From a virus: 64,000 nucleotides of DNA. Below the pieces are notes generated by a model. The model had not been told where the DNA came from. It saw only the letters and a list, made by a program, of their open reading frames with translations, and did no database searches. Below, piece after piece: positions 1-64,000 of this stretch; within the stretch, counting starts at the first letter, position 1; each line of letters opens with the position of its first letter. Position numbers and translations under genes: made by a program. The stretch is from IMG/VR virus record IMGVR_UViG_3300037859_000002, positions 32,001-96,000 of that record, one strand, 5' to 3'.

Positions 1-56
1 GATGAGCGGAAACGACAACAGGGCCCCCCGTCGAATTGACGGAGGAGCCCTGTTGC

Positions 57-452
57 TCATACCACTTTCACGTGCCTGTAGGCCCGCTCCAACCACTCCT
101 CGGCTGCGGTCAGCAGATGATGGCGGTAGCGGTAACTGCCCACGGCATCCCGAGCCTGCTGGCCGGTCGTGCCGTTGAGCATGATCAGGCTGGTGGGCGG
201 GTAGTCCGCGTAGGGTCGGGCCAGCAGCTCGCGCCACCCGACGTGAAACCAGATGATCGCCCCCGAAAGCCGATCGCCGAGCGCGCGCTCCACCAGGCGG
301 AGGGGCAGCGGCATCAGCGTCCGGATGTTCGTCTCGGGCAGGTCGACCAACAGGATGTCGGTGCTGGTGTCGATCATGCGCTGGATCGCGACCAGGAAGT
401 GGGCGGGATCGTCGTCGGATCCCAGACGCACGGTCATCAGTTCAACGTTCAT
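57..452 (-). CDS. hypothetical protein (early cluster 1)
   Basis: ORF MNVELMTVRL...; start moved to the ATG at 452, which follows a GGAG RBS lying inside hammerhead 458-532. Confidence 0.7.
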   Translation of the reverse strand: MNVELMTVRLGSDDDPAHFLVAIQRMIDTSTDILLVDLPETNIRTLMPLPLRLVERALGDRLSGAIIWFHVGWRELLARPYADYPPTSLIMLNGTTGQQARDAVGSYRYRHHLLTAAEEWLERAYRHVKVV

Positions 453-457
453 GGTGT

Positions 458-532
458 CTCCACTGATCACGCGCCCCGTGTGGGCGCGAGGCACGACCCA
501 CCCGGATGGGGGTGGGCCGGCCTTTCGTGGAG
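458..532 (-). ncRNA. type II hammerhead ribozyme-like element, G3-C8 core variant
   Basis: minus strand: CTCCAC GAA A GGC[hairpin]GCC T C GCGCCC ACACG GGGCGC GTGATCA GTGGAG; three stems, CUC triplet, core GUGAUCA. Confidence 0.75.
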
Positions 533-533
533 C

Positions 534-1703
534 CTAGGCCTTGGCCATCAGGTCGCCCGCGCGGCGTTCGAAGGCCACGCGTTCGTCCTGATAAGGGATG
601 GTCCGCGCGTGCGCGGTCATGCCCTGCACGACGTCCCAGATAGACGTCATCGGGTGCCCCTCCTCGCGGAGAACGGTCTCGATGATGTCTTTGGTGGTCG
701 GCTTCGGCAGGCCGAGCTTCTTGTGCAGAAACTCGAAACGCTGATCATCGTCCTTGGCGACAACCGTTGCCTTGGCGTCGATGACCTTGCTGGTCACCGC
801 GTTCGCCGCGGTGTGGGCAAAGCTCTCGATCTGGGGCTGTACCTCGTGGATGAACCGGTCGGGTGCACCGCTCGTGTGACGGATAGTGATCGACTTGTGG
901 TTCTCGGTGCCCCAAAGGCAGCGGTTCTGACAGACGGCGCGCAGATACATCGTCTGGATGTTCAGCGCTCGGCTTCCGGTCTCCGAATTGGAGACGATGA
1001 TGCCCGGGAACAGCAGGTCCGGCTGTCCGTCGGGGAGTTTGCCGACCTCGATCGGGAACTGATCGCGGCACAGGAAGATGAAGACATCGCGGTCCGAGGC
1101 GTACAGTGTGGTCGTCGCCTTGGTGACATCGACGTTGGGGTTGTAGGTCATCCGGCCCCAGTCGATGACGCCCGGCACCTTCCAGCTTTCGTCGAGACGC
1201 TCGTTGATGGCGCGGGCCACATCCAGGTCGAGGATGCGGCCATAGCCCGGGCTGGTGGCGGCTCGCAGCTGATCCGGCCCGCCCGCCTGATCTTCCTGCC
1301 AGAAGAGCTTCAGCACCTCGGCCGGGCTTTTGACCAGGCCATGCTGAAGACAGAGCCCGGAAAGAAAGGCCGGGATCTTGCGCAGGTAGGCGGCGGGCGA
1401 CTGGGTCCAGGTGCAGAGCTGCCCGAAAGCCCAGTGCGTCATCTGCATCTGGGCTCCACCGTCACGCTCGAGCAGGAGCGTATGGTTGTCGTCCGGGTTG
1501 GCGCTGACGCGCAGCTTCTTCGACTCGAAGGTGTTGGTTCGCGACAGGTCGGTCCGGTCGTGGAGGCTCGAGATGAGCGCATCCATCGACAGGAATTTCT
1601 GGTCATCAGGTCGTGAGAACCATTGCTGGCTCACGCTGGTGTTCAGGCTGCCGCGGGAGGCGGTGACAGCACGTACCCCAACGAGTGTGGTGTCAGTGTT
1701 CAT
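534..1703 (-). CDS. DUF932-family protein
   Basis: motifs LYASDRDVFIFL and NSETGSRAL...YLRAVCQNRCLWG...IRHTSGA typical of DUF932; AAGGAG RBS before the ATG at 1703. Confidence 0.75.
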   Translation of the reverse strand: MNTDTTLVGVRAVTASRGSLNTSVSQQWFSRPDDQKFLSMDALISSLHDRTDLSRTNTFESKKLRVSANPDDNHTLLLERDGGAQMQMTHWAFGQLCTWTQSPAAYLRKIPAFLSGLCLQHGLVKSPAEVLKLFWQEDQAGGPDQLRAATSPGYGRILDLDVARAINERLDESWKVPGVIDWGRMTYNPNVDVTKATTTLYASDRDVFIFLCRDQFPIEVGKLPDGQPDLLFPGIIVSNSETGSRALNIQTMYLRAVCQNRCLWGTENHKSITIRHTSGAPDRFIHEVQPQIESFAHTAANAVTSKVIDAKATVVAKDDDQRFEFLHKKLGLPKPTTKDIIETVLREEGHPMTSIWDVVQGMTAHARTIPYQDERVAFERRAGDLMAKA

Positions 1704-1749
1704 CGGTAGCTCCTTGTTGGGTGCGGCGGGTGGCGCGCCCAGGGGTGAT

Positions 1750-1833
1750 CCCGCGGCGCCGCCCACACAACCATGTGGTTGTGGGGCGCGCGCTTCGGCC
1801 GCCCCCGGGGTTGGGGGCGCCTCGTCAGGCGGG
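1750..1833 (-). ncRNA. type I hammerhead-like element, G15.1-C16.1 variant
   Basis: CCCGC CTGACGA GGCGCCCCC..GGGGGCGGCC GAA GCGC[long hairpin]GCGC C GCGGG; the core TGA is the stop codon of the upstream gene. Confidence 0.6.
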
Positions 1834-2193
1834 TGGTGCGCTCCGCTTCAGGATCTTGTCGGCGTTCCGGAGGAAGTGCGTTTTGTTGTTCAAGAAGGGA
1901 GTGAACAGGTCCTCGCTCTGACTCTCGGTAAGGCCAAAGAACTTGGCCAGCCTGGGGTCATCGCATCCGTAGATGGACCGACCGTCAATCTTTGGGACCT
2001 TGGAAGGCCGGATAAGGGTCAGGCCCTCGGCTTGCATTTCGGGCGTAAGGCCCGCATGGCCGATGACACAGCCAACGGTGCCGCAGCCTCCTTCAACCCC
2101 GAAACGGTAGATCCAGGTGCTCATCCTGACCTGGTCTTCGGGTATGCCGTCGATCAGGTCGCGCACGAATTTCAGTCTCTCGTAGGGTGTCAT
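1825..2193 (-). CDS. small CG(T/S)xxCxxGH-motif protein, paralog 1
   Basis: MTPYERL...CGTVGCVIGHAG...PEMQAEGL; similar to ORFs at 3657, 16825 and 17828. Confidence 0.8.
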   Translation of the reverse strand: MTPYERLKFVRDLIDGIPEDQVRMSTWIYRFGVEGGCGTVGCVIGHAGLTPEMQAEGLTLIRPSKVPKIDGRSIYGCDDPRLAKFFGLTESQSEDLFTPFLNNKTHFLRNADKILKRSAPPA

Positions 2194-2203
2194 TTCGTGT
2201 TTC

Positions 2204-2254
2204 CCTTTCGCCGCTGCTGGCGGCTCATCAGCTCGCACGCGGTGTGCGAGAAGG
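2204..2254 (-). ncRNA. type III hammerhead ribozyme
   Basis: CCT T CTCGCAC ACCGC GTGCGAG CTGATGA GCCGC CAGCA GCGGC GAA AGG; canonical core, short stem III. Confidence 0.8.
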
Positions 2255-2277
2255 CCCGGGGGCGGTGCCCCGGGGGC

Positions 2278-2715
2278 TCAGTCTTCGGCTGTTAGCGGTC
2301 GGTCCGCGTCATTCCAGGCACTCAGAGCGCTCATGAAGGCCCCGTGGGTCTCCAGGGCCCTGCCCTCGGGCTGGTGGCGCATCTCGCTCGCACCGCTCGA
2401 GAATTCTTCGACCAGGTCCGCCGACCAGGCGGCCTCTGCGTCCAAGACGCTCTGGTAGAGCGGATGCCGCTCTTTCGGCGCTTCCGGTCTGGCGTATTCC
2501 TCGGCTTCGAGTTGCTTCGCGATGACGAGTGTCTGCGCGGGCGTAACCTCAGAGCAGAGGTATTCATCCAGCGCGGTCTGGGCCAAGAGGCACGCCAAGC
2601 TGAGTGGGCACCGGGTCTCCACCGATCCCGGCAGGGATGCCTGCACGAGTTGGAGTGCCCGCGTGGCGCGCGCGACCTGCAGGAGGTCGTTGATGTCAGG
2701 ATCCAGGTTGCTCAT
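2278..2715 (-). CDS. hypothetical protein
   Basis: 145-aa ORF with coding-like composition, coupled to the upstream ORF by ATGA overlap. Confidence 0.65.
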   Translation of the reverse strand: MSNLDPDINDLLQVARATRALQLVQASLPGSVETRCPLSLACLLAQTALDEYLCSEVTPAQTLVIAKQLEAEEYARPEAPKERHPLYQSVLDAEAAWSADLVEEFSSGASEMRHQPEGRALETHGAFMSALSAWNDADRPLTAED

Positions 2716-2927
2716 TGAGGGAGCCCCAGATTCGCTTTGTCGACGAAGATGCGTACTTTCGGATCCAGCCGATACACATGCACGTCGAGCATGCCATCGT
2801 CCTGGCGGCGGAAACTGATCAGGCCGCCAAGGCCGGTCTTGCGATCGGTGAACTCAACGATGCGCTCTCTCGACTTGTCGGTGAAACTATCGGCCTGACA
2901 CTTCGTCAATACGAGAGGTCTTGGCAT
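2712..2927 (-). CDS. hypothetical protein
   Basis: 71-aa ORF starting just after hammerhead 2932-2992. Confidence 0.7.
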   Translation of the reverse strand: MPRPLVLTKCQADSFTDKSRERIVEFTDRKTGLGGLISFRRQDDGMLDVHVYRLDPKVRIFVDKANLGLPQ

Positions 2928-2931
2928 GGTC

Positions 2932-2992
2932 TTGCCTTTCGCGCGCCCGGTCTGGGGCGCTCATCAGCGCACATTTATATGTGCGAAGGCAA
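2932..2992 (-). ncRNA. type III hammerhead ribozyme with a CACAT-N4-ATGTG palindrome as stem I
   Basis: TTGCCT T CGCACAT ATAA ATGTGCG CTGATGA GCGC..GCGC GAA AGGCAA; canonical core, 6-bp stem III. Confidence 0.85.
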
Positions 2993-3024
2993 TGCCCCCA
3001 GGGCAAGGTCCCCGGGGGCATGGA

Positions 3025-3582
3025 TCAGCGGGCCGGGATCTTGCCCTTGTGGGCCTCGACCCGTCGGCGGATCGTTGACGCAAGCTCCGCGTACTCGCGG
3101 TTCACGGTCGCGGTCGCGTCGTTCAGCACCTGGTCGTCGGTCGGGCACTGGATGCTCGCCGTCGCCGGGTTCTGCTCGAGATACTGCGCCAGGGACACCC
3201 GCTGCTCATAGGCCATGCAGGTCATGCTGGCCCAGATGAAGAGCCGGCCCAGCCCCTCAGGGAGCGGGGCCTCCAAGCCTGGTGCATACAGGGCGCAGCA
3301 GATCTCCGCGGGGGCGCAGATCCAGGGCCGGAACCCGTAAACGATTTCCAGCCGCTGCGCGCGCACCTGTTTCGGGATGAAGGGCGGAATGTCCTTCTCC
3401 CAGCCGCCGCCGGGCTGGATGATCACGGGCCCGGTGACGTAGTGCTGATCGGCCTTGCTGAGGCCGGCGATGCCCATGGCTTCGTTGAGCTGCAACAGGA
3501 AGGCGGCGCTCATGCCCATGTGGGCCATGGCGCTCTGCAGTCGCAGGACGTCCATCGACATCGGCGTCTGCTGTGGTTTCAT
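3025..3582 (-). CDS. hypothetical protein
   Basis: ORF MKPQQTPMSM...; GAGGA RBS formed by the hammerhead core. Confidence 0.7.
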   Translation of the reverse strand: MKPQQTPMSMDVLRLQSAMAHMGMSAAFLLQLNEAMGIAGLSKADQHYVTGPVIIQPGGGWEKDIPPFIPKQVRAQRLEIVYGFRPWICAPAEICCALYAPGLEAPLPEGLGRLFIWASMTCMAYEQRVSLAQYLEQNPATASIQCPTDDQVLNDATATVNREYAELASTIRRRVEAHKGKIPAR

Positions 3583-3587
3583 CGGAG

Positions 3588-3659
3588 TGATCCTCATCAG
3601 CGCCGGCGGATCGCCGGCCGAGCTCGCGGCCGCACGCGGCGGCCGGAGCTTTCGGATCA
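3588..3659 (-). ncRNA. type II hammerhead ribozyme
   Basis: TGATCC GAA A GCTC[hairpin]GAGC T C G GCCGGCG ATC CGCCGGC G CTGATGA GGATCA; G.G mismatch at 1.1/2.1. Confidence 0.8.
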
Positions 3660-4031
3660 GTCTTCAACAGGCTCTTCGAGCAGTCGGTCCATCAGAGCGA
3701 GCTGCCGGGCCTTGGTCAGTTCGGAGGTGCGGTCATTTTCGATGTAGAACAAGGTCCGTGCCGCGGCCTCACTGATGCCAAAGAATACGGCCAGGGCCGT
3801 GTCCGTAGCGGTCCACCCATGAAGGGTAAGGAGCCGCTGCGGGGACAGCTTCAGTCCTTCGGCTTGAAGGACCGGATCCATGCCGCCGTGGCCGGCGATG
3901 CAAGCCACGGTGCCGCAAACGGATTGCCACTTGTTCATGTCGATCAACATGGCCGGCGTCTCGGCAATGATCTCGCGGAGGCGGGCGAGACGCTGCCGCG
4001 GCCTCAGGCTTGGAATGGTTCCACTTCCCAT
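3657..4031 (-). CDS. small CG(T/S)xxCxxGH-motif protein, paralog 2
   Basis: PRQRLARLREII...CGTVACIAGHGGMDPVLQAEGL. Confidence 0.8.
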   Translation of the reverse strand: MGSGTIPSLRPRQRLARLREIIAETPAMLIDMNKWQSVCGTVACIAGHGGMDPVLQAEGLKLSPQRLLTLHGWTATDTALAVFFGISEAAARTLFYIENDRTSELTKARQLALMDRLLEEPVED

Positions 4032-4035
4032 CGGG

Positions 4036-4107
4036 TGATCCTCTTCATGGGGATGATTCCCCGACCGTTCCCCCTGAGTCAAAGCCCAGGGGGCCGGTTT
4101 CGGATCA
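4036..4107 (-). ncRNA. type II hammerhead-like element, C3A variant
   Basis: TGATCC GAA A CCG[hairpin]CGG T C GGGGA ATCA TCCCC ATGAAGA GGATCA. Confidence 0.7.
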
Positions 4108-4596
4108 GTAGCCATTGCCCACTTCGGTGACGTGGGCGTGCCGCACGTCGTTGGGGCTGAGCTCGACCGCCGCGCGGTCGCGCAGGTGGTCGAGCATATC
4201 GGCCCAGACGCGGCTGGACGGATCGTCCATGCCGGCCTCTGCCAGGTCGGCGGCCTTGACCCGGTCGGGAGCCTCGATCGTGGTGGTGAAGCGCAGGACC
4301 GTGGTGAGCGTGACATCGATGGTCACCTCGTGCCTGGTCTTTGTCGTCCCCGCCACGATCTGCGCGCACAGTGCCTCGAAATCGAGGCGGTCGAGCATCT
4401 CGTCCCCAGCCTGGTAGGCGCGAACGATGAGGACCCTGTTGTCGGACAGCAGGGTCGTCGGGACCGCGCCGGTCTTGGCCCTGAGATAGGCCGCGACCGG
4501 CGCCTCGGTTCCGTCGCTCATGCGCGCCAGGTAGGTCTTGAGGTCCATCGCCGACGGGCAGTTGCTCTCGTCGACGACGGTGACGTCGTAGTTCAT
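4105..4596 (-). CDS. hypothetical protein
   Basis: 163-aa ORF with GAGGAG RBS. Confidence 0.75.
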   Translation of the reverse strand: MNYDVTVVDESNCPSAMDLKTYLARMSDGTEAPVAAYLRAKTGAVPTTLLSDNRVLIVRAYQAGDEMLDRLDFEALCAQIVAGTTKTRHEVTIDVTLTTVLRFTTTIEAPDRVKAADLAEAGMDDPSSRVWADMLDHLRDRAAVELSPNDVRHAHVTEVGNGY

Positions 4597-4600
4597 GGGA

Positions 4601-4669
4601 TGAGCTCCTCTGGTCCGTTATTGGACGAGGCGGGCGCCGCCCATCGGGCGACGGCGCGCCTTTCGCTCA
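4601..4669 (-). ncRNA. type II hammerhead-like element, U4A variant
   Basis: TGAGC GAA A GGCG[hairpin]CGCC T C GTCC AATAAC GGAC CAGAGGA GCTCA. Confidence 0.7.
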
Positions 4670-5371
4670 CTCCTCTCGACCATGGTGCAGCTCGTGCTGC
4701 AGCAGGTCGCGATGGTGCAGGTACTCCGAGTGGTGGGCCTCGAGGATTGCGTCGCTGGCGACGAGCCTGATGTTGTTGCCCAGGCCGGCGCGCTGATCCA
4801 GCAGCAGCTGCTGCAGGCAGGCGAGCAGGTCGAAATCGACGTGCTCGCTCTGCTTCGACGCCCGGGACCAGGCGGTCATGCGCGCCTTTGCCTCCTCGGC
4901 GGAGGAGGCGCGCACAAACACCGGGTAGGTGAACTCGGGGAGCTGCAGGGTGGCGGTGACCGCGTAGAGGCGTTCACCCCCTCTGAGCTGGCCGAGCAGG
5001 CCCTCGGTGGCCCTGTTTTGCGGCACGGCCTCGAAGGGCCGGTCGCCGTGCTCGGGGTGATCGTCGATCGCGCTCATGTTTGCGATCGAGGCGATCGGGT
5101 CGGGGTTGTCGTCGTCGCCTTCCCTGGATGTCCAGTCGGTACCCCGGAGCATACGCCAAACCTGGCGGAAGCTGGGGTCTGCCATGGTGTCTGGCGCGAC
5201 GCTCATTTGTCGGCCGTCATGGGTGGCGACGAGGACCGGGTCCCCGGTGGCGGTGGCGTTGATCACCGCGAGCTTCTCGCGCGCGGTGGCCGCCAGTGCG
5301 ATCGCCTTGTCGAGATCGACGTACTCGAAATCATCGGGCCCGTCCTCGAAGGCGATGGTGCAGAGTTCCAT
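4667..5371 (-). CDS. hypothetical protein (acidic)
   Basis: 234-aa ORF with GAGGA RBS. Confidence 0.75.
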   Translation of the reverse strand: MELCTIAFEDGPDDFEYVDLDKAIALAATAREKLAVINATATGDPVLVATHDGRQMSVAPDTMADPSFRQVWRMLRGTDWTSREGDDDNPDPIASIANMSAIDDHPEHGDRPFEAVPQNRATEGLLGQLRGGERLYAVTATLQLPEFTYPVFVRASSAEEAKARMTAWSRASKQSEHVDFDLLACLQQLLLDQRAGLGNNIRLVASDAILEAHHSEYLHHRDLLQHELHHGREE

Positions 5372-5376
5372 GCGGT

Positions 5377-5444
5377 CCTCTTGTCAATGAGCGGGATTGC
5401 TCATGAGCGCCAGGCCCCGCATTGGGGGCCTGGGGCTTTCGAGG
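5377..5444 (-). ncRNA. type II hammerhead-like element, U3-A8 variant
   Basis: CCTC GAA A GC[hairpin]GC T C A TGAGC AATCCC GCTCA TTGACAA GAGG; same AATCCC loop and extra base as element 17194-17262. Confidence 0.65.
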
Positions 5445-5858
5445 GTCAGCGTGGCTTGGGCGCCTTGCGTGGCTGGCGCCTGGGCGCCGAGCGACGAAGG
5501 AGCGGGGGCCAGCCCGGGCTCATGGTCCGGGATGGCTGGGCGAGCCGCGTGGCCAGCCGGATGGGCTGGCTCAGTCGCAGCGTCGGTGGTCGGTCTGGGT
5601 CCATGGGTGACCTCATCGGCGGCGCGGGATTGCGCCGGAGCGCCTGGGCGCTTTCGGTCACATCTCTGATATGGGGATTGGCCCGCTCGGGTGCAACCGC
5701 GATTCCATGGTTGTGGAATCAGTGGTGGAGGCGTAGGGTCTGCGTCTCGCCCAAAGAGGCGACGGCCCCGGTTTGAACGCCCGGGGCCGTCCATATCTCG
5801 GGCCGGAGCGACATCCGGCGGCGAGCGCGCTGGCCCAGTAGACGCTGGGCTTGGCCCA

Positions 5859-5887
5859 TACATATTGCGTGTGGACCGGGCGTGCAA
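5859..5887 (-). promoter_or_regulatory. putative sigma70-type promoter for leftward cluster 1
   Basis: TTGCAC-N17-TATGTA on the minus strand in an AT-richer divergent gap. Confidence 0.5.
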
Positions 5888-5920
5888 GTGAAAATCTGGT
5901 ATCAGGCCGCGTCTACGGCT

Positions 5921-5934
5921 CACATTTAGATGTG
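5921..5934. promoter_or_regulatory. operator-like palindrome CACAT-N4-ATGTG
   Basis: CACATTTAGATGTG next to the RBS of the initiator gene; recurs across the window. Confidence 0.75.
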
Positions 5935-5944
5935 AGGTGCTGCC

Positions 5945-6991
5945 GTGAACGTCTCGTACATCAATTTCGTCGCCACGGGCTGGGCCTGGGCGCAGCCGAC
6001 CGCGAATGCTGGGGCCAAGCTGCTGCTGCTGGCCCTGGCCGGCCACGCTGACCCGTGGGGGAGCGCCCGCCCGGCGCTGCCCCGGTTGCAGGCGCTGACC
6101 GGGCTGTCGCGCTCCGGTCTGTTCAAGGCCATGGCCGAACTCGAAACCCTGGGCCTGATCAAGAAGCGCTCGGGCGGCGGGGTCGTCAATGAATACATTC
6201 TCAAGTGGGATGGGGAGCCCGGCCCGTTCGTGGTGCTGACCGAGCCTGCGGCACCCGTCCCCCCAGTGGACGGGGGGGTCCGCCCAGTGGACGGGCCTCC
6301 CCAGAGTGAACGGGTCCACTCGGTGGACTCACCCCGTCCACTCGGTGGACTCCACCCGTCCACTCGGTGGACTCAACCCGTCCACTCGGTGGACTCCACC
6401 CGTCCACCCAGTGCACCCGAAGATATTAGAGAAGAGATAAGGGAAGAGATAAGGGAAGAGATTAGGGAAGAGAACAACAGCGCGCGTGCGCGCGCGACCA
6501 CTCTCGCGGGGGCGCCCGAACCCGCCGCCGGTCCCGCGGTGACACCCCCTGCCGCTGAGGAGGTCTGCGACGCGACCAGTACCCCGGAAAAACCGCGAAG
6601 GTCAAAGATTCCTAGTCGCGTGCCTTCGGGCGACCTGCCGGCCGAATGGCTCAGCGCAGCCAACGCCGGTCGCGCCAAGCTCGGCCTCCCCGAAATCGGC
6701 GCCCGCGAGGCCATCGCCCGATGGCTCAACTTCCAGGCCTTCTGGGAGGGCGTCACCGGCCCCAAGGGCCTGAAGGTCGACTGGCGTCGCTGCTGGCTCG
6801 AGGGTGCGCGCAACCCCAAGGCCGACCACCACTACGAGGATTTCGCCCAGCCCGACGCTGAGGAGCCGCCGGCGCCGCGGACCGACCACCAGGCGGACGC
6901 CGAGTTCCTGACCGATCCTGAATTCGGGGCCCGCAACCGCGCCAAGCTCGCGCTGCTCGAATCCCTGGTCGCCGGGAGGTCCCGCCTGTGA
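5945..6991 (+). CDS. phage replication initiator (N-terminal HTH, internal ori)
   Basis: N-terminal AKLLLLALAGHAD...PALPRLQALTGLSRSGL HTH; internal iterons; C-terminal FQAFW...DWRRCW; directly upstream of the primase-helicase. Confidence 0.8.
   Translation: MNVSYINFVATGWAWAQPTANAGAKLLLLALAGHADPWGSARPALPRLQALTGLSRSGLFKAMAELETLGLIKKRSGGGVVNEYILKWDGEPGPFVVLTEPAAPVPPVDGGVRPVDGPPQSERVHSVDSPRPLGGLHPSTRWTQPVHSVDSTRPPSAPEDIREEIREEIREEIREENNSARARATTLAGAPEPAAGPAVTPPAAEEVCDATSTPEKPRRSKIPSRVPSGDLPAEWLSAANAGRAKLGLPEIGAREAIARWLNFQAFWEGVTGPKGLKVDWRRCWLEGARNPKADHHYEDFAQPDAEEPPAPRTDHQADAEFLTDPEFGARNRAKLALLESLVAGRSRL
6314..6476 (+). repeat. origin of replication: four 22-bp iterons (GTCCACTCGGTGGACTC core) plus a purine-rich 12-bp repeat tract
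   Basis: repeats at 6314, 6336, 6358, 6380 and a partial copy at 6402; then GAAGAGAT(A/T)AGG-type repeats; lambda-O-like arrangement. Confidence 0.75.
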
Positions 6992-8853
6992 CGGCACTCG
7001 ACCTGCACGCGGCCCTCGATCGCGAGGGCATCCGGATCCCCGCGACCACGCCGGGCAAGACCTTCGATGCGCTGTGCCCCCGCTGCAACGGCGGTCGCGC
7101 CCGGGAACGGAACTTCCGGGTCACGATCGACGACGACGGCAAGGGCGCCGTCTGGCTCTGCAACCGGGCGAACAACTGCGGTTGGACCGACAGCGTCCGC
7201 ACCGGCCCCCGGGATCCGAGTGCGCCGCGCGCGCGCAAGGACCGGGCCCCGCCGGTAAAGCCCGAACCGATCCCGCCCGAGCAGCAGGATCGGCGCCTGC
7301 CGCTCTACGCCTGGTGGGCCAGGCGCCGGATCTCGGCCGAAACCGTGGACGCCCTGGGCGTGTTCACGACGTCCATGCGGTTGCCGCGTTTCGATGCCGA
7401 GGGGCGCCCCGTGCTGGATGACCAGGGCAAGCCCGTCTGGCAGGACCAGGAGGCCATGGTGTTCCCCTACGTGCACCACGGCGAGGTCGTGAACCACAAA
7501 TACCGCTGGTCGCCCAAGAAATTCCGCCAGGATCGACACAGCCGGCGCACGCTCTTCAACGCCGACAGCCTCGAGGCCGACGATCTGGGGATCATCGTCG
7601 AGGGTGAGGCCGATGTGCTGGCCCTGTGGGAGGCCGGGTACCGTCAGGTCGTCTCCCTGCCCGATGGGGCGCCCCCCCGGGTCAGCGACACCTATGACCC
7701 GGAGAATGACGATGACGACCGGTATGAGGCGCTGCGGACCGAGGAGCGCTTCCAGCGTCTGAAGCGCATCGTCATCGCCGTCGATACCGACGACGCGGGC
7801 CGGGCGCACGCCGAGGAGATCGCGCGCCGCATGGGCAAGGAGCGCTGCTGGCTCGTGGAGTGGCCCCGCAAGGACGGGGGCGACGTGCTGCGCGAGCTTG
7901 GGCCCGAGGCCGTGCGTGCCGCGGTCGAGGGCGCGCGACCCTATCCGATGCCGGGCATCCTCGATGGGCGGGCCCTGGGCGAGCGCGTGGCCGCCGAGCG
8001 CCAGGGCCAGCGCGATACCGGCTATGCCTGCGGGATCGACGATCTGGATGGCCTGTTCCGGTTCTCGCGCGAGGAGGGCACCTTCGCGGTCGTCACGGGC
8101 GTGCCCGGCTACGGCAAGACCGTGACCACGATCGCCTACTCCGTGTTGTTGGCCGAGCAGGCTGATGCGCGGGGCGAGCCCTGGCACACGCTGATCTGCT
8201 CGCCCGAGATGCGGGCCGTCGATCTGGTGAAGAACATCGTCGCGGCCAAGGCGCGCCAGCCCTTCTACGATGGCAAGAGCGGCCCGGGCATTGCCCCCGA
8301 GGACCTGCCGGCGCTGATGGACTGGGTCAACGCGCACTACACGTTCCTGGAGCCTGACGATGCGGCCGATGATCCGACGCTCGACTGGATCATCGAGTGT
8401 GTGCGCCTGTCGCATCGCCGGAACCGGACCAGGCTGGCGATCATCGATCCCTGGAACGAGATCGAGATCGGCTACCCGCCCGACAGGAGGATGACCAACG
8501 ACGAGTGGATTGCGAAGCAGTTGCAGCGGATCCGCAAGCTCGTGGTCGAGCTCGCCTGTTCGGTCGTGGTGGTCGCCCACCCGAAGAAGATCGAGCGCGA
8601 GAAGAAGGGGGGTAAGCTCAGGGTGCCGACCGGCTACGACATCGCCTACTCGGCGGGCTGGAACAACAAGCCCCAACTGGGGATCACCGTGCACCGGGCG
8701 GAGCACGACAAGACCGACGAGCTGGAGTTTCACGTCTGGAAGGCCAGGCAGGGTCATCTGTCGAAGCGCGACAAGGTGGTCGTGCGGTTCAGCCCGGTGA
8801 CCAAGCGGTTGCTGCCCAAGATGACTCCGGTCGCCTATGGCGCGGTCGGATAA
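6988..8853 (+). CDS. primase-helicase (T7 gp4/Twinkle-like: Zn finger, TOPRIM, SF4 helicase)
   Basis: CPRC...CNRANNC; VEGEADVLAL; DTDDAG; Walker A GVPGYGKT; IIDPWN; VAHPKK. Confidence 0.9.
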   Translation: MTALDLHAALDREGIRIPATTPGKTFDALCPRCNGGRARERNFRVTIDDDGKGAVWLCNRANNCGWTDSVRTGPRDPSAPRARKDRAPPVKPEPIPPEQQDRRLPLYAWWARRRISAETVDALGVFTTSMRLPRFDAEGRPVLDDQGKPVWQDQEAMVFPYVHHGEVVNHKYRWSPKKFRQDRHSRRTLFNADSLEADDLGIIVEGEADVLALWEAGYRQVVSLPDGAPPRVSDTYDPENDDDDRYEALRTEERFQRLKRIVIAVDTDDAGRAHAEEIARRMGKERCWLVEWPRKDGGDVLRELGPEAVRAAVEGARPYPMPGILDGRALGERVAAERQGQRDTGYACGIDDLDGLFRFSREEGTFAVVTGVPGYGKTVTTIAYSVLLAEQADARGEPWHTLICSPEMRAVDLVKNIVAAKARQPFYDGKSGPGIAPEDLPALMDWVNAHYTFLEPDDAADDPTLDWIIECVRLSHRRNRTRLAIIDPWNEIEIGYPPDRRMTNDEWIAKQLQRIRKLVVELACSVVVVAHPKKIEREKKGGKLRVPTGYDIAYSAGWNNKPQLGITVHRAEHDKTDELEFHVWKARQGHLSKRDKVVVRFSPVTKRLLPKMTPVAYGAVG

Positions 8854-8912
8854 CACACACAGATGTCTTTTCTGGCCTTGGCGCCACATTCAAGTGTGTC
8901 TATCATGCGCAG

Positions 8913-16827: not shown

Positions 16828-17184
16828 GGCGGGTCGGTCAGGATGGTAGTCGAGCGCGCGCTTCAGCCGTGCGACCAGCGTACGTGGCTTGCTCTCGAGG
16901 CCGAACAGCGACTCGGACACCTGCTTTGTGATGCCAAAGAACACGGGTCCGATGGACTCGCTGCGGACTTCCTGTTCCCCGACAAAGGGGAACAACATGC
17001 GCCCGTCGTCGAACAGGTGGCGCAGCGTCAGTCCCTCGTTCTGCATCTCGGGCGTCATGGCCGCGTGGCCGATGATGCACCCGGGGCTGCCACAGAAGTC
17101 GGTCCAGCGGGTCATCACCAGCTGATCGGGCGGAATGCTCGCCGCCAGGTCGGTGACGAAGGCCAGCCTCTCGTAGGGTGTCAT
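16825..17184 (-). CDS. small CG(T/S)xxCxxGH-motif protein, paralog 3
   Basis: MTPYERLAFV...CGSPGCIIGHAAMTPEMQNEGL. Confidence 0.8.
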   Translation of the reverse strand: MTPYERLAFVTDLAASIPPDQLVMTRWTDFCGSPGCIIGHAAMTPEMQNEGLTLRHLFDDGRMLFPFVGEQEVRSESIGPVFFGITKQVSESLFGLESKPRTLVARLKRALDYHPDRPA

Positions 17185-17193
17185 GCGCGTGGT

Positions 17194-17262
17194 TCCTCTT
17201 CAGGCCCGCGGGATTGCGGGCAGAGCGGCCCCGCCGCGGTGCGACGGGGTGCTTTCGGATCA
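17194..17262 (-). ncRNA. type II hammerhead ribozyme
   Basis: TGATCC GAA A GC[hairpin]GC T C T GCCCGC AATCCC GCGGGC CTGAAGA GGA. Confidence 0.8.
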
Positions 17263-17463
17263 GTCTTCGGGAGGCGCCCTCACCACGGGATACGGGTAGC
17301 CCAGCGCGGTCATGACCCGTTCGTGGATCTCGCACGCGTGGTCCCGGTCTTCCTCGTTCCAGGTGGGGCGGCCCTGCCGGCGGCGCCGGCGGTGGGCCGC
17401 GTCGGTGCCCGCCGCGTGGGCGAGCCCGAGGGCCTCCTGGTAGCTGTCAGCGCGGATGGGCAT
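17260..17463 (-). CDS. small hypothetical protein
   Basis: YQEALGLAHAAGTDAAHRRRRRQGRPTWNEEDRDHAC. Confidence 0.65.
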   Translation of the reverse strand: MPIRADSYQEALGLAHAAGTDAAHRRRRRQGRPTWNEEDRDHACEIHERVMTALGYPYPVVRAPPED

Positions 17464-17752
17464 CGACGCCCTCGCCGTTGACGGCGTGGCCCACCAGGGT
17501 GCCGTAGCGGCGCCTGGTCGCGTGGGCCATCATGGCCAGGGCTTCGCGCACGCGGCGGGCATCGGCCGCGATCGACAGGAGCTCCGTTTCGGGCACCTGT
17601 TCGACCCCCTCGGGAAAGCGTTGCTGGATCTGCTCGGCGATGTCCTGCACGAGCCTGCAGCAGGCTTTCATCTGGGTGGCCACGGCGTTGCCCGAGGGCA
17701 TGGAGTCGAGCGCGAGCGTGAGCCAGTCGTCGGGCAGTTGGTGTTGAGGCAT
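17447..17752 (-). CDS. hypothetical protein (helical)
   Basis: 101-aa ORF after hammerhead 17758-17830. Confidence 0.7.
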   Translation of the reverse strand: MPQHQLPDDWLTLALDSMPSGNAVATQMKACCRLVQDIAEQIQQRFPEGVEQVPETELLSIAADARRVREALAMMAHATRRRYGTLVGHAVNGEGVDAHPR

Positions 17753-17757
17753 CTGGT

Positions 17758-17830
17758 TGATCCTCTTCAGTGCCGGCGATGGTGCCGGCCGAGCGTCCCC
17801 GCCGCGATGCGACGGGGCGCTTTCGGATCA
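17758..17830 (-). ncRNA. type II hammerhead ribozyme
   Basis: TGATCC GAA A GCG[hairpin]CGC T C G GCCGGC ACCATC GCCGGC A CTGAAGA GGATCA. Confidence 0.8.
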
Positions 17831-18208
17831 GGTTGTGACCGGCTCTTTCAAAAGCCGGTCGATCAGGGCCAGCTGCCGGTCCTTGGTCTGGTGCCGGGGC
17901 CGGGCATCATCGGAATAGAACAGCACGGTCCCGGCGTCGTTGCTGATGCCGAAGAACTCGGACAGGCCGATGTTGCCGACGGGGTTGCCGTTGACGGTCG
18001 GCGAAGGCCAGGGGCCATCGGTCAGCTCCAGGCCCTCGGCCTGGAGGACCGGATCCTGGGCACCGTGGCCCGCGATGCACGCGGTGGTGCCGCACTGTGA
18101 AACCCAGGCGCTCATGTGGATTGCTTGGGCCGGTGTGTTGGCGATGACCTTGCGCAGGCGGGCCAGCCGCTGTCGCGGCGTCAGGCCAACGGGTTCCGGG
18201 TCTGTCAT
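17828..18208 (-). CDS. small CG(T/S)xxCxxGH-motif protein, paralog 4
   Basis: TPRQRLARLRKVI...CGTTACIAGHGAQDPVLQAEGL...RQLALIDRLLKEPV. Confidence 0.8.
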   Translation of the reverse strand: MTDPEPVGLTPRQRLARLRKVIANTPAQAIHMSAWVSQCGTTACIAGHGAQDPVLQAEGLELTDGPWPSPTVNGNPVGNIGLSEFFGISNDAGTVLFYSDDARPRHQTKDRQLALIDRLLKEPVTT

Positions 18209-18214
18209 TGGTTT

Positions 18215-18284
18215 GCTCCTCTTCAGGCCCGCGGGATTGCGGGCGACCGCCCCGCCCCGGTGTGGGGCGGGGGGTTTCGTCAGC
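18215..18284 (-). ncRNA. type II hammerhead ribozyme (canonical, GUC)
   Basis: GCTGAC GAA A CC[hairpin]GG T C GCCCGC AATCCC GCGGGC CTGAAGA GGAGC. Confidence 0.8.
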
Positions 18285-18459
18285 GCGTCGTGGCCGTTTG
18301 CTGGGGCGCCATGGTGCGGACCAGTCGCTGGCGCAGGGCCTCGACCCTGTTCCAGGCCGTCCAGTCGGTGGCCTGGCTCTGGGTCGCCACCTGCTGACCG
18401 TAACTGGTCAGCGCCGTGATCAGCGTCAGCAGCTCGTCCTCGTCGAGGGCGATGTTCAT
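18280..18459 (-). CDS. small hypothetical protein
   Basis: MNIALDEDELL...; ATGA-coupled to the upstream ORF. Confidence 0.65.
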   Translation of the reverse strand: MNIALDEDELLTLITALTSYGQQVATQSQATDWTAWNRVEALRQRLVRTMAPQQTATTR

Positions 18460-18842
18460 GCGCGGGGCGCCGCCAGGTAGCGTGCGATCCGAACGGCCGA
18501 CTGCTCGTCCAGCCAGTCCAGGAGCTGGGCCTTCATCAGGTCCGCCACCGGGCCATCGTTGAGTTCGGGACGCTGCTCGCGCAGGCTTTCGGCCAAGCGG
18601 CGCCACGAGCTGGGCTGCAGGGTCAGGCCCTGCTCAGCGAGCGCGGCGCGAATGTCCGCGGTGCAAAGCAGGACGTGGCCCAGCCGGACCGCGAGTTCCT
18701 CGAGCAGGGCCCGGCCCTCCTCGATGGTGGGCTCGCGACCGAAGGTCGCGCACCAGATGCGCGCGCAGATTTCGGCGATGTCGGCCGCCCGATCGCGGAG
18801 CGTGCGCTCGGGCGCGGCCTCGAAGACGGATTGTTCCTCCAT
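18456..18842 (-). CDS. hypothetical protein
   Basis: MEEQSVFE...; GAGGA RBS. Confidence 0.7.
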   Translation of the reverse strand: MEEQSVFEAAPERTLRDRAADIAEICARIWCATFGREPTIEEGRALLEELAVRLGHVLLCTADIRAALAEQGLTLQPSSWRRLAESLREQRPELNDGPVADLMKAQLLDWLDEQSAVRIARYLAAPRA

Positions 18843-18854
18843 CGGAGTGGGTCC

Positions 18855-18919
18855 TCTCGTTTCGCGCCCACGAACCGGCGGGCGCTCGTCGGCGCCTCTC
18901 ACATGAGAGGCGAACGAGA
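18855..18919 (-). ncRNA. type III hammerhead-like element, U4C variant
   Basis: TCTCGT T CGCCTCTCA TG TGAGAGGCG CCGACGA GCGCCCG..TGGGCGC GAA ACGAGA. Confidence 0.75.
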
Positions 18920-18949
18920 TACACTTAAATGTGGTGAGCCGGGAGTCAA
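18920..18949 (-). promoter_or_regulatory. putative promoter (TTGACT -35) with operator-like CACATTTAAGTGTA
   Basis: directly downstream of a terminator and upstream of hammerhead 18855-18919. Confidence 0.55.
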
Positions 18950-18953
18950 ATGG

Positions 18954-18988
18954 AAAGGCCCCCCACCCGGAAAAGGGTAGGGGGCCTT
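18954..18988 (-). terminator. rho-independent terminator
   Basis: AAGGCCCCCTACCC TTTTCC GGGTGGGGGGCC TTT. Confidence 0.6.
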
Positions 18989-18999
18989 GCGCGCGAGGG

Positions 19000-19209
19000 T
19001 CAGGCGCGGCGCATCTGGCGCAGACCCTCGCGGGTCGACCTGGCGCCGCCGCAGATGGCCCGATGGGCCACCGCGGCTGCGGCTCTGGTGCGCCGAAGCA
19101 TCTCCTGCTCGTCGAGCTTGATCTCGCCGGTCAGGCTGTCCTGCAGGTCCTGCAGGGTATCGCGGGCCGCGGCCAGCGCATCGCGCACATAATCGGGCTG
19201 CTTGGGCAT
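19000..19209 (-). CDS. small hypothetical protein
   Basis: MPKQPDYVRDALAAARDTL...; AGGAG RBS. Confidence 0.65.
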   Translation of the reverse strand: MPKQPDYVRDALAAARDTLQDLQDSLTGEIKLDEQEMLRRTRAAAAVAHRAICGGARSTREGLRQMRRA

Positions 19210-19227
19210 GGTATGTGCTCCTGGCCC

Positions 19228-19328
19228 CGGCTGCCTCTTCGGCACAGGATGGGGGCCCACATCGCTGTGGATGCACGCCGCGGCTCCTTCCTCGCGGGAG
19301 GGGCGCGCGCGCGCATTTCGATCAGCCG
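19228..19328 (-). ncRNA. type II hammerhead-like element, U4C variant
   Basis: CGGCTGATC GAA A TGCGCGC[..]GCGTGCA T C CACAG[..]CTGTG CCGAAGA GGCAGCCG. Confidence 0.65.
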
Positions 19329-19561
19329 CGCTCGGTGCGCGCGGTCCGGCTCGGATCATCCGGATCTGCGGCTTCGAAGGCGCGGTGGTCATAGGTCGTG
19401 GTCTCGCCCTGCTCGAGGTCCCAGTCGACGCCAAACTCATCATCGGCGGCGATCCTGACCGCCTCTTCGACGGTGCGGGCCATGACGATGCCCGTGTGAC
19501 AGAGACACTGGTCGACATAGCGGTGGACCACGAATTCTCGCTCCGGTGGGTCGGCGCTCAT
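19322..19561 (-). CDS. small hypothetical protein
   Basis: ...VMARTVEEAVRIA... motif; GGAGG RBS. Confidence 0.7.
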   Translation of the reverse strand: MSADPPEREFVVHRYVDQCLCHTGIVMARTVEEAVRIAADDEFGVDWDLEQGETTTYDHRAFEAADPDDPSRTARTERG

Positions 19562-19573
19562 GCGCGCGTTCCT

Positions 19574-19629
19574 CCCTTTCGCCGGCGGCTGGCCGGCTCG
19601 TCAGCCCCCACCAGGTGGTGGGGAAAGGG
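19574..19629 (-). ncRNA. type III hammerhead ribozyme
   Basis: CCCT T TCCCCACCA CC TGGTGGGGG CTGACGA GCCGGC CAGCC GCCGGC GAA AGGG. Confidence 0.85.
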
Positions 19630-19653
19630 GCCGCCCCCCGCAGGGGGCGGTCG

Positions 19654-19896
19654 TCAGTCCCGTCGGTCGATCCAGTAGCGCGGCACCCGATGATCGGGTG
19701 GGAAGCCGAAGCTCCCATCCTGCTCGAGGGTGACCACGATGGTCTCGGGGGTCTCGATCGCGACGGTGTCGACCACGACGAGCTCGAACTGGAATGTCGT
19801 GTTCGTGCTGTCGGCGTCGGCGTAGCGGTCGCCCGCGAGGTCGATGACCGACCCCGGTGTGAGGTCGGCCACCCGAACCATTTCGGGCGCGATCAT
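19654..19896 (-). CDS. small beta-rich hypothetical protein
   Basis: MIAPEMVRVADLTPGSVIDL...GSFGFPPDHRV. Confidence 0.65.
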   Translation of the reverse strand: MIAPEMVRVADLTPGSVIDLAGDRYADADSTNTTFQFELVVVDTVAIETPETIVVTLEQDGSFGFPPDHRVPRYWIDRRD

Positions 19897-20153
19897 CCTG
19901 TGCGATCCCATCCTCCGGGATGGCCAGGACGTGGGGTGATCATCGTCACCCTGGGGCGTCGGCGCCGCCACTCGTGCAGCGCCAGCAGCCCGTAGAAGGT
20001 CGTGGCCGCGGCGCCTGTCGTCAGCGCCGCGGCCCACATGATCTGCTGCACCGTCGGGTCGTCCTCGAAGATGAGGAACACGCCGGTCGCGGCAAAGATC
20101 ACGCCGGCGACTCCGCTGATGCCCAGCAGGGCAAAGCCGAGAAGTCGGTACAT
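19893..20153 (-). CDS. small two-TM membrane protein
   Basis: two hydrophobic helices followed by RRRR. Confidence 0.7.
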   Translation of the reverse strand: MYRLLGFALLGISGVAGVIFAATGVFLIFEDDPTVQQIMWAAALTTGAAATTFYGLLALHEWRRRRPRVTMITPRPGHPGGWDRTG

Positions 20154-20161
20154 GGGTCGTT

Positions 20162-20219
20162 CCCTTTCGCCGGCATGCTGGCCGGCTCATCAGTCCGCCC
20201 CATCAGGGAGCGGAAAGGG
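20162..20219 (-). ncRNA. type III hammerhead ribozyme
   Basis: CCCT T TCCGC T CCC TGAT GGG GCGGA CTGATGA GCCGGC CAGCAT GCCGGC GAA AGGG. Confidence 0.85.
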
Positions 20220-20269
20220 CGACGCGCCCGCCCCAGCCTTGGGGCCAGAGCGGGCGCGCGTCGTTGGTT

Positions 20270-20497
20270 TCAGGCCGCCAGGGCTTCGTCAGAGGGCGGG
20301 GTCGCCCTGCTGGACTTGCGCCACTCGTAGACCGCACCTGCCACGCAGGTGACGGCCATCAGGGCGTTGACCGCGATGTTGAGGCCCGGTACCAACATGG
20401 TGCCCGCGCGCATCATCGGGAGCCAGGCAATGGCCAGGCCGGTGAAGCCCACCGCCGAAGCGGCGTAGATGCGGGCGTTCATTTTGTTGCTGGTCAT
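20270..20497 (-). CDS. small two-TM membrane protein
   Basis: MTSNKMNARIYAASAVGFTGLAIAWL... Confidence 0.7.
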   Translation of the reverse strand: MTSNKMNARIYAASAVGFTGLAIAWLPMMRAGTMLVPGLNIAVNALMAVTCVAGAVYEWRKSSRATPPSDEALAA

Positions 20498-20506
20498 GAT
20501 GTGTTC

Positions 20507-20561
20507 CCCTTTCGCCGCAGACTGGCGGCTCATCAGGCCCCACACGCTGTGGGGTCGAGGG
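20507..20561 (-). ncRNA. type III hammerhead ribozyme
   Basis: CCCT C GACCCCACA GCG TGTGGGGC CTGATGA GCCGC CAGTCT GCGGC GAA AGGG; near-copy of element 15921-15976. Confidence 0.85.
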
Positions 20562-20597
20562 TGGGTGCCCCCACACAGGGGGCACCCAACAGGAAGA

Positions 20598-20825
20598 TCA
20601 CGCGGCCTGCTCCAGGGCCTTGTCCTGGGGCTTGCCCAGGTAGCGGGCCGCCACGTTGGCGCCCACGGCGACAACGACGCCCCCGACCGCGATGGCGCCC
20701 AAAACGGGCGCCGTCATCGGAACCAGCGGCAGCAGCAGCACCGCCAACCGGTAGCCCGCCAGACCAGAGGTCAGCAGGCCCGCGGTCTCGGCCACGGCAG
20801 CGATCTTCTTCGTGTTGAAGGTCAT
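20598..20825 (-). CDS. small two-TM membrane protein
   Basis: MTFNTKKIAAVAETAGLL...; AGGAG RBS. Confidence 0.7.
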   Translation of the reverse strand: MTFNTKKIAAVAETAGLLTSGLAGYRLAVLLLPLVPMTAPVLGAIAVGGVVVAVGANVAARYLGKPQDKALEQAA

Positions 20826-20837
20826 CGGATCGATCTC

Positions 20838-20914
20838 CTGAGTGATGATGCGTTCGCCCCTTGCCAAAGGGGCCTCGTCAGCCGGGCTCATTGGCTACCC
20901 GGTCGCACACTCAG
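20838..20914 (-). ncRNA. type III hammerhead-like element, C15.1-G16.1 variant
   Basis: CTGAGTG TGCG A CCGGGT..GCCCGG CTGACGA G GCCCCTT TGGC AAGGGGC GAA CGCA TCAT CACTCAG. Confidence 0.6.
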
Positions 20915-21013
20915 AATCGTCGTTGACATACCGTATGTGGTGATTCTCCACATATATTCAACCACTTAGGCGCAGAAAAGCTCCGAAAATGCACCGAAAA
21001 TGGTCGATCCCAC

Positions 21014-21856
21014 ATGCCTAAGGGCCACCCGCCCTCCATCTGGGCCAGCATCCGCGCCGACTATGTCGCAGGCCTGGGCACGACCAACGACCTGGCCCGA
21101 ACCTATGGCGTCGACGCCTCGGGCATCCGCAAGCGCCGCATCCTCGAGGCCTGGCCCGAACCGGGCGAACGCATCGTAGACACCGCCCTCTACAGGACCA
21201 AATCCAAGCAGGGTGTGAAACCCGCAGATCAAGCCCCGCGCTCGCCAAAGCAGCAGGCCGGAACACATTTCACACCCGAGGGTGTGAAACCCATGGAACA
21301 CCCTGGAACACCCCCCCGGACGGGCGTGCTCCAGAAGCCCCGAACGCGAGAGCAGGCGCTGCTCATGGCCGCCGAACGCGAGTTCGTCCGAGACCTCGCC
21401 ATCATCGACGCCATCGCCCCCAAGGCGGCAGCCCTCATCGAAGACCACCTGGCCCGGACCGCCCAGCTCAAGCAGCACTTCACCCGGCTCCACACCCTCC
21501 TGGGCAACCTCATCCACGACGACCCCCAGAAGCGCGCGACCGCACAGGACGTGCTCGGCCAGGTGCCGCCCGAAACGGTGCTGAACACGATGCTCAACCT
21601 GGCCTCGTCGATCCAGCGGCTCGAGCGCCAGTCGCTGCAGCTCGACATGGGGCCCCGGCGCCTCGAGCTCACCGGCAAGGACGGGGCGCCGCTGCCCGCC
21701 ACCCAGGTCAACGTCGGTGTGGGCGTGAAGCTCGACGCCAAGACCATGACGACCGAGCAGCTGGCCGCCCTGGGCTCGGTCCTGGAGGCCGTGGACGGCC
21801 AGGCGCCGCGCACGGCGCTGAAGCGTCCGCCCCAGGGGCCGATGATTGAGGGCTGA
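21014..21856 (+). CDS. putative terminase small subunit
   Basis: N-terminal WASIRADYVAG...DLARTYGV...IRKR HTH; C-terminal RLELTGKDGAPL...MTTEQLAAL typical of TerS; upstream of TerL. Confidence 0.65.
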   Translation: MPKGHPPSIWASIRADYVAGLGTTNDLARTYGVDASGIRKRRILEAWPEPGERIVDTALYRTKSKQGVKPADQAPRSPKQQAGTHFTPEGVKPMEHPGTPPRTGVLQKPRTREQALLMAAEREFVRDLAIIDAIAPKAAALIEDHLARTAQLKQHFTRLHTLLGNLIHDDPQKRATAQDVLGQVPPETVLNTMLNLASSIQRLERQSLQLDMGPRRLELTGKDGAPLPATQVNVGVGVKLDAKTMTTEQLAALGSVLEAVDGQAPRTALKRPPQGPMIEG

Positions 21857-22026
21857 GCAGCGCCGGCCTTTCTTCGTGCGTCGGGCCCGTGGTAGAACGC
21901 GCGTCGCTACTGCCGAGGTCACGCTCGGCGTGAGTCCTGCGATGGCCTGGCCAGATCGGGCGGGGCGCTCCCCGCGGACATCGAGCACAGGGCGAACGGT
22001 GGAAGTAACGCCCCTCCAGTAGCCAC

Positions 22027-22055
22027 TTGCACGGCACATCGAAGTGTGAGATACG
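22027..22055 (+). promoter_or_regulatory. putative promoter of the RNA-gene cluster with operator CACATCGAAGTGTG in its spacer
   Basis: TTGCAC-N17-GATACG; palindrome at 22035-22048. Confidence 0.5.
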
Positions 22056-22068
22056 GTGCGGGCTGCTT

Positions 22069-22180
22069 GGCGATCAGGCCCGTTACTTTGGAAACTGTAG
22101 GTCGTCCGTTCAAATCGGACCAGCGGTCGCAAGGCTGCTGTAGCTCAGCCTGGTAGAGCAACGGTATGAAACGGACCGCC
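22069..22180 (+). ncRNA. yrlA: YrlA-like Y RNA (permuted tRNA-like domain)
   Basis: GGCG..CCGTTACTT..ACTGT AGGTC [T arm GTCCG TTCAAAT CGGAC] [acceptor-like CAGCGGTC GCAA GGCTGCTG] TA [D arm GCTC AGCCTGGTA GAGC] A ACGGT ATGA AACGG AC CGCC; order T-AS-D with ends paired. Confidence 0.7.
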
Positions 22181-22603
22181 CTAAATTCCGGCGGCAACTG
22201 CTAACCCATCCGGCCAGGGGTTGTGGCCGGGGACCGAGATGAGTGCCCCGCGAGGGGAGCCAAGCCCCCACAGGGGGCCGCCCGGTTGATCACCGGGCGC
22301 TCGGAGGAATTCAGTTCTGCGGTGGCCGGTACGAAGCGCGAGCAAAGAACCTCGTCGCCCCACGGGCAACCTTACAGTAGGGGCTGGCTACGCCCGGCAC
22401 ACGCAAGTGGGATGCCGGCAACGTCGCAAAGCCAGTTCGGCCGCCCGGGACGCCGGGGCGCTCGGCCGACGTGTTGGCCATCGCAGAAGCCAGCTGATTT
22501 GGGGTGGTGTTCTCGGCCCGCATTTCGTGGGCCAAAGCCTTGATAAAACGAGCGTATGTGCTGGTGCCCTTGAGCTGGTCTGGCCATCGCGGAAGCCTTC
22601 GGA

Positions 22604-22680
22604 TGCAGGGTAGAGCAGCCCGGTAGCTCGTCTGGCTCATAACCAGAAGGTCGCCCGTTCGAATCGGGCCTCTGCAACCA
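22604..22680 (+). tRNA. tRNA-Met (CAT), fMet-like D arm
   Basis: cloverleaf with TGCAGGG/CTCTGCA acceptor, TCTGG CT CAT AA CCAGA anticodon arm, TTCGAAT T loop and encoded CCA. Confidence 0.9.
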
Positions 22681-22728
22681 CCCCGGCTCGGATTGCCACA
22701 CACAAGCATAACGTGAGCGCAAGCCGCG

Positions 22729-23217
22729 ATGCCCATCAACAAAGCCGTGCTTCATGTCTTGGAGCAAATAGAGCGGTCGCTCCGTATCAAGCTGCGGCCG
22801 CCGCCGCTCTCCGAACACGAGTTCGTCGCCGGATTGGACCGACACTATCCCGATCTGCCTGCCGCGCGCCGCGCTGCCCTCATCCAGGAATTCGCGGCCA
22901 TGCAGAGGTTGGGGCCGCTCCGCAAGGAACGGGCCGCGGCCGCCCTCGAGGATATGCGGTCGGGCGCCAGCCGCGATCCCAGAGCGCAGGCCATCATCGA
23001 GATCCTGGATATTCTCGGCCCACCCCCTGAAAACCCAGGGGCCGTACCGCTGGTCGGCGGCTTCCGTGAGCGTGTGGCCCGCAATCGCCAGGAGAAGGAC
23101 CGGGAAAAGTGGCAGGACAAACTGCGGGAACGGTCCAAAGCCATGGCCAGAGCGAGATACAAGGCGCGCAAGGAGCGCCAGCTGGCCGAGTTGAATAACC
23201 TCCAGTCTGCTGGGTAG
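22729..23217 (+). CDS. hypothetical basic protein between the tRNAs
   Basis: 162-aa ORF with coding-like composition. Confidence 0.6.
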   Translation: MPINKAVLHVLEQIERSLRIKLRPPPLSEHEFVAGLDRHYPDLPAARRAALIQEFAAMQRLGPLRKERAAAALEDMRSGASRDPRAQAIIEILDILGPPPENPGAVPLVGGFRERVARNRQEKDREKWQDKLRERSKAMARARYKARKERQLAELNNLQSAG

Positions 23218-23232
23218 CTTCCACAGGCTTTC

Positions 23233-23307
23233 GCCCCGCTAGCTCAATGGCAGAGCGCCCCCTTTGTAAGGGGATGGTTGCCGGGTCGAAACCGGCGCGG
23301 GGCTCCA
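23233..23307 (+). tRNA. tRNA-Thr (TGT), slightly atypical (G54)
   Basis: GCCCCGC/GCGGGGC acceptor, GCTC/GAGC D arm, TT TGT AA loop, GTCGAAA T loop, CCA. Confidence 0.8.
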
Positions 23308-23318
23308 CGCTTCCAAAA

Positions 23319-23332
23319 CACATGAAAATGTG
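23319..23332. promoter_or_regulatory. operator-like palindrome
   Basis: CACATGAAAATGTG upstream of the ACP/TerL operon. Confidence 0.7.
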
Positions 23333-23362
23333 CGACAGGGGCGCCCCACCAGGAGGCTGCAC

Positions 23363-23758
23363 ATGCGCATCAAGGGCCGGCTCATCATCGACGAGTATGT
23401 GCCAGGCGAGCCGGTGGCACACCGATGGCCGCTCCGCTTCAAGATCACTGGCGAGGATCTCGATCATGAGTTCATGATCGACCGGCACATCCCCGCCGGG
23501 GGGCAGGCCGTGTTCGGCATCGACATCGAGGTCCTCACCCCGGCGCCCGATGCGGTGCCCCCGGGTGGTCTCGCCCCCACCGACTTTCCGCCGCGGCTCG
23601 GCGTCTCGAGCGTCGGAGGGATCAAGCCCGCGTCCCTTACCGATGCCTTGGTCGGAACCCTGATGAAGGTGACGCCGCTGCCCGACCCGGCGGTGATCAC
23701 CGAGGCGATCGCCGCGATCGCCAAGCCCACGAGGGTGAAGCCCCGGCGCCGCCGATGA
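23363..23758 (+). CDS. hypothetical protein
   Basis: AGGAGG RBS; ATGA-coupled to the ACP gene. Confidence 0.7.
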   Translation: MRIKGRLIIDEYVPGEPVAHRWPLRFKITGEDLDHEFMIDRHIPAGGQAVFGIDIEVLTPAPDAVPPGGLAPTDFPPRLGVSSVGGIKPASLTDALVGTLMKVTPLPDPAVITEAIAAIAKPTRVKPRRRR

Positions 23759-24024
23759 CCGCGTCAGAGCGTCGGCGCCTGGTCTCGACCGCGATCCTCG
23801 AGGCCGCGGGCGTCGTCCCCGAGGAGGCCGCGGCCCGAGACCCGGTCCCCGATGAAACCGACCTGCAGGGCCTGGGTCTCGACTCGCTCGACATGGTCGA
23901 CATCCAGATCTCGCTCAACCTCGGGCTCGGCATCGACGTCCCGGACGCCGACATGGAGGGCCTCGAGACCGTCGGTCACATCTATGCCCTGGTGGAGCGC
24001 CTGTGTGATGGAACACCGGCCTGA
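23755..24024 (+). CDS. acpP: acyl carrier protein
   Basis: acidic 89-aa protein with LGLDSLDMVDI phosphopantetheine motif and GIDVPDADMEGLETVG. Confidence 0.85.
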   Translation: MTASERRRLVSTAILEAAGVVPEEAAARDPVPDETDLQGLGLDSLDMVDIQISLNLGLGIDVPDADMEGLETVGHIYALVERLCDGTPA

Positions 24025-24036
24025 TCGTCGCTGACC

Positions 24037-25602
24037 GTGCCGCTCGACCTCACCCAGGTGCAGGACCTGGCGCTCGCAAACCGCATCGAGATCGAGCGCG
24101 AGCTCGGGCGCCGCAGCTTCTGGCACTTCTTCCGGATGGCATGGCGCTACATCGATCCGGCGCCCTTCGTCGATGGCTGGCACCTGCGCGCGATCTGCGA
24201 CGCGCTCGAGGCCCTGGCCCGACGCGACTTCCGTGAGCTCGTGCTCTGCGTGCCCCCGCGGCACACGAAGTCGCTGCTCGTCTCGGTCTGCTTCCCCGCC
24301 TGGGTCTGGACCTGGGATCCGGCCCACCAGTTCATCACCGCCTCATACGACCAGCGCCTGGCCGTGCGCGACGGGCTCAAGAGCCGCCGCCTGGTCAAGA
24401 GCGCCTGGTTCCAACAGCGGTGGCCCGAGGTCCAGTTCCGCAAGGACCAGGACACCAAGACCTACTACGAGACCACCGCGGGCGGGCACCGGTTTCTCAC
24501 CACGCCGGGCTCGGGCGTGACGGGCCACGGCGCCGACACCATCCTGGGCGACGACCTGCACAACGCCAAGGAGGCGACCACCGAGATCAGCCGCGAGGAA
24601 GCCCGCGAATTCTGGTTCGAGAGCATCAGCTCGCGCCTCAACGACCAGATGACCGGCGCCTTCGGGGTGATCCAGCAGCGCCTGCACAACGACGACGTGG
24701 CCGGCCACTGCATGCGCAAGGGCTACCACAAGGTGGTGCTGCCCGCGCTCTTTGAGGCCGACCACCCGGACGCATACGCGCTCGACCCTCGCGTCGAGGG
24801 CGAACCCCTGTGGCCGGCGCGCATGCCCCTCGAGGCGATCGAGCGTCAGCGCCAGACCCTCGGGGCCTATGCCTTCGCTGGTCAGCAGCAGCAGCGCCCC
24901 ACGGCGCGCGAGGGCGGGCTGTTCAAGCGCGCCGACTTCATCATCGGCGAGGCCATCCCGCCCGGGGTCATCAGCTGGGTCCGCCGCTGGGACCTGGCGG
25001 GGACCGAGCCCAAGCCCGGGGGCGACCCCGACTACACCGTGGGCGTCAGGATGGGCCGCCTGCCCGACGGGCGGTTCGTCATCAGCTCGGTGATCCGGGA
25101 GCGCCTGTCGCCCCTTGGGGTGGAGAAGCTCCTTCTCGCGACCGCGCAGCTCGATGGTACGGGGGTCACGATCGGGCTGAGCCAGGATCCCGGTCAGGCG
25201 GGCAAGGCCCAGATCAGGGCGCTGACGACGATGTTGAACGGCTACATGGTCGTGTCGGAGCCCGAGACGGGATCGAAGTTCACCCGCGCCGAGATCCTGG
25301 CCCCCCAGGTGGAGGCGGGCAACCTGCTGCTGCTGCGCGCCGACTGGAACGAAGAGTTCCTGGTCGAGATGCAGATGTTCCCCAACGCCTCGCACGACGA
25401 CCAGGTGGACGCCGCCACGGGCGCGCACCGGCTGCTGACCCAGAACCAGCAGGGCATGCTCGACCTGATGCGCGCCGAATTCCGCGACGCGATGTTGAAG
25501 CGCGCGCGCGAGCTGATCGCCCAGGGCCAGATGGCCGACCCAGAGATTGCGGTCGCCACGGGGTTGGCGCTCGAGGAGATCGAGGCCCTTCGGCGCGCTT
25601 GA
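24037..25602 (+). CDS. terL: terminase large subunit
   Basis: VPPRHTKS Walker A, TGHGADTILGDD, IQQRLH, WDLAG, FPNASHDDQVDA. Confidence 0.95.
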   Translation: MPLDLTQVQDLALANRIEIERELGRRSFWHFFRMAWRYIDPAPFVDGWHLRAICDALEALARRDFRELVLCVPPRHTKSLLVSVCFPAWVWTWDPAHQFITASYDQRLAVRDGLKSRRLVKSAWFQQRWPEVQFRKDQDTKTYYETTAGGHRFLTTPGSGVTGHGADTILGDDLHNAKEATTEISREEAREFWFESISSRLNDQMTGAFGVIQQRLHNDDVAGHCMRKGYHKVVLPALFEADHPDAYALDPRVEGEPLWPARMPLEAIERQRQTLGAYAFAGQQQQRPTAREGGLFKRADFIIGEAIPPGVISWVRRWDLAGTEPKPGGDPDYTVGVRMGRLPDGRFVISSVIRERLSPLGVEKLLLATAQLDGTGVTIGLSQDPGQAGKAQIRALTTMLNGYMVVSEPETGSKFTRAEILAPQVEAGNLLLLRADWNEEFLVEMQMFPNASHDDQVDAATGAHRLLTQNQQGMLDLMRAEFRDAMLKRARELIAQGQMADPEIAVATGLALEEIEALRRA

Positions 25603-25656
25603 CCCGATAACACATTTTGATGTTATCATGCCCCCATTGGTGGAATCGATAAGGGG

Positions 25657-26001
25657 GTGGCGATGGTCTGGAATCTCGAGGTGCTGTGCCCGATCTCGGA
25701 GCGCGAGATCAGATCGGCGGCAAAGCTGATGCCCATCGTGGCCATGAGCCACGTGGTCAGGGTGCTCACCCCGCCCTTGGTGGCCGCCGGCATCGGTTGC
25801 GTCTGGTTCGCGGTCATGTGCGGCCTGGTCGAGGCGCCGGTCCATGTGGTCGGCCCGCTGATGGGGATCGGCCTGGGCGTCATTTTCGGTTCGCTCGTCA
25901 CGGCCTCGACGGGCGTGCGGCTCACGCGCGTGTCCCGCGACTGCGAGGAGGAGTGGCGCGCGCAGCAGGGCCAGAGCAACTCGCGCCGGAGCGTGCCATG
26001 A
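25657..26001 (+). CDS. two-TM membrane protein
   Basis: hydrophobic helices; preceded by TTGACC and operator-like CACATTTTGATGTT at 25611. Confidence 0.6.
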   Translation: MAMVWNLEVLCPISEREIRSAAKLMPIVAMSHVVRVLTPPLVAAGIGCVWFAVMCGLVEAPVHVVGPLMGIGLGVIFGSLVTASTGVRLTRVSRDCEEEWRAQQGQSNSRRSVP

Positions 26002-26327
26002 GCGCCGCTCCGCGTGTGATCGAGCTCGGGGTTCCCAGTTACTGGAACGACGACCAGGTCGAGGCCTTTCGAAGCGCCTGGGAATACATGCAGACCGGCA
26101 AAGACTCACTCGGCCTGCTCGTTTGTAACGACCCCTCAACAAGACCGATCAGCGTCGCCAACCGCGAGCGCGCCCTTCACTGGGCGAAGGATTTCATCAG
26201 CCGCGGCTCGCTCAACGTCGTCGACGACCAGTCGTTCGACGAGCTGAAAAAACTCAGTCGCTCGATCGGCTTGTTCCTCGATTATGGCCACTGGGTGATG
26301 CAGATGCCCGAAGGCGACGGCCGATGA
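25998..26327 (+). CDS. hypothetical protein
   Basis: ATGA-coupled ORF. Confidence 0.6.
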   Translation: MSAAPRVIELGVPSYWNDDQVEAFRSAWEYMQTGKDSLGLLVCNDPSTRPISVANRERALHWAKDFISRGSLNVVDDQSFDELKKLSRSIGLFLDYGHWVMQMPEGDGR

Positions 26328-26569
26328 ACGTGCTGGTCCGCTTCTGCCTCGCCCTGGTCGCGATGCCCTTTGTGGTCGTCGTCGCCTTCTGCGCCCTGGC
26401 CGCGGCGGTCGCGACCGCCGCATGGATCTTCATCCTCATGTGCGCGCTCTCGCTCGGCCTGATCGCGCTGACCATGTGCGTGCTCGCCATGCCGGACAAA
26501 GCGGTGAGCAGCAAGGTCGTGAACATGACGATCCACCGCGGTGGCAAGGACGGAAAGCCCGCGGCGTGA
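26324..26569 (+). CDS. highly hydrophobic membrane protein
   Basis: about 50 contiguous hydrophobic residues; ATGA-coupled. Confidence 0.6.
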   Translation: MNVLVRFCLALVAMPFVVVVAFCALAAAVATAAWIFILMCALSLGLIALTMCVLAMPDKAVSSKVVNMTIHRGGKDGKPAA

Positions 26570-26576
26570 TCCGCTG

Positions 26577-27272
26577 ATGCCGCGCGCACGCATCGATCCC
26601 GGTTGGCTGCGCGCGGCCCTGATGGATGAAATCCGCGCCTGCATCGCCGCCGGCCGGTCATTCCCGACCAACAGCGATCTTGGGGCGCGCTGGGACATCA
26701 ACGCCGTCACCGTGGTCGAGAAGCTGAACCAGTTGAAGGCCATGAAGCTGATCAGGGTCGAGCGCTTCGGCAACAGCCGGCGAATCACCCTGGTCGAAAC
26801 CGGCGGGCAGACGAGGCTGCCCAGCGGGGTGCGCGAGACACAACACTGGTCCGAGCGAGGGGGGCGCCCCCCCCGGCGCGGGACCGGCGCCCGATCCGGG
26901 GCGCCTCCAGGGGGCGCGTCGGCCGCCCCAGCGAACCAAGGGGGCCTGACGCGCCGCCCCGGCGCCCGGACGCCCCAGGCGCCGGGTGTTTTTGAGGCCA
27001 AGGCCCCCGAGCCGACACCGGTGCCAGATCAGGCTGAAGTCCGACTGCGGGCCAACATCACCAGGGCGAAGAACCTCGCCCAGCGCTCCGTGGCCGGCAC
27101 CTACAAGGCGCCGACGGTGTTGCCGGTCCCGCGACGCTGTGCGTTCCCCGTGCGTGACTGGCGCGCCCACCCGCGCGCCTGGTTCTGCGGTAGCCCCTCG
27201 GTCGAGGGGCGCCCCTATTGCGCCGCGCACTGCGAGGTCGCCTACCAGAAGCGCAAGGAAGAAACGGAATGA
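26577..27272 (+). CDS. HTH protein with GcrA-like C-terminal Cys motif
   Basis: N-terminal FPTNSDLGARW HTH; C-terminal CAFPV..W..FCGSPSVEGRPYCAAHCEVAYQ. Confidence 0.7.
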   Translation: MPRARIDPGWLRAALMDEIRACIAAGRSFPTNSDLGARWDINAVTVVEKLNQLKAMKLIRVERFGNSRRITLVETGGQTRLPSGVRETQHWSERGGRPPRRGTGARSGAPPGGASAAPANQGGLTRRPGARTPQAPGVFEAKAPEPTPVPDQAEVRLRANITRAKNLAQRSVAGTYKAPTVLPVPRRCAFPVRDWRAHPRAWFCGSPSVEGRPYCAAHCEVAYQKRKEETE

Positions 27273-27541
27273 CCAATGAGGTGCGCCAGCTTCAGTCGCC
27301 AGAGCGGCCGGGCCTGACCATGGCGCAGGCGGGTCTGGTGCTCGTCTACCCGGCTGACAAGTCGGCCCCCTTGGTCTTTGCCCTGCACGGTCGCCAGACG
27401 GACGCGCAGGGCGACCCGAAGGTGATCGTCCACTCCCAGGGAGGCCTGGTCGCTCTGGATGCCAACCAGGTTTCGGACCTGGGGCTGATCGTTCCCAACG
27501 CGCTGTTCGCCAGCCTCGCCCCGGGATATGGGCATGCCTAA
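27269..27541 (+). CDS. hypothetical protein
   Basis: ATGA-coupled ORF with AAGGAA RBS. Confidence 0.6.
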   Translation: MTNEVRQLQSPERPGLTMAQAGLVLVYPADKSAPLVFALHGRQTDAQGDPKVIVHSQGGLVALDANQVSDLGLIVPNALFASLAPGYGHA

Positions 27542-27953
27542 GGGGGCGAATTCACAGTGTGAACTCTGTTTGTACCCTAGGAGCTCGAGTGAGCTCCTGA
27601 AGGCCCTCGTGGGTGACAATCCAATCAAGAAGATGGCCCTGATGCTCGGCTGGGAGCATGTGCGCCAGAACCTGGGCTGGCCCGTCGAGTATGAGAAATG
27701 GCCTACGTTCCTGCAGCAGACCTACGAGGACGGCCGCCAGATGGCCGTCGAGGTCCGCGCCGCGCTCATTGGGAGCCGGTCAGGCTGGCTGGAGGCCTGG
27801 CCGAGCCTGGATTCACTGCCCCCGGAGACCCATCGCGTGCTGGCCGAGCGCGCTTGTTGGGAACAGGTCTCGCCGTTCTCCCACCGTGCACCCGATCCCA
27901 AGCTGACCTTCGCTAGAACGCCGCTGCCGCGAGGAGGCCGACGATGCCGATAG
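27528..27953 (+). CDS. hypothetical protein
   Basis: 141-aa ORF in operon context. Confidence 0.55.
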   Translation: MGMPKGANSQCELCLYPRSSSELLKALVGDNPIKKMALMLGWEHVRQNLGWPVEYEKWPTFLQQTYEDGRQMAVEVRAALIGSRSGWLEAWPSLDSLPPETHRVLAERACWEQVSPFSHRAPDPKLTFARTPLPRGGRRCR

Positions 27954-28198
27954 ATCCGTTCCCGATGTCGCCCGGCCCCGCTGGCCCAGCCGAGAACGCC
28001 GCGGCCGCCACCCCCTCGGCCTCCGACATGGCGGTCACGATCAGGGGCTTCCACTGCAACGTCGCCGGTGACGTCGTCTGCCGCATGAAGAGCGGCAGCC
28101 AGTCGGTGACCTTCGCCTGCTCGGCCGGGGCCTTCTACCCCTACCGCCTGGCCGCGGTCCTGCCCGGCACGACGGCGTCGATCATCCTGCTCTGGTAA
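27944..28198 (+). CDS. head spike base protein (RcGTA rcc01079-like)
   Basis: GPAENAAAATPS...RGFHCNVAGDVVC...VTF...AGAFYPYRLAAV..GTTASIILLW. Confidence 0.65.
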   Translation: MPIDPFPMSPGPAGPAENAAAATPSASDMAVTIRGFHCNVAGDVVCRMKSGSQSVTFACSAGAFYPYRLAAVLPGTTASIILLW

Positions 28199-28204
28199 GC
28201 CGCA

Positions 28205-29956
28205 GTGCCAGACGAGAACACGGGACTGCCGCCGGGATCGGCCCGCGGCATCCTTAGGCTCATCGCGCCCGAGTTCATCCGTCGCGTCGTCGCCGGCATC
28301 GGCTTCCCCCTGCGCGGAGAGGCGCGCCCCCCGATCCAGGGCGCCGACCTCGGCAGCCTCGGGACCGAGACCAATCAGCCCATGCCCAGGGTGCGGCGCG
28401 AGCCCTTCTTCGGGCCGGGCCAGCCGCTCACCCCGGTGGTGGCCGATCGCACCGAGGTCGAGGGCCGCGCCACCGACTACCCCTTCGCGCTCAACCAGAA
28501 TTACCGGCCCCGCTCGTCCGAGCCGATCTCGTTCGAGATCCTGCGCCGGATGGCCGACCCGACCACGGGCTACGACCTGATGCGGCTCGCGATCGAAACC
28601 CGCAAGGACCAGATGGCCAAGCTCGAGTGGTCGATCCTGCCCCGCCAGGAGGGGGCGAAGAAGCGCTTCCGTAAGGCGACCCCGCGGTGCGCCGAGATCG
28701 AACGCTGCCTGCGCAGCCCCGACCGGCGCCTGCCCTGGGAAAGCTGGATGCGCGAGCTCATCGAGGACCAGCTGGTGATCGACGCGCCCGCGGTGTTCGT
28801 GCGCAAGACCGTCGGCGGCGACCTCTACTCGCTCGACGTGGTCGACGGCGCGACCATCAAGGTCCTGGTCGATGGCACGGGCCGGGCGCCGATGCCGCCC
28901 GAGCCGGCCTACCAGCAGGTGCTCAAGGGCGTCGTGGTCGCCAACTACACGGCGGACGAGCTGATCTACATGCCGCGCAATCCGCGCAGCAGCCGCTTCT
29001 ACGGCATGTCCCCGGTCGAGCAGGTGCTGATGACCGTGAACATCGGGCTTCGTCGCCAGCTCAGCCAGCTCGACTACTACACGGCGGGCAATATGCCCGA
29101 CTCGATCATCTCGGTGCCCGAGACCTGGACGCCCGCGCAGATCAAGGAATTCCAGACCTACTGGGATGCGATGATCGAGGGCAACCCGAGCCTGCGCCGC
29201 CGCGCCAAATTCGTGCCCGCGGGGATCAACCCCGTGATGACCGGCGCCAGCGCAGGCACGGGCCTGATGGACCAGTATGACGAGTGGCTGGCCCGGGTGA
29301 TCATGTACGCCTTCAGCCTGCCGGCACTGCCGTTCATCCGGATGCAGAACCGCGCGACGGCCGAGACCGCGAACGCTTCGGCCCTCGAAGAGGGGCTGCT
29401 GCCGATGATGGCCTGGCTCAAGGGCCTCATGGATCGCATCATCGAGGTCGCCTTTAACGAGCCGGGCCTCGAATTCGTCTTCGACAGCATCCGCAAGCTC
29501 GACCAGGCCGAGCAGCTGTCCATGGACCTGCAGATGATGGAGCGGGGCATCAAGTCGCTCGACGAGGTGCGCGAGGAGCTCGGCCTCGAGCCCCTGGGGC
29601 TGCCGCACATCCGCATTGGCATCGGCCCCCTGGGCTTCATGACCGTCGAGGACATGAAGAAGGCGATCGCCCAGGGTCTGACCATGCCCCAGGCCCCGCC
29701 AGCGGTGGATGCGATGGGCAATCCGATCCCAGGGGGTGCGCCCGGGGCCGGCATCTCTGGCCAGACCGCCGCCCAGGTGCTGGAGCAGCTGCCGCCCGGG
29801 TTGCGCAACTTCGTCGACGGGGCGCTGACGCCCAGGGCGATGATCCGCGCCGAGGCCCTGGTCGATGAGGAGGAGTCCGACCCTCCGTCTGGTACGATGG
29901 CGGCGTTCATGCACCAGGCGATCGACGAGGCCTCGCAGCTCGCCCGTGGTTCATGA
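28205..29956 (+). CDS. portal protein
   Basis: IDAPAVF...VVDGATIKV...AYQQV...ELIYMPRNP...YGMSPVEQ...YYTAGNMP...NRATAE. Confidence 0.9.
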   Translation: MPDENTGLPPGSARGILRLIAPEFIRRVVAGIGFPLRGEARPPIQGADLGSLGTETNQPMPRVRREPFFGPGQPLTPVVADRTEVEGRATDYPFALNQNYRPRSSEPISFEILRRMADPTTGYDLMRLAIETRKDQMAKLEWSILPRQEGAKKRFRKATPRCAEIERCLRSPDRRLPWESWMRELIEDQLVIDAPAVFVRKTVGGDLYSLDVVDGATIKVLVDGTGRAPMPPEPAYQQVLKGVVVANYTADELIYMPRNPRSSRFYGMSPVEQVLMTVNIGLRRQLSQLDYYTAGNMPDSIISVPETWTPAQIKEFQTYWDAMIEGNPSLRRRAKFVPAGINPVMTGASAGTGLMDQYDEWLARVIMYAFSLPALPFIRMQNRATAETANASALEEGLLPMMAWLKGLMDRIIEVAFNEPGLEFVFDSIRKLDQAEQLSMDLQMMERGIKSLDEVREELGLEPLGLPHIRIGIGPLGFMTVEDMKKAIAQGLTMPQAPPAVDAMGNPIPGGAPGAGISGQTAAQVLEQLPPGLRNFVDGALTPRAMIRAEALVDEEESDPPSGTMAAFMHQAIDEASQLARGS

Positions 29957-30183
29957 GCTGGCGGCATCCGAAGTTCTGCGGGCGTTCGCAGGGTGACCAT
30001 CGGACCAAGGATTTTGGAACCAGGGAAGGGGCGGCCATCCTGGCCTGCCGGATCGCTGCCGCCTGGGCAGAAGTGGGGGTGACCGTGATTCCGGAGATCG
30101 AGCGCATCAAGGCGACCGACCATCGGGTGCCGCGCTACCGCGTCGTGCTGCCCGGCTTCGTGAACGGCATACCCCCCCGATGA
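29953..30183 (+). CDS. small hypothetical protein
   Basis: coupled ORF, DFGTREGAAILACRIAAAW...VNGIPP. Confidence 0.6.
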   Translation: MSWRHPKFCGRSQGDHRTKDFGTREGAAILACRIAAAWAEVGVTVIPEIERIKATDHRVPRYRVVLPGFVNGIPPR

Positions 30184-30497
30184 TCAGGGCGCTCGCGCTT
30201 CTTCTCCTGGTGGTGCCCGCCTGGGCGCACCAGGCGCCCTCAGGTTGGGAGTATCCCAACGAGTGCTGCGCCGCGCACAACGACTGCGCGATGATCGAGG
30301 CGCGCTTCGTCAGCATCACGCCCCAGGGTTATCGGGTGGTGCTGCCCCTGGGGGCGCACCCTCGGCCCTATGCGGTGGACGACCTGTTTGTGCCCGCGGA
30401 TCCGCGGATCCGGCGCAGCGGCGACGGCGACTGGCATCTGTGCATTCGACCCAACGGGCAAGTCCTCTGTCTGTACGTCGCTCCTGGTTCAACGTGA
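30180..30497 (+). CDS. small secreted Cys-rich protein
   Basis: signal peptide; HQAPSGWEYPNECCAAHNDC...SGDGDWHLC...CLYV. Confidence 0.7.
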   Translation: MIRALALLLLVVPAWAHQAPSGWEYPNECCAAHNDCAMIEARFVSITPQGYRVVLPLGAHPRPYAVDDLFVPADPRIRRSGDGDWHLCIRPNGQVLCLYVAPGST

Positions 30498-30508
30498 GGA
30501 ACGCCCCG

Positions 30509-30682
30509 ATGGAAGAGCGTCTGGCGCCCAACCCGTATATCGGTTTTCAGGGTCCCCACTGGTCCGACATCTACCGACCCGACAGCGCGCTGACCTCGGC
30601 GGCCCTCGCGGCCGCGGCGCCGCAGCTGATGCTCGAGGTCGAGCGCCTGAAGCGCGAACTCCAGGCATGCCTCGCGAAGTGA
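30509..30682 (+). CDS. small hypothetical protein
   Basis: GAGGA RBS; C-terminal coiled coil. Confidence 0.5.
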   Translation: MEERLAPNPYIGFQGPHWSDIYRPDSALTSAALAAAAPQLMLEVERLKRELQACLAK

Positions 30683-30697
30683 GGCGGCACCTGTTTC

Positions 30698-30711
30698 CAC
30701 ATCGATATGTG
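30698..30711. promoter_or_regulatory. operator-like palindrome
   Basis: CACATCGATATGTG abutting the endolysin RBS. Confidence 0.7.
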
Positions 30712-30719
30712 AGGCCATC

Positions 30720-31103
30720 ATGGAACTGACCGATCGCGACCGCCTGCGTATGCAGGGCCTGCACTCCCAGCTGGTGGCGGTGCTCGAGCTCGCGGCCAGC
30801 GAGTTCACGGGCGCCGAGGGCTGGTTCATCAGCGAGGGCCGGCGCAGTCTCGAGCGCCAGAAGGAGCTCTATGCGGCCGGGCGGACCAAGACGCTGCAGA
30901 GCCGGCATCTGACCGGCCACGCGGTGGACATCTACCCGATCTCGGAGAGGCCGATCCCTGAGATGGCGCCCGAGGATTTCGACTTCATCAACCTGGCTGT
31001 GCGCAGCGCGGCGCTGAAGCTGCAGGTGCCGATGAAGCACGGGATCGACTGGGGCTGGGACGCGCCCCACCACGAGCTCGACGCCGCCGTTTTCCCGGCC
31101 TGA
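30720..31103 (+). CDS. endolysin, M15 family L-Ala-D-Glu peptidase
   Basis: EGRRSLERQ..LYAAG...SRHLTGHAVDI...WDAPHHEL. Confidence 0.9.
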   Translation: MELTDRDRLRMQGLHSQLVAVLELAASEFTGAEGWFISEGRRSLERQKELYAAGRTKTLQSRHLTGHAVDIYPISERPIPEMAPEDFDFINLAVRSAALKLQVPMKHGIDWGWDAPHHELDAAVFPA

Positions 31104-31108
31104 CGCGC

Positions 31109-32437
31109 GTGCGCCTTGACCTGATCAAGAGCGATCTGGCCGAGGTCGGGGCGCTGCTGAAGATGTTCGACGAGGCGCGGGTTCGCCGCGACCGGGCCGG
31201 TCGCTTCGCCGACCAGGGGGGCGGCCCCAGCCAGCGCCAGCCCGGCCAGGTCCCATCTGCGGCGCCGGTGCGCACCCGCTACGCCTCGTCCAAGGTGTTC
31301 CGCATGGCCTCGGCGACCGAGGCCCCGACCAGCACCTTCGGTGAGGTCGATCACCTGCCGCAGCGGCCGCGCAAGATGGCCGCCGCGGAATACGCGGGGC
31401 TGCGCCAGGCGGCCCAGGCCATCGCGCGCGATCGCCGGCCAGCATACCTCGAGCGCGCGGCCGAGCGGGGTCTGATCCCCGAGGGCGCCACCCCCAGGGC
31501 CGTGCGCCTTGCCTATGCGCACGCGGTTTCCCTGGCCCAGCACGACGCTGGCCTGCACCGCTATGACTACAAGCTCTCGGCTGAGACCAAGGTCGAGCTG
31601 ACGCCGCTGCTGCCGTTCATGCGGTATGCGCGCAAGCGCATGGCCAACGAGCTCGGGGCCGAGCAGGGTCCGGCCCTGGCGAGCATCCGTGCCGCCTTCG
31701 GCACCCCCTTCGCGGACGGGCGGACCGACGTGAAGATCAAGGCCGTCGGCGCGGCCCGCGCCCGGCGCGATGGGCTGATCGAGGCCGCGCGCGCCAAGGG
31801 CCTCATCGGCGAGACCGATGATCCAGGCGACGTGCGCGCCGCCTATGACTACGCGGTGCGCCAGACCATGCTCGACCAGGGCACGCGCACCTATCGGGGT
31901 GCCCGCCTGGGCCAGCCCCGGCTCCTGCCCTTCGTCGAGATGGCCAGCGCCGATCTCAAGGAGGTGCTGCCGACCGAGGGTCAGGCGCGCGTCAGGATGG
32001 CGCCGCGGAGCGAGCTCGCCGACTACGCGGTGCGGGCGCCCGACCCGGTCAAGGTCGCGGACATCATGCGCGAGTTCAAGCGCGGCCGGCTCCGCTCGGG
32101 TCGCAACGGCCCCGTGGTCAAGGACCGCCAGCAGGCCATGGCGATCGCCCTGTCGATGGGGCGGCGCGCCTCGCCGGAGGAGCGGGTGGCCAAGGCCTTC
32201 GCCGACCTGGTGCTGCGCAAGGGCCTGGCCACACTGGTGGCGATCGACACGACCACCGTGGCCCGCCGCGCCCGCTGGGCCGGCGCGGCCCTGAACAACC
32301 AGCCGCAGATGCGCCCGCCCACCACCCTGGCCCAGAAGGCCCTGGCCGATCGGCGTTCGGAGATCGCGCAGCGCGCGCGATACCAGCGCACACGCCTCAG
32401 CCAGAACATCGCGACCTCGCCGATCTGGCGGCGCTGA
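31109..32437 (+). CDS. putative internal head protein (RDxxGRF motif, internal duplication, DUF6496-like segment)
   Basis: FDEARVRRDRAGRFADQGGG; two RGLI..AY..AV..D.G.R.Y..LLPF units; KVADIMREFKRGRLRSG...QAMAIALS. Confidence 0.6.
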   Translation: MRLDLIKSDLAEVGALLKMFDEARVRRDRAGRFADQGGGPSQRQPGQVPSAAPVRTRYASSKVFRMASATEAPTSTFGEVDHLPQRPRKMAAAEYAGLRQAAQAIARDRRPAYLERAAERGLIPEGATPRAVRLAYAHAVSLAQHDAGLHRYDYKLSAETKVELTPLLPFMRYARKRMANELGAEQGPALASIRAAFGTPFADGRTDVKIKAVGAARARRDGLIEAARAKGLIGETDDPGDVRAAYDYAVRQTMLDQGTRTYRGARLGQPRLLPFVEMASADLKEVLPTEGQARVRMAPRSELADYAVRAPDPVKVADIMREFKRGRLRSGRNGPVVKDRQQAMAIALSMGRRASPEERVAKAFADLVLRKGLATLVAIDTTTVARRARWAGAALNNQPQMRPPTTLAQKALADRRSEIAQRARYQRTRLSQNIATSPIWRR

Positions 32438-34470
32438 TGCTCGAGAAGCGTACCGCGGGCGCCCCGCTCTCCGAGGCCGAGATCCAGCAGCGCCGGGACG
32501 CGGCCCGCGCGCGCTGGGCCGCCGCGGGCGTCGGTGCCCTGGCCGGGGCCGGGGCCGCCGCCCTGGTCGCCCACGAGGTCGCCGACCGGACGTTCAAACG
32601 CCGGGTGCTCGACGCGGCCCAGCGCCGGGCCGTCGATGCCCAGACCGCGGTGGACCGCGCGCGCACCCAGGTGCGTGGCTGGGCCAACCTGCTGCAGAAC
32701 GACTTCGCCGAGCGCGAGAAGTGGATACGGGGTTCGGGCGCGCCCGTGCGCGGCGCCGTGGCCAACGAGCTCAACCGCGAGCGCACGCGCCGCGCCATGC
32801 CCGGCATGGGGTTGCAGGAGCGTCCCCTCTCCGCAGCCGCCCGGCGTGTGCAGCGCTTCGGCCACCTTCCGACGATCGGCACGGTCAACAACAACCAGGT
32901 GCTCAAGCTCATCGAGCAGCGGCTCGCCCGGCGGGTCCAGAGCATCAAGAGCATGCGTGCCGACCTCTACGTTGATCCAGCCGCCGACTTCCCTGAGTTC
33001 AAGGACGCGCAGGGCGGCCACCGTCAGGAGCGGGCTCTCAACGTCTACCTCAAGGAGGCCGAGAACGAGCTGCAGGCGTTCCGGAACCGTAAGACCCCGG
33101 GCGCGGCCCTCGTCGCCCCAGGGAAGCGGAAGGCCAAGGGCAACGCCGGGATCGAGCTGGATGCGCCGAAGGCGCGTGGAGCGCCCGCGGAGTCCGACGT
33201 CAGGGCGCACACCAAGTCTGTGTTCAGGGGCGGCTGGACCAAGAAACAGATCGCCACCGCGATCGCGGTCGAGCGCAAGGCCATCGCGGCGAAGACCGCG
33301 CGGGCGATCGGCAGGATCGAGCGTGTCGCCCGCGCCCGAACCGTCCGGGCCGAGGCCGCGGCGCGGGCCAAGCTGCGCCAGGACGTGGGGCGTCTCTCGG
33401 CCTGGGCGCTGTCGCGGGCCAGGCGGCTGCGCAACCGCACGGCCCTGGTCGGCGCCCTGGTCGGCGCTGGGGTGGGGGCGCTCGCGGTCAAGCGCAAAGA
33501 TTTGCAGGAATCGCTCGGGAAAAGCGCGCCACTCGCGAAGGCCGACCTCGAGGGCGCCCTGGCCGAGGCCCTGCTGCGGATGTTTCAGCGCTGGCGCAGT
33601 GCGCGCGAGACCGCGGCCGCCACACCCGCTCAGGCGGCCGACGACATTGACCGCTCCACCGAAGTGTTGGACGATCTCTTCTCGGGCGGGGCGGGTGAGG
33701 CCATTGGCCAGCTTGATCCGTCGGGTGGACCAGATCGGGAGCGGCGCCTCGCCGTGTCGTTCGACCTGCGGAATCCGTTGGTCGAGCGCGAACTCCGGCG
33801 ATACCGCCTCGATCTGGTTCGCGAGATCTCGGGCGAGCAGACCCAGGCGATCCGCACGATCCTGCTCCGCGGCACCGCCGAGGGCCGCCCGACCCAGGAC
33901 ATGGCCCGCGACATCCGTGAGACCGTGGGGCTGACCGCCTGGCAGGCCGAGCAGGTGCAGCGCTATCGCCGGCAGCTCGAGACCCTCGATCCGTCGGCGC
34001 TGCGGCGCGAGTTGCGCGACCGTCGCTTCGACCGGACCTTCCAGGCCGCGATCGACCGTAACCAAAATCTGACGCCCGAGCGCGTGGACCGCATGGTCGA
34101 CGGCTACTACCGCCGTTTCCTGGCCTTCCGGGCGACGACGATCTCCCGGACCGAGGCGCTGCGGGCCACCAATCTGGGCAACGTCGCGGCCGCCCGCGCC
34201 TGGCTGACGGAGAACCCGTCGATGACCCTGGTGAAGACCTGGGTGGCCACGCGGGACGCCCGCACGCGCGACCTGCACGTCGAGCTCAATGGCCGCTCGG
34301 TCGTGGGGATCGACACGCCCTTCGTCTGTTCGGACGGGAGCACGATCCGGCATCCGCATGATCCGGAGGCGGCGGCCAAGCATACCGTGAATTGTCGGTG
34401 CACCATCTCCTGGGCGCCGGTTGCGAAAGCGCGCGCCGTGGAGCGCGCGGTCCAGGAGGCTTCGTCATGA
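32437..34470 (+). CDS. minor head protein with C-terminal Mu gpF / SPP1 gp7-like domain
   Basis: RATTISRTEALRA...KTWVATRDARTRDLH..LNG...PHDP......NCRC. Confidence 0.8.
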   Translation: MLEKRTAGAPLSEAEIQQRRDAARARWAAAGVGALAGAGAAALVAHEVADRTFKRRVLDAAQRRAVDAQTAVDRARTQVRGWANLLQNDFAEREKWIRGSGAPVRGAVANELNRERTRRAMPGMGLQERPLSAAARRVQRFGHLPTIGTVNNNQVLKLIEQRLARRVQSIKSMRADLYVDPAADFPEFKDAQGGHRQERALNVYLKEAENELQAFRNRKTPGAALVAPGKRKAKGNAGIELDAPKARGAPAESDVRAHTKSVFRGGWTKKQIATAIAVERKAIAAKTARAIGRIERVARARTVRAEAAARAKLRQDVGRLSAWALSRARRLRNRTALVGALVGAGVGALAVKRKDLQESLGKSAPLAKADLEGALAEALLRMFQRWRSARETAAATPAQAADDIDRSTEVLDDLFSGGAGEAIGQLDPSGGPDRERRLAVSFDLRNPLVERELRRYRLDLVREISGEQTQAIRTILLRGTAEGRPTQDMARDIRETVGLTAWQAEQVQRYRRQLETLDPSALRRELRDRRFDRTFQAAIDRNQNLTPERVDRMVDGYYRRFLAFRATTISRTEALRATNLGNVAAARAWLTENPSMTLVKTWVATRDARTRDLHVELNGRSVVGIDTPFVCSDGSTIRHPHDPEAAAKHTVNCRCTISWAPVAKARAVERAVQEASS

Positions 34471-35756
34471 GCGCCAAGGTCAGGGTCTTCCGCGCGATCG
34501 GCCGAGTCAGGAACGCGAAGCTGCGCGCCAGCGCCGTCGGTCGGGTCAAGGCCGGGGCCGGACACATCGGTCGCCTGGGCCTCAAGGTCAGCCTGCCCAC
34601 CGTTGCTGCCGCGGCCGGCGCCGTCGGCGGCATCGGCATCGTCCGCGCCATCGAGGGCCGCCTTTCACCCAGGAAAGATCAGAGCATGAACCGCGTTGGC
34701 GTCGAGAAGATCGAGGATCCGAACCTGATGCCCGAGGTGGGGGCCCTGCTCGCCCTGGTGCCCGAGCATGAGCGCCAGGGCCAGGCGCTGCTGGCGCATC
34801 GATATGCAATCGAGGTCGGCCGCCTGCTGGAGAAGAACGGCACGCGCCCCGATGAAGAGGTCGAGCTCGCGAAGTGGGCTGGCGACAGCCTGTTGCGCAA
34901 GGCCAGCATGGCAGGTGTCATGAGCGTCCTGGGGCGTGCTCAGGGCGCGGTGAAGGCTGGCGTCGCCCGCTACCGCGTTGGGGCCAACCGTGCCGGTGCC
35001 ACCGGTGCGCTGGCCATGGGTGACTTCCAGGGCAGGCGGACGCCCACCAATCCGAGGAAGATCATGGGCGCGATGAAGCTCGGTCGGAGGTTGGGTGTCG
35101 GCGCTTTCCACGGCGGCGTTGCCGCCGGCGCGGGCGCTGCGGGCTATGGCGCCTACCGGGCCACGCGCTCCAACAAGGCCGACGCCACCACCGACCTGAA
35201 CAAGGAGACCACGATGAACGACCTCGAAACCCAGCTCGAGAAGATCGCCCAGGCCATGGCAGAGCTTCCGGAAGCGGACCGCCAGCGCGAGATGATCCGT
35301 CTCGCCCAGTCGGCCAACATCGGTGCCCAGCTGAGCAAGCTCGCCGGTGATGCCGACGCCCAGGGCCAGTTGCTCGACGCCTGGGCCGCCGATGATCCGA
35401 TGAAGAAAATGCTCGGCGGCATGCTCCGCTCGGTCAATCCGCTGATCGGCACCCACAAGAGCCAGGCGGGCGCCAAACTGAAGCCCGCGACCGAGGGCGT
35501 GATTCCCGCCGCGGCGGGCAAGGGTGTGGGCTCGCAGAACGCGGGCCTGCACGCCAGCAACGGCGGCCGCATCCGGGCCAAGAAGGTCGCGGTCAAGGGC
35601 AGCATCCGTGAAAACGCGAACGCGGCGGCCAAGGCGGCGATCCGCATCGGCGGCTCGGTGTACAACCAGCGCACTGGCGGCATGGGTCGTGCCCACAAGG
35701 CCGACACCGCGGTCGACCTGCGCAAGGCCGCCCAGGACCGTTGGGCCAACCGCTGA
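34467..35756 (+). CDS. putative internal head polyprotein
   Basis: Gly/Ala-rich basic segments separated by hydrophobic-x-K sites. Confidence 0.6.
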   Translation: MSAKVRVFRAIGRVRNAKLRASAVGRVKAGAGHIGRLGLKVSLPTVAAAAGAVGGIGIVRAIEGRLSPRKDQSMNRVGVEKIEDPNLMPEVGALLALVPEHERQGQALLAHRYAIEVGRLLEKNGTRPDEEVELAKWAGDSLLRKASMAGVMSVLGRAQGAVKAGVARYRVGANRAGATGALAMGDFQGRRTPTNPRKIMGAMKLGRRLGVGAFHGGVAAGAGAAGYGAYRATRSNKADATTDLNKETTMNDLETQLEKIAQAMAELPEADRQREMIRLAQSANIGAQLSKLAGDADAQGQLLDAWAADDPMKKMLGGMLRSVNPLIGTHKSQAGAKLKPATEGVIPAAAGKGVGSQNAGLHASNGGRIRAKKVAVKGSIRENANAAAKAAIRIGGSVYNQRTGGMGRAHKADTAVDLRKAAQDRWANR

Positions 35757-35765
35757 GGCCCTGAC

Positions 35766-36512
35766 GTGGACCTTGCTCATCTGCCCCCTGCGAGCGGCAT
35801 CTATCAGGTTTGCCACGCTGGATCTGGCAAGGTCTACATCGGCAGCAGCCGCAACATGCGCGCCCGATTGTTCAAGCACGTCACCGACCTTAACCAAGGT
35901 CTTCACCATAGCCTGTTGCTCCAACGTGCGTGGGTGAAGCACGGGCCTTCGGCGTTCGCGGTCACTGTCATCGAGCTCTGTGATGTCGATCAGATGCTGG
36001 TGCGCGAGCAGGCACATCTAGATCTGCACAAATCGTGGGATCCATCTGTCGGTTACAATGTGTCGCCGACGGCTGCGAACTGCTTGGGTGTGAAGCACAC
36101 CGAGGCCACAAAGCAGAAGCTATCGGTGCAGCGTCGTGGACGGCCGAAAAGCGAGGAGTGGAAGCGGAAGATCTCTGCGATCCACAAGGGACGGATCATC
36201 CCTGAGGCACAGCGTGAGGCCATTCGGGCGAAACTCACAGGTCGTAAGCTTTCGCCCGAGCGCATCGCAAATGCAGTTGCTGGGAAGCTCGCCCTCATCG
36301 CGTCCGGCTGGAAACGGCCGCCGCTTTCTCCTGAGGTTCAGGCGCGGCAGGCCGCAAAGCTGCGTGGGCGAAAGATGTCCGATGAAACGAGGACGCGCAT
36401 GAGCGCGGCCCGAAAAGGCAAAGCGGTGCCTGAGGAACAACGGGTGGCGATCGCCGCTCGGATGCGTGAAATCTGGCGCCAGCGCCGCGCTGCGAAAGAG
36501 GTCGGCACATGA
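35766..36512 (+). CDS. GIY-YIG homing endonuclease with NUMOD3 repeats
   Basis: SGIYQVCH..SGKVYIGSS..R...REQ...GYN; HTEATKQKLS, KSEEWKRKIS and MSDETRTRMS repeats; lower GC. Confidence 0.9.
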   Translation: MDLAHLPPASGIYQVCHAGSGKVYIGSSRNMRARLFKHVTDLNQGLHHSLLLQRAWVKHGPSAFAVTVIELCDVDQMLVREQAHLDLHKSWDPSVGYNVSPTAANCLGVKHTEATKQKLSVQRRGRPKSEEWKRKISAIHKGRIIPEAQREAIRAKLTGRKLSPERIANAVAGKLALIASGWKRPPLSPEVQARQAAKLRGRKMSDETRTRMSAARKGKAVPEEQRVAIAARMREIWRQRRAAKEVGT

Positions 36513-37321
36513 ACATCACGATCCCCCTCACCAAAATCGACGTTGAACGCCGATTGATCTTCGGGCGTGCGGTGCAAGAGGTGCCGGACAAGTCTGGCGA
36601 GATTCTCGACTACGCGACGGCCAAGCCAGCGTTCCAGGCGTGGTCGAAGGGCTTCGAGGATGCCACCGGAGGCCTGAGTAAGGGCAACCTGCGCGTCATG
36701 CACAAGAAAGATGGCGTCGCCGGTAAGCTTGTCGATCTAACCTACAACGACGGCGAGAAGGCGATCGATATCTGCGCCAAGGTCGTTGACGATGTGGAAT
36801 GGGCTAAGTGCCTTGAGGGGGTCTATACAGGTCTTTCCGTCGGCGGCTCCTACGCGCATCGCTGGAAGGACGGCGAGCACACGCGCTACACGCCCCGGGT
36901 CGCCGAGGTCTCGCTCGTGGACAGTCCGTGCATCCCGACCTGCCGGATCATCGACCTGGTGAAGGCCGACGGCATGACCGGACAGCTGGAGCTCAGGGGC
37001 CGCGCCCGGACCTATGCAGAGCTGGCGCCCCCGGCGCCCCCGCCGAGCTACAGCGCGCTGGTGAAGGCCGCGCCTCGAACCTACGGTGAGATGGAGAAGG
37101 GCGCGCTCGGTTCCGGGCTGCGCGCGGCCCGCATCGCCTATGACAACGGCCGCGCCCTGGGCGCATCGCGCGCCGCGAGCGCCGTTGGTGGGGCCTACCA
37201 TGGGGTTCGTGGCTTCAAGCGCGCCGGGGGAAAGATCCGCAGTCTCGCTGGTGCTGCCGTGGGTGCCGCTGCGATCGGCGGCGGCCTGCTGGCTTGGCGC
37301 CGCCGGCGCAAGAGCGCCTGA
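36509..37321 (+). CDS. prohead protease (XkdF/HK97-like)
   Basis: KIDVERRLIFG...DKSGE...LRVMH...AGK...W.K...GVYTGLSVGG...EVSLVDSP. Confidence 0.8.
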   Translation: MNITIPLTKIDVERRLIFGRAVQEVPDKSGEILDYATAKPAFQAWSKGFEDATGGLSKGNLRVMHKKDGVAGKLVDLTYNDGEKAIDICAKVVDDVEWAKCLEGVYTGLSVGGSYAHRWKDGEHTRYTPRVAEVSLVDSPCIPTCRIIDLVKADGMTGQLELRGRARTYAELAPPAPPPSYSALVKAAPRTYGEMEKGALGSGLRAARIAYDNGRALGASRAASAVGGAYHGVRGFKRAGGKIRSLAGAAVGAAAIGGGLLAWRRRRKSA

Positions 37322-37327
37322 GCCGCT

Positions 37328-40300
37328 GTGACCAAGCCGGTCTATGACGCCTGGGTCATCAAAGCCCTGAACAAGCGCGTCATCGCCCACAACGAAGCCG
37401 AGACCGACCCGCGCAGACGCCTGCGCCTGGCCGACGTCAAGACCGTTCACGGCCGCGGCTGGCGCGACAAGGAGAGCGCCATGGCCAAGGTCGATGCCTT
37501 CGTCGACCACCTGGCCAAGGCCGAGGATTTCGAGGAGTGGAAGCACCGCCGCGACAACGGCGGCCGCTTCGCACCCAAGGGCGGGGGCAAGTCGCCCGAG
37601 CGTCACCGGGCCGACATGGAGCGCGACGACCAGTACCGGGCGGCCCACACCCAGGTCATTCCCGAGACGCGCTTCACCACCCTGGGCGCCCCCTTGGCTG
37701 GCCTTGCGGGCGTCGGCCTTGGTGCCGCCTCCTGGGGATCTGGCCTGGCGAACCGCGCCTTCAGCGGCACGGGCCGCAGGGTCGCGGGCGCCGTGGCCGG
37801 CAACGCCGCCAAGGTCGCGGTCGGCGTGCCCGTGCTGCTGGCCACGACGGCGACGCGCCCCCTGCTGGGGCGGGCCGCGCTGGCCTTCGGGCTGCGGCCG
37901 CCATCGCGTGAGGCCTATCGCCGGTTTGTCCGCGGCTCTGCCAACGGCGCCGACCATGGTGCGCGCGTGGCCGCCGACCTGGGCATGCGCGCCTGGACCG
38001 CGGCGCGGACCCGTGTGCTGGCCGCGGCCCGCAAGACAGGGGGGCCCAAGGCTGTGTGGCTTGCCGGTGCCGCCGTTCCGGGCGTTGCGTATGGCACCGG
38101 TCTGTACCACGCCGCGGGCGCCGTGGGCCCGGTGCTCGACAGCCTGTTTCCGCGCCGGGTGGACAAGGTCGACGCGGGGGCCGCGCTGGTCAAGCGCATG
38201 GCCCAGGGCGAGGACCTGTTGGCTGCCGTTGCCGGCTCCGAGGAGCTGGCGCTGGTCAAGGCCGCCTATCTGCAAGACCTGGCAAAGGCGACGGTGCCGA
38301 GCGCGGCCTCGATGGCCCGCATCGCCAACCAAGCAATTTCCCGGTTTCAGCGCCGAATCGGCCCGGCCGTGGTGCGCTACGGCACGGGCAAGGTGCGCCG
38401 GGCCATCGTCGGCGCCTCGGGCCGCGCCATCGCGGGCGCCACGGCCGCCGCCGCCGGGGGCCTCGCCGCGGGTGGTGCCACCTATGCCGCGGGCAACCCC
38501 TATCGCGACGCCGAGGGCCGCTTCACCAGCCGCGAGAAGGCGGCCTTCATGGTCGGCGTCGCCGGCGGCCTCGCCTCGGGCACGGCCGTCGTGCTCGGCC
38601 TGCGCCGCGGCAACATGAAGGCCGCCTCGGCCGTGATCCGCGATGTCGCGGACAAGGCGCGCGGCAACCTCGACCAGTTCCAGGCCCGGGTCGAACGCGA
38701 GCTGACCGCTCGGGCGCAGAAGACGGGCATCAGTGTCGGCGGCAACATCGACCTGACCAGGGAATTCCCCGAGGTGGGCCGCAAGGCGCGGATCGCACTG
38801 CCCACCAAGAGCATGACCCTGGCCGAGACCCGCAATCGTGTGGGCAAGCAGTTCGACGACGACATCGCAGCCGCCGCGGGCTCGCCCGCGAATTGGATGC
38901 GCCTGCAGATCGACGAGGCGCACGCGCGCCAGGTCGCGGCCGTGACCAAGGAGGCGATGACCCTCTCGGGACCCAACAAGGGGGCCTTCAAGGCCGGCTG
39001 GGACCAGAAGCGGCTCGATCGCGCGGTCAAGACGCTCGGCGACGTGCGCGACAAGGCCAAGCTCGAGGCCGAGAAGAGCCTGTCGGACCACACTGCCGTG
39101 GGGCAGGCCCTGAAGACCGACCTGGGTGAGCTGAAGGACTTTCTCGGGCGCGCTAACCTCGCGCGGGGCACGGCGGGCACCGAAGCGCTGGCCGTGCCCA
39201 CGGCGGTGCTGAAGCTCGACGGCAAGGCCCAGAAGAAGGTCGACCGGTTCCTGGAACTCGGGCGGGAGTATGCTGCGGCCCACAAGGCCTCGATCGAGAC
39301 GATCAAGACCGGCGATCCCGACGAACTGGCGCTGCACCGCGCGCGCGATGCCGCGGCCAAGGCGGTGCCCGAGATCGAGAAGAAGCTCAAGCAGGCGACC
39401 AAGGCCTTCGACGATCTGGTGGAGGAGATGAAGCACCAGACCCAGGCGAGTGGGCACACGACCCTGGCCCAGGCCGCGGCCGATCACGCGAAGATCCCGA
39501 TGCCCAAGATCGTCGACGAGGTCACCACCAGCGGGCTTCGCCTGGCGGGTCAGCCGCCGAAGGGTGAGGCTATCTTCCTGAAGCCGCCACCCGATGAGGC
39601 GGCGTTGCGCCAGGTGCGCGCGCGCATCCTGGACGAGGTTGATACCAGGTTTGCCCAGACCGCGAAGATCGAGGCGCTGCAGGTGCGCAAGATCGCCGAG
39701 GCCGAGGTGAGCCGTGCTCTGGGCCAGCTGCGTGAGCTGGCGCCCGCGACGCTGCCCGAGGGCGCGGGCGCCGCTCTGATGCGCGCGGCCGAGGCCGCGG
39801 GGCGCTACAAGGCCGAGGTGCTGAAGGACCTGAAGAAGGTTCCCAAATTGCTCGACCGCGGTCTCCATCACCAGGCCAGCGCCTGGCTTACCTCGATCTC
39901 CAACAGCGCCGTCAAGCTTCGCGGTCGAGCCCGCGAGCTGCTGAGCGGCATCGCCTACGACAAGCAGTCCGACGGAACCTGGAAATTTTCGCCCAAGAAG
40001 GCGAGCCTGAAGACCCTGGGCCTGCTCAGCGCCACCGGGGTGATCAAGATCACCGACGATGCGCTGCTGCCCCAGTGGGGCGACCGTTGGAAGCGTCCGG
40101 GCAAGGAGCTGAAGCCCGTCTCCGAGATCCAGTCGAACGGCGACGGCCGGATCGGCGTCACCTTCGTGGATGCGAACGACGGCCAGCGCAAGTGGGCCTC
40201 GGGCTACGAGATCAAGGGCGGGGTCGAGACCCCACTTCGCTTCGGCACCCTGTACGAAAGGCCGGGCCAGCAGCAGGGGCAGCAGCGCGACCAGGGTAGG

Positions 40301-41848
40301 CGCGAGAACGCCTTCCAGCCTGAGAATGACGCCTCGAGGCAGACCATCGGCAAGGCCATCTCGGCGGCCTTCCAGGCGAAGAAGATCGAGAACGGTGACG
40401 CCGACGATGCTGGCCGATTCCAGTTCCTGGGCAAGGGTGGCGTGCCCAACGAGGTGAGGGCCGGCAACGCCGAGGCCCTCTCGGTTCGTCGTCGGGCCAT
40501 CGCGAGGATGCGGCGGCAGGAGCGCGACTCGCTCGGGCAGAACGACTACTTCAAGGCGCTCTCGAGCCTGTTTGACAAAGACGCGCGGCTGCTGACCCTG
40601 GACGATCGCGTCGACCTGTTCTTCGGCAAGGGCGGCATCGCCGCCGGCGCCGACGCCAATACGGGGATCAAGCAGCGCGTGCGCAACGAGCTCGATCGCT
40701 GGCGCGACTTCGCCAACCAGGACCAGCGCAACGACATGCGCCGCCTGGTCGGCACCCTGCATCTGCGCGGCGACCTCAACGACAGCGAGGCCAAGAGTGC
40801 CTACGGCATCATCTCGTCCAGGCCGATCCGGGGTGCCACGGCCGACACGCCGGTGGTGACGCCGACCGCACCCAAGGTGCCGGTGCTCTCTGCCCGCGCA
40901 GCGAGTGCGCCTGAGGTGAAAATCCGGCTGGACAAGTTCGGTTCGGAGATCCTGAGCGCCGTCAATTCCTACAGCTTCGACGAACAGCAGAGCGCCCAGT
41001 GGCAGCGCACCCTCAGGGGTTTCGGCGCCTCCGATGATCCGCAGAAGCAGCGGCAGAGTTTCTCAAACCAGATCGCCGAGCTGGCGGGCGATCTCTACGA
41101 GATCGAACGCGCCCGCAACCAGGCGCTCGACGAAACCGAGCTGCTGGGCCTCGTGCGCCGACGCATGCTGAACTCGATCAAGTCCACGGGCCGGATCTTG
41201 ATCGAAAAGCTCGATGCCGGAGCCGGCCTGGCCAAGGCCTGGGATGAGTCGAAGTTCGTGCGTCACGCCAAGGGCAGCATCGCGGGCGGCGAGTTCGCTC
41301 CCAAGGGCGGCCACGGCGAGCGGGCGGGTCGTGTCGCCGAAGGCCTCGCCGCGAGCAGGGCGCACACGGGCGAGGAGCGCTCGCCCTTCGAGCCCGTGCG
41401 TGCGCTGGGCAACCTGGGCAGCATCGCCTCGAGCACCGCCGCCTGGCAGGCGGCCGAGCGGTTCCTGCCCGCTGGTGGCAGGATCGTCGCCCGGGCCGGC
41501 CGGTTCGGGGTCAAGCTCGCGGCCTCGGGCGTCGCAGGCTCGGCCGGCAAGGTCGGCGGCGAAGCGGTGGCCAACGCTGGCTACAAGGTGGCGGGCAAGC
41601 CCTCCCCCGGCACCTACGAAGAGCCGCTGCGCCCCGCCATAGAGGAGAGCATGCGCCTGGCGGGCAACATCCTGGGCACACTCGGAGGCGCCGCCGCCGG
41701 CGCCGCGGGCGGCCCGGCCGGCTCGTTCGCCGGGGGTGTCGCTGGCGCCGTCGCCGGCGAGGAGGCCGGGGGCGCGGTCTACCGCTTCGTCACCAGCCGC
41801 CACGGCGAAGAGGCCGCGGCGCGGATCCAGCGCTTCTTCCAGCCCTGA
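37328..41848 (+). CDS. large putative internal-virion (ejection) polyprotein
   Basis: 1506 aa; three RD/H..G(R/E)F motifs, glycine zippers, many LxKA sites; lies between protease and scaffold. Confidence 0.65.
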   Translation: MTKPVYDAWVIKALNKRVIAHNEAETDPRRRLRLADVKTVHGRGWRDKESAMAKVDAFVDHLAKAEDFEEWKHRRDNGGRFAPKGGGKSPERHRADMERDDQYRAAHTQVIPETRFTTLGAPLAGLAGVGLGAASWGSGLANRAFSGTGRRVAGAVAGNAAKVAVGVPVLLATTATRPLLGRAALAFGLRPPSREAYRRFVRGSANGADHGARVAADLGMRAWTAARTRVLAAARKTGGPKAVWLAGAAVPGVAYGTGLYHAAGAVGPVLDSLFPRRVDKVDAGAALVKRMAQGEDLLAAVAGSEELALVKAAYLQDLAKATVPSAASMARIANQAISRFQRRIGPAVVRYGTGKVRRAIVGASGRAIAGATAAAAGGLAAGGATYAAGNPYRDAEGRFTSREKAAFMVGVAGGLASGTAVVLGLRRGNMKAASAVIRDVADKARGNLDQFQARVERELTARAQKTGISVGGNIDLTREFPEVGRKARIALPTKSMTLAETRNRVGKQFDDDIAAAAGSPANWMRLQIDEAHARQVAAVTKEAMTLSGPNKGAFKAGWDQKRLDRAVKTLGDVRDKAKLEAEKSLSDHTAVGQALKTDLGELKDFLGRANLARGTAGTEALAVPTAVLKLDGKAQKKVDRFLELGREYAAAHKASIETIKTGDPDELALHRARDAAAKAVPEIEKKLKQATKAFDDLVEEMKHQTQASGHTTLAQAAADHAKIPMPKIVDEVTTSGLRLAGQPPKGEAIFLKPPPDEAALRQVRARILDEVDTRFAQTAKIEALQVRKIAEAEVSRALGQLRELAPATLPEGAGAALMRAAEAAGRYKAEVLKDLKKVPKLLDRGLHHQASAWLTSISNSAVKLRGRARELLSGIAYDKQSDGTWKFSPKKASLKTLGLLSATGVIKITDDALLPQWGDRWKRPGKELKPVSEIQSNGDGRIGVTFVDANDGQRKWASGYEIKGGVETPLRFGTLYERPGQQQGQQRDQGRRENAFQPENDASRQTIGKAISAAFQAKKIENGDADDAGRFQFLGKGGVPNEVRAGNAEALSVRRRAIARMRRQERDSLGQNDYFKALSSLFDKDARLLTLDDRVDLFFGKGGIAAGADANTGIKQRVRNELDRWRDFANQDQRNDMRRLVGTLHLRGDLNDSEAKSAYGIISSRPIRGATADTPVVTPTAPKVPVLSARAASAPEVKIRLDKFGSEILSAVNSYSFDEQQSAQWQRTLRGFGASDDPQKQRQSFSNQIAELAGDLYEIERARNQALDETELLGLVRRRMLNSIKSTGRILIEKLDAGAGLAKAWDESKFVRHAKGSIAGGEFAPKGGHGERAGRVAEGLAASRAHTGEERSPFEPVRALGNLGSIASSTAAWQAAERFLPAGGRIVARAGRFGVKLAASGVAGSAGKVGGEAVANAGYKVAGKPSPGTYEEPLRPAIEESMRLAGNILGTLGGAAAGAAGGPAGSFAGGVAGAVAGEEAGGAVYRFVTSRHGEEAAARIQRFFQP

Positions 41849-42030
41849 TCATGGAATGCGGGGCAGGGTGGACCCAGTCGTCGTCACCGACGACGGGGAT
41901 GACCGCCATTGATCTCGCGATGCGCCGTCGGCGTGTCGGACGTTCCCGGGGAGCCGCCACGGGAACTCAGTTTGGTCGGCTCGGCCGGCGCCTGTTTTTT
42001 GGCGGTTCCATGCAGAAAGGAGCTCTCACG

Positions 42031-43542
42031 ATGACACGTGAGGAGATGATCGCGCGTGCCCGTGAGAGCGTCACCGGCATCCTGGCCAGTGGCGCTCCCG
42101 ACGCGGAAGCGTTGCTGACCAAGTCGCTGGGCGAGTTCGCCGACCACGTGGCGAACACGGTCGAGGACCTGGCCAAGGCGGAGGCGGAGCACGAGATCGA
42201 GGCCCCGCACGTCGTTCGTTTCGCCCAGGCGCTGGCTCAGGCCCAGGACCGGGTGAACAGCCTGTGTGAGGGCAACGAGTTCGTGCCCGGCACGGATGAG
42301 GCGCCGGTGAACGAGGCCACGGGCGAGATGCTCCAGGGCTGGATCGACCACGGCGAGCTGCTGCTGCGTGCCATGGTCAATGACCGGGCGACCCTGGCCA
42401 CCGACCAGGATCCCAAGGATGACCCGCGCGCGCTGATCATGGTGCCCGCCGCGGGTACAGAGGGGACCGACGCGGCCGTGGCGCTGAAGGTCGATGCGCC
42501 CGAGGAGCTGGCCAAGATGGCCACCGATCCGGCCGATCTGAAGGCGAGCTTCGCCCGACTGGGGAGCCACATGCTTTCGCTGGCCGGCGTCGATACCGAG
42601 CCGCTGGCGAAGGCCTGGGATGAAGCGCAGGGCGCCGAGCCGGCCGGTGAGGGCGCCGAGTCTGGCGGCGAGATGGGCGGCGAGATCAATCCACTCGAGG
42701 TGCTGGGCAAGCTCGCGGCCTCGATCATGCTCGTGGTCGACAGCCTGCAGAAGGCCGGTGGCGACATGGGTGGCGACCCCGAGGGTGGGAACGCGCCGCC
42801 GCCGATGGCGGCCCGGCCCGAGCCGGGCGCGAAGGTTCCGGCCGACGGAGCGCCCGACGAGAGCGGTGAGGGCGGTGAGGGCGGTGAGGGCGGTGAGGGC
42901 GAGAAGAAGCGGCCCCCGTTTGCCAAGGCGGTGCGGCGCCTGACGCTGACCAAGGCGGATGTCGAGGCCCTGACCGTGTTCCAGGATCCCGTGTCGGGCG
43001 AGGATCTGGGCCTGACCGACGACGGCCTGGTCGTTGACCTGGAGGACGGCGAGATCCTGGGCGTGGCCAACGAGGCCGCGGACGGGTCGGTCGTGATCGA
43101 TCCGCCGACGGACGAGGTGCTGGCCGCGGCGGGCATCGAGCTCGAGCCGGTCGGCGAGGATGATCCTGCGCCCGAGGAGATCGAGGAAAAGGCTGGCGCG
43201 GAGGCTGAGCCTGAGGCTGAGAAGGCGGCCGGCGCGAGTGCGCTGGTCAAGGCCGAGCCCTCGCCCGAGGTGGTCGAGGCCCTGAACGCCGCGGCCCAGG
43301 CGTTGACCACGATGAGCGCCCGCCTGGAGAAGTCCGAGGCGGAGATCAAGTTGCTGAAGACCCAGCCGGCGGCGCCCAAGGGCTTCGTCCGGGCGGTCGA
43401 CAAGGGCGGCGAGGGCGTCACCATCGAGGGCCGCACCGAGACCGTGAACATCGAGGAGCTGCGCAAGCGCGACCCGCAGGCGGCGACGCTCCTCGAGATC
43501 AAGAACATCCACAGCGCCGGCGGCCGTCCCTTCATGGGCTGA
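42031..43542 (+). CDS. putative scaffolding protein
   Basis: very acidic; many LxKA sites; C-terminal coiled coil then QPAAPKG; AAAGGAG RBS; precedes the capsid gene. Confidence 0.65.
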   Translation: MTREEMIARARESVTGILASGAPDAEALLTKSLGEFADHVANTVEDLAKAEAEHEIEAPHVVRFAQALAQAQDRVNSLCEGNEFVPGTDEAPVNEATGEMLQGWIDHGELLLRAMVNDRATLATDQDPKDDPRALIMVPAAGTEGTDAAVALKVDAPEELAKMATDPADLKASFARLGSHMLSLAGVDTEPLAKAWDEAQGAEPAGEGAESGGEMGGEINPLEVLGKLAASIMLVVDSLQKAGGDMGGDPEGGNAPPPMAARPEPGAKVPADGAPDESGEGGEGGEGGEGEKKRPPFAKAVRRLTLTKADVEALTVFQDPVSGEDLGLTDDGLVVDLEDGEILGVANEAADGSVVIDPPTDEVLAAAGIELEPVGEDDPAPEEIEEKAGAEAEPEAEKAAGASALVKAEPSPEVVEALNAAAQALTTMSARLEKSEAEIKLLKTQPAAPKGFVRAVDKGGEGVTIEGRTETVNIEELRKRDPQAATLLEIKNIHSAGGRPFMG

Positions 43543-43713
43543 CCGGCCGCGACTGACCTTGCCTGCCCGGCCCGCGTTCCGCGGCCGGGGCTACGCGTAT
43601 TTGCCTATCACACACTGATGGGATCGGCCCCCGCTCGTCACCTCCGCTTGAGCACCGGACCCGCCCGTACCCGCCGCATGGGCAGCGGTCTTCCGACACA
43701 GGGATGTGTTCCG

Positions 43714-45222
43714 GTGATCAATCCTTCAATCGCGACCGTTCTGGCGATGATCCAGAAGTCTGTCGAGGGCAACCTCGGCGTGGGCAATGGCAACGAGCTG
43801 GCCAAGGCCTTCACCCAGTCGAACAACCAGCTCACGGGTCTGACCGCCTTCGATCTCGAAGGGCCGGCCAAGACCTTCACCCCGATCATCACGCCGCTGC
43901 GCAACATGCTGCCGCGCGTCAGCGGCGGCATGGGCATCCAGGCCAACTGGAGGGCCATCACTGCCATCGGTTCGGCCGGCATGTCGGTCGGTGTCAGCGA
44001 GGGCGCCCGCGGCGGCCTGGTGACCACCACTGTCAAGGAATACCTGGCCGCGTATCGCACGCTGGGCATCGAAGACAGCGCGACCTTCGAGGCGGATCAG
44101 GCCTCGCAGGGCTTCGACGACGTGAAGGCCCGTGCTGTGCAGGGCGTGCTCAAGCACCTGATGCAGTATGAGGAGACGGTGATCATCGGCGGCGCCGGCA
44201 CCCAGGCGCTGGGTGTGACCCCGACGCCGACCCTGTCGACCGCCACGACCGGCGGTACGATCGCGGCGACCACCACGGTGTCGGTCATCTGCGTGGCGCT
44301 CACGCTCGAGGGCTGGGCCTTCACCCAGCAGAACGGCGGCATCGGCGGCCAGATCACCCGCACGAACGCCGACGGAACGACCACGCAGTATGGGTCTGGC
44401 TCGGCGCAGAAGTCGGCCAACGCCACCGTGGTCACGGGTGGCACCACGACCAACACGGTCAGCGCGAGCGTGACGCCCGTGCGCGGTGCCGTGGGCTACG
44501 CCTGGTATGTCGGGCCGGCGGCCTCGGAGCGCTACGCCGGGGTGACGACCATCAACTCGATCCTGGTGACCGCGCTGCCTTCTGGCACGGCGCTGATGAT
44601 CGGTGGCGGCTCCACCGACTACTCGACGAACGCCACAATCCACGATGGCTTCCTGGGGCTGGCGACGCCGGTTGCCTCGGGCGCCTACTGGGCGACCCAG
44701 CCCACAGGCACCGCCGGCACGGGCACGCCGCTGACGGCTGACGGTGCGGGCGGCATCGTCGAGATCGACACGATGCTCGAGTCCTACTGGACGAACTACC
44801 GCATGAGCCCGACCGAGATCTGGGTGAACCAGCAGGAGATGGCCGGGCTGCGCAAGAAGGTGCTGACCGGCACCTCGACGGCGGCGCAGCGGTTCACTTT
44901 CCAGACCGCGCAGGGGAACATCGTCGCCTCCGGCCTGGTCCGGGGCTACCTGAACCCGTTCGGGATGGGGATGGCCATGGAGGTGCCGATCAAGCTGCAC
45001 CCGAGCGTGCCGCCCGGCACGATCCTGGCCCTGGCCCACGAGCTGCCCTACCAGTTGAGTGGTGTGCAGAACGTGAACCAGATCAAGTGCCGCAGGGACT
45101 ACTACCAATTGGAATGGCCGTTGCGCACCCGGAAATATGAGTACGGCGTGTACACCGATCAGGTCCTGCAGTGCTACTTCCCGCCCTCGATTGGTGTGAT
45201 CACCAACATCGCGCGCGGCTGA
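43714..45222 (+). CDS. major capsid protein
   Basis: LAKAFTQ..GLTAFDLEGPAK...TPLRNMLPRVSGGMG...RRDYYQLEWP; follows the scaffold; start uncertain. Confidence 0.8.
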   Translation: MINPSIATVLAMIQKSVEGNLGVGNGNELAKAFTQSNNQLTGLTAFDLEGPAKTFTPIITPLRNMLPRVSGGMGIQANWRAITAIGSAGMSVGVSEGARGGLVTTTVKEYLAAYRTLGIEDSATFEADQASQGFDDVKARAVQGVLKHLMQYEETVIIGGAGTQALGVTPTPTLSTATTGGTIAATTTVSVICVALTLEGWAFTQQNGGIGGQITRTNADGTTTQYGSGSAQKSANATVVTGGTTTNTVSASVTPVRGAVGYAWYVGPAASERYAGVTTINSILVTALPSGTALMIGGGSTDYSTNATIHDGFLGLATPVASGAYWATQPTGTAGTGTPLTADGAGGIVEIDTMLESYWTNYRMSPTEIWVNQQEMAGLRKKVLTGTSTAAQRFTFQTAQGNIVASGLVRGYLNPFGMGMAMEVPIKLHPSVPPGTILALAHELPYQLSGVQNVNQIKCRRDYYQLEWPLRTRKYEYGVYTDQVLQCYFPPSIGVITNIARG

Positions 45223-45230
45223 ACTGAACA

Positions 45231-45268
45231 AGGCCGGGTGGATACTCTCCACCCGGCCTATTCTATTT
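45231..45268 (+). terminator. terminator after the capsid gene
   Basis: AGGCCGGGTGGA TACTC TCCACCCGGCCT ATTCTATTT. Confidence 0.65.
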
Positions 45269-45283
45269 GGAGGATGCTTCGTA

Positions 45284-45682
45284 ATGCAACTCTACCGGGT
45301 CACCCCCTCGGATGTTTCCTGCGTCAGCGTCGACGGCATGATGATCCCCATCGCCGACGGCATGTTCGAGCACGAGGGCCTGCCGACCGCTGCGATCAAC
45401 GCGCTCGCCGAACACGGCGTCAGGGTCGAGCTCGTGCCCACCCCGCCGGCTCCCGCGCCCCAGCCACCGGCGGACGTGCCGGACCAGCCGGCTCCCGCGC
45501 CCCAGCCACCGGCGGACGTGCCCACCCCGCCGGCTCCCGCGCCCCAGCCCACCGAGGCCGAGGAAAAGGCCGCCCTGCTCACCCAGCTGCACGCCCTGGG
45601 CGTCGATCCCGACAAGCGCCGCTCGGTGAAGCAGCTGCGCACCATCCTGCAGGAACTCACGGCCACCAAGGCCGAGAACTGA
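45284..45682 (+). CDS. small virion protein with Pro-rich repeats
   Basis: three copies of PAPAPQP; GGAGG RBS. Confidence 0.7.
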   Translation: MQLYRVTPSDVSCVSVDGMMIPIADGMFEHEGLPTAAINALAEHGVRVELVPTPPAPAPQPPADVPDQPAPAPQPPADVPTPPAPAPQPTEAEEKAALLTQLHALGVDPDKRRSVKQLRTILQELTATKAEN

Positions 45683-45685
45683 TCC

Positions 45686-46231
45686 GTGGTCGCGCTCGTC
45701 ACGCTCAACGAGGCCAAGGCCTGGATGAGCATCACCGACAGCGCCCAGGACACACAGATCACCGACCTGATCACCAAGGCCTCGGCCGCCGTCGAAGACT
45801 ACCTCGACCGACCAGCGACCTCCCAGGCGAGCACCGAGCTCTATGACGGCCTGGGCGGGCGCCGGCTGTTCACCAGTCGCTGGCCGATCACGGCCGTTTC
45901 CTCGATCCTGATCGACGGCCAGGCAGTCGCGTCCGGCACCTTCGTGTTCCAGGGACGGATGATCCAACTGCGCTCCGGGACCTTCACCCTGGGCGAGCTC
46001 AACGTCGAGGTCACATACACGGCCGGCTGGACGACCCTGCCCGATGAGGTGCGGACCGCGACGCTGATGACCCTGCAGGCCATGCTGTTCGGCACCGCCG
46101 CCGATCCAAACCTGGTCTCGGAGAGCGCGGGCGGCGTCTTCGGCGGCTCTTTCATCAGCACCGGTCCGGGATCGATCCCGCCGGCGGCGCGCTCCTATCT
46201 CGATTCCCATCTCCCGACGTTCATGCCCTGA
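45686..46231 (+). CDS. head-tail connector/adaptor
   Basis: LVTLNEAKAWM..TD...D..I..LI..AS..VE.YL.R; VEVTYTAGW..LP. Confidence 0.8.
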   Translation: MVALVTLNEAKAWMSITDSAQDTQITDLITKASAAVEDYLDRPATSQASTELYDGLGGRRLFTSRWPITAVSSILIDGQAVASGTFVFQGRMIQLRSGTFTLGELNVEVTYTAGWTTLPDEVRTATLMTLQAMLFGTAADPNLVSESAGGVFGGSFISTGPGSIPPAARSYLDSHLPTFMP

Positions 46232-46815
46232 TGCGCCGCAGCGATTACGTCGCCCACCGCATCGGGGTCCGGACCCGCCAGCGCGGGGGCACCGCGACCC
46301 TCAGGCACGTCACAAGCTCCGGCGGCCCGCAGGCGGCGATGAACCCCCCCAGGGTCGTGAGCGCGGTCGTCAACGGCGCCTTCGCTGGCGGCGCCACGAG
46401 CATGAGCCTGCGCGCCACCACCGCGGTGGGGCGCCTGCTCGCCGGCGATCGCATCCTGGTCGGGCCCCAGACCATCCTGGTCACCGGAACGGCGCTCGCG
46501 GTCGCCAACGTCTGGACCGCGATCCCGGTCCAGGCACTGCTCGTCGGCCTCTCGGATGGCCAGGCTGCGACCTTTTCGTGGGCGGCGGATGAGACGGTTG
46601 CGGCCGAGGGCATGCAGCTGGACCAGCGCTGGTTCCCCGGCACAGAGATCAGCGGCAGCGACAGCCAGGTCCTGGTGCCAGCCCAGGGGCTGAGCCAACC
46701 GCCGCGTCTGGGCGACCTCCTGATCTGGGCCGGGGCCGACCACAAGGTTCTGGGTGTCGCCTCCAAGCTCGTGCAGGGGCAGGTCGTGCAATGGGTTCTG
46801 TTGCTCAGGAAGTAG
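46231..46815 (+). CDS. putative head closure protein
   Basis: position after the adaptor; C-terminal P.LGD.L......KV....WVLLLRK. Confidence 0.55.
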   Translation: MRRSDYVAHRIGVRTRQRGGTATLRHVTSSGGPQAAMNPPRVVSAVVNGAFAGGATSMSLRATTAVGRLLAGDRILVGPQTILVTGTALAVANVWTAIPVQALLVGLSDGQAATFSWAADETVAAEGMQLDQRWFPGTEISGSDSQVLVPAQGLSQPPRLGDLLIWAGADHKVLGVASKLVQGQVVQWVLLLRK

Positions 46816-46818
46816 CGC

Positions 46819-47220
46819 ATGCCGATCTCCGAAGAAGCCAATTCGCGCATCAGCGTCCTGGAAAGCAACCAACGCGAGTCCAGTGAAGATGTCAGACAAC
46901 TAACGACTGACGTGCGCGAACTTACCAAGGCGGTCTCCGGTCTCTCACAGTCTGTCGCGGTACTGGCCGAGCGCGTCTCGATCGTCGGGCCCGCCTACCA
47001 GAAGGTGCTCCTCGATCTCGAGACGATGACCAGGAACAACGCGACCCTGAATTTGCAGGTCGCGACCCTGACCGAGAAACTGCTCGCGATCTCGGCCCAG
47101 GTGTCGAGTTCGACATCCGGCAGCTCGGTGAAGTATGGCGCCGCTGGCGCCGGCGGCGGCAGCGTCGCCTTCGGCATCTACGAGCTGGCCAAACTTTTCT
47201 TCGGTCGCGGCGGTGGCTGA
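46819..47220 (+). CDS. coiled-coil protein with C-terminal TM (holin/XhlA-like)
   Basis: heptad repeats then a GAAGAGGGSVAFGIYEL hydrophobic tail. Confidence 0.45.
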   Translation: MPISEEANSRISVLESNQRESSEDVRQLTTDVRELTKAVSGLSQSVAVLAERVSIVGPAYQKVLLDLETMTRNNATLNLQVATLTEKLLAISAQVSSSTSGSSVKYGAAGAGGGSVAFGIYELAKLFFGRGGG

Positions 47221-47950
47221 GGATTTTTCGGTCTCGGTCGCCCGCTGGTGCGAAAAGGCCAAGGGCAGGGCCGACGAGGCCTTCCGCGGTATCGCCCAGG
47301 CGGCCCTGGTGCGGGTGCAGCAGCTCACGCCCGTCGATACGGGCTACCTGCGCGCCAACTGGGTCGCCATGAAGGAAGGTGACCCGGTGCCCAAGGCGGC
47401 GCCCCGATCCGCTCCGGGAGGCATCGCCAGCACCATCGGCGGCGCCGGCGGCGGCATCGCCGGCAAGGCCGTGGCCGTGCGCGCTCTGGGCGGTGCCCTG
47501 GGCCCGGTGGGCAGCATCGGTGGCGCCATCGTTGGCACCGTGGGAGGGCAGGTCGCCGAGGGTGGTGAGATCAACGTCGCCGGCGCCCTGGGCTCGGCCG
47601 CGGGCACCGCGGTCGGCGCCACCCTGGGATCGGCGGTGCCAATCGCGGGCACCATCATCGGCGGCGCCGTCGGTGGCGTCGTCGGCGGCATCGCTGGCGA
47701 AGCCCTGGCCACGGCCGTTTCCAGTCCTGATGGCGGGCGCGGCGGCGGCATCGCCAGCGCCAGGGTGGGCGACAAGATCATCCTGCTGAACCCCGTGGCC
47801 TACGCCAGGCGCATTGAATACGGCTTCGTCGGCCAGGACAGCCTGGGCCGGCGCTTCAACCAGCCGGGGCGCGGCATGGCCCAGCAGACCATGGCCGAGA
47901 TCCCATCGATCGCCGAGCGCGTGCTCGCCGACATGAAGGGCCAGGGATGA
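47213..47950 (+). CDS. HK97 gp10-like tail completion protein with glycine-zipper insertion
   Basis: TPVDTGYLRANW...NPVAYARRIEYG...QPGRGM. Confidence 0.8.
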   Translation: MAEDFSVSVARWCEKAKGRADEAFRGIAQAALVRVQQLTPVDTGYLRANWVAMKEGDPVPKAAPRSAPGGIASTIGGAGGGIAGKAVAVRALGGALGPVGSIGGAIVGTVGGQVAEGGEINVAGALGSAAGTAVGATLGSAVPIAGTIIGGAVGGVVGGIAGEALATAVSSPDGGRGGGIASARVGDKIILLNPVAYARRIEYGFVGQDSLGRRFNQPGRGMAQQTMAEIPSIAERVLADMKGQG

Positions 47951-48354
47951 GCATCGCGGCCATCGAAGCGGTCCTGCACGATCGACTGGCGCTGCTCACG
48001 GGCATCGATATCGCCTGGCCCGACCAGCCGTATGTACCGACGGTGGGACGCCCCTACCTGGCGCCCACCCTGGTGGCCAGGCAGCGCCGCAGCATGGGCG
48101 CCGGCCCGTCGGCCGCGCACCAGTGGATCGGCACCTACCAGGTCTCGGTCTACTGGCCGGCAGGCGAAGGGCCAGGCGCCTACAACGCCCAGATCGACGC
48201 CCTGATCGCGCACTTCCCACGGGCGCTGACGCTGCCCACCAGTGCGGGCCGCCCGGTGATCATCGAGGAGGCGACGCCCCAGCCGAAATACGATGCAGGC
48301 GACTGGGTCAACGCCCCGGTGGTCATGCAGTGGTTCCTCAACATCGGAGACTGA
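47947..48354 (+). CDS. tail terminator (DUF4128-like)
   Basis: IAWPDQPYVP...YL...GTYQVSVYWPAGEG...AHFPR. Confidence 0.75.
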   Translation: MSIAAIEAVLHDRLALLTGIDIAWPDQPYVPTVGRPYLAPTLVARQRRSMGAGPSAAHQWIGTYQVSVYWPAGEGPGAYNAQIDALIAHFPRALTLPTSAGRPVIIEEATPQPKYDAGDWVNAPVVMQWFLNIGD

Positions 48355-48356
48355 GC

Positions 48357-48545
48357 ATGTACCGGGTCCTCGCCTACGAGCTGAAGCGTCACGATCGCAT
48401 CTACTTCCGCGGCGAGGTCCACGACTTCGCCGAGTGGCCGGACGAAGCGCGCGCCAAGGATCTGCAGGAGGCGCTCGGCGCCGGCCTGATCGAAGCGCTC
48501 GAGCCGGGCGCCGCCGACGAGGCCGAAGCAACGCCGGCTGATTGA
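48357..48545 (+). CDS. small virion protein
   Basis: MYRVLA..LKRHDRIYFRGE...AL.AGLIE. Confidence 0.6.
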   Translation: MYRVLAYELKRHDRIYFRGEVHDFAEWPDEARAKDLQEALGAGLIEALEPGAADEAEATPAD

Positions 48546-48609
48546 TCTGCTGATCCAGAGATAAGGCGGCCCGCGCCCTCGCGGCGGCCGCCAACCCGTG
48601 CCCGCAGAT

Positions 48610-48623
48610 CACATCAGAATGTG
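48610..48623. promoter_or_regulatory. operator-like palindrome
   Basis: AT CACATCAGAATGTG AT upstream of the tail tube gene. Confidence 0.7.
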
Positions 48624-48648
48624 ATTACCAGCAGAAAGGACCATCGCA

Positions 48649-49866
48649 ATGGCGTTCGCAAAGGGCATCCAGAAGGAACTGGTGCTGGCGCGGGAAACCA
48701 CGTTCGGGGTACCCGCCTCCGGAGCCGGGACGGTGCTGCGGCGCGTCAGCGGTGGCATGCAGTTCTCCAAGGACATCTACCAGTCCAACGAGATCCTGCC
48801 CTCCCAGATGGTGCGTGACCTGCGCCACGGCGTCCGTCGCGTGCAGGGCAGCCTGTCGGGCCAGTTGAGCCCCGGCGCCTACGTCGATTTCTTCGAGGGC
48901 GTCGCGCGCCGGGCCTTCACCACGGGCATCAACACCGGGGCCCTCACCAACGTGACCGCCGCGGCCGGCCCGCCAGGCACGTTCACCCGCGCCGCGGGCG
49001 ACTACCTGACCGACGGCTTCAAGGTCGGCGACGTCGTGCGCTGGACCGGCTTCACCACCGGCGGCGTGGCGAACAACGCGCGCAACTACCGGATCACGGC
49101 CCTCACATCCACGGTCATGACCGTCACCGGCATCGGCAACGAGGTCGTGGCCGCCAAGGCCTCGGGCGACAGCGTCACCTGCACGGTCGTGGGCAAGAAG
49201 ACCTGGATGCCCTTCACCAGTCAGCAGTACTACAGCTACACGGTCGAGCAGTGGTTCGGCGACGTGCCGTCGAGCGAGCGCTACCTGGGCTGCCGCGTGC
49301 AGTCGGTTGGGCTCAACCTGCCCGCCACCGGCCTCGTGACCTTCGATGCCCAGATGGTGGGTCGCGACATCGTCACGCCCATCAGTAGCAGCCGACTGTT
49401 CGCCTCGCCCAACGGGCCGACGACCGACAACAGCCTCGCGGCCGTCAACGGGGCCCTGCGCTTCGGCGGCGTCGACATCGCCACCGTCGTGGCCGGCCAG
49501 GTGTCGTTCGCGACCGAACTCGAGGCCAATCCAGTGGTGGGCTCCAACATCGTCCCCGAGATCTTCCAGGCGCGCGTGCGCTGCGAGGGCAGCCTCACGG
49601 TCTACGTCACCGACCAGGCGCTGATGAACCAGCTGATCGACGAGACCGAGACGTCGCTGCACCTCTACCTGACCTCGGACAACTCGATCAACGCGCCCTT
49701 CGTGTCGATCGTGCTGCCCAGGATCAAGACGACCTCGGCGGCCAAGGGCGACAGCGACCGCTCGATCACGCAGCAGGTCAGCTTCGTCAGCCTGGAGAAC
49801 ATCGCCGGCGGCGCGGGCTTCAACTCGGAGCGCACGATCTTCTCGATCCAGGACAGCGCCGCCTGA
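48649..49866 (+). CDS. major tail tube protein
   Basis: RETTFGVP...LRRV.......K....SNEI......DLRHGVRRV.G; AAAGGA RBS. Confidence 0.85.
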   Translation: MAFAKGIQKELVLARETTFGVPASGAGTVLRRVSGGMQFSKDIYQSNEILPSQMVRDLRHGVRRVQGSLSGQLSPGAYVDFFEGVARRAFTTGINTGALTNVTAAAGPPGTFTRAAGDYLTDGFKVGDVVRWTGFTTGGVANNARNYRITALTSTVMTVTGIGNEVVAAKASGDSVTCTVVGKKTWMPFTSQQYYSYTVEQWFGDVPSSERYLGCRVQSVGLNLPATGLVTFDAQMVGRDIVTPISSSRLFASPNGPTTDNSLAAVNGALRFGGVDIATVVAGQVSFATELEANPVVGSNIVPEIFQARVRCEGSLTVYVTDQALMNQLIDETETSLHLYLTSDNSINAPFVSIVLPRIKTTSAAKGDSDRSITQQVSFVSLENIAGGAGFNSERTIFSIQDSAA

Positions 49867-49906
49867 GCGCCGTCGTCTGCTGAGTGAACCCCACACCGGA
49901 GGACCA

Positions 49907-50320
49907 ATGTTCGATATCGCCAAGCTCGACACATTCACCCGTGCCGAGGAGGGGGTGGCCATGGAAGTGGTCAACCCCCGCACCAACAAGGCCGTGCTCG
50001 ACGAGGAAGGCCGGCCGGTCACGATCACCCTGCTGGGCCGCAACAGCACCACGGCGCGCCAGACCTACACCAGGATCCGCGACCGGCAGATGGAGCGCGC
50101 CAACAAGGGCATCATCGCCAACGACGCCGAGAAGGATCGCGACGACGTCGAATATCTCTCGGCCTGCACGCTCGGCTGGTCCATGACCAGCATGGACGAC
50201 CAGCCCTTCGGCTTCAGCCCCGAAAATGCCAAGCGCCTCTGGGGCGACCCGCGCATGCGAACCGTGCGCGAGCAGGCCATGGCCTTCGTCCAGAACGACG
50301 GGAACTTCCTGCGGGACTGA
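49907..50320 (+). CDS. tail assembly chaperone (gpG-like)
   Basis: A.EGV.MEV..P...ITLLG..S...W......FSPENA..L...REQ...F..N.GNFL. Confidence 0.8.
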   Translation: MFDIAKLDTFTRAEEGVAMEVVNPRTNKAVLDEEGRPVTITLLGRNSTTARQTYTRIRDRQMERANKGIIANDAEKDRDDVEYLSACTLGWSMTSMDDQPFGFSPENAKRLWGDPRMRTVREQAMAFVQNDGNFLRD

Positions 50321-50364
50321 CGGGGCGGCTCCTCGAATTCGCCGAGCACCAGTTCAAGCTCGAC

Positions 50365-50694
50365 GTGCCCCTGCGTGACGGGGGCAGCCTGCGCGAGGCC
50401 CTGTTGAGCGTGCAGCGCCAGCTCAACAGGACTCCACCCGAGCTCGAGGGTCCGCCGCTGCCCGCCGCGGCCCAGGACATCTGGGCCGTCTTCCACCAAA
50501 TCGCCGCGGGCCGTGGCCTGTCGGCTCAGGGCTTCCCCGTGGCGCTCACCAACACCGAGATCCTGTCGTGGTCGATCCTGCGGGAGCGACGCCTCACCGA
50601 ATGGGGACTCGAGACCATCCGCCGCCTGGACGGACTTTACGTGGGCACCATGGCCAGGGGCCTGCGCGAGCTCATGCAGATCAAGGAGGGCTGA
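50365..50694 (+). CDS. tail assembly chaperone extension (gpT-like), probably reached by -1 frameshift
   Basis: open in the -1 frame from the GGGAACTTC region near 50300; P.LP.....IW..F..I...R.......AL...EI..W. Confidence 0.65.
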   Translation: MPLRDGGSLREALLSVQRQLNRTPPELEGPPLPAAAQDIWAVFHQIAAGRGLSAQGFPVALTNTEILSWSILRERRLTEWGLETIRRLDGLYVGTMARGLRELMQIKEG

Positions 50695-50697
50695 CCT

Positions 50698-53600
50698 ATG
50701 GACGTGGCCAGCCTCTCCTTCTCGATCGACAGCGGCCCGGCGGAACGGGCCATCACCTCGCTCGACCGGCTTCGCTCCTCGGCCGACAGCATGGGCCGCT
50801 CAAGCGCCCAGCTGAACCAGCAGTTCAGCCAGGGGGTGCGCTCGCTCACCGACTACCAGCGCGCGACCCTGCTGTTGGGCGAGACCGCGAGCAAGACGGC
50901 CAAGAGCCTGGACGACCTGGTGGGCAAGATGGATACCCTGACCAGGGGCAGCGTCTTCTCCGGCGGCTCGGGCATGATGGAGCTGCAGAAGCAGCTCGAG
51001 AGCATGAGCCGCCTGTATGGCCAGTCGGCCGCCTCGGCCGAGAACTTCGTGCGCGCGACCCGCGCGATCGGGCTCTCCGCGGGCGAAACCTCGACGGCGC
51101 TCCAACGCATCACCCTCGCACTCGAGAACGTCACGGCCGAGGGCCGCCAGGCGCGCTCGGTCCTAGAGCAGTATGGCGTGACCCTGAACGGGCTGGGCCT
51201 GCGTGACGCCGAGAGCGTGCTCCGCAATTTCACCAGCAGCGTTCGGGGTTCGCGCGACAGCCTGCAGCGCACCCGCGACATCCAGATGGTCTTCGGCCCC
51301 CTGTCGAGCGAGAGCGCAGACGCGCTCAGTCGCCAGCGGTTTCTCACCGAGGACCAAAGGCGCCGCGATCTCGAGAGCAACGACGCGAGCCGCCGGGCCG
51401 CCGCGGCCCGTGAGCTGGCTTCTGGGGGCGCCTCCTTGGCCGAGCGCAACCGCGCGAGCCTCGAGGCGCTGCGCTCCGACTTCGGCATGCAGGGCCCCGA
51501 CCTCGGCCGCATGTTCCGCTTCGGCCAGAGCGAGCGCGACGTGCTGCTCTCGCGGCGCAACCAGTACGAGGCCTTCCGGCGCGGCGAGGGCCCGGCCCCG
51601 GATGGGCTGCTCAACATCTACGCCAACCAGGCCACGGACCGGATGTTCGGTGGCATCCGGCGCTGGTACGACAATTTCGCCACCGGGGGCTTCGCCGCCC
51701 GCCAGGGTGTGGCCGGGGCCGCCAGCGACTTCTTCAGCGGTGACGTGGGACCCATCACGGGCGCCTATGCGTATGCGTCGATCACGGCGCGAAATCTGCT
51801 GAACATGGGGCCCAGCGACTATGAGGGCCGGCTGCAGCGCGCGATCGAGGAAAATCGCCTGCCCGAGAGTGCCCGCGACCGCCAGATGCGCCGGCTCAGC
51901 CAGGCCCAGTCCCTTCAGCTGATGGGCGACACCGGCATGGCCGGTCTGGTGGCGGCTGAGAGCGCCAACGAGGAACTGGTCCGCAACTACATCCCCACCG
52001 CGACGGGCGCGGGCATCGCCCTGCCCGACGCCCAGCGGCGCTTCAACCGGATCTACGGCAGCAACGCCTTCCGCGGCTCGGTCGCGGCCGATCCGTCCAT
52101 CGGTTTCGACTACCAGGCGCGCCTGCAGGGCGGCAACCTCGACAGCGTCGGGGCCTTCCAGCGCCGGCTGTTCGCCGCGCAGTACGCCCAGAGCCTGGGC
52201 ATCAGCCCATCGGACTTCGATCTCGGCGGCGAGAACCTGTTTACCCAGGGGGAATCCGACGTCTTTGGACGGCTCTTCGCGAGCCAGACCTCGGCGCCGA
52301 TCCTGCGCCAGTCCAACACCCAGCGTCGGCTCTCTGAGAATGTCGGGGGTGCCGTGCGCGGCGGCTTTAACCGCGGTGAGCGGGGCGCCGCGATCGAGGA
52401 CCTACAGACCTCGGAACTCGCCTACCAGCAGGTGCTCGAGCAGACGGGCGATCGCGTGCGCGCCCTGGCCGTGGCCGAGAACGAACTGGCCCAGGCGCGG
52501 GATCGGCGCCGCACCGCCGCGGTCGCCACGATCGCCCAGATGAAGGACGAGGCCGAGGCCGCCGAGACGCTGGCTCGCGCCCTGGGCGGCTTCCCCGGTT
52601 CGCAGGCGGACGTTGCGCGCGGCTACCGCGCCCAGCTGGGCATCGAGACCCGCCGGCGCTTCGAGGCCAACCCTCTCGAGGGGACAGAGGACGAGATTCG
52701 CCAGCGCCTGGCGCGTCGGGACACCGGGCAGTTTCTCATCCAGGGCCAGGGCCGGATCTCGGATCTGCGTGGCCAGGCCGAGATCAGTCGCGCCCTGCTC
52801 GCGGCCGTGCCGCGAGGGAGCCTCGCGGTCGAGGACGCCCAGCGCAACGCGAGCATCGACCGGGAAGAGGCCCAGGGCCTGGCCCGGGCTCGCGCCGCCG
52901 GCGACGTCGAGGCCGAGCAGGCCATCCGGTCGTACATCGCCTCGCTGCGCGAGCAGTCTCAAGCCACCGCCGAGGCCGGTCGCGCGGTCGCGACCCTGAC
53001 GTCCCAGATGCGCGTCCTCGCCTCGATCGAGACCTCCAACGAGCTCGCGGGCATGAACCAGGGCCAGCAGCAGCGCGAGCAGTTCGTGCTCAACCAGGCG
53101 CGCGGCCGCGCCGGATTGGAGAACGCCACGCCCTCCACGGTGCCGCCCGAAGTGCGCGCCGAGCTCGAGGCCCTCTACGAGGCCCAGAGGCGGCCCGGGA
53201 ACCGTGTCGCCATCGACAACGCGCGTCAGCGTGAGGCCCTGGCCCGCGCCGGGGTCGCCCCCACGGGCGCGGGCGCCGCAGCCGCCAGGGCGCGTGTGGC
53301 GCGCCAGTTCGCGATCGGCACCCAGGGCGAGGATCCGGCCGTTGCCGACGCCAACTACCGGGCCGCCCTGTCCGAAATCGGCTCGGGCGTCGCCGGCTCG
53401 GGCGTCCAGGGGATCTTCCAGACAGAGCAGGACACGCTGGCGCGCGCGCGGCGCACCAATGCGCTGCTCACGCGCGGGCGCGCGGGTGCCGCGATCGAGG
53501 GCATCGACGCCCAGGTGGCCCAGCGCATCGCCCTGGGCGGGGCCGCCGCGGGGCAGGGGCCGGCCCTGCGGGGCGCCCTGCTCGGGAACCTGGTCGAAAG

Positions 53601-54759
53601 CGAGCGCGGCGGCATGGCCGAGCGCACGGCCGGTCTGCGCGAGGAGCTGGAAAACCGCCGGGCGCTCACCGAGGCCGAGAAGCAGGGTGCCGCCGCGGTC
53701 GAGGACCTGGCGCGCGCCCAGCAGGTGGCCCGCGAGGCCGCGGTGCTGCGTGCCGCGGCCGAAGCCACGGGCAACGCCCAGATCCGACAGACCGTCGAGG
53801 CCCTGATCGCCGAATACACGCGCCTGGGCAACGAGAATGCCCGGGCCGGCCGCAGCCAGGGCGCCGTCCGCGAGGAGCGGGCCGAAAACAACGAACTCGA
53901 GGTGCTGCAGTTCCAGCGCGCCAACCAGTACCGATACTCGCGCTCCGGCCTGGCCGGCGAGGTCGGAGCCCTGCGCGCGAGGCAGCGTTCGGAAAACGCG
54001 GGCCGGACCCCGGAGGAGACCGCGGCATCGGAGGGTCGGGCCCGCCAGATCGAAACCGCCCGCGAAGAACTGCGCCTCACCCAGGAAATCCGCGACAGCT
54101 ACCTCCAGGTTGGCCAGGCCATCAGCCAGTCGGCCGAGATCGCGATCATCAGGGGGCGCAACGCGCGCGACATCTGGCAGGGCCTGGGCGAGACGATCCA
54201 GCAGATCATCCTGCGCTCGACCTTCACCAAGCCGCTCGAGCGCGGCATCGAGAGCATCACCGGCGCGGGCTTCGATTTCATCAGCCGGCAGTTCTCCGGC
54301 GGGTCCGGCAGCAGCGGGGGCGGCATCTTCCAGAGCATCGCCAGCGCCGCGCTCTCGCTCTTCGGGTCGGCCGAGGGCAACGCCTTCGCCTCGGGTCGGA
54401 TGATCCGCATCCACCCCTTCGAAAAGGGCGGCCTGCCGACCAACAGCGTGATTCGCGAACCCATGACCTTCGACATCGGTGCCGCCGGCGAAGGGGGAAA
54501 GCCCGAGGCGGTGATGCCCCTGGTGCGTATGCCCAGCGGCATGCTGGGTGTCCGCGCCGGCGGCGGCGGCGGTGGCATTGTCGTGGCGCCGACCATCAAC
54601 GTCACCGCGCCGGCCGGTCAGAGCGACGCGATGAACGAACGCCAGAGCCAGACCATGGGCCGAGAGATCGCGAAGTCGATGAAATCGCTGGTCCTGGACG
54701 TGATGCGCGAAGAGGGTCGGCCCGGGGGCATGCTCTACGATAACGGGGCGCGCCGCTGA
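50698..54759 (+). CDS. tape measure protein
   Basis: 1353 aa, Ala/Arg-rich helical; C-terminal AGEGGKPEAVMPL.R...G.LGV and RPGGML. Confidence 0.9.
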   Translation: MDVASLSFSIDSGPAERAITSLDRLRSSADSMGRSSAQLNQQFSQGVRSLTDYQRATLLLGETASKTAKSLDDLVGKMDTLTRGSVFSGGSGMMELQKQLESMSRLYGQSAASAENFVRATRAIGLSAGETSTALQRITLALENVTAEGRQARSVLEQYGVTLNGLGLRDAESVLRNFTSSVRGSRDSLQRTRDIQMVFGPLSSESADALSRQRFLTEDQRRRDLESNDASRRAAAARELASGGASLAERNRASLEALRSDFGMQGPDLGRMFRFGQSERDVLLSRRNQYEAFRRGEGPAPDGLLNIYANQATDRMFGGIRRWYDNFATGGFAARQGVAGAASDFFSGDVGPITGAYAYASITARNLLNMGPSDYEGRLQRAIEENRLPESARDRQMRRLSQAQSLQLMGDTGMAGLVAAESANEELVRNYIPTATGAGIALPDAQRRFNRIYGSNAFRGSVAADPSIGFDYQARLQGGNLDSVGAFQRRLFAAQYAQSLGISPSDFDLGGENLFTQGESDVFGRLFASQTSAPILRQSNTQRRLSENVGGAVRGGFNRGERGAAIEDLQTSELAYQQVLEQTGDRVRALAVAENELAQARDRRRTAAVATIAQMKDEAEAAETLARALGGFPGSQADVARGYRAQLGIETRRRFEANPLEGTEDEIRQRLARRDTGQFLIQGQGRISDLRGQAEISRALLAAVPRGSLAVEDAQRNASIDREEAQGLARARAAGDVEAEQAIRSYIASLREQSQATAEAGRAVATLTSQMRVLASIETSNELAGMNQGQQQREQFVLNQARGRAGLENATPSTVPPEVRAELEALYEAQRRPGNRVAIDNARQREALARAGVAPTGAGAAAARARVARQFAIGTQGEDPAVADANYRAALSEIGSGVAGSGVQGIFQTEQDTLARARRTNALLTRGRAGAAIEGIDAQVAQRIALGGAAAGQGPALRGALLGNLVESERGGMAERTAGLREELENRRALTEAEKQGAAAVEDLARAQQVAREAAVLRAAAEATGNAQIRQTVEALIAEYTRLGNENARAGRSQGAVREERAENNELEVLQFQRANQYRYSRSGLAGEVGALRARQRSENAGRTPEETAASEGRARQIETAREELRLTQEIRDSYLQVGQAISQSAEIAIIRGRNARDIWQGLGETIQQIILRSTFTKPLERGIESITGAGFDFISRQFSGGSGSSGGGIFQSIASAALSLFGSAEGNAFASGRMIRIHPFEKGGLPTNSVIREPMTFDIGAAGEGGKPEAVMPLVRMPSGMLGVRAGGGGGGIVVAPTINVTAPAGQSDAMNERQSQTMGREIAKSMKSLVLDVMREEGRPGGMLYDNGARR

Positions 54760-55469
54760 TGGCGCTCGCCGCCGGATGGCTCGACATCAACGTCGGGGCC
54801 GTGATCGAACTGTTCACGCTCGACGACAGTGAGATCGGTGGCTCCCTGCTGTTCCACTGGGCGCCGGGCCCGATCGATGGCCAGCCCGTGATCTTCGACG
54901 CCGTGACCTACAACCCGGTGCCGATCGAAACCGATGGCTTCGACTACAACGGGCGCGGCAAGCAGCCGATGCCGCGCCTGCGGATCAACAACCTGGGCGG
55001 CGTCGTCGTCAGCCTCCTCCCCGATATCGACGGTCTGCTGGGCGCCAAGATCACCCGCAAGGTCACGCTCGACCGCTATCTCGACGGCCGGCCCGGGGCA
55101 GACCCGACGGTCTTCGCGATCGATGTCTTCCGGATCGAACGCCTGGCCAAGCAGAACCGTACGATCGTCGAGTGGGAGCTCACGGCCGCCACGGACCAGG
55201 AGGGCCGACGTCTGCCCGGGCGCCAGATGCTGCGCGACACCTGCGGGCGACGCTACCGGCGCTGGAACGGCAGCGCCTTCGACTACACGAAGGTCAGCTG
55301 CCCCTACAACGGGGCCAGTTACTTCAACGCCAAGGGCGAGAGCACCGTCGATCCCGCGGCAGACAAGTGCGGCAAGTTGCTCGCCGACTGTGCGAAGCGA
55401 TTCCCGAACGAGCCGCTGCCGACCTGGGCCTTCCCGGGCATGGCGCGCGTGGACCTCAAGAGCCAATGA
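54759..55469 (+). CDS. minor tail protein L
   Basis: IELFTLD...YNPVPIE..GF...P.PRL...LPGRQML..TC...YR....C.YNG...DKCGK.L.DC.KRF...FPG. Confidence 0.9.
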   Translation: MALAAGWLDINVGAVIELFTLDDSEIGGSLLFHWAPGPIDGQPVIFDAVTYNPVPIETDGFDYNGRGKQPMPRLRINNLGGVVVSLLPDIDGLLGAKITRKVTLDRYLDGRPGADPTVFAIDVFRIERLAKQNRTIVEWELTAATDQEGRRLPGRQMLRDTCGRRYRRWNGSAFDYTKVSCPYNGASYFNAKGESTVDPAADKCGKLLADCAKRFPNEPLPTWAFPGMARVDLKSQ

Positions 55470-56173
55470 TCATTGACGCCGGGACGCTCGATGCCATCCG
55501 CGAGCACGCGATGTCGAGCTATCCAAACGAGGCCTGCGGCATCGTCACCAGCGTGGGCTTCGAGCCCAAGACCAACGTGGCGGCCGATCCGCTCAAGGCC
55601 TGGGCCATGGATCCGGCCGAGGTCGACTACGATAGCGTGCTGGGCGTCGTCCACAGCCATCCCGACGGGCCGGACTGGCCGAGCGCGCTCGACATGCGCG
55701 GCCAGATCGCCATGGACGTGCCCTACGGCCTGATCTGCTGCACCGCAGAGGCGACGACCCCGCTCTGGTGGTGGGGCGCCTCGATCGAGCGGCCCCCGCT
55801 GCTGGGTCGCCCCTTCCGGCACGGCCCCTCTGGCTCCGATGGGCGCGGTGACTGCTATGCCCTGATCCGTGACTACTATCTGGCCGAGCGGGGCGCCCAC
55901 CTGCCGGAGTTTCCGCGCGACCAGGACTGGTGGCTGGACGGTGGCAACCTCTATGTCGACGGCTTCGGGCAGGCGGGCTTCACCGAAGTGGGAGGCGATC
56001 CCGCGCCTGGCGACGTCCTGCTGTTCAAGATCCGCTCCGAGGTCTCCAACCACGGGGCCGTCTACCTGGGCAACGGCCTGATCCTCCACCACACGTTCCA
56101 GCGGCTCTCACGACGGGAGCCGCTGGGCAACTGGCGTTTCCTGGTCCAGAAGATCCTGAGGTACGGCGAATGA
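55466..56173 (+). CDS. tail assembly protein K (JAB plus NlpC/P60)
   Basis: YPNEACG, VHSHPDG...PS..D, DCYALIRDYY, NHGAVYLG. Confidence 0.9.
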   Translation: MIIDAGTLDAIREHAMSSYPNEACGIVTSVGFEPKTNVAADPLKAWAMDPAEVDYDSVLGVVHSHPDGPDWPSALDMRGQIAMDVPYGLICCTAEATTPLWWWGASIERPPLLGRPFRHGPSGSDGRGDCYALIRDYYLAERGAHLPEFPRDQDWWLDGGNLYVDGFGQAGFTEVGGDPAPGDVLLFKIRSEVSNHGAVYLGNGLILHHTFQRLSRREPLGNWRFLVQKILRYGE

Positions 56174-56880
56174 TGCGGACGGTCCATCTCTACGGTGCCG
56201 CGGGTCGTCGTTTCGGGCGCCAGCATCGCTTCGACGTCGAAAGCCCGGCCGAGGCCACGCGCGCCCTGATCGCCAACTTCCCCGAGATCCGGCTGCTGAT
56301 CGCCGACCTCAGCTGGCAGGTCATCCGAGGACCCCGTCGCCGCGGCGACGTGATCGACGAAACGCGCCTCGGCTGGCGCGGACAGGGCGACTACCACTTC
56401 GTGCCCATGCTGGCCGGCGCCGGTGGCCGTGGAGGCACGGGCAAGATAATCCTCGGCTCCGTGCTGCTCGCGGCCGCCCTGATTCTGGCCCCGCCCGTCG
56501 TGGGTGCCCTGGGTCCGACCCTGGGCATGGCTACGTCGATCGTCTCGGTCGCGGGCCTGACCCTGACCTATGGCGGCGTCGCGACCTTCGGGCTCGGCCT
56601 GATCCTCACCGGGGTCGTTCAGATGATGACGCCCCAGCCCAAGCGCCGTGAGACCCAGACGGCGGCGGCGAACCAGAGCTTCGGTTTCTCCGGGCCGGTC
56701 AACATCAACGAAGAGGGCACGCCCGTGCCCTTGGCCTATGGCAAGTGCCTGACCGGCTCGGTCGTGGGCGCCGCCTCGATCAAGTCCGAGGACTTCGTCT
56801 CCGGCCAGCACGTCACGACCCCGGCGTTCAAGTACGGGAAGGTGGGCCTGCTCTTCGGCACCGCCGTGGATCGCGAGTGA
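56170..56880 (+). CDS. tail assembly protein I
   Basis: VHLYG..GRRFGR...V.SPAEA.RAL; SFGFSGPVN...EG.PVP.AYG...GS. Confidence 0.9.
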   Translation: MMRTVHLYGAAGRRFGRQHRFDVESPAEATRALIANFPEIRLLIADLSWQVIRGPRRRGDVIDETRLGWRGQGDYHFVPMLAGAGGRGGTGKIILGSVLLAAALILAPPVVGALGPTLGMATSIVSVAGLTLTYGGVATFGLGLILTGVVQMMTPQPKRRETQTAAANQSFGFSGPVNINEEGTPVPLAYGKCLTGSVVGAASIKSEDFVSGQHVTTPAFKYGKVGLLFGTAVDRE

Positions 56881-59800
56881 CCAAGCCGTTCGTGCTTGCC
56901 GGCGCCGGCGGTGGTGGCAAGGGCGGCGGCGGCGGCTACGTCGCGCGCGAGGACCCCAACACGCTGCGCTCGAAGTCGACGGCAAAGATCATTGACGTCA
57001 TCAGCGAGGGCCCCATCAGGGGCTTCGTCAACGCCGAGCAGAGCATCTACTTCAACGGCGCGCAGCTGAAGGACAGCACCGCGCACTACAACTTCCGCGG
57101 CGTCAGCCTGGCGCTCATGCAGGGCCTGCCCGACCAGGATCCGTGCCCTGGCTTCGAGGCCGTCGAATCAGAGGTTTCGGTCGGTCAGAAGGTCGTGGTC
57201 GCGACCCCGGTCATTCGCAGCTTCACCAAGCCCGAGGCGACGGCCGTGCGGGTGACCGTCAGGATCCCGTCGCTCTACTACAGCACCGACAAGGGCGACC
57301 TGATCGGCAACGCCGTGAAGTTCGCGATCGAGGTGCGCCGCACCGGCTCGGGCACCTGGTTGCGCCCGGTCGAGGAGACGATCTCCGGCAAGTGTACGAG
57401 CGCCTATGACCGAAACTACCGGATCGAGCTTCCCATGCCTGGTCCCAACTGGGACCTGCGGGTCGTTCGCATCTCGGCCGACAGCGACACCACGCGCTCG
57501 CAGACCGACCTGGTCTTTGCCAGCTACACGCTGATCGTCGATCAGCTGGTTGCCTATGCGGACACCGCCTACGTGGCCCTGGCCGCCGACGCCGAGATCT
57601 TCGGCAATCAGATCCCCAGCCGCTGGTACGAGATCTACGGGCGCATCATCCAGGTGCCCAACAACTACTACCCAGAGAATTATGACCTGACGTGCCCGCT
57701 GCTGGGCACCGCCGACCTGAGCCCGATGGCCACCTCGGGTGGCGCGGGCGTCTGGGTCCGCTCGACCGAGACGCGCTTCATCGGCGCGGTCACCGATGCC
57801 AACGCGCCCTGGGGCCTGGCCCTGGGCATCGGCGCCCAGCCGGCCGCGGTCGGCACCGCCTGGACCATCGAACAGAAGACCGGGGCCGCCCCCGCGGCGG
57901 GCGAAAGCTGGACCGCGACCATGTGGGTCAAGCGCCAGGCCGACTGCGGGTTCTACGCCTACCTCTGGCTCGCCGCCGGGATCGGCAACTGCGTGGTCGC
58001 CAAATTCAACCTCAACACCGGGGTCGTCGATACACCGGTGACGAACGGCACGCCCAACCAGACGCTGGTGGCCTCCCAGGTGACCGCGCTGGGCAATGGC
58101 TGGTATCGCTGCAGCGCCCGTTGGCAGTTCTCGGCAACACATACGGATGTGAAGCTGGGGATCTACGGCAGCTTCGGCACCGCCGGGTCGGTCACCGGGG
58201 AGTTTCGCTACGGGGGCGTCGTCTTCGGCAAGACCTCCCTGCCGGTGCACAACTTCTTCTCGAGCCCGGCGGCCAACACCGTGGGCAAGGGCCTGCCCAG
58301 CGCGCGCTACTACGACGGCGTCTGGGACGGCGGCTTCAAGAGCGAGTGGACCGATAATCCGGCCTGGGTGCTGCACGACATCCTGACCAACACGCGCTTC
58401 GGCCTCGGTGACCGGATCGTGCCCAGCCAGGTCGACAAATGGGTGCTCTACGAGGCGGCCAAGCGCAACGACCAGCTGGTGCCAGACGGCTTCGGCGGCT
58501 GGGAGCCGCGCTACACCTTCAACGGCTGGATCACCGACGACGATGACGCCTATCGGGTGGTCGTCGCCATCGCGGCGGCGATGCACGCCATGGTCTTCTG
58601 GACCCGCGGCACGATCAGCCTTTCCCAGGACGCGCCGCGCGATCCGGTGATGCTGGTCACCAACGCCAACGTGGTGGAGGGCGACTTCCAGTATGAGAGC
58701 AGCGCGCTCAAGGCGCGCCACTCGGCCATCTACACGCAGTGGAACGACCCGACGCTGAACTACCGGGTCGGCACCGACGTCTACGAGGAAGACGGCCTGA
58801 TCCAGAAATTCGGTCTGCGCAAGGCCGACATCCGGCCCCTGGGGGTGACCCAACGGGGCCTGGCCCGGCGGCACGGTCGCTACATCGCCTTCACCGAAGC
58901 CAATGAGAGCAAGGTCATCGCCTACAGGGCCGGGCTCGACCACATTGCGATCATGCCCGGCGACGTGGTCTCGGTGCTCGACCGCGACCTGGTGGGCGTG
59001 CGCAACGGCGGTCGCCTCGTGGCCGCGACCACGGGCAGCGTGACCCTCGACGCGCCCACCGAACTCGAGGTCGGTCGCAACTACACCATCAGGGTCGTGA
59101 TGCCCGACGGTACGCTCCAGGAGCGGCCGGTGGTGAACCCGCCGAACATCTACACGGTACTGAGCGTCTCCCCCACCTTTTCGGTGGCACCGGCGCCCAA
59201 CGCGATCTGGCAACTGGTCGGCACCGACCTGAAGCCCAAGTCATTCCGGGTGATCTCGAAGGTCCAGGTCGAGCCCCACCTGTTCGAGATCTCGGCCATC
59301 AACTACGTGCCCGAGAAGTGGGACACCATCGAGAACGATGTGGCCTTCGCGCCCGACAGTTGGACCGGGCTGCCGACCGGCTCGCTCAAGCCGCCCACGA
59401 ATGTCAGCTACCTCGACTACATCGGCAGCCGCGGCCTGGCCCCGCTTGCGGGCGTGGCGATCAGCTGGTCGCCCTCGCCGGATCCGCGCACCGCGCTCTA
59501 CGAAGTCGAGATCAGCCGGCCCGAGAACGGTGACATCTACGAGACGCTCGAGAAGACCGCCGGGGTCACATCCGTGGTCGAGAACATCACGGACGTGATC
59601 GGCCCATGGCGCGCCCGGGTGCGGGCCTCCGACGTGCTGGGTCGAAAGAGCAGCTGGGCCGAGCTGGTTTTCGTGCCAGCGGGCTTCAACTTCCTGCCCG
59701 ACGACGTGCTGAACTTCCGGGCGGCGCTCAACCGTGGCCGCATCGATCTCTCGTGGGACCCGATCGCGCAGCACGCGGCCGTGCGCTATGACATTCGCTA

Positions 59801-60683
59801 CTCGCCCGTGTTCATCGGCGCCACCTGGACCGGCAGTGCCGTGCTGGCCGAGCAGATCGACGGCACCTTCCTGAACGTGCCGGCCGTCGCCGGCACCTTC
59901 CTGATCAAGGCAATTTCGTCGGTCGGTCGCGCCAGCGCCGTCGCCGGAACCGCGGTATTCTCGGGCGACATCAACGTGCTGAACACCGTGCAGGTGTTCA
60001 CCGAGGAGCCGGCCTTCGCTGGCACCAAGACGGGCCTGACGGTCTCGGCCAGCCAGTTGCGCCGGACCAGCCTGGCCACGGGTGTCAGCAGCAGCGGCAC
60101 CTACGACTTCGGTCTGCTCGACCTGGGCGCAAAGTTCCGCTCCCGCATCACCTACAAGACCCAGACGTCCGGCACGCTTCCCGGCTCGGTGATGGCAAAC
60201 TGGCAGCCCCTGGCGGTGGCCGAGCCACTGGCGGGCAACGTCAGTGACCAGTGGGATGGCGTGCTGCTGGTGCGCACCACCGACGACAATCCATCGGGAT
60301 CGCCCACCTGGTCGGCCTACCGGCCTGTCGGCATCGAGGAAATCGAGTGCCGGGCCATGAGCTTCCGTTGGGTTCTGACGGATCTCGATGGCTACACCAA
60401 CGTCGCGACCTCGAATCTCGAGGTCACCGTCGACATGGATGACCGGGTGATCGGCGCCAGGAACGTCAGCATCGGCGTCAGCGGCGAGACCCTGGTGTTC
60501 GATCCGGCGTTCAAGGCGGTGCCCGCGATCGTCGTCACCCCATACGGCCTCGGCAGCACCGATCGCTATGTCGTCGACAACCAGACGGCCAGCAGCTTCC
60601 GCGTCCGGCTCTTCGACAACGGCGGCACCGGCATCGCCGGCACCATCGACTGGGTCGCCAAGGGCTACGGCATCGAGATCTGA
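56877..60683 (+). CDS. tail tip / host-specificity protein J
   Basis: D.NTLRS...IDVISEGPI.G...WDGGFK..WTDNPAW.L.D...RFG...EPRYTFN. Confidence 0.9.
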   Translation: MTKPFVLAGAGGGGKGGGGGYVAREDPNTLRSKSTAKIIDVISEGPIRGFVNAEQSIYFNGAQLKDSTAHYNFRGVSLALMQGLPDQDPCPGFEAVESEVSVGQKVVVATPVIRSFTKPEATAVRVTVRIPSLYYSTDKGDLIGNAVKFAIEVRRTGSGTWLRPVEETISGKCTSAYDRNYRIELPMPGPNWDLRVVRISADSDTTRSQTDLVFASYTLIVDQLVAYADTAYVALAADAEIFGNQIPSRWYEIYGRIIQVPNNYYPENYDLTCPLLGTADLSPMATSGGAGVWVRSTETRFIGAVTDANAPWGLALGIGAQPAAVGTAWTIEQKTGAAPAAGESWTATMWVKRQADCGFYAYLWLAAGIGNCVVAKFNLNTGVVDTPVTNGTPNQTLVASQVTALGNGWYRCSARWQFSATHTDVKLGIYGSFGTAGSVTGEFRYGGVVFGKTSLPVHNFFSSPAANTVGKGLPSARYYDGVWDGGFKSEWTDNPAWVLHDILTNTRFGLGDRIVPSQVDKWVLYEAAKRNDQLVPDGFGGWEPRYTFNGWITDDDDAYRVVVAIAAAMHAMVFWTRGTISLSQDAPRDPVMLVTNANVVEGDFQYESSALKARHSAIYTQWNDPTLNYRVGTDVYEEDGLIQKFGLRKADIRPLGVTQRGLARRHGRYIAFTEANESKVIAYRAGLDHIAIMPGDVVSVLDRDLVGVRNGGRLVAATTGSVTLDAPTELEVGRNYTIRVVMPDGTLQERPVVNPPNIYTVLSVSPTFSVAPAPNAIWQLVGTDLKPKSFRVISKVQVEPHLFEISAINYVPEKWDTIENDVAFAPDSWTGLPTGSLKPPTNVSYLDYIGSRGLAPLAGVAISWSPSPDPRTALYEVEISRPENGDIYETLEKTAGVTSVVENITDVIGPWRARVRASDVLGRKSSWAELVFVPAGFNFLPDDVLNFRAALNRGRIDLSWDPIAQHAAVRYDIRYSPVFIGATWTGSAVLAEQIDGTFLNVPAVAGTFLIKAISSVGRASAVAGTAVFSGDINVLNTVQVFTEEPAFAGTKTGLTVSASQLRRTSLATGVSSSGTYDFGLLDLGAKFRSRITYKTQTSGTLPGSVMANWQPLAVAEPLAGNVSDQWDGVLLVRTTDDNPSGSPTWSAYRPVGIEEIECRAMSFRWVLTDLDGYTNVATSNLEVTVDMDDRVIGARNVSIGVSGETLVFDPAFKAVPAIVVTPYGLGSTDRYVVDNQTASSFRVRLFDNGGTGIAGTIDWVAKGYGIEI

Positions 60684-60689
60684 GGTTCC

Positions 60690-62000
60690 ATGACGCAGTA
60701 CACGTTCCCGACCATCAACGCGGCCGTCGATGACGGTACCGACCTGGCGGGCTTTCTCAACGGGCTCTGGTCGGCGCTGCGGACCATGAATTCGGGGACC
60801 GCGCGCCCGACCTATCTGACCGAGGGCGTGTTCCTCAAGAAGCCGAGCGGTAGTCTCAGCCAGCTCGTCTTCTGGGATGGCGCGGTCGAGACCGTCTGGA
60901 TGCAGGGCGACCCGGGCACGGGCACCTACACCGTGCAGCTGGGCTCCAACTCGGTCGGCAGCGCCCAGCTGCAGGCCGGGTGTGTCACGACCGCGAAGTA
61001 CGCGACCGGGAGCATCCCGAACGCTGCGGTGCCCAACAACGAGATCGACGGCGGCAAGCTCAAGGACGGGACCATCGTGGCCGCCAAGTATGGAGCCGCG
61101 AGCATCCCGACCGCGGCCTACCAGAACCTGTCGATCACGGCGGGCAAGCTCGCGGCCGGCGTCGCTGGAGAGGTCAACACCGCCAGCAATGTCGGTGTCG
61201 GCACCGGTAAGTTCGTGCGTGACAAGACCGGCACCAACATCAACGTCCGCAGCCTGCGTATCGTCACCAGTCTGACGCCGCCGCCGCCAGTCGCCGGGGG
61301 CCAGATGGTGATCAGCGGGCTGACCGTCGTGCCCAGCGTTTCAGGTGATGACGTGGTCCTGACTTTCGGCACCACATGGGCAGAGATTACGGTCGCGCCT
61401 CCGCCCGGCGGCGGTGGTGGCGGCGGCGGCGGCGGCACCTGCTTCCCACCCGGCACGCTGGTGCTGCGCGCCGATGGCGCATGGGTGCCGATCGAGACGA
61501 TCAGGCCAGGCGACTTCATGGTCGGCGCCCATGGCGAGATCAACGAGGTGCTCGCCATCGACGTTCCCAAGCTTGCGGGCCGCGCGCTCTGGCGCATCAA
61601 CGGTTACCATCTGACGACCGCCGAGCATCGGCACGTCACCGAGAGGGGGTGGGCGTCGATCAGCCCAGATGATTGCTGGGCCGAGCACATGAAATGGTAC
61701 CCGGTGATGATGGCCGGTGGTGAGATCGTCGATCGCCAGCTGGTGAAATTCACGCGGACCCCAATCGAGACCATGGTGGTCGGCGACCGCCTGCTTCGGC
61801 ATGACGGCACGCACGAGGCGATCTCGACGATGTGGGCCGAGCATGGGCACGCCTCCGACATGAACGTCCATACGCTGGTCATGGGGGGGAGCCACACCTT
61901 CGTCGCCAATGGCTTCGTCGTCTCGGGCTGGGCTCGGGATGACGACTATGACTACGAGACCTGGACGCCGATCGGCGGCGATATCAAGGGCAGTCCGTGA
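60690..62000 (+). CDS. tail fibre-like protein with C-terminal Hint domain
   Basis: VT.AK repeats, poly-Pro/poly-Gly linker, CFPPGTLV...IETIRPGD...TTAEH...HTFVANGFVVSG. Confidence 0.8.
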   Translation: MTQYTFPTINAAVDDGTDLAGFLNGLWSALRTMNSGTARPTYLTEGVFLKKPSGSLSQLVFWDGAVETVWMQGDPGTGTYTVQLGSNSVGSAQLQAGCVTTAKYATGSIPNAAVPNNEIDGGKLKDGTIVAAKYGAASIPTAAYQNLSITAGKLAAGVAGEVNTASNVGVGTGKFVRDKTGTNINVRSLRIVTSLTPPPPVAGGQMVISGLTVVPSVSGDDVVLTFGTTWAEITVAPPPGGGGGGGGGGTCFPPGTLVLRADGAWVPIETIRPGDFMVGAHGEINEVLAIDVPKLAGRALWRINGYHLTTAEHRHVTERGWASISPDDCWAEHMKWYPVMMAGGEIVDRQLVKFTRTPIETMVVGDRLLRHDGTHEAISTMWAEHGHASDMNVHTLVMGGSHTFVANGFVVSGWARDDDYDYETWTPIGGDIKGSP

Positions 62001-62108
62001 CGTCACGAGATCGTGGCTTCGGTTTTTGCGCCCCCGGCGCGGACGGGCGCTCCGCCCCTCGGCTATGAGGGCGGATCACATCGATATGGGTTCTGATCGG
62101 GGGGCGGG

Positions 62109-62552
62109 ATGGCGCTGCTGACGTTCAACCCGCAGGTCAATCCGAGCTACCCGGCTGAGCGATCGACCCAGGCGAAGGTCAACATCGTTCAGTTCGGTGA
62201 CGGCTACAACCAGCGCAGCACCGATGGCCTGAACTACCTCACCGACCGCTGGATGCTCACCTGGGAGACGATCACCGCGGCCCAGGCGCGCACTCTCGAT
62301 GCCTTTTTCCGGGCGCACGTGGCCACGGCCTTCCTGTGGACGCCCTTCGACGAAACCGTGGCTCGCAAATTCATCGTCGACGGCTCCTGGCGCTTTGGCT
62401 TCACCGGACCGACGACGCGCTCGCTGAGCGTCACCTTCATCGAGGTCTTCGACGCCACCGACCCGGTCCCGACCACCGATACTTTCCTGGTGAACGTCGC
62501 CAACGATCGGCTGCTGGTGAATAGCGGCGGCGACCGCCTGCTCTGGAGCTGA
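62109..62552 (+). CDS. minor tail protein M
   Basis: V...QFGDGY.QR..DGLN.....W.LTW...LDAFF.......FLWTP...SVTFIEVFD. Confidence 0.85.
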   Translation: MALLTFNPQVNPSYPAERSTQAKVNIVQFGDGYNQRSTDGLNYLTDRWMLTWETITAAQARTLDAFFRAHVATAFLWTPFDETVARKFIVDGSWRFGFTGPTTRSLSVTFIEVFDATDPVPTTDTFLVNVANDRLLVNSGGDRLLWS

Positions 62553-62555
62553 AAC

Positions 62556-63515
62556 ATGGCCGACAAGCGCGCCGACGAACTGAACCCCCTGGCGACGGTG
62601 GTGCCCACCACGCACGACATGCTGGTGCGCGTGGGCACCGAGACCCAGCGCGCGTCGATCGCCTCGTTCCTTGCATCGGCCGCCTTGGCCGGTACGGGTC
62701 TGATCAGGACGGTCGGCGGCACCGGCAACCTGACGTTCTCGATCGACACGCAGGATCCGGCTACGCTGGCGGCGCTCTCCACCATCTCGTTCTCGACCAC
62801 GATGCTCGGGGTCGACACGGGCGAGATGAAGCTCGTGGACGTGCAGTTGCTGGCGAACAAGGCGCGTGAGACCCAGACGGTCGACATCACGGCCGCTACC
62901 AACCTCACCAGCACCCACCACGGCCGCACCCTGCTGGTGAAGAGCAACCAGACACTGCAGGGGATGCTCGCCCTCGCCGACGGCTTCTCATGCCGGATCG
63001 TGCATGACGGCGGTGTCGGCACCGTCTCCGTCGAGGCGGGGGTAACGCTGGTGGCCCCGGCGGGCGCCGCGACCGCCGCCAGCCGCGGTTCGTCGATCAA
63101 CGTGATGAAGCTCACCATCGCCTCGGTGCCGACGCTGTTCGTGCTCGGCGTCCCCGGCACGGCCGTCGCGGGCATGAACATCGCGGTCGTGGGCACGACC
63201 ATCAGCTCGGTCGGCACCGCCGATGCGATCAACACCCAGTCGGGCACGACATACACCATCGTCGCCGGCGACAACGGCAAGACCCTGGTGTTCACCAATG
63301 CTGCCTCGGTCACGGTCACCCTACCAACGGGGCTCGGCGCGGGCTTCGTCTGCGCCGTCATCCAGGCCGGCACGGGTCAGGTCACGATCAGCCCCTCGAG
63401 CACGACGCTGAACAACCGCAGCGGCCACACCAAGACCGCGGGCCAGCACGCGGCCATGCGGCTGCACGCCACGGCCGCGAACGTGTTCAACCTCGCGGGC
63501 GACACGGGCGCCTGA
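62556..63515 (+). CDS. tail fibre / virion structural protein
   Basis: MADKRA.EL start; INTQSGTTYTIVAGDNGK...VTVTLP...QAGTGQVTI...GD module. Confidence 0.7.
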   Translation: MADKRADELNPLATVVPTTHDMLVRVGTETQRASIASFLASAALAGTGLIRTVGGTGNLTFSIDTQDPATLAALSTISFSTTMLGVDTGEMKLVDVQLLANKARETQTVDITAATNLTSTHHGRTLLVKSNQTLQGMLALADGFSCRIVHDGGVGTVSVEAGVTLVAPAGAATAASRGSSINVMKLTIASVPTLFVLGVPGTAVAGMNIAVVGTTISSVGTADAINTQSGTTYTIVAGDNGKTLVFTNAASVTVTLPTGLGAGFVCAVIQAGTGQVTISPSSTTLNNRSGHTKTAGQHAAMRLHATAANVFNLAGDTGA

Positions 63516-64000
63516 TGTCGGTCCTGCCGAGCCTGATGGCGATCTTCAAGCCCCTGGGGGGCGCGCCGCCGCCGCCGAGTGGGCTGGGCAAGCAGTTGCG
63601 CGGCACGGGCTTCCTGAAGGCGACGGTGACGCTGGGCGTGCCCGTGGGCATCACGCTGCCGAACGTCACGTCCGGCACGCTCCTGGCCTTCTACGACTTC
63701 ACGCACGCGAGCTTCGAGACCGGCCGGGCCGCAGACGCGCTGACCGTCTTGGATCGTGGCACCAACGGCTATCACATCACCCTCGATGATGCGGCCGCGT
63801 ATGTGCCGACGGAGGATCTGACCGCGATCGGCGGCGGGCGCCGCAGCCTGGTCTGGAACACCGCGACGGGGAACCTGCCGCTGCGCAACATCGTGTTCTC
63901 CAACACGATCGCGACCAACGCCACGGGCTTCACCGAGGTGACGGCCGTGCGCTGGGAGAACGTTGGCAACAACATCAACCCGGGCAGTCTGGGACGCGCC
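63515..64000 (+). CDS. virion protein, truncated at the window end
   Basis: TGATG-coupled open frame MSVLPSLMAIF... running off the end. Confidence 0.6.
   Translation, partial: MSVLPSLMAIFKPLGGAPPPPSGLGKQLRGTGFLKATVTLGVPVGITLPNVTSGTLLAFYDFTHASFETGRAADALTVLDRGTNGYHITLDDAAAYVPTEDLTAIGGGRRSLVWNTATGNLPLRNIVFSNTIATNATGFTEVTAVRWENVGNNINPGSLGRA

Follow-up and report, generated by a model that had tools for sequence, protein, structure and literature searches.

Introduction

The early polycistronic mRNA of phage T7 is cut in its intergenic regions by host RNase III into monocistronic mRNAs with a protective 3' hairpin, and the engineered ribozyme insulator RiboJ removes upstream context and standardises the 5' end of a message. 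Hammerhead ribozymes clustered around single genes in prophages were described by Perreault et al. in 2011, who proposed an mRNA-cutting model for them; the portions of that paper drawn on here report in vitro/in vivo cleavage for such clusters, and a search for circular RNAs that found none (PMC3088659). They also cover HHphage from haloviruses HF1/HF2, where an RNA 5' end was mapped near the cleavage site (PMC3088659).

Here we describe 33 hammerhead-type motifs in the 111-kb genome of an uncultivated phage, 24 of them inside the window, the 64,000-nt stretch of DNA analysed (positions below are those of the window unless given as genome positions). The array is a very large and very regular case of a kind of system that is already known; because such a layout has been known in phages since 2011, it is not a new kind. 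A first-pass annotation gave one or a few copies as the usual number of hammerheads in phage genomes; this overlooks the multiple hammerheads flanking single prophage genes that were reported in that same work, to the extent that it is used here (PMC3088659).

Results

The phage gene set (portal, terminase, MuF, primase-helicase, integrase, ERF and SSB) is that of a temperate-type tailed phage, and the sequence is also catalogued as viral. All 33 elements lie on the minus strand, within three minus-strand blocks of small, mostly orphan genes, and nine of them are found to the right of the window end (genome 107004-110755). The array elements are genuine hammerheads, mostly of types II and III, plus two atypical type I copies. 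Each of the 23 left ends listed by the first-pass annotation fell within a few bases of a hammerhead-like fold, and all 23 sites have the three-way junction; its count missed one element in the window (5607-5661), and the nine others lie outside it. All three topologies are indeed present at gene junctions, although both type I copies are non-canonical.

To search the whole 111-kb genome on both strands we used a canonical descriptor (CUGANGA, GAA, A15.1-U16.1, H17 not G, three helices). It gave 17 matches on the minus strand, 16 in gaps and one, spurious, within a late gene, and none on the plus strand. Shuffled sequence gave a mean of 0.2 matches (40 shuffles). Copies missed by the descriptor were recovered by two covariance models built from few copies: R1, seeded with six type II copies, found nine further copies with E < 1e-4, all on the minus strand, and R2, seeded with two type III copies, found nine further ones. 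Rfam models had been proposed earlier as a check. None of the 33 elements reached the gathering score, a cut-off set for curation rather than by biology; sub-threshold matches to RF02276 were seen, the best at 31 bits against 37, while the type III and type I copies had no Rfam match at E up to 10 (RF00008 and RF00163 included).

Stem sequences vary while pairing is kept, as had been claimed. In the type II alignment 91.7% of cells are paired, compared with ~40% when partners are slid, and 11 of 21 pairs contain double changes; for type III the values are 97.6%, ~45% and 17 of 19. Both alignments had been fitted to the models' own structures, and in neither were the observed values reached by any of 500 shuffles. 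The unconstrained minimum free energy (MFE) structure is the three-way junction in most canonical copies and in six variants, and for each of the 11 core-deviating window elements, none of 100 dinucleotide shuffles of the gap that contains it scored as well.

The leftmost element (458..532) is a type II copy in which the core pair C3-G8 is swapped (G3/C8, GUGAUCA); its stem scores are 9/8/17, 0 of 100 shuffles were as good, and its unconstrained MFE is the three-way junction (z = -4.5). It is followed by a type I hammerhead-like element with G15.1-C16.1 (1750..1833, z = -5.2), where the upstream UGA stop lies inside the core CUGA. Two textbook type III copies come next, one with textbook core and junction pairs at 2204..2254 (31 bits with R2) and one at 2928..2997, found by the canonical descriptor and R2, in which a copy of the CACAT-N4-ATGTG palindrome of this genome forms stem I. 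The type II element at 3585..3662 has a canonical core and a G-G at 1.1-2.1 (69.8 bits with R1; 21.6 bits with RF02276). The four type II elements to its right deviate in the core: 4036..4107 carries C3A (AUGAAGA) and is one of three paralogous copies (40.3 bits with R1); 4598..4673 carries U4A (CAGAGGA; 0 of 100 shuffles as good); 5368..5454 is degenerate, with C3U, a 2-nt insertion after A6 and a loop I common to other copies (18.7 bits with R1); and 5607..5661, the one absent from the earlier list, carries U4C (CCGAUGA; 31.8 bits with R1). A twister-sister candidate (RF02681) at 5394-5466 was rejected: it scored 22.5 bits, below the cut-off of 34, and lacked two stems, and the stretch aligns instead as a degenerate type II hammerhead with the shared loop I.

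The middle block is closed by a hairpin that, by direct reading of the sequence, resembles a bidirectional intrinsic terminator (13985..14030). Near it lie the second type I hammerhead-like element (14141..14250; G15.1-C16.1, long stem II, z = -4.0), placed after a promoter-like island and ahead of a short terminal RNA, and a type III copy with C3U (UUGAAGA) behind the block's last gene (14459..14514; 25.2 bits with R2). The type III copy at 15316..15378 (canonical core, G-A at 1.1-2.1) was found by the canonical descriptor, and that at 15921..15976 is textbook (34.9 bits with R2). The top Rfam match is a textbook type II copy at 16440..16510 (RF02276, 31 bits, E = 0.009). Four more type II copies with canonical cores follow: 16757..16827, with G-G at 1.1-2.1 (canonical descriptor, R1) and 100% identity over 76 nt with a copy at genome 109623-109698; 17194..17259, with a 3-bp stem II (65.3 bits with R1, outside its seed); 17758..17830, with G-A at 1.1-2.1 (canonical descriptor, R1); and 18219..18279, whose stem II has about one pair (22.7 bits with Rfam, 31.8 bits with R1). 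A type III copy with U4C (CCGACGA) stands directly behind a promoter-like island (18855..18919; R2 46 bits, z = -3.8); close by, at 18959..18977 on the minus strand, a terminator-like hairpin with a U-rich tail lies inside the middle block. Further on are a type II copy with U4C (CCGAAGA) and long stems, assigned by the shuffle test (19228..19328), and three textbook type III copies, at 19574..19629 (canonical descriptor), 20162..20219 (51.3 bits with R2) and 20507..20561 (29.7 bits with R2). The weakest case is type III-like, with C15.1-G16.1 and A at H17 (20843..20913): 0 of 100 shuffles were as good, z is only -1.6, and R2 did not retrieve it. It is the first element after a promoter-like island at 20920-20990.

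The core is canonical in 20 of 33 elements genome-wide and in 13 of 24 in the window (2204, 2928, 3585, 15316, 15921, 16440, 16757, 17194, 17758, 18219, 19574, 20162 and 20507). The earlier wording "core or a close variant" covers 13 canonical sites of 23, and 10 with one or two core deviations. Nine of the 20 copies with a canonical core are textbook; the rest comprise eight with a non-pair at 1.1-2.1 (G-G, G-A or U-C) or 10.1-11.1 (A-C) and three with a stem II of about one pair. The remaining 13 elements are changed at one or two core positions by C3, U4 or 15.1-16.1 substitutions or by an insertion, and include both type I copies (G15.1-C16.1). G10.1-C11.1 is retained in 32 of 33 and A15.1-U16.1 in 30 of 33. 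As a filter, Perreault et al. required standard pairs beside the core, in the part of their work used here, and would have put deviating copies such as these aside until assayed (PMC3088659); standard pairs at 1.1-2.1, 10.1-11.1 and 15.1-16.1 are present in 12 of our 20 canonical-core copies. Published mutagenesis, as covered there, links core changes to slower or lost cleavage, and both these and core-adjacent mismatches to reduced activity (PMC3088659). In the 13 core variants cleavage is probably slow or absent, and because of these 13 and the eight copies with core-adjacent mismatches, "23 active ribozymes" is not established.

Within the three blocks an element occupies every gap of at least 25 nt, and there are none at overlapping gene pairs; this junction survey bears out the earlier remark on genes that lack an element, which overlap the gene upstream. 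No element occurs in the other 39 gaps of the genome, 10.4 kb in total, and with the sole late-gene match being spurious, the absence from late and replication operons stands. The proposed "two long early transcripts" must be revised: the blocks number three, and within them lie AT-rich promoter-like islands and one terminator-like site; the "early" timing of the blocks is an assumption.

An upstream gene is called for 17 type II copies, and in 16 of these its UGA stop falls 0-2 nt before C11.1-GAAA. Most elements have a start codon within 14 nt of their 3' end, and in most cases the best anti-Shine-Dalgarno match overlaps the element. In 31 of 33 cases a stable hairpin followed by a tail of 1-7 nt is predicted at the 3' end of the upstream product; the two elements without one follow promoter-like islands. 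The downstream product is predicted to start with a hairpin no more than 2 nt from its 5' end in 33 of 33, and an extra hairpin precedes all 10 gene-following type III copies. According to secondary-structure modelling, Shine-Dalgarno accessibility rises from 0.48 to 0.53 after cleavage, a small gain. Several type II copies have a loop I complementary to the start-codon region, and a CAG motif in loop II is common to the type III copies; neither goes beyond chance when paralogs are discounted. A tertiary contact between stems I and II was looked for in the loops, and nothing there exceeded chance after the same correction.

Discussion

Taken together, we think it quite probable that these are genuine hammerheads, duplicated and diversified within one phage genome, forming a putative system for protein-independent transcript cutting. 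Their most likely function, judged from the modelled anatomy, would be to cut polycistronic transcripts into one- or two-gene mRNAs, and this anatomy fits a role in mRNA segmentation. What the analysis shows is the motifs with their statistics, covariation and placement, and the predicted end hairpins; cutting in vivo, a stabilising effect of hairpins and 5'-OH ends, and any influence on translation are inferences. That a 5'-OH would protect from RNase E is plausible. The proposed module would have a fixed grammar, differing between type II and type III. In type II, the upstream UGA stop would be part of the 5' arm of the open stem II, 0-2 nt ahead of GAAA; after the cut the upstream mRNA would have stem III as its 3'-terminal hairpin and the downstream one stem I as its 5'-terminal hairpin, and the purine-rich end of the core together with the 3' arm of stem II (GAGGA) would serve as the Shine-Dalgarno site, 4-10 nt before AUG. 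In type III, the 3' cap would be a GC-rich hairpin of its own, placed behind the stop codon and ahead of the ribozyme, and GAAAGGG of stem III would act as the Shine-Dalgarno site.

The array might instead be a graded expression programme and not uniform punctuation, a tentative idea that we regard as unlikely. If it were true, the 13 core variants and the 11 junction or stem II variants would set junction-specific cleavage rates, termination at the stem II UGA would gate the folding of each ribozyme, and the relative stability, timing and translation of ~35 accessory genes would be fixed without a protein factor; 5'-leader trimming would fall to the three promoter-proximal elements, which are all core variants.

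Slightly less unlikely is that most copies are decayed or selfish repeats, that is, hammerhead descendants spread with gene cassettes by duplication and recombination, of which a minority still cleave and which would now serve mainly as structured intergenic spacers carrying hairpins and Shine-Dalgarno sites. Copies are 76-100% identical while their flanking genes differ, and there are three instances of a cassette in which a CGxxGCxxGH-family gene lies between two elements. Core changes in 13 of 33, the persistence of three identical C3A copies and the eight further copies with core-adjacent mismatches point the same way. However, the core is conserved far better than the stems, which covary freely, and nearly all copies keep G10.1-C11.1 and A15.1-U16.1 (32 and 30 of 33); the G3/C8 swap is compensated and not a random match, and placement is exact at every junction.

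Two further readings were weighed. In the one, which we judge improbable, the array would mainly be a translation-coupled switch that gates the downstream gene, the Shine-Dalgarno site in the open helix being freed by cleavage or by a ribosome terminating at the UGA of the opposite arm. Stop codon and Shine-Dalgarno site do form the two arms of type II stem II, and, unlike stems I and III, these arms show no covariation at all; the overlap could nevertheless reflect mere compaction, given the purine-rich hammerhead core. The complementarity of loop I to the start-codon region in several copies would suit such a switch too, but is not beyond chance with paralogs discounted, predicted accessibility is ~0.5 both before and after cleavage, and the open helix has just 3-6 bp. 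In the other, fragments with a like element on each side would form hybrid hammerheads from their ends, and the reverse reaction of the ribozyme or a phage RtcB ligase would yield exonuclease-resistant circular mRNAs. Genome positions 1-1407 carry a phage-type RtcB gene with 64% identity to its counterpart in Bradyrhizobium phage BDU-MI-1, and a hybrid helix is possible for 11 of 19 same-type neighbour pairs because the open-helix arms share a consensus. Yet 11 of 30 neighbour pairs are of mixed type and eight of the 19 same-type pairs are incompatible, RtcB here adjoins two tRNA genes, its usual tRNA-repair context, and the 75 kb examined of BDU-MI-1, a relative that bears RtcB, contain no hammerhead array. 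Circles were also sought by Perreault et al. and not found, as far as their paper is used here (PMC3088659). We consider cutting and rejoining very improbable.

Within the limits of what we draw from that paper, the array resembles the Perreault et al. clusters in having several mixed-type hammerheads, oriented with the genes, in gaps between varying phage accessory genes, in its temperate phage context (an integrase here), in the proposed cutting of long transcripts into single-gene mRNAs and in its natural core variants in a phage setting (PMC3088659). It differs in scale and regularity, the tested clusters being sets of three on ~2-kb fragments (PMC3088659) while here there are 33 elements, one at every non-overlapping junction of three blocks. 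The putative stop-codon/hairpin/Shine-Dalgarno grammar and the G3/C8 swap, seen here, are without a description in the same portions (PMC3088659). HHphage, as presented there, is unlike the array: it occurs once, in an archaeal virus, and its unusual core needs high Mg2+ (PMC3088659). In core sequence, three-way junction and open stem II the copies are like Rfam Hammerhead_II (RF02276; clan CL00010), with whose consensus the copy at 16440 aligns end to end, although all copies score at most 31 bits against a gathering score of 37 and the pseudoknot between loop I and the 3' tail typical of type II is not evident in them. Hammerhead_3 (RF00008) and Hammerhead_1 (RF00163), of the same clan, give no match at E up to 10, and the type III and type I copies go undetected. 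Finally, whereas T7 relies on a host protein enzyme and RiboJ is engineered, the putative cutter in this phage would be encoded in RNA at each junction.

Identification of hammerhead elements

Direct reading of the gaps between small genes revealed CUGANGAG...CGAAA cores on the minus strand (positions are those of the window unless marked genome or L001, which refer to the whole record). At gathering thresholds the sole Rfam matches in the 64-kb window were two tRNAs, and E-value mode added three sub-threshold type II hammerhead matches, all on the minus strand: 16436-16508 (31 bits, cut-off 37), 18210-18283 and 3584-3657. We also applied a descriptor requiring the canonical core, an A15.1-U16.1 pair, an H17 other than G and three helices, the latter scored by a small alignment tolerating one mismatch or bulge. 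Over the entire 111,211-base record it matched 17 times on the minus strand and never on the plus strand, compared with a mean of 0.2 matches in 40 dinucleotide shuffles. The first-pass annotation had proposed 23 minus-strand hammerheads. One 168-nt type I match (51586-51753) lies within a late gene and was counted as false, as expected. Most of the remaining 16 have the three-way junction as their unconstrained minimum free energy fold.

Variant copies were sought gap by gap, from a listing of the gaps and a fully relaxed descriptor. Since the latter yields ~82 matches per shuffle genome-wide, it was used only within gaps, with shuffles of each gap as controls; a match at genome 10726-10874 was set aside as false. 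At each remaining proposed site the sequence folds as a hammerhead whose core departs from the canonical form at one or two points, and none of 100 shuffles of the same gap did as well. All 23 sites carry a hammerhead fold, canonical or variant; the list had overlooked one element, at 5607-5661 on the minus strand, which carries U4C.

In total we count 33 elements, 24 of them within the window and a further nine between genome positions 107004 and 110755, comprising 19 of type II, 12 of type III and two of type I. The core is canonical in 20, and 12 of these have standard pairs at all three core-adjacent positions; the other eight show G-G, G-A or U-C at 1.1-2.1, or A-C at 10.1-11.1. In three of the 12 fully paired copies stem II is reduced to about one pair, leaving nine textbook copies, seven of them in the window (2204, 2928, 15921, 16440, 19574, 20162 and 20507). 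At 18219 the core is canonical, but stem II amounts to about one pair.

The variants among the 23 sites are all on the minus strand. Element 458 reads GUGAUCA, with both members of the C3-G8 pair exchanged so that the change is compensated; the type I copies 1750 and 14141 have G15.1-C16.1; 4036 carries C3A and 4598 U4A; C3U occurs at 14459 and, together with an insertion, at 5368; 18855 and 19228 both carry U4C; and 20843 has C15.1-G16.1. Six variants form the junction upon unconstrained folding, and 20843 is the weakest (z = -1.6). A twister-sister match at 5394-5466 was not accepted: it scored 22.5 bits against 34 and overlaps a degenerate type II copy.

Covariance within the array

Covariance models were built from the genome's own copies, R1 from six type II elements and R2 from only two of type III. 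R1 recovered nine further copies at E < 1e-4, exclusively on the minus strand, and R2 nine others together with a GC-rich match lacking the hammerhead core (38599-38663), which was rejected. A plus-strand R1 match at 30572-30644 was also set aside as false. In the type II alignment 91.7% of cells are paired, compared with ~40% when partners are slid, and 11 of 21 pairs show double changes; for type III the figures are 97.6%, ~45% and 17 of 19. None of 500 shuffles reached the observed values in either case. Both alignments were fitted to their models, which favours pairing; the margins are nonetheless large. In type II, covariation is confined to stems I and III and never occurs in the open stem II.

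Genomic placement

The record is that of a tailed phage (portal, terminase, MuF, primase-helicase, integrase) whose nearest cultured portal relatives are Brevundimonas phages (44% identity). A single sequencing run, an algae metagenome, contains the phage DNA and is its probable source; no RNA run matched it. Gene calls from a codon-usage model, for which long ORFs served as the training set, place the elements in three blocks of small minus-strand genes, located at genome 32057-37700, 46100-52900 (the middle block) and 106443 to the contig end. Within the blocks every intergenic gap of at least 25 nt holds an element, and the five or six element-free junctions are all gene overlaps of 4 or 17 nt, as the first-pass annotation had noted of most genes lacking one. 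Its further observation that the late and replication operons are devoid of elements also stands: none occurs in the 39 gaps (10.4 kb) elsewhere in the genome, which include a 30-kb minus-strand block (ERF, SSB, YqaJ, HerA-like) and the 53-kb late operon. The block genes are almost all orphans (30 searched against Pfam, 10 against PHROGs), the exceptions being a DUF932 protein, a RusA-like or clamp-like protein and weak matches to DUF3846 and DUF6332.

Some elements have been duplicated within the genome. Hammerhead 16755-16830 is identical over 76 nt to genome 109623-109698, although the flanking genes are unrelated. Three loci (3579-4108, 17750-18225 and genome 109616-110154) share, at ~70% identity, a cassette in which a CGxxGCxxGH-family gene lies between two elements. 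Gene cassettes may recombine at such elements.

Close relatives were not found by DNA-pattern scans of viral and genome contigs; a looser pattern gave 22 single matches in genome and metagenome contigs, which the descriptor showed to be chance matches. No related loci emerged from protein searches that took a block paralog and the DUF932 protein as queries, and the homologue search returned only the genome's own paralogs. R1 had no match in 151 alphaproteobacterial genomes, a result that is uninformative because only ~31 candidates per genome were scored. Five records with related portals (at most 49% identity) gave no RF02276 match above cut-off, and a search of 41 kb of Brevundimonas phage Polewnik turned up no canonical hammerhead. 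The sole match in 75 kb of Bradyrhizobium phage BDU-MI-1 is weak, lies inside the primase/helicase gene and was taken as spurious.

Transcription units

Ahead of the first element in the middle block lies an AT-rich island (20920-20990). The block is split by a terminator-like hairpin (18977-18959) and a further island (18897-18932); another island (14411-14456) comes before the type I copy 14141, and a bidirectional terminator-like hairpin (13985-14030) closes the block. A strict sigma-70 promoter scan of 13800-21300 gave no match. Given these block-splitting islands and terminator-like sites, there should be more than the two long transcripts originally proposed. Downstream of element 14141 only ~150 nt remain before the intrinsic terminator (13990-14147, minus strand), with no ORF longer than 44 codons, and this stretch may correspond to a small RNA trimmed by the ribozyme.

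A 14-nt palindrome, CACAT-N4-ATGTG, is present in 10 copies (~0.3 in shuffles), mostly within AT-rich intergenic islands ahead of operons: 2970, 5921, 13320, 23319, 30698, 48610 and 58138, and genome 7525, 14932 and 22629. The palindrome probably serves as an operator or promoter element; in hammerhead 2928 one copy of it makes up stem I. Upstream of the primase-helicase operon, the divergent region contains tandem repeats that resemble iterons or operators (6314-6407, 22 nt, 4.3 copies; 6419-6473, 12 nt, 4.6 copies). Three arrays of 36-nt periodic repeats (9500-9637, 3.8 copies; 9840-10076, 4.2; 11172-11561, 9.8) flank a gene at 10230-11186 whose 318-aa product has no Pfam match.

Module anatomy and predicted product ends

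Of the 17 type II copies for which an upstream gene was called, 16 have its UGA stop within the 5' arm of stem II, 0-2 nt ahead of C11.1-GAAA. The next start codon follows the 3' arm by a few nt; this arm and the end of the core overlap the best anti-Shine-Dalgarno match, which is usually GAGGA. Type III copies are arranged differently: the stop codon is ~12-55 nt upstream, a separate GC-rich hairpin stands ahead of every copy that follows a gene, and the Shine-Dalgarno-like purines are carried by GAAAGGG of stem III.

When the last 45 nt before the predicted cut were folded, 31 of 33 elements formed a hairpin whose energy was between -12 and -36 kcal/mol, followed by a 1-7-nt tail. The two exceptions, 18855 and 20843, both follow AT-rich promoter-like islands, and their upstream product would therefore be a short leader. 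All 33 predicted downstream products start with a hairpin no more than 2 nt from the 5' end. Since type II copies supply the upstream 3' hairpin from their own stem III and type III copies from the extra hairpin, the same product ends would be obtained by different means. These two regularities argue for selection on the ends of the cleavage products and are the best indirect evidence to that effect; the type II and type III hairpins likewise lend indirect support to an mRNA-processing model. What we say of the array's function we infer throughout from sequence.

Loop I of type II copies 17758-17830, 4036-4107 and genome 107004, 107426, 108011 and 110085 carries CAU-type tetramers that could pair over 4-6 bp with the region of the downstream start codon, a pattern that is statistically weak owing to paralogy. 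It could represent the family's loop I/3'-tail pseudoknot.

Two further roles for cleavage were considered. Cleavage might unmask the Shine-Dalgarno sequence, yet by partition-function folding its unpaired probability is 0.48 for the precursor and 0.53 for the 3' product; because the shift is this small, a strong switch is unsupported. The genome also encodes a phage-type RtcB RNA ligase (genome 1-1407, plus strand, cut by the contig start; PF01139, 105 bits), 64% identical to that of BDU-MI-1 and followed by tRNA-Arg(TCG), tRNA-Arg(ACG) and a tyrosine integrase. RtcB ligates exactly the ends that hammerheads produce, which could yield circular mRNAs. We consider this idea unsupported: the 75 kb examined of BDU-MI-1, whose RtcB is the closest phage relative, contain no array; among 30 pairs of neighbouring elements 11 combine different types, and of the 19 same-type pairs eight are incompatible. 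No sign of coupling between RtcB and the hammerheads was found. Elsewhere in the genome, a TROVE (Ro60-like) and VWA protein (L001:5904-7277, minus strand) adjoins a tRNA-like gene (L001:7984-8059, minus strand) with anticodon CUA (ARAGORN 'tRNA-Pyl'; Rfam tRNA, 40.9 bits). The two could be a Ro/Y-RNA-like pair, or the latter an amber suppressor tRNA.

Comparison with known hammerhead arrays

The mRNA-processing model has a precedent. Perreault et al. 2011 (PMC3088659) propose that clustered prophage hammerheads process transcripts to single-gene mRNAs, and report that tandem hammerheads, including a triple set, cleave in vitro and one arrangement in vivo. The role of bacterial and phage hammerheads is still termed largely elusive (PMC6765202); a 2019 review describes bacterial ribozyme function in the same terms and repeats the idea of polycistronic processing. 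On core variation, PMC3088659 describes natural variants from phage contexts as slow to inactive, active ribozymes with a stem II of just one or two pairs, and natural covariation of C3-G8 to U3-A8. The G3/C8 swap at 458 follows the same logic as that U3-A8 change with a different pair, and belongs to a useful natural series of core variants in one transcriptional context. The array as a whole offers a compact natural test set, with 33 copies, three topologies and a fixed grammar of stop codon, hairpin and Shine-Dalgarno sequence. Given the precedent of Perreault et al., it belongs to an already known type of hammerhead arrangement and represents no new mechanism or RNA class; with 33 elements it is the largest such array of which we are aware, and its module grammar is unusually explicit.

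Follow-up and report, generated by a model that had tools for sequence, protein, structure and literature searches.

Hammerhead ribozyme motifs at the gene junctions of a temperate phage keep six core bases and vary at positions 3, 4 and 8

Twenty-three hammerhead (HH) motifs lie within 21 kb of the window, the 64,000-nt stretch of viral DNA analysed here, all on its minus strand, where they occupy almost all the gene junctions in two early operons that run leftward in a provirus. We consider it probable that these elements are genuine HH ribozymes and that their core variants are tolerated states drifting within the limits of selection rather than a programme set gene by gene. The motifs comprise 12 type II, 10 type III and 1 type I HHs, each with full HH anatomy; nine form a left array (458-5661) and fourteen a right array (14459-20908), and an HH separates almost every pair of small early prophage genes. 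The 111-kb record from which the window is taken holds 32 HHs, with a third array outside the window. A close relative of the phage was sought and none was found. The count of 23 in the window agrees with that of the earlier note, whose coordinates mark each motif by its low (3') end; 19 lie inside the interval 458-19328 that it described and the other four begin at 19574, 20162, 20507 and 20848. The elements, with core positions 3-9, are as follows.

458-532, minus strand: type II HH, GUGAUCA (G3-C8 swap), predicted cut between 488 and 487; between a DUF932 gene (534-1703) and the gene at 57-452
1750-1833, minus strand: type I HH-like, CUGACGA, 15.1-16.1 is G-C; U4-G5-A6 of the core is the stop UGA of the upstream gene; less certain than the others
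2204-2254, minus strand: type III HH, canonical CUGAUGA, U17
2932-2992, minus strand: type III HH, canonical CUGAUGA, U17
3588-3659, minus strand: type II HH, CUGAUGA, 1.1/2.1 is G.G; upstream stop UGA within the 5' strand of stem II
4036-4107, minus strand: type II HH, AUGAAGA (A3 with G8)
4600-4670, minus strand: type II HH, CAGAGGA (U4A), short stem I
5377-5444, minus strand: type II HH, UUGACAA, two possible readings
5607-5661, minus strand: type II HH, CCGAUGA (U4C), stem II of 6 bp
14459-14514, minus strand: type III HH, UUGAAGA (U3.G8 wobble), last element of the right-hand array
15316-15378, minus strand: type III HH, CUGACGA, 1.1/2.1 is G.A
15921-15976, minus strand: type III HH, CUGAAGA
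16440-16510, minus strand: type II HH, CUGAAGA, top match to Rfam Hammerhead_II (31 bits; gathering score 37)
16757-16827, minus strand: type II HH, CUGAAGA, 1.1/2.1 is G.G
17191-17262, minus strand: type II HH, CUGAAGA, extra U after C17 (1.1 unpaired)
17758-17830, minus strand: type II HH, CUGAAGA, 1.1/2.1 is G.A
18214-18282, minus strand: type II HH, CUGAAGA, stem II of one Watson-Crick pair plus tandem A.G/G.A
18855-18919, minus strand: type III HH, CCGACGA (U4C), U17
19234-19321, minus strand: type II HH, CCGAAGA (U4C), stem II of 2 bp, stems I and III long
19574-19629, minus strand: type III HH, CUGACGA, U17
20162-20219, minus strand: type III HH, CUGAUGA, U17
20507-20561, minus strand: type III HH, CUGAUGA
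20848-20908, minus strand: type III HH-like, CUGACGA, 15.1-16.1 is C-G, A17, first element of the right-hand array

A covariance model (R2) returned 34 type II matches in the window and in a second viral locus (L037), all on the expected strand and with E values down to 7e-15. With the HH descriptor, the opposite strand, 0.96 Mb of other viral loci (the L037 array excepted) and 1.4 Mb of bacterial loci gave loose, non-consensus matches only. Compact full-core matches were confined to the transcribed strand of the arrays, and within 2.4 Mb of control loci they appeared only in genuine arrays of other phages. Moreover, 20 of the 20 modelled helix pairs varied on both sides, and paired cells amounted to 88.5%, compared with 67% in shuffles and 35-43% when partners were slid, figures that favour the model because the underlying alignment was fitted to the model's own structure. 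This covariation supports a three-helix junction, with stem II reduced to 1-2 bp in 18214 and 19234, and the unconstrained minimum-energy fold was a three-way junction in most copies, including the variants 458, 4036, 5377, 5607, 14459 and 18855.

These data bear directly on whether the motifs could be GC-rich intergenic hairpins that resemble HHs, with the swaps arising as parsing artefacts. Hairpins are indeed frequent in this genome of 68% G+C, loose descriptor matches occur everywhere, 5377 can be parsed in two ways, and three copies, 1750, 20848 and 19234 (the weakest of type II), are weak when taken singly. However, in addition to the strand and control results above, canonical neighbours and paralogues have stems and loops in common with the variant copies, and chance resemblance is highly improbable; for the whole set it is largely refuted, and it survives for the three weakest copies only.

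G5, A6, A9, G12, A13 and A14 are present in 23 of 23 copies, as the earlier note had claimed, and this holds even when the search does not demand it. Permitting one mismatch at the six bases yielded no extra candidates inside the arrays, while on the opposite strand one-mismatch matches to the same bases stood to exact ones as 16 to 1; two other phage arrays gave 22 and 27 exact matches, with one-mismatch matches at background level. Since the relaxed search adds nothing in the arrays and one-mismatch matches dominate background DNA, the invariance is no search artefact. In every HH copy the ribosome-binding site coincides in part with either the core or the open helix, and in type II copies G5-A9 doubles as the Shine-Dalgarno sequence, so part of the type II core conservation has a second explanation. 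The type II GAA box and the type III CUGANGA box, on the other hand, lie outside the ribosome-binding site, and each is therefore conserved where translation gives no explanation.

The remaining core is more variable. The CUGANGA box is canonical in 14 of the 23 copies, the nine deviants including one of the 15.1-16.1 type (20848/1750), and C3, U4 or G8, positions generally regarded as fixed, is non-consensus in eight (458, 4036, 4600, 5377, 5607, 14459, 18855 and 19234). All core strings quoted in the earlier note were read in the sequence of the minus strand, together with one U4C copy beyond its list, CCGAUGA at 5607-5661. The purine-purine combinations that it described at 1.1/2.1 (G.G at 3588 and 16757, G.A at 15316 and 17758) and the extra base after C17 (A at 5377, U at 17194) were likewise present. 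Two further deviations not on its list concern pair 15.1-16.1, which is A-U in 21 of 23 copies, G-C in 1750-1833 and C-G, with A17, in 20848-20908. At position 17, 16 copies have C, six have U and one has A; G does not occur there. Core variants account for 6 of the 9 elements in the left array and 4 of the 14 in the right.

Positions 3 and 8 were further analysed in a pooled set of 89 HHs from four phage records. That C3-G8 is a tertiary pair tolerating compensatory swaps is correct, given the rescue by C3G+G8C (PMC9901934) and the natural occurrence of U3-A8 (PMC3088659, PMC4209133). The two positions covary both in the window (permutation P = 0.004) and in the 89 HHs (stratified P = 1.4e-4), although these P values overstate independence because many copies are paralogues, and the statistical weight of the covariation comes from the other phages. 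Swapped pairs number two in the window and six in the pooled set, where all nine A8 copies have U3 or C3 and the single C8 copy has G3; changes at position 8 are matched at position 3, with the parse of 5377 ambiguous. The first parse of 5377 contains U3-A8 and an extra A after C17, whereas the alternative, chosen by the model aligner, pairs A1.1 with U2.1 and leaves position 3 missing. In the minimum-energy fold of 458, G3 is paired with C17. The earlier argument from two independent compensatory swaps to selection on the catalytic fold thus stands in part: selection is supported by the invariant bases, the 20 covarying pairs and the 3-8 P values, but only one of the swaps is clean (458), the other being ambiguous (5377).

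Position 3 is far looser than was implied by treating a 3-8 mismatch as an exception. It does not always pair with position 8: A3/G8 occurs in 27 of the 89 HHs (in the window at 4036) and G3/G8 in one, besides nine U.G and four C/A combinations, which indicates that a mismatch at position 3 is a common, retained state. A3 is the majority state in an array of another phage (G003, 16 of 27), the third array of the present record has two more A3 copies, and A3 copies have kept the core while stem III diverged. By contrast, all seven U4 variants among the 89 carry C3, and no copy in this set combines two U-turn deviations.

We propose that two long leftward early messages of the temperate phage would carry all 23 elements. 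Each HH would fold into a three-helix junction and cut itself after position 17, so that the message is split at almost all junctions between genes. Of the two pieces, the upstream one would then terminate in a GC-rich hairpin, and the downstream one would start with stem I and carry the ribosome-binding site, made up of the 3' part of the core and the open helix. Selection would retain G5, A6, A9, G12, A13 and A14, nearly always A15.1-U16.1, and a base other than G at position 17, with positions 3, 4 and 8 probably under weaker constraint in this phage family. Where position 8 has changed, position 3 would be complementary or wobble-compatible (G3-C8, U3-A8, C3/A8), complementary changes being the likely mark of the 3-8 tertiary pair already known; alongside G8, position 3 could be C, A, U or, rarely, G; and U4 could become C or A only where position 3 is C. 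The core variants are probably slower, to differing degrees. Self-cleavage, the rates at which it proceeds and what becomes of the products are predictions from the sequence. Weighing against this proposal are the sub-threshold Rfam scores and the departures from published acceptance rules described below, and a comprehensive in vitro study in which C3G+G8C was the one exception to low activity among all mutants with one or two changes in the CUGA turn (PMC9901934), so A3, U3 with G8, U4C and U4A are predicted to be slow or dead in the context of that construct.

The low in vitro activity after single C3 or U4 changes (PMC9901934) would also fit variants that no longer cut, their fold being kept as a 3' protective hairpin, a mask of the ribosome-binding site, an insulator or a recombination joint. 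Deviations outside the core are stacked in several copies (weak stem II in 18214 and 19234; mismatched or unpaired 1.1), the overlap with the ribosome-binding site in every copy could preserve part of the sequence for reasons other than catalysis, and another array (G005) has copies with broken invariant bases, indicating that decay occurs in some arrays. However, the type II variants all keep the GAA box, A15.1-U16.1 and C17, none of which has a role in translation. Neither these features nor the matching of position 8 changes at position 3, the restriction of U4 variants to C3, the absence of double U-turn deviants and the whole core kept by A3 paralogues with diverged stem III would be expected after loss of catalysis, and we regard such decay or re-use as fairly unlikely. 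Adaptive tuning, suggested in the earlier note, in which each core variant would have been selected for a cleavage rate that sets the cut/uncut ratio, and hence the level or timing, of each gene, appears distinctly unlikely. It would agree with variation that is limited to 3, 4, 8, 15.1/16.1 and 1.1/2.1 and never touches the catalytic bases, with the recurrence of A3, U3.G8, U3-A8, U4A and U4C in independent arrays of other phages, and with the concentration of variants in the left array, and conditional activity was already raised for slow phage variants by Perreault et al. 2011. Yet the HH modules are 75-80-nt cassettes that have shifted between unrelated junctions, a poor fit with gene-tailored variants, and the A3 majority in G003 resembles a family-wide default rather than a gene-by-gene setting. 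In addition, no link between variant and gene type can be drawn because nearly all flanking genes are without known function.

Work published in 2011 already described HHs clustered in prophages, natural U3-A8 and slow variants in phages. Perreault et al. 2011 (PMC3088659) described clustered HHs flanking single genes in prophages of Azorhizobium caulinodans, Agrobacterium tumefaciens and Clostridium scindens, found that tandem copies cut in vitro, proposed that long phage messages are cut down to pieces of one gene each, and pointed to slow core variants in phages, for which conditional activity was suggested. The arrays reported here are like those sets in that type I, II and III HHs lie between the genes of prophage operons, several per transcript, but they are larger in scale: 21 kb of the window contains 23 HHs and the whole 111-kb record 32, compared with tested tandem sets of about three. 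According to the same study the HH core matches the consensus almost without exception (PMC3088659), whereas about a third of the cores here are non-consensus at C3, U4 or G8. Its acceptance rules are broken by purine-purine 1.1/2.1, an unpaired 1.1, the very short stems II of 18214 and 19234 and the non-A-U 15.1-16.1 of 1750 and 20848, and would exclude the copies with a mispaired 1.1-2.1 or a changed 15.1-16.1.

Natural U3-A8 in place of C3-G8 was reported by Perreault et al. 2011 (PMC3088659) and in Penelope-like retroelements by Cervera and de la Pena 2014 (PMC4209133), and it is shared here by one reading of 5377 and by four copies in three other phage records. Beyond it, the window has G3-C8 and the family also has C3/A8, U3.G8, A3/G8 and G3/G8. 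In the comprehensive pairwise mutagenesis of a type III HH by Roberts et al. 2023 (PMC9901934), C3G+G8C, a laboratory mutant in one construct, showed strong positive epistasis and restored activity; 458 carries this same swap. All remaining one- and two-base changes in the CUGA turn were low in activity in that study, whereas such changes are common in these arrays. The Rfam model Hammerhead_II (RF02276; with RF00008 and RF00163 in clan CL00010) has the same architecture and core, yet the Rfam HH families leave these arrays unannotated: no copy reached the gathering score (best 31 bits against 37 for RF02276), three type II copies gave sub-threshold matches to Hammerhead_II at 31, 22.7 and 19 bits, and no type III copy was reported at E up to 10.

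In our literature search, no report was found of G3-C8 in nature, or of A3 or U4C/U4A as states that recur. Because some of the core changes are paired and preserve an internal base pair already known, the array may serve as a natural test set for the core changes that a ribozyme tolerates, cutting being predicted. More tentatively, it is possible that C3 is dispensable in the HHs of this lineage that are fused to ribosome-binding sites, with A3/G8, U3.G8, C3/A8 and U4C supporting biologically useful self-cleavage. The means might be a non-Watson-Crick pair between positions 3 and 8, or assistance from a terminating or initiating ribosome. If C3 is dispensable in this way, natural arrays would form a graded series of cleavage rates, the HH consensus would be revised, and the failure of the family models on these arrays would be explained.

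A parallel to the proposed mode of action exists in bacterial synthetic biology, in RiboJ-type insulators and HH aptazymes: a self-cutting HH placed ahead of a gene gives the message a uniform 5' end, and its cleavage can expose a ribosome-binding site that was masked. In contrast to these engineered single parts, the elements described here are natural, are repeated at junctions, and can hold the stop codon of the upstream gene within the motif. An identical 76-nt copy of the HH at 16757-16827 occurs in the third array. AAUC is frequent in loop I, both in this phage and in L037.

Descriptor scans for three hammerhead topologies, in which G5, A6, A9 and G12-A14 were required and positions 3, 4, 7 and 8 were left free, identified 23 hammerheads in the window, 12 of type II, 10 of type III and one of type I. 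All lie on the minus strand, where every core string quoted in the earlier note was recovered, and they are named here by the low (3') end of the motif. The three-way junction is the unconstrained predicted fold for most of them, core variants among them. Rfam in E-value mode gave three Hammerhead_II matches in the window, all sub-threshold, and none for type III.

Hammerheads of the window (minus strand) and their variant features
Type II (12): 458, 3588, 4036, 4600, 5377, 5607, 16440, 16757, 17191, 17758, 18214, 19234
Type III (10): 2204, 2932, 14459, 15316, 15921, 18855, 19574, 20162, 20507, 20848
Type I (1): 1750
G3-C8: 458
U3-A8: 5377
U3.G8: 14459
A3/G8: 4036
U4A: 4600
U4C: 5607, 18855, 19234
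15.1-16.1 as G-C: 1750
15.1-16.1 as C-G, plus A17: 20848
G.G or G.A at 1.1/2.1: 3588, 16757, 15316, 17758
Unpaired base after C17: 5377, 17194 (hammerhead 17191)

A weak twister-sister match (22.5 bits against a threshold of 34; 5394-5466, minus strand) overlaps hammerhead 5377, which explains it, and a second ribozyme class at this site was rejected. Directly upstream of hammerhead 18855, a promoter-like sequence (TTGACT, a spacer of about 16-17 nt, TAAGTG) occupies 18920-18960 on the minus strand, so that a transcript may begin with this hammerhead, which would then trim off a short leader.

The window, with a G+C content of about 68%, spans bases 32001-96000 of an IMG/VR provirus record of 111,211 bases and belongs to a tailed-phage genome. 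By codon-position G+C, its small minus-strand genes form two blocks (1-6400 and 13900-20900), which flank the plus-strand replication genes. Almost all small genes of the blocks lack a known family, the exceptions being a DUF932 protein, a weak DUF3846 match and a RusA-like or clamp-like protein. Among sequencing runs, the window was listed only for one DNA run, taken from an algae metagenome that may be the source sample, and for no RNA run.

Genes identified in the window
534-1703: DUF932 protein
6988-8853, plus strand: primase-helicase
12546-13265, plus strand: C1/Cro-type repressor
14549-15301: RusA-like or clamp-like protein
22604-22677 and 23233-23304: two tRNA genes, the only Rfam hits in the window at gathering thresholds
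24037-25602, plus strand: large terminase

A MAFFT alignment of all hammerheads was poor, and descriptor scans and covariance models were used instead. A type II model (R1) was built from six hammerheads and rebuilt from 20 hits (R2). R2 yielded 34 matches in the window and in L037 (phage record IMGVR_UViG_3300047174_000111), all 34 on the transcribed strand, with a best E-value of 7e-15. In the R2 alignment each of the 20 modelled pairs shows changes in both partners, and 88.5% of the cells are paired versus 67% after shuffling and 35-43% with partners slid, figures from an alignment that was fitted to the model and so favours structure. For the type III hammerheads, whose unequal stem lengths defeated MAFFT alignment for a model of their own, the evidence is the descriptor scan with its controls. 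The descriptor gave only loose matches with non-consensus cores on the opposite strand, in 1.4 Mb of alphaproteobacterial loci and, apart from the L037 array, in 0.96 Mb of viral loci.

Because the motifs had first been found through G5, A6, A9, G12, A13 and A14, we checked for circularity by rescanning with one mismatch allowed among these six bases. The window arrays contained 23 exact and no one-mismatch copies; on the opposite strand one-mismatch hits outnumbered exact hits 16:1, which is the chance expectation. In two other phage arrays, with 22 and 27 exact copies, one-mismatch hits likewise did not rise above background. In type II the CUGANGA box (core positions 3-9) overlaps the ribosome-binding site, as does the GAAA box with stem III in type III, so each box is also conserved where translation gives no explanation. 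The sequences thus point to selection on catalysis, or at least on the catalytic fold, and this conservation of each box in the other topology is the strongest evidence for it.

In type II hammerheads (for example, 16757-16827), the UGA stop codon of the upstream gene lies within the 5' strand of stem II, the end of the core together with the 3' strand of stem II reads as a Shine-Dalgarno sequence, and the downstream start codon follows 2-8 nt past the motif in most copies and 18 nt past it at 19234. In type III, the GAAA box and the 3' strand of stem III take the Shine-Dalgarno role, and in the type I hammerhead U4-G5-A6 is the stop codon. Loop I often reads AAUC(C/A), for instance in 5377-5444, 5607-5661, 16440-16510, 17191-17262 and 18214-18282, and likewise in the unrelated L037 array, which suggests a conserved tertiary contact.

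The earlier note had read the changes at positions 3 and 8 as compensatory swaps. Position 8 is changed twice in the window, each time together with a complementary base at position 3 (permutation P = 0.004). One of the two, 5377, is ambiguous: an alternative parse, chosen by the model aligner, has A1.1-U2.1 and no position 3. Our preference is for U3-A8, since 17191 and one copy of a third array also have an unpaired 1.1. In the minimum-energy fold of the other, 458, G3 pairs with C17, a predicted pairing that would compete with the active fold. We pooled 89 hammerheads from four phage records, this provirus's record included (the window, L037 and L248-L250).

Position 3/8 states among the 89 pooled hammerheads
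C-G: 42
A/G: 27
U.G: 9
U-A: 5
C/A: 4
G-C: 1
G/G: 1

This set is enriched in swapped Watson-Crick pairs (stratified permutation P = 1.4e-4), and A8 is partnered by U3 or C3 only, never by A3, despite A3 making up 30% of copies. The counts therefore establish that the 3-8 covariation is real; the pair is not obligatory, and the position 3 'mismatch' is a common retained state. The earlier note could not have shown this; A/G accounts for 27 of the 89. All seven U4 variants carry C3, and two deviations within the CUGA U-turn never fall in one hammerhead (0/89, an outcome that chance alone would give about once in 100). A link between G8A and the register of the ribosome-binding site was dropped: G at position 8 would serve the site at least equally.

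Nine further hammerheads (seven type II, two type III) form a third array on the same strand beyond the window (record positions 106999-110746; 75000-78746 in window numbering). Among them are two additional AUGAAGA copies and a 76-nt sequence identical to the 16757 element. When window stretches 3588-4109, 15907-16009, 16755-16830 and 17754-17832 were compared with this array, several shared stretches proved to be hammerhead modules alone (75-82 nt, 95-100% identity) between unrelated flanking genes, and a few longer matches of about 71-90% identity extended into neighbouring genes. By this comparison the hammerheads behave like cassettes or recombination joints in gene shuffling.

Arrays independent of the window and alike in architecture occur in other phages. 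Two records of about 95 kb each, that of L037 (96.6 kb) and IMGVR_UViG_3300012974_000540 (array G003; 93 kb), contain 22 (in 15 kb) and 27 type II hammerheads, respectively, and share the stop-codon and ribosome-binding-site arrangement of the window; a further array, G005, has about eight good copies. A3 is the majority core state in G003 (16/27). No close relative of the phage was found: the DUF932 protein had none among viral contigs (best homologues, 54% identical), the primase-helicase gave no match in viral and bacterial collections, and neither did blastn of 14000-21000 against phage records. Among 80 viral and 80 bacterial loci around homologues, a hammerhead array was present only in L037, and an exact pattern for UGAUCC-type stem II returned low-GC chance matches only.

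Several of these features have precedents. In prophages, multiple hammerheads flank single genes, three tandem sets cut in vitro, U3-A8 occurs in nature, and slow phage variants led to the suggestion of conditional activity as a possibility (Perreault et al. 2011, PMC3088659); U3-A8 is also present in retroelements (Cervera and de la Pena 2014, PMC4209133). C3G+G8C restores activity, and the other single and double CUGA-turn changes all have low activity (Roberts et al. 2023, PMC9901934). The core strings of the window were not found in the supplementary files of PMC3088659, and we found no report in the open-access literature of natural G3-C8, recurrent natural A3 or U4C/U4A, or arrays so dense, and nothing relevant on ribosome-binding-site embedding or C3A in hammerheads.

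We consider it rather probable that these are working hammerheads that would split two early messages at each gene junction, with positions 3, 4 and 8 loosely constrained in this family, the core variants being tolerated and probably slower states and the swaps reflecting the 3-8 pair. That the variant copies are instead dead or re-used, as in vitro data would favour, seems unlikely, with the GAA box, A15.1-U16.1 and C17 intact in every variant and double deviants absent. The proposal in the earlier note that weaker variants tune cleavage gene by gene, and so the stoichiometry or timing of each gene, we regard as more doubtful still, given that the modules move cassette-like among unrelated junctions and that A3 is a family-wide default in G003. 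Chance or misparsing is very improbable and survives for the three weakest copies only (1750, 19234 and 20848).

No small ribozyme has been studied more closely than the hammerhead, and searches, Rfam models and acceptance rules all take its core to be fixed. The window and at least three other phage records carry dozens of hammerheads per genome with all catalytic bases kept and patterned variation at positions 3, 4 and 8. Current family models overlook these elements, which would be an entire class that processes phage messages. The 89 natural sequences provide material to test laboratory core rules in natural, tertiary-stabilised contexts. Early-message splitting, message stabilisation and translation gating are candidate roles for bacterial hammerheads, whose biological role is listed as open in a 2019 review (PMC6765202).

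Tandem direct and inverted repeats at 6255-6420 separate the left array from the divergent replication genes; they resemble iterons or operator sites and account for spurious microRNA-family matches in Rfam. In addition, a sub-threshold match to YrlA, a Y RNA-like family (34.6 bits against 69; 22076-22181, plus strand), has a tRNA-like module and lies just upstream of the tRNA genes at 22604-22677 and 23233-23304.

Follow-up and report, generated by a model that had tools for sequence, protein, structure and literature searches.

The hammerhead arrays lie in the early operons of a 111-kb provirus of 68% GC; the window analysed here is a 64,000-nucleotide stretch of it, to which all positions refer. 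Genes and hammerhead elements of the region are on the minus strand, without exception. The element names and coordinates of an earlier sequence-only reading are plus-strand low ends, that is, the 3′ ends of the RNA elements. The provirus holds three arrays, with at least 17 type II copies and about ten copies of type III or I. Intergenic gaps filled by a hammerhead measure roughly 74 bases each, from the upstream stop codon to the downstream ribosome-binding site (RBS). The junctions of array B, read by eye, were either overlapping (ATGA-type) or ribozyme-filled, with one exception at 19000-18842. A terminator-like hairpin and a promoter-like site were observed in that gap, upstream of its hammerhead.

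Six type II copies in the window begin with TGATCC. Element w3588 (3580..3659) has its TGA at 3659-3657, GAAA at 3653-3650, C17 at 3620, core CUGAUGA at 3600-3594, GAGGA at 3595-3591 and ATG at 3582-3580. In w4036 (4029..4107), the TGA occupies 4107-4105, C17 4063, the variant core AUGAAGA (A3) 4048-4042, GAGGA 4043-4039 and the ATG 4031-4029. The remaining four are w16440 (16429..16510; TGA 16510-16508, C17 16473, core CUGAAGA 16452-16446, GAGGA 16447-16443, ATG 16431-16429), w16757 (16748..16827; TGA 16827-16825, C17 16790, core 16769-16763, GAGGA 16764-16760, ATG 16750-16748), w17194 (17182..17262; TGA 17262-17260, C17 17223, core 17203-17197, GAGGA 17198-17194, ATG 17184-17182) and w17758 (17750..17830; TGA 17830-17828, C17 17791, core 17770-17764, GAGGA 17765-17761, ATG 17752-17750), all on the minus strand. 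In each, the TGA begins 6 nt before GAAA and ends an open frame (85-234 codons; GC3 0.71-0.89). At the other edge, G8-A9 and GGA form GAGGA; the GGA-to-ATG gaps, in the order listed, were 8, 7, 11, 9, 9 and 8 nt, and no second Shine-Dalgarno (SD)-like run was found between GGA and ATG. The sequence-only reading had described these elements as TGATCC-GAAA ... (C/A)TGA(A/T)GA-GGA, opening on the stop of the preceding gene and carrying GAGGA, from core G8-A9 and the stem II 3′ strand, 7-11 nt before the next ATG. Measurement of all six bore out this description.

The same stop and SD logic was found, as had been proposed, with different stem II helices in four further minus-strand elements. The type II element w18215 (18206..18282) has TGA at 18282-18280, begins UGAC-GAAA, and has C17 at 18245, its core at 18226-18220, an SD of GAGGAG and ATG at 18208-18206. 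The other three are type II-like, with variant cores: w4601 (4594..4669; TGA 4669-4667, stem II UGAGC/GCUCA, core CAGAGGA (A4), SD AGAGGAG across the core, ATG 4596-4594), w5377 (5369..5448; TGA 5448-5446, stem II CCUC/GAGG (UGA-CCCUC/GAGG), core UUGACAA (U3/A8), ATG 5371-5369) and w458 (450..536; TAG 536-534, stem II (G)CUCCAC/GUGGAG, core GUGAUCA (G3/C8), SD GGAG in the 3′ strand, ATG 452-450). A weak twister-sister match, below cut-off at 22.5 bits, overlaps w5377. A short type II-like copy, w5600 (5602..5660, minus strand), stands at the head of the leftward operon, with GUGACC/GGUCAC, variant core CCGAUGA (C4) and ATG at 5604-5602; its TGA may not be a genuine stop, since GC3 in the upstream open frame is only 0.68. 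Across the parsed copies, a stop lay 4-10 nt before GAAA in 17 of 17, and also in g109232, and position 10.3 lay 4-11 nt before the ATG. The distance from stop to ATG was 69-76 nt in 15 of the 17 copies genome-wide.

All ten named elements parsed as type II, with GAA-A…U-C17, stems III and I closed and stem II open. A structural scan of the genome returned 12 canonical type II folds, on the minus (coding) strand only, against none in the reversed-sequence control, and the folds are therefore beyond chance. GAA(A), the A15.1-U16.1 pair and C17 were invariant in all 17 parsed copies, and in constrained folds of each, stems III and I were both closed hairpins, stable at -18 to -39 kcal/mol. The 10.1-11.1 pair was G-C in 16 of 17, the exception being g108545 with A10.1. 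Eleven of the 17 copies had the exact CUGANGA core, five of the six named TGATCC copies among them, and six deviated at positions 3, 4 or 8; the variants are A3 (three copies), G3/C8, U3/A8, A4 and C4. G3/C8 and U3/A8 are paired swaps that retain the 3-8 pair, and the A3 core of w4036 is kept in two diverged L001 copies, g107488 and g110147. Stems I and III have diverged between copies, with compensatory changes. As judged from sequence, the invariant residues, exact cores and paired swaps, despite diverged stems, point to continued selection for catalysis.

No copy reached the gathering cut-off of 37 bits for RF02276, the Rfam type II hammerhead family. Sub-threshold matches fell on 11 of the copies; the best was w16440 at 31 bits and the rest scored 9-28, with w18215 at 22.7 and w3588 at 21.6. 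The low scores follow from long, GC-rich stems and a missing 3′ tail, and the pseudoknot between loop I and 3′ tail that is usual in type II was not evident by eye. Loop I is often AAUC(A/C); its potential pairing partners are UGAU in the 5′ strand and GGA in the 3′ strand, and by eye it covaries with neither. A Watson-Crick 1.1-2.1 pair was absent in 8 of 17 copies (G.G, G.A or an unpaired base), including four of the six named TGATCC copies: w3588, which has a G.G mismatch, w16757, w17194 and w17758. The pair was present in w4036, w18215 and others, among them w16440, in which the core and this pair are wholly canonical. Candidates without it were rejected by Perreault et al. 2011 (PMC3088659), a rule that many provirus copies would fail.

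The core variants, the 1.1-2.1 mismatches in many copies and the universal failure to reach the Rfam cut-off might suggest that most of the elements are relics of ribozymes, decayed or inactive, and now act as recombination linkers or protective-hairpin punctuation, comparable to the mobile regulatory cassettes of T4-type phages. Identical or near-identical modules between unrelated genes would agree with this. Copies are homologous from the stop codon as far as the SD or ATG, and their flanking genes are unrelated: g109689 (L001) and w16757 are identical across about 77 nt between unrelated neighbours, and g108076, a near-copy of w17758, has UGACC/GGUCA, one base pair fewer, with UGA and GAGG both retained. 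Because homology ends at gene boundaries, the ribozyme behaves as a portable intergenic module. Decay is nevertheless a very improbable explanation, given that the catalytic residues are invariant and most cores exact beside stems I and III that have diverged with compensatory changes, and that the double swaps preserve the 3-8 pair.

The comparison set comprised 147 independent type II hammerheads, drawn from 91 other viral contigs. A stop codon lay 4-10 nt before G12 in 89 of the 147 (61%; background 4.4%), and with one element counted per locus, the stop adjoined stem II in 56 of 91 loci. The Rfam curated cut-off was passed by 22 of these hammerheads, in 11 loci, with scores of 37-69 bits, and such bona fide RF02276 members also begin on the upstream stop. 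Across the 91 unrelated loci the stop-side position peaked sharply at 5-6 nt, with all three stop codons used. Elsewhere, most phage type II hammerheads keep the stop overlap, but their SD is a distinct one that lies 18-40 nt downstream; it is therefore the stop side that is conserved. Four copies in locus L140 read (G)UGACC...GAGGU, with ATG 8-10 nt after position 10.1. Overlap with the stop is general, and placement of the SD within the core is a compact variant found in a minority, L140 included; the provirus arrangement is a compact form of a known phage arrangement.

Such a frequency of adjoining stops would be expected if the ribozyme were a termination sensor. Ribosomes finishing the upstream gene would keep it unfolded, and cutting would occur mainly when that gene is untranslated, so that downstream genes would be uncoupled or rescued, or decay of idle RNA triggered. 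From established ribosome geometry, a ribosome with UGA in the A site would cover the stem II 5′ strand and G12-A14, in every copy. Ribosomes at a stop codon are transient, however, and a fast ribozyme would still cleave between them; moreover, selection for a short 3′ UTR with a terminal hairpin would alone be expected to give identical placement. We regard a termination sensor as improbable.

The overlap could instead be a by-product of compaction with no coupling role, any cleavage affecting mRNA stability only and downstream translation being the same either way. A type II ribozyme ends in GA-G, so one more G yields a free SD, and a tight genome would set the ribozyme flush against the stop. 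Three of the four SD bases come at no cost, as G8, A9 and G10.1 are fixed in the ribozyme, and the separate SD of most other phage type II hammerheads also fits. The 5-6 nt stop-side peak with all three stop codons is nevertheless tighter than compaction alone needs, and GG at 10.1-10.2 occurred in 13 of 17 copies in the provirus versus 43 of 147 type II hammerheads elsewhere.

Stem II strength bears on both sides of this question. Contiguous stem II length was 6 bp in seven copies (w3588 among them, with UGAUCC/GGAUCA), 5 in one, 4 in one, 3 in four (w16440 and w17194 included), and 1 or 0 in four (1 bp in w18215, by nearest-neighbour rules). Its nearest-neighbour contribution ranged from -7.0 to +5.2 kcal/mol. 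In 6-bp copies, such as w3588, it was -5.6 kcal/mol, about equal to the SD:anti-SD duplex, for which values were -5.8 to -8.8 kcal/mol (-1.4 in g108545, with A10.1). In seven of 17 copies, each with a stem II of at most 3 bp, stem II energy was zero or positive, giving no net stability. In a secondary-structure model that takes no account of the tertiary fold, G8-10.3 was unpaired with a mean probability of 0.38 before cleavage, in the precursor, and of 0.40 after it, in the 3′ product. Weak or absent stems and an SD equally accessible after cleavage are what compaction would predict. SDs were, however, stronger where stem II was weak (-8.3 vs -5.8 kcal/mol), which suggests that the SD itself is under selection and counts against compaction. 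Overall, compaction without a coupling role seems rather doubtful.

The sequence-only reading had also held the RBS to be occluded until cleavage, or until stem II is melted by a terminating ribosome, with translation thereby coupled to ribozyme activity as in a natural RiboJ-type insulator or switch. Its anatomy needs one qualification: in w16440 and w17194 only UCC/GGA (3 bp) pairs contiguously, and UGA falls outside the continuous helix. As to occlusion, the anatomy of stop and SD edges stands, as does geometric exclusivity; a general switch is not supported, given the weak stem II, the near-equal accessibilities and the separate SDs elsewhere, and activity itself is presumptive, with no Watson-Crick 1.1-2.1 pair in four of the six TGATCC copies and A3 in w4036.

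The reading we favour, and consider fairly probable, is that the type II hammerheads, and some of type III, constitute the whole spacer between consecutive early genes, uniting stop, processing site and RBS in one portable unit that acts as an insulator like RiboJ rather than as a tunable switch. The 5′ edge of the module would be the upstream stop, with UGA either within the 5′ strand of the open stem II or directly adjoining it, and the 3′ edge the downstream SD, GAGG(A), formed by G8-A9 and 10.1-10.3, 7-11 nt before AUG. By analogy with the family, self-cleavage after C17 would split the polycistronic transcript into single-gene mRNAs. The anatomy predicts that the upstream piece would end about 35-45 nt past the stop (37-44 nt in the ten named copies), with the stem III hairpin and a 2′,3′-cyclic phosphate, and that the downstream piece would begin with a 5′-OH, pass through the stem I hairpin and continue into CUGAAGAGGAUCAAC-AUG as a single-stranded leader. 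The SD would then no longer be held in the ribozyme; because stem II is the sole helix joining the two cleavage products, cleavage would free it permanently. A 30S subunit on GAGG would occupy G8, A9 and positions 10.1-10.2. With the stop at one edge of the ribozyme and the SD at the other, the active fold would be geometrically exclusive with a terminating ribosome or an SD-bound 30S. Clustered prophage hammerheads have been shown to cleave in vitro and in vivo, and processing of long transcripts was proposed (PMC3088659; PMC6765202).

A broader proposal is that the open helix of type II is a general ribosome sensor, in which terminating and initiating ribosomes gate cleavage and neighbouring genes, transcript by transcript, stay coupled or become separate stabilised mRNAs. 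This we consider unlikely; if it holds, the hammerheads of bacteria and phages would have a definite regulatory role, and the abundance of the type II permutation in phages would be accounted for.

Among the closest known systems are the prophage clusters of Perreault et al. 2011 (PMC3088659). There, small phage genes of diverse identity share a transcript and are separated by hammerheads of types I-III, and processing to single-gene mRNAs was proposed; three clusters cleaved in vitro, and the one from A. tumefaciens did so in vivo, in E. coli. The provirus likewise has hammerheads between single genes on one transcript, but with at least 17 type II and about ten type III or I copies rather than two or three. 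'Stop codon', 'Shine-Dalgarno' and 'ribosome binding' are absent from the text of that study (PMC3088659). The RF02276 family shares closed stems I and III, an open stem II, the core and the C17 cleavage site. Its consensus, however, has a stem II of 1-4 bp, then a 3′ tail that forms a pseudoknot with loop I, and a distinct SD beyond it, whereas in the provirus modules the SD and spacer replace the tail, the GC-rich stems I and III are long, and all copies score below 37 bits. RiboJ, reportedly described by Lou et al. in 2012, is said to be a synthetic insulator made of the sTRSV hammerhead and a hairpin upstream of an RBS. It too would place a hammerhead just before the RBS to give a defined 5′-OH end, a 5′ hairpin and an exposed RBS regardless of upstream sequence, but it is engineered rather than natural, its RBS lies outside the ribozyme and is exposed by the added hairpin, and it has no upstream-stop overlap. 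In coupling by SD sequestration, as at the MS2 coat-replicase junction, the SD is paired with the end of the upstream gene and opened by a passing or terminating ribosome. The provirus SD also pairs with sequence at the upstream gene's end; the MS2-type element is a plain hairpin that opens reversibly, whereas here the helix belongs to a catalytic fold and cleavage would make opening permanent.

What genomic hammerheads do in bacteria and phages is still presented as an open question (PMC6765202). The provirus offers about 17 natural variants of one design, with stop, cleavage site and RBS fused in a 74-nt portable module, stem II graded from 0 to 6 bp, and natural core variants. Together with the census value of 61% of 147, these variants narrow 'processing of polycistronic RNA' to concrete experiments on how ribosome and ribozyme compete. 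The arrays also supply naturally occurring insulators for use in high-GC hosts. Such arrays escape standard annotation, because all copies lie below the Rfam cut-off.

Overlap of the RBS with the 3′ strand of stem III, which had been noticed for type III elements, was seen in six window copies, ending GAAA-GGG(A), GAAA-GG or GAAA-GGCAA, 8-15 nt before the ATG. At 15921..15976 (minus strand), the stem III 3′ strand (GAAA-GGGA) doubles as AAGGGA, an SD-like run that precedes the ATG at 15910 by 10 nt. Other type III copies lie at 20507-20561, 20162-20219, 19574-19627, 2932-2992 and 2204-2254, and a type III copy near 18880 ends GAAACGAGAGG.

The window covers positions 32001-96000 of an IMG/VR provirus record (111,211 bp, 68% GC, 93% complete according to CheckV), which carries its hammerhead elements in a region of leftward transcription composed of small minus-strand genes. 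Arrays of these genes occupy window positions 5700 to 1 and 20950 to 14000 (array B), both on the minus strand, and a third array (L001) lies outside the window at genome positions 111211 to 106450. Most array proteins matched no known family in Pfam and PHROGs searches; the only family matches were to DUF932/phrog_1362 and a clamp-like (sliding clamp) or RusA-like match. A paralogous, Cys/His-rich family of 120 aa is present in five copies between the ribozymes. Examination by eye of the junctions in array B revealed two kinds, an ATGA-type overlap or a gap filled by a ribozyme. The sole exception was the gap at 19000-18842, which additionally contained a terminator-like hairpin and a promoter-like site.

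The sequence-only reading had proposed that the type II elements are built from the stop codon of the upstream gene and the Shine-Dalgarno sequence (SD) of the next. Copies are named here after the coordinates it used, which are the low plus-strand ends of minus-strand elements. In the six copies beginning TGATCC-GAAA (w3588, w4036, w16440, w16757, w17194 and w17758), the TGA indeed closes high-GC3 frames, 85-234 codons long. Read as RNA, each comprises TGATCC-GAAA, a stem III hairpin, U-C17, a stem I hairpin, (C/A)UGA(A/U)GA and GGA(U/A)C(A/C). The assignment of GAGGA as the SD also held, as the ATG occurs 7-11 nt further on with no other purine run in between. Parsing and distances confirmed the same plan for w458, w4601, w5377 and w18215, which have other stem II sequences, and in type III copies the ribosome binding site overlapped the 3′ strand of stem III, as GAAA-GGG(A) or GAAACGAGAGG. 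The description of stem II needs amending for w16440 and w17194, where contiguous pairing was limited to UCC/GGA.

All 17 type II-like copies with a nearby ATG could be parsed when A15.1 was forced to pair with U16.1 and stems III and I to be closed. Position 17 was C in every one (17/17), and hairpin energies ranged from -18 to -39 kcal/mol. An eighteenth copy, g109232 of the third array, was alike in its 5′ half and had no nearby ATG, and was left out of the parse. The distance from stop codon to ATG was 69-76 nt in 15 of the 17 copies; thus, the ribozyme constitutes the entire intergenic spacer. In a structural scan, canonical type II folds numbered 12 in the genome, each of them on the minus strand, and zero in the reversed genome. 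The overlap of stop codon, ribozyme and SD is real and beyond chance, and the elements represent new hammerhead family members, with a compact architecture that has been little documented so far.

Pairwise comparison, by which covariation was judged (MAFFT alignments of the elements misplaced GAAA or the core), showed that identity between copies began no more than 1-3 nt from the stop codon and ended just past GGAUCAAC or at the ATG, while the flanking coding sequences were unrelated. Copies w16757 and g109689 were identical over about 77 nt. Between w17758 and g108076, one U-A pair of stem II was lost, with UGA and GAGG both kept. An A3 core was common to three copies and was accompanied by compensatory changes in stem III.

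Type II hammerheads of other viruses were retrieved with the pattern CGAAAC..GTC..CTGATGAG, in which stem II was free except at positions 10.1 and 11.1. The 120 viral loci returned contained 164 type II folds according to the scanner, against 6 in reversed controls. In 11 loci checked against Rfam at its own cut-off, 22 were confirmed, among them an array of nine matches in L182 and one of three in L173. The census set comprised 147 unique elements from 91 loci, and a stop codon was counted only if the frame it closed had 40 codons or more. A stop occurred 4-10 nt ahead of G12 in 89 elements (61%, background 4.4%, binomial p about 1e-80); elements of one array are not independent, and with one element per locus the count was 56/91. 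The distance to G12 peaked at 5-6 nt; all three stops (TAA, TAG and TGA) occurred. Overlap with a stop codon thus holds generally for phage type II hammerheads. Start codons lay 18-40 nt past position 10.1 in 99/147 elements and no more than 17 nt past it in just 31. The compact form, with its SD placed within core and stem II, is a minority variant that predominates in this genome. Contig L140 (59% GC) has the same fused design with a different helix: four copies of (G)UGACC...CUGAUGA-GGU, each followed 8-10 nt later by an ATG. In L185, L191 and L205, the ATG was 10 nt past position 10.1, within the pseudoknot tail.

Dense type II arrays also occur in the IMG/VR contigs L107, L140, L173 and L182, with nine Rfam-level matches in 5 kb at L182:163-5185 and about ten scanner matches in 4.3 kb at L173:892-5156. 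Ribozyme density in these operons is far above that of the clusters published in 2011, which have two or three copies.

It had further been suggested that the ribosome binding site is occluded until cleavage, or until a terminating ribosome melts stem II. The stop codon, ribozyme and SD overlap in sequence, stem II is the sole helix linking the two predicted cleavage products, and the strand bearing the SD is transcribed last. From what is known of hammerheads, cleavage after C17 would produce an upstream mRNA whose 3′ end is the stem III hairpin with a cyclic phosphate, and a downstream mRNA with a 5′-OH and the stem I hairpin, followed by a free SD. With UGA in the A site, a ribosome would cover G12-A14 along with the stem II 5′ strand, and a 30S subunit on GAGG would take up G8, A9 and positions 10.1-10.2, so that the active fold would exclude both placements.

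Occlusion as first proposed was not supported by stem II energetics, modelled SD accessibility or folds with long flanks. Stem II in the UGAUCC/GGAUCA copies contributed -5.6 kcal/mol, about equal to an SD:anti-SD duplex; its contribution was zero or less in 7/17 copies, and stronger SDs were found in the copies with weak stem II. Modelling gave an SD accessibility of 0.38 in the uncleaved and 0.40 in the cleaved RNA. With long flanks, unconstrained folding frequently lost the hammerhead fold, and stem II altogether, so the accessibility figures are weak evidence either way. As folding models ignore tertiary structure, they weaken the occlusion switch but leave it a reasonable hypothesis.

At the Rfam gathering level, only two tRNAs were found in the window; hammerheads surfaced only below the cut-off, and none of the copies reached it. 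Core variants were present in 6/17 copies, and the Watson-Crick 1.1-2.1 pair was absent in 8/17, a feature for which candidates were rejected by Perreault et al. (PMC3088659). The usual pseudoknot between loop I and the 3′ tail was not evident in the copies of this genome. The invariance of GAA, A15.1-U16.1 and C17, together with variants at positions 3/8 that are paired swaps, argues for continued selection on catalysis.

Clustered prophage hammerheads were described by Perreault et al. in 2011 (PMC3088659), who proposed a role in transcript processing; the terms 'stop codon', 'Shine-Dalgarno' and 'ribosome binding' appear nowhere in that text. Hammerhead function was still listed as unresolved in a 2019 review (PMC6765202). 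Type II hammerheads of D. vulgaris near phage genes cleave in vivo. Full-text searches, covering few subscription journals, found no description of a stop codon or SD fused with a hammerhead; this is no proof of absence.

Neither the flanking protein family nor the exact-design DNA pattern, used as probes, led to related ribozyme arrays. The 120-aa family recovered 10 viral and 68 metagenome loci, with no convincing hammerheads near these relatives (5 scanner matches versus 4 in the control). The exact design TGATCCGAAA...CTGANGAGGA gave 14 matches in viral contigs, all by chance, in coding DNA and with no hammerhead fold. A type III pattern search returned two unrelated contigs, and a genome contig search, tblastn against a phage collection and a search of viral contigs with the DUF932 protein found nothing. 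Among sequencing runs, the only one listed for this sequence was its probable DNA source, and none was of RNA.

Several neighbouring elements were observed in the window. A type I hammerhead-like element with the core CUGACGA lies at 1725-1836 (minus strand); the UGA stop of the upstream gene (1827-1825) forms core U4-G5-A6, 15.1-16.1 is G-C, not A-U, and a separate SD (AAGGAG) follows a long way downstream. An additional GC-rich hairpin, 6-10 nt past the upstream stop, lies ahead of each type III hammerhead (15976-16005, 20562-20590, 2255-2277 and 2993-3020, minus strand), and therefore the upstream cleavage product of both topologies would end in a stable hairpin. A CCGA(A/C)GA core, with C at position 4, occurs in two hammerhead-like minus-strand elements: one at 19210-19328, which begins TGATC-GAAA on a stop codon and whose stems are long, its SD (CAGGAG) standing apart approximately 27 nt past position 10.1, and a type III one with GAAACGAGAGG at 18843-18935. 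On the plus strand, short repeats of the AGCGAGCCG / ACGGCACCG type surround an ORF at 9480-11630 with strict periodicity. A sub-threshold YrlA Y-RNA-like match at 22076-22181 (plus strand, Rfam 34.6 bits, cut-off 69) has a tRNA-like domain and lies beside both the tRNA genes 22604-22677 and 23233-23304 and the phage repressor/integration region. Beyond the final gene of array B comes a type III-like element whose core is CUUGAAGA, and then about 450 nt of structured non-coding sequence with a clear intrinsic terminator at its end, near 14010. The stretch (14000-14545, minus strand) may be a non-coding RNA.
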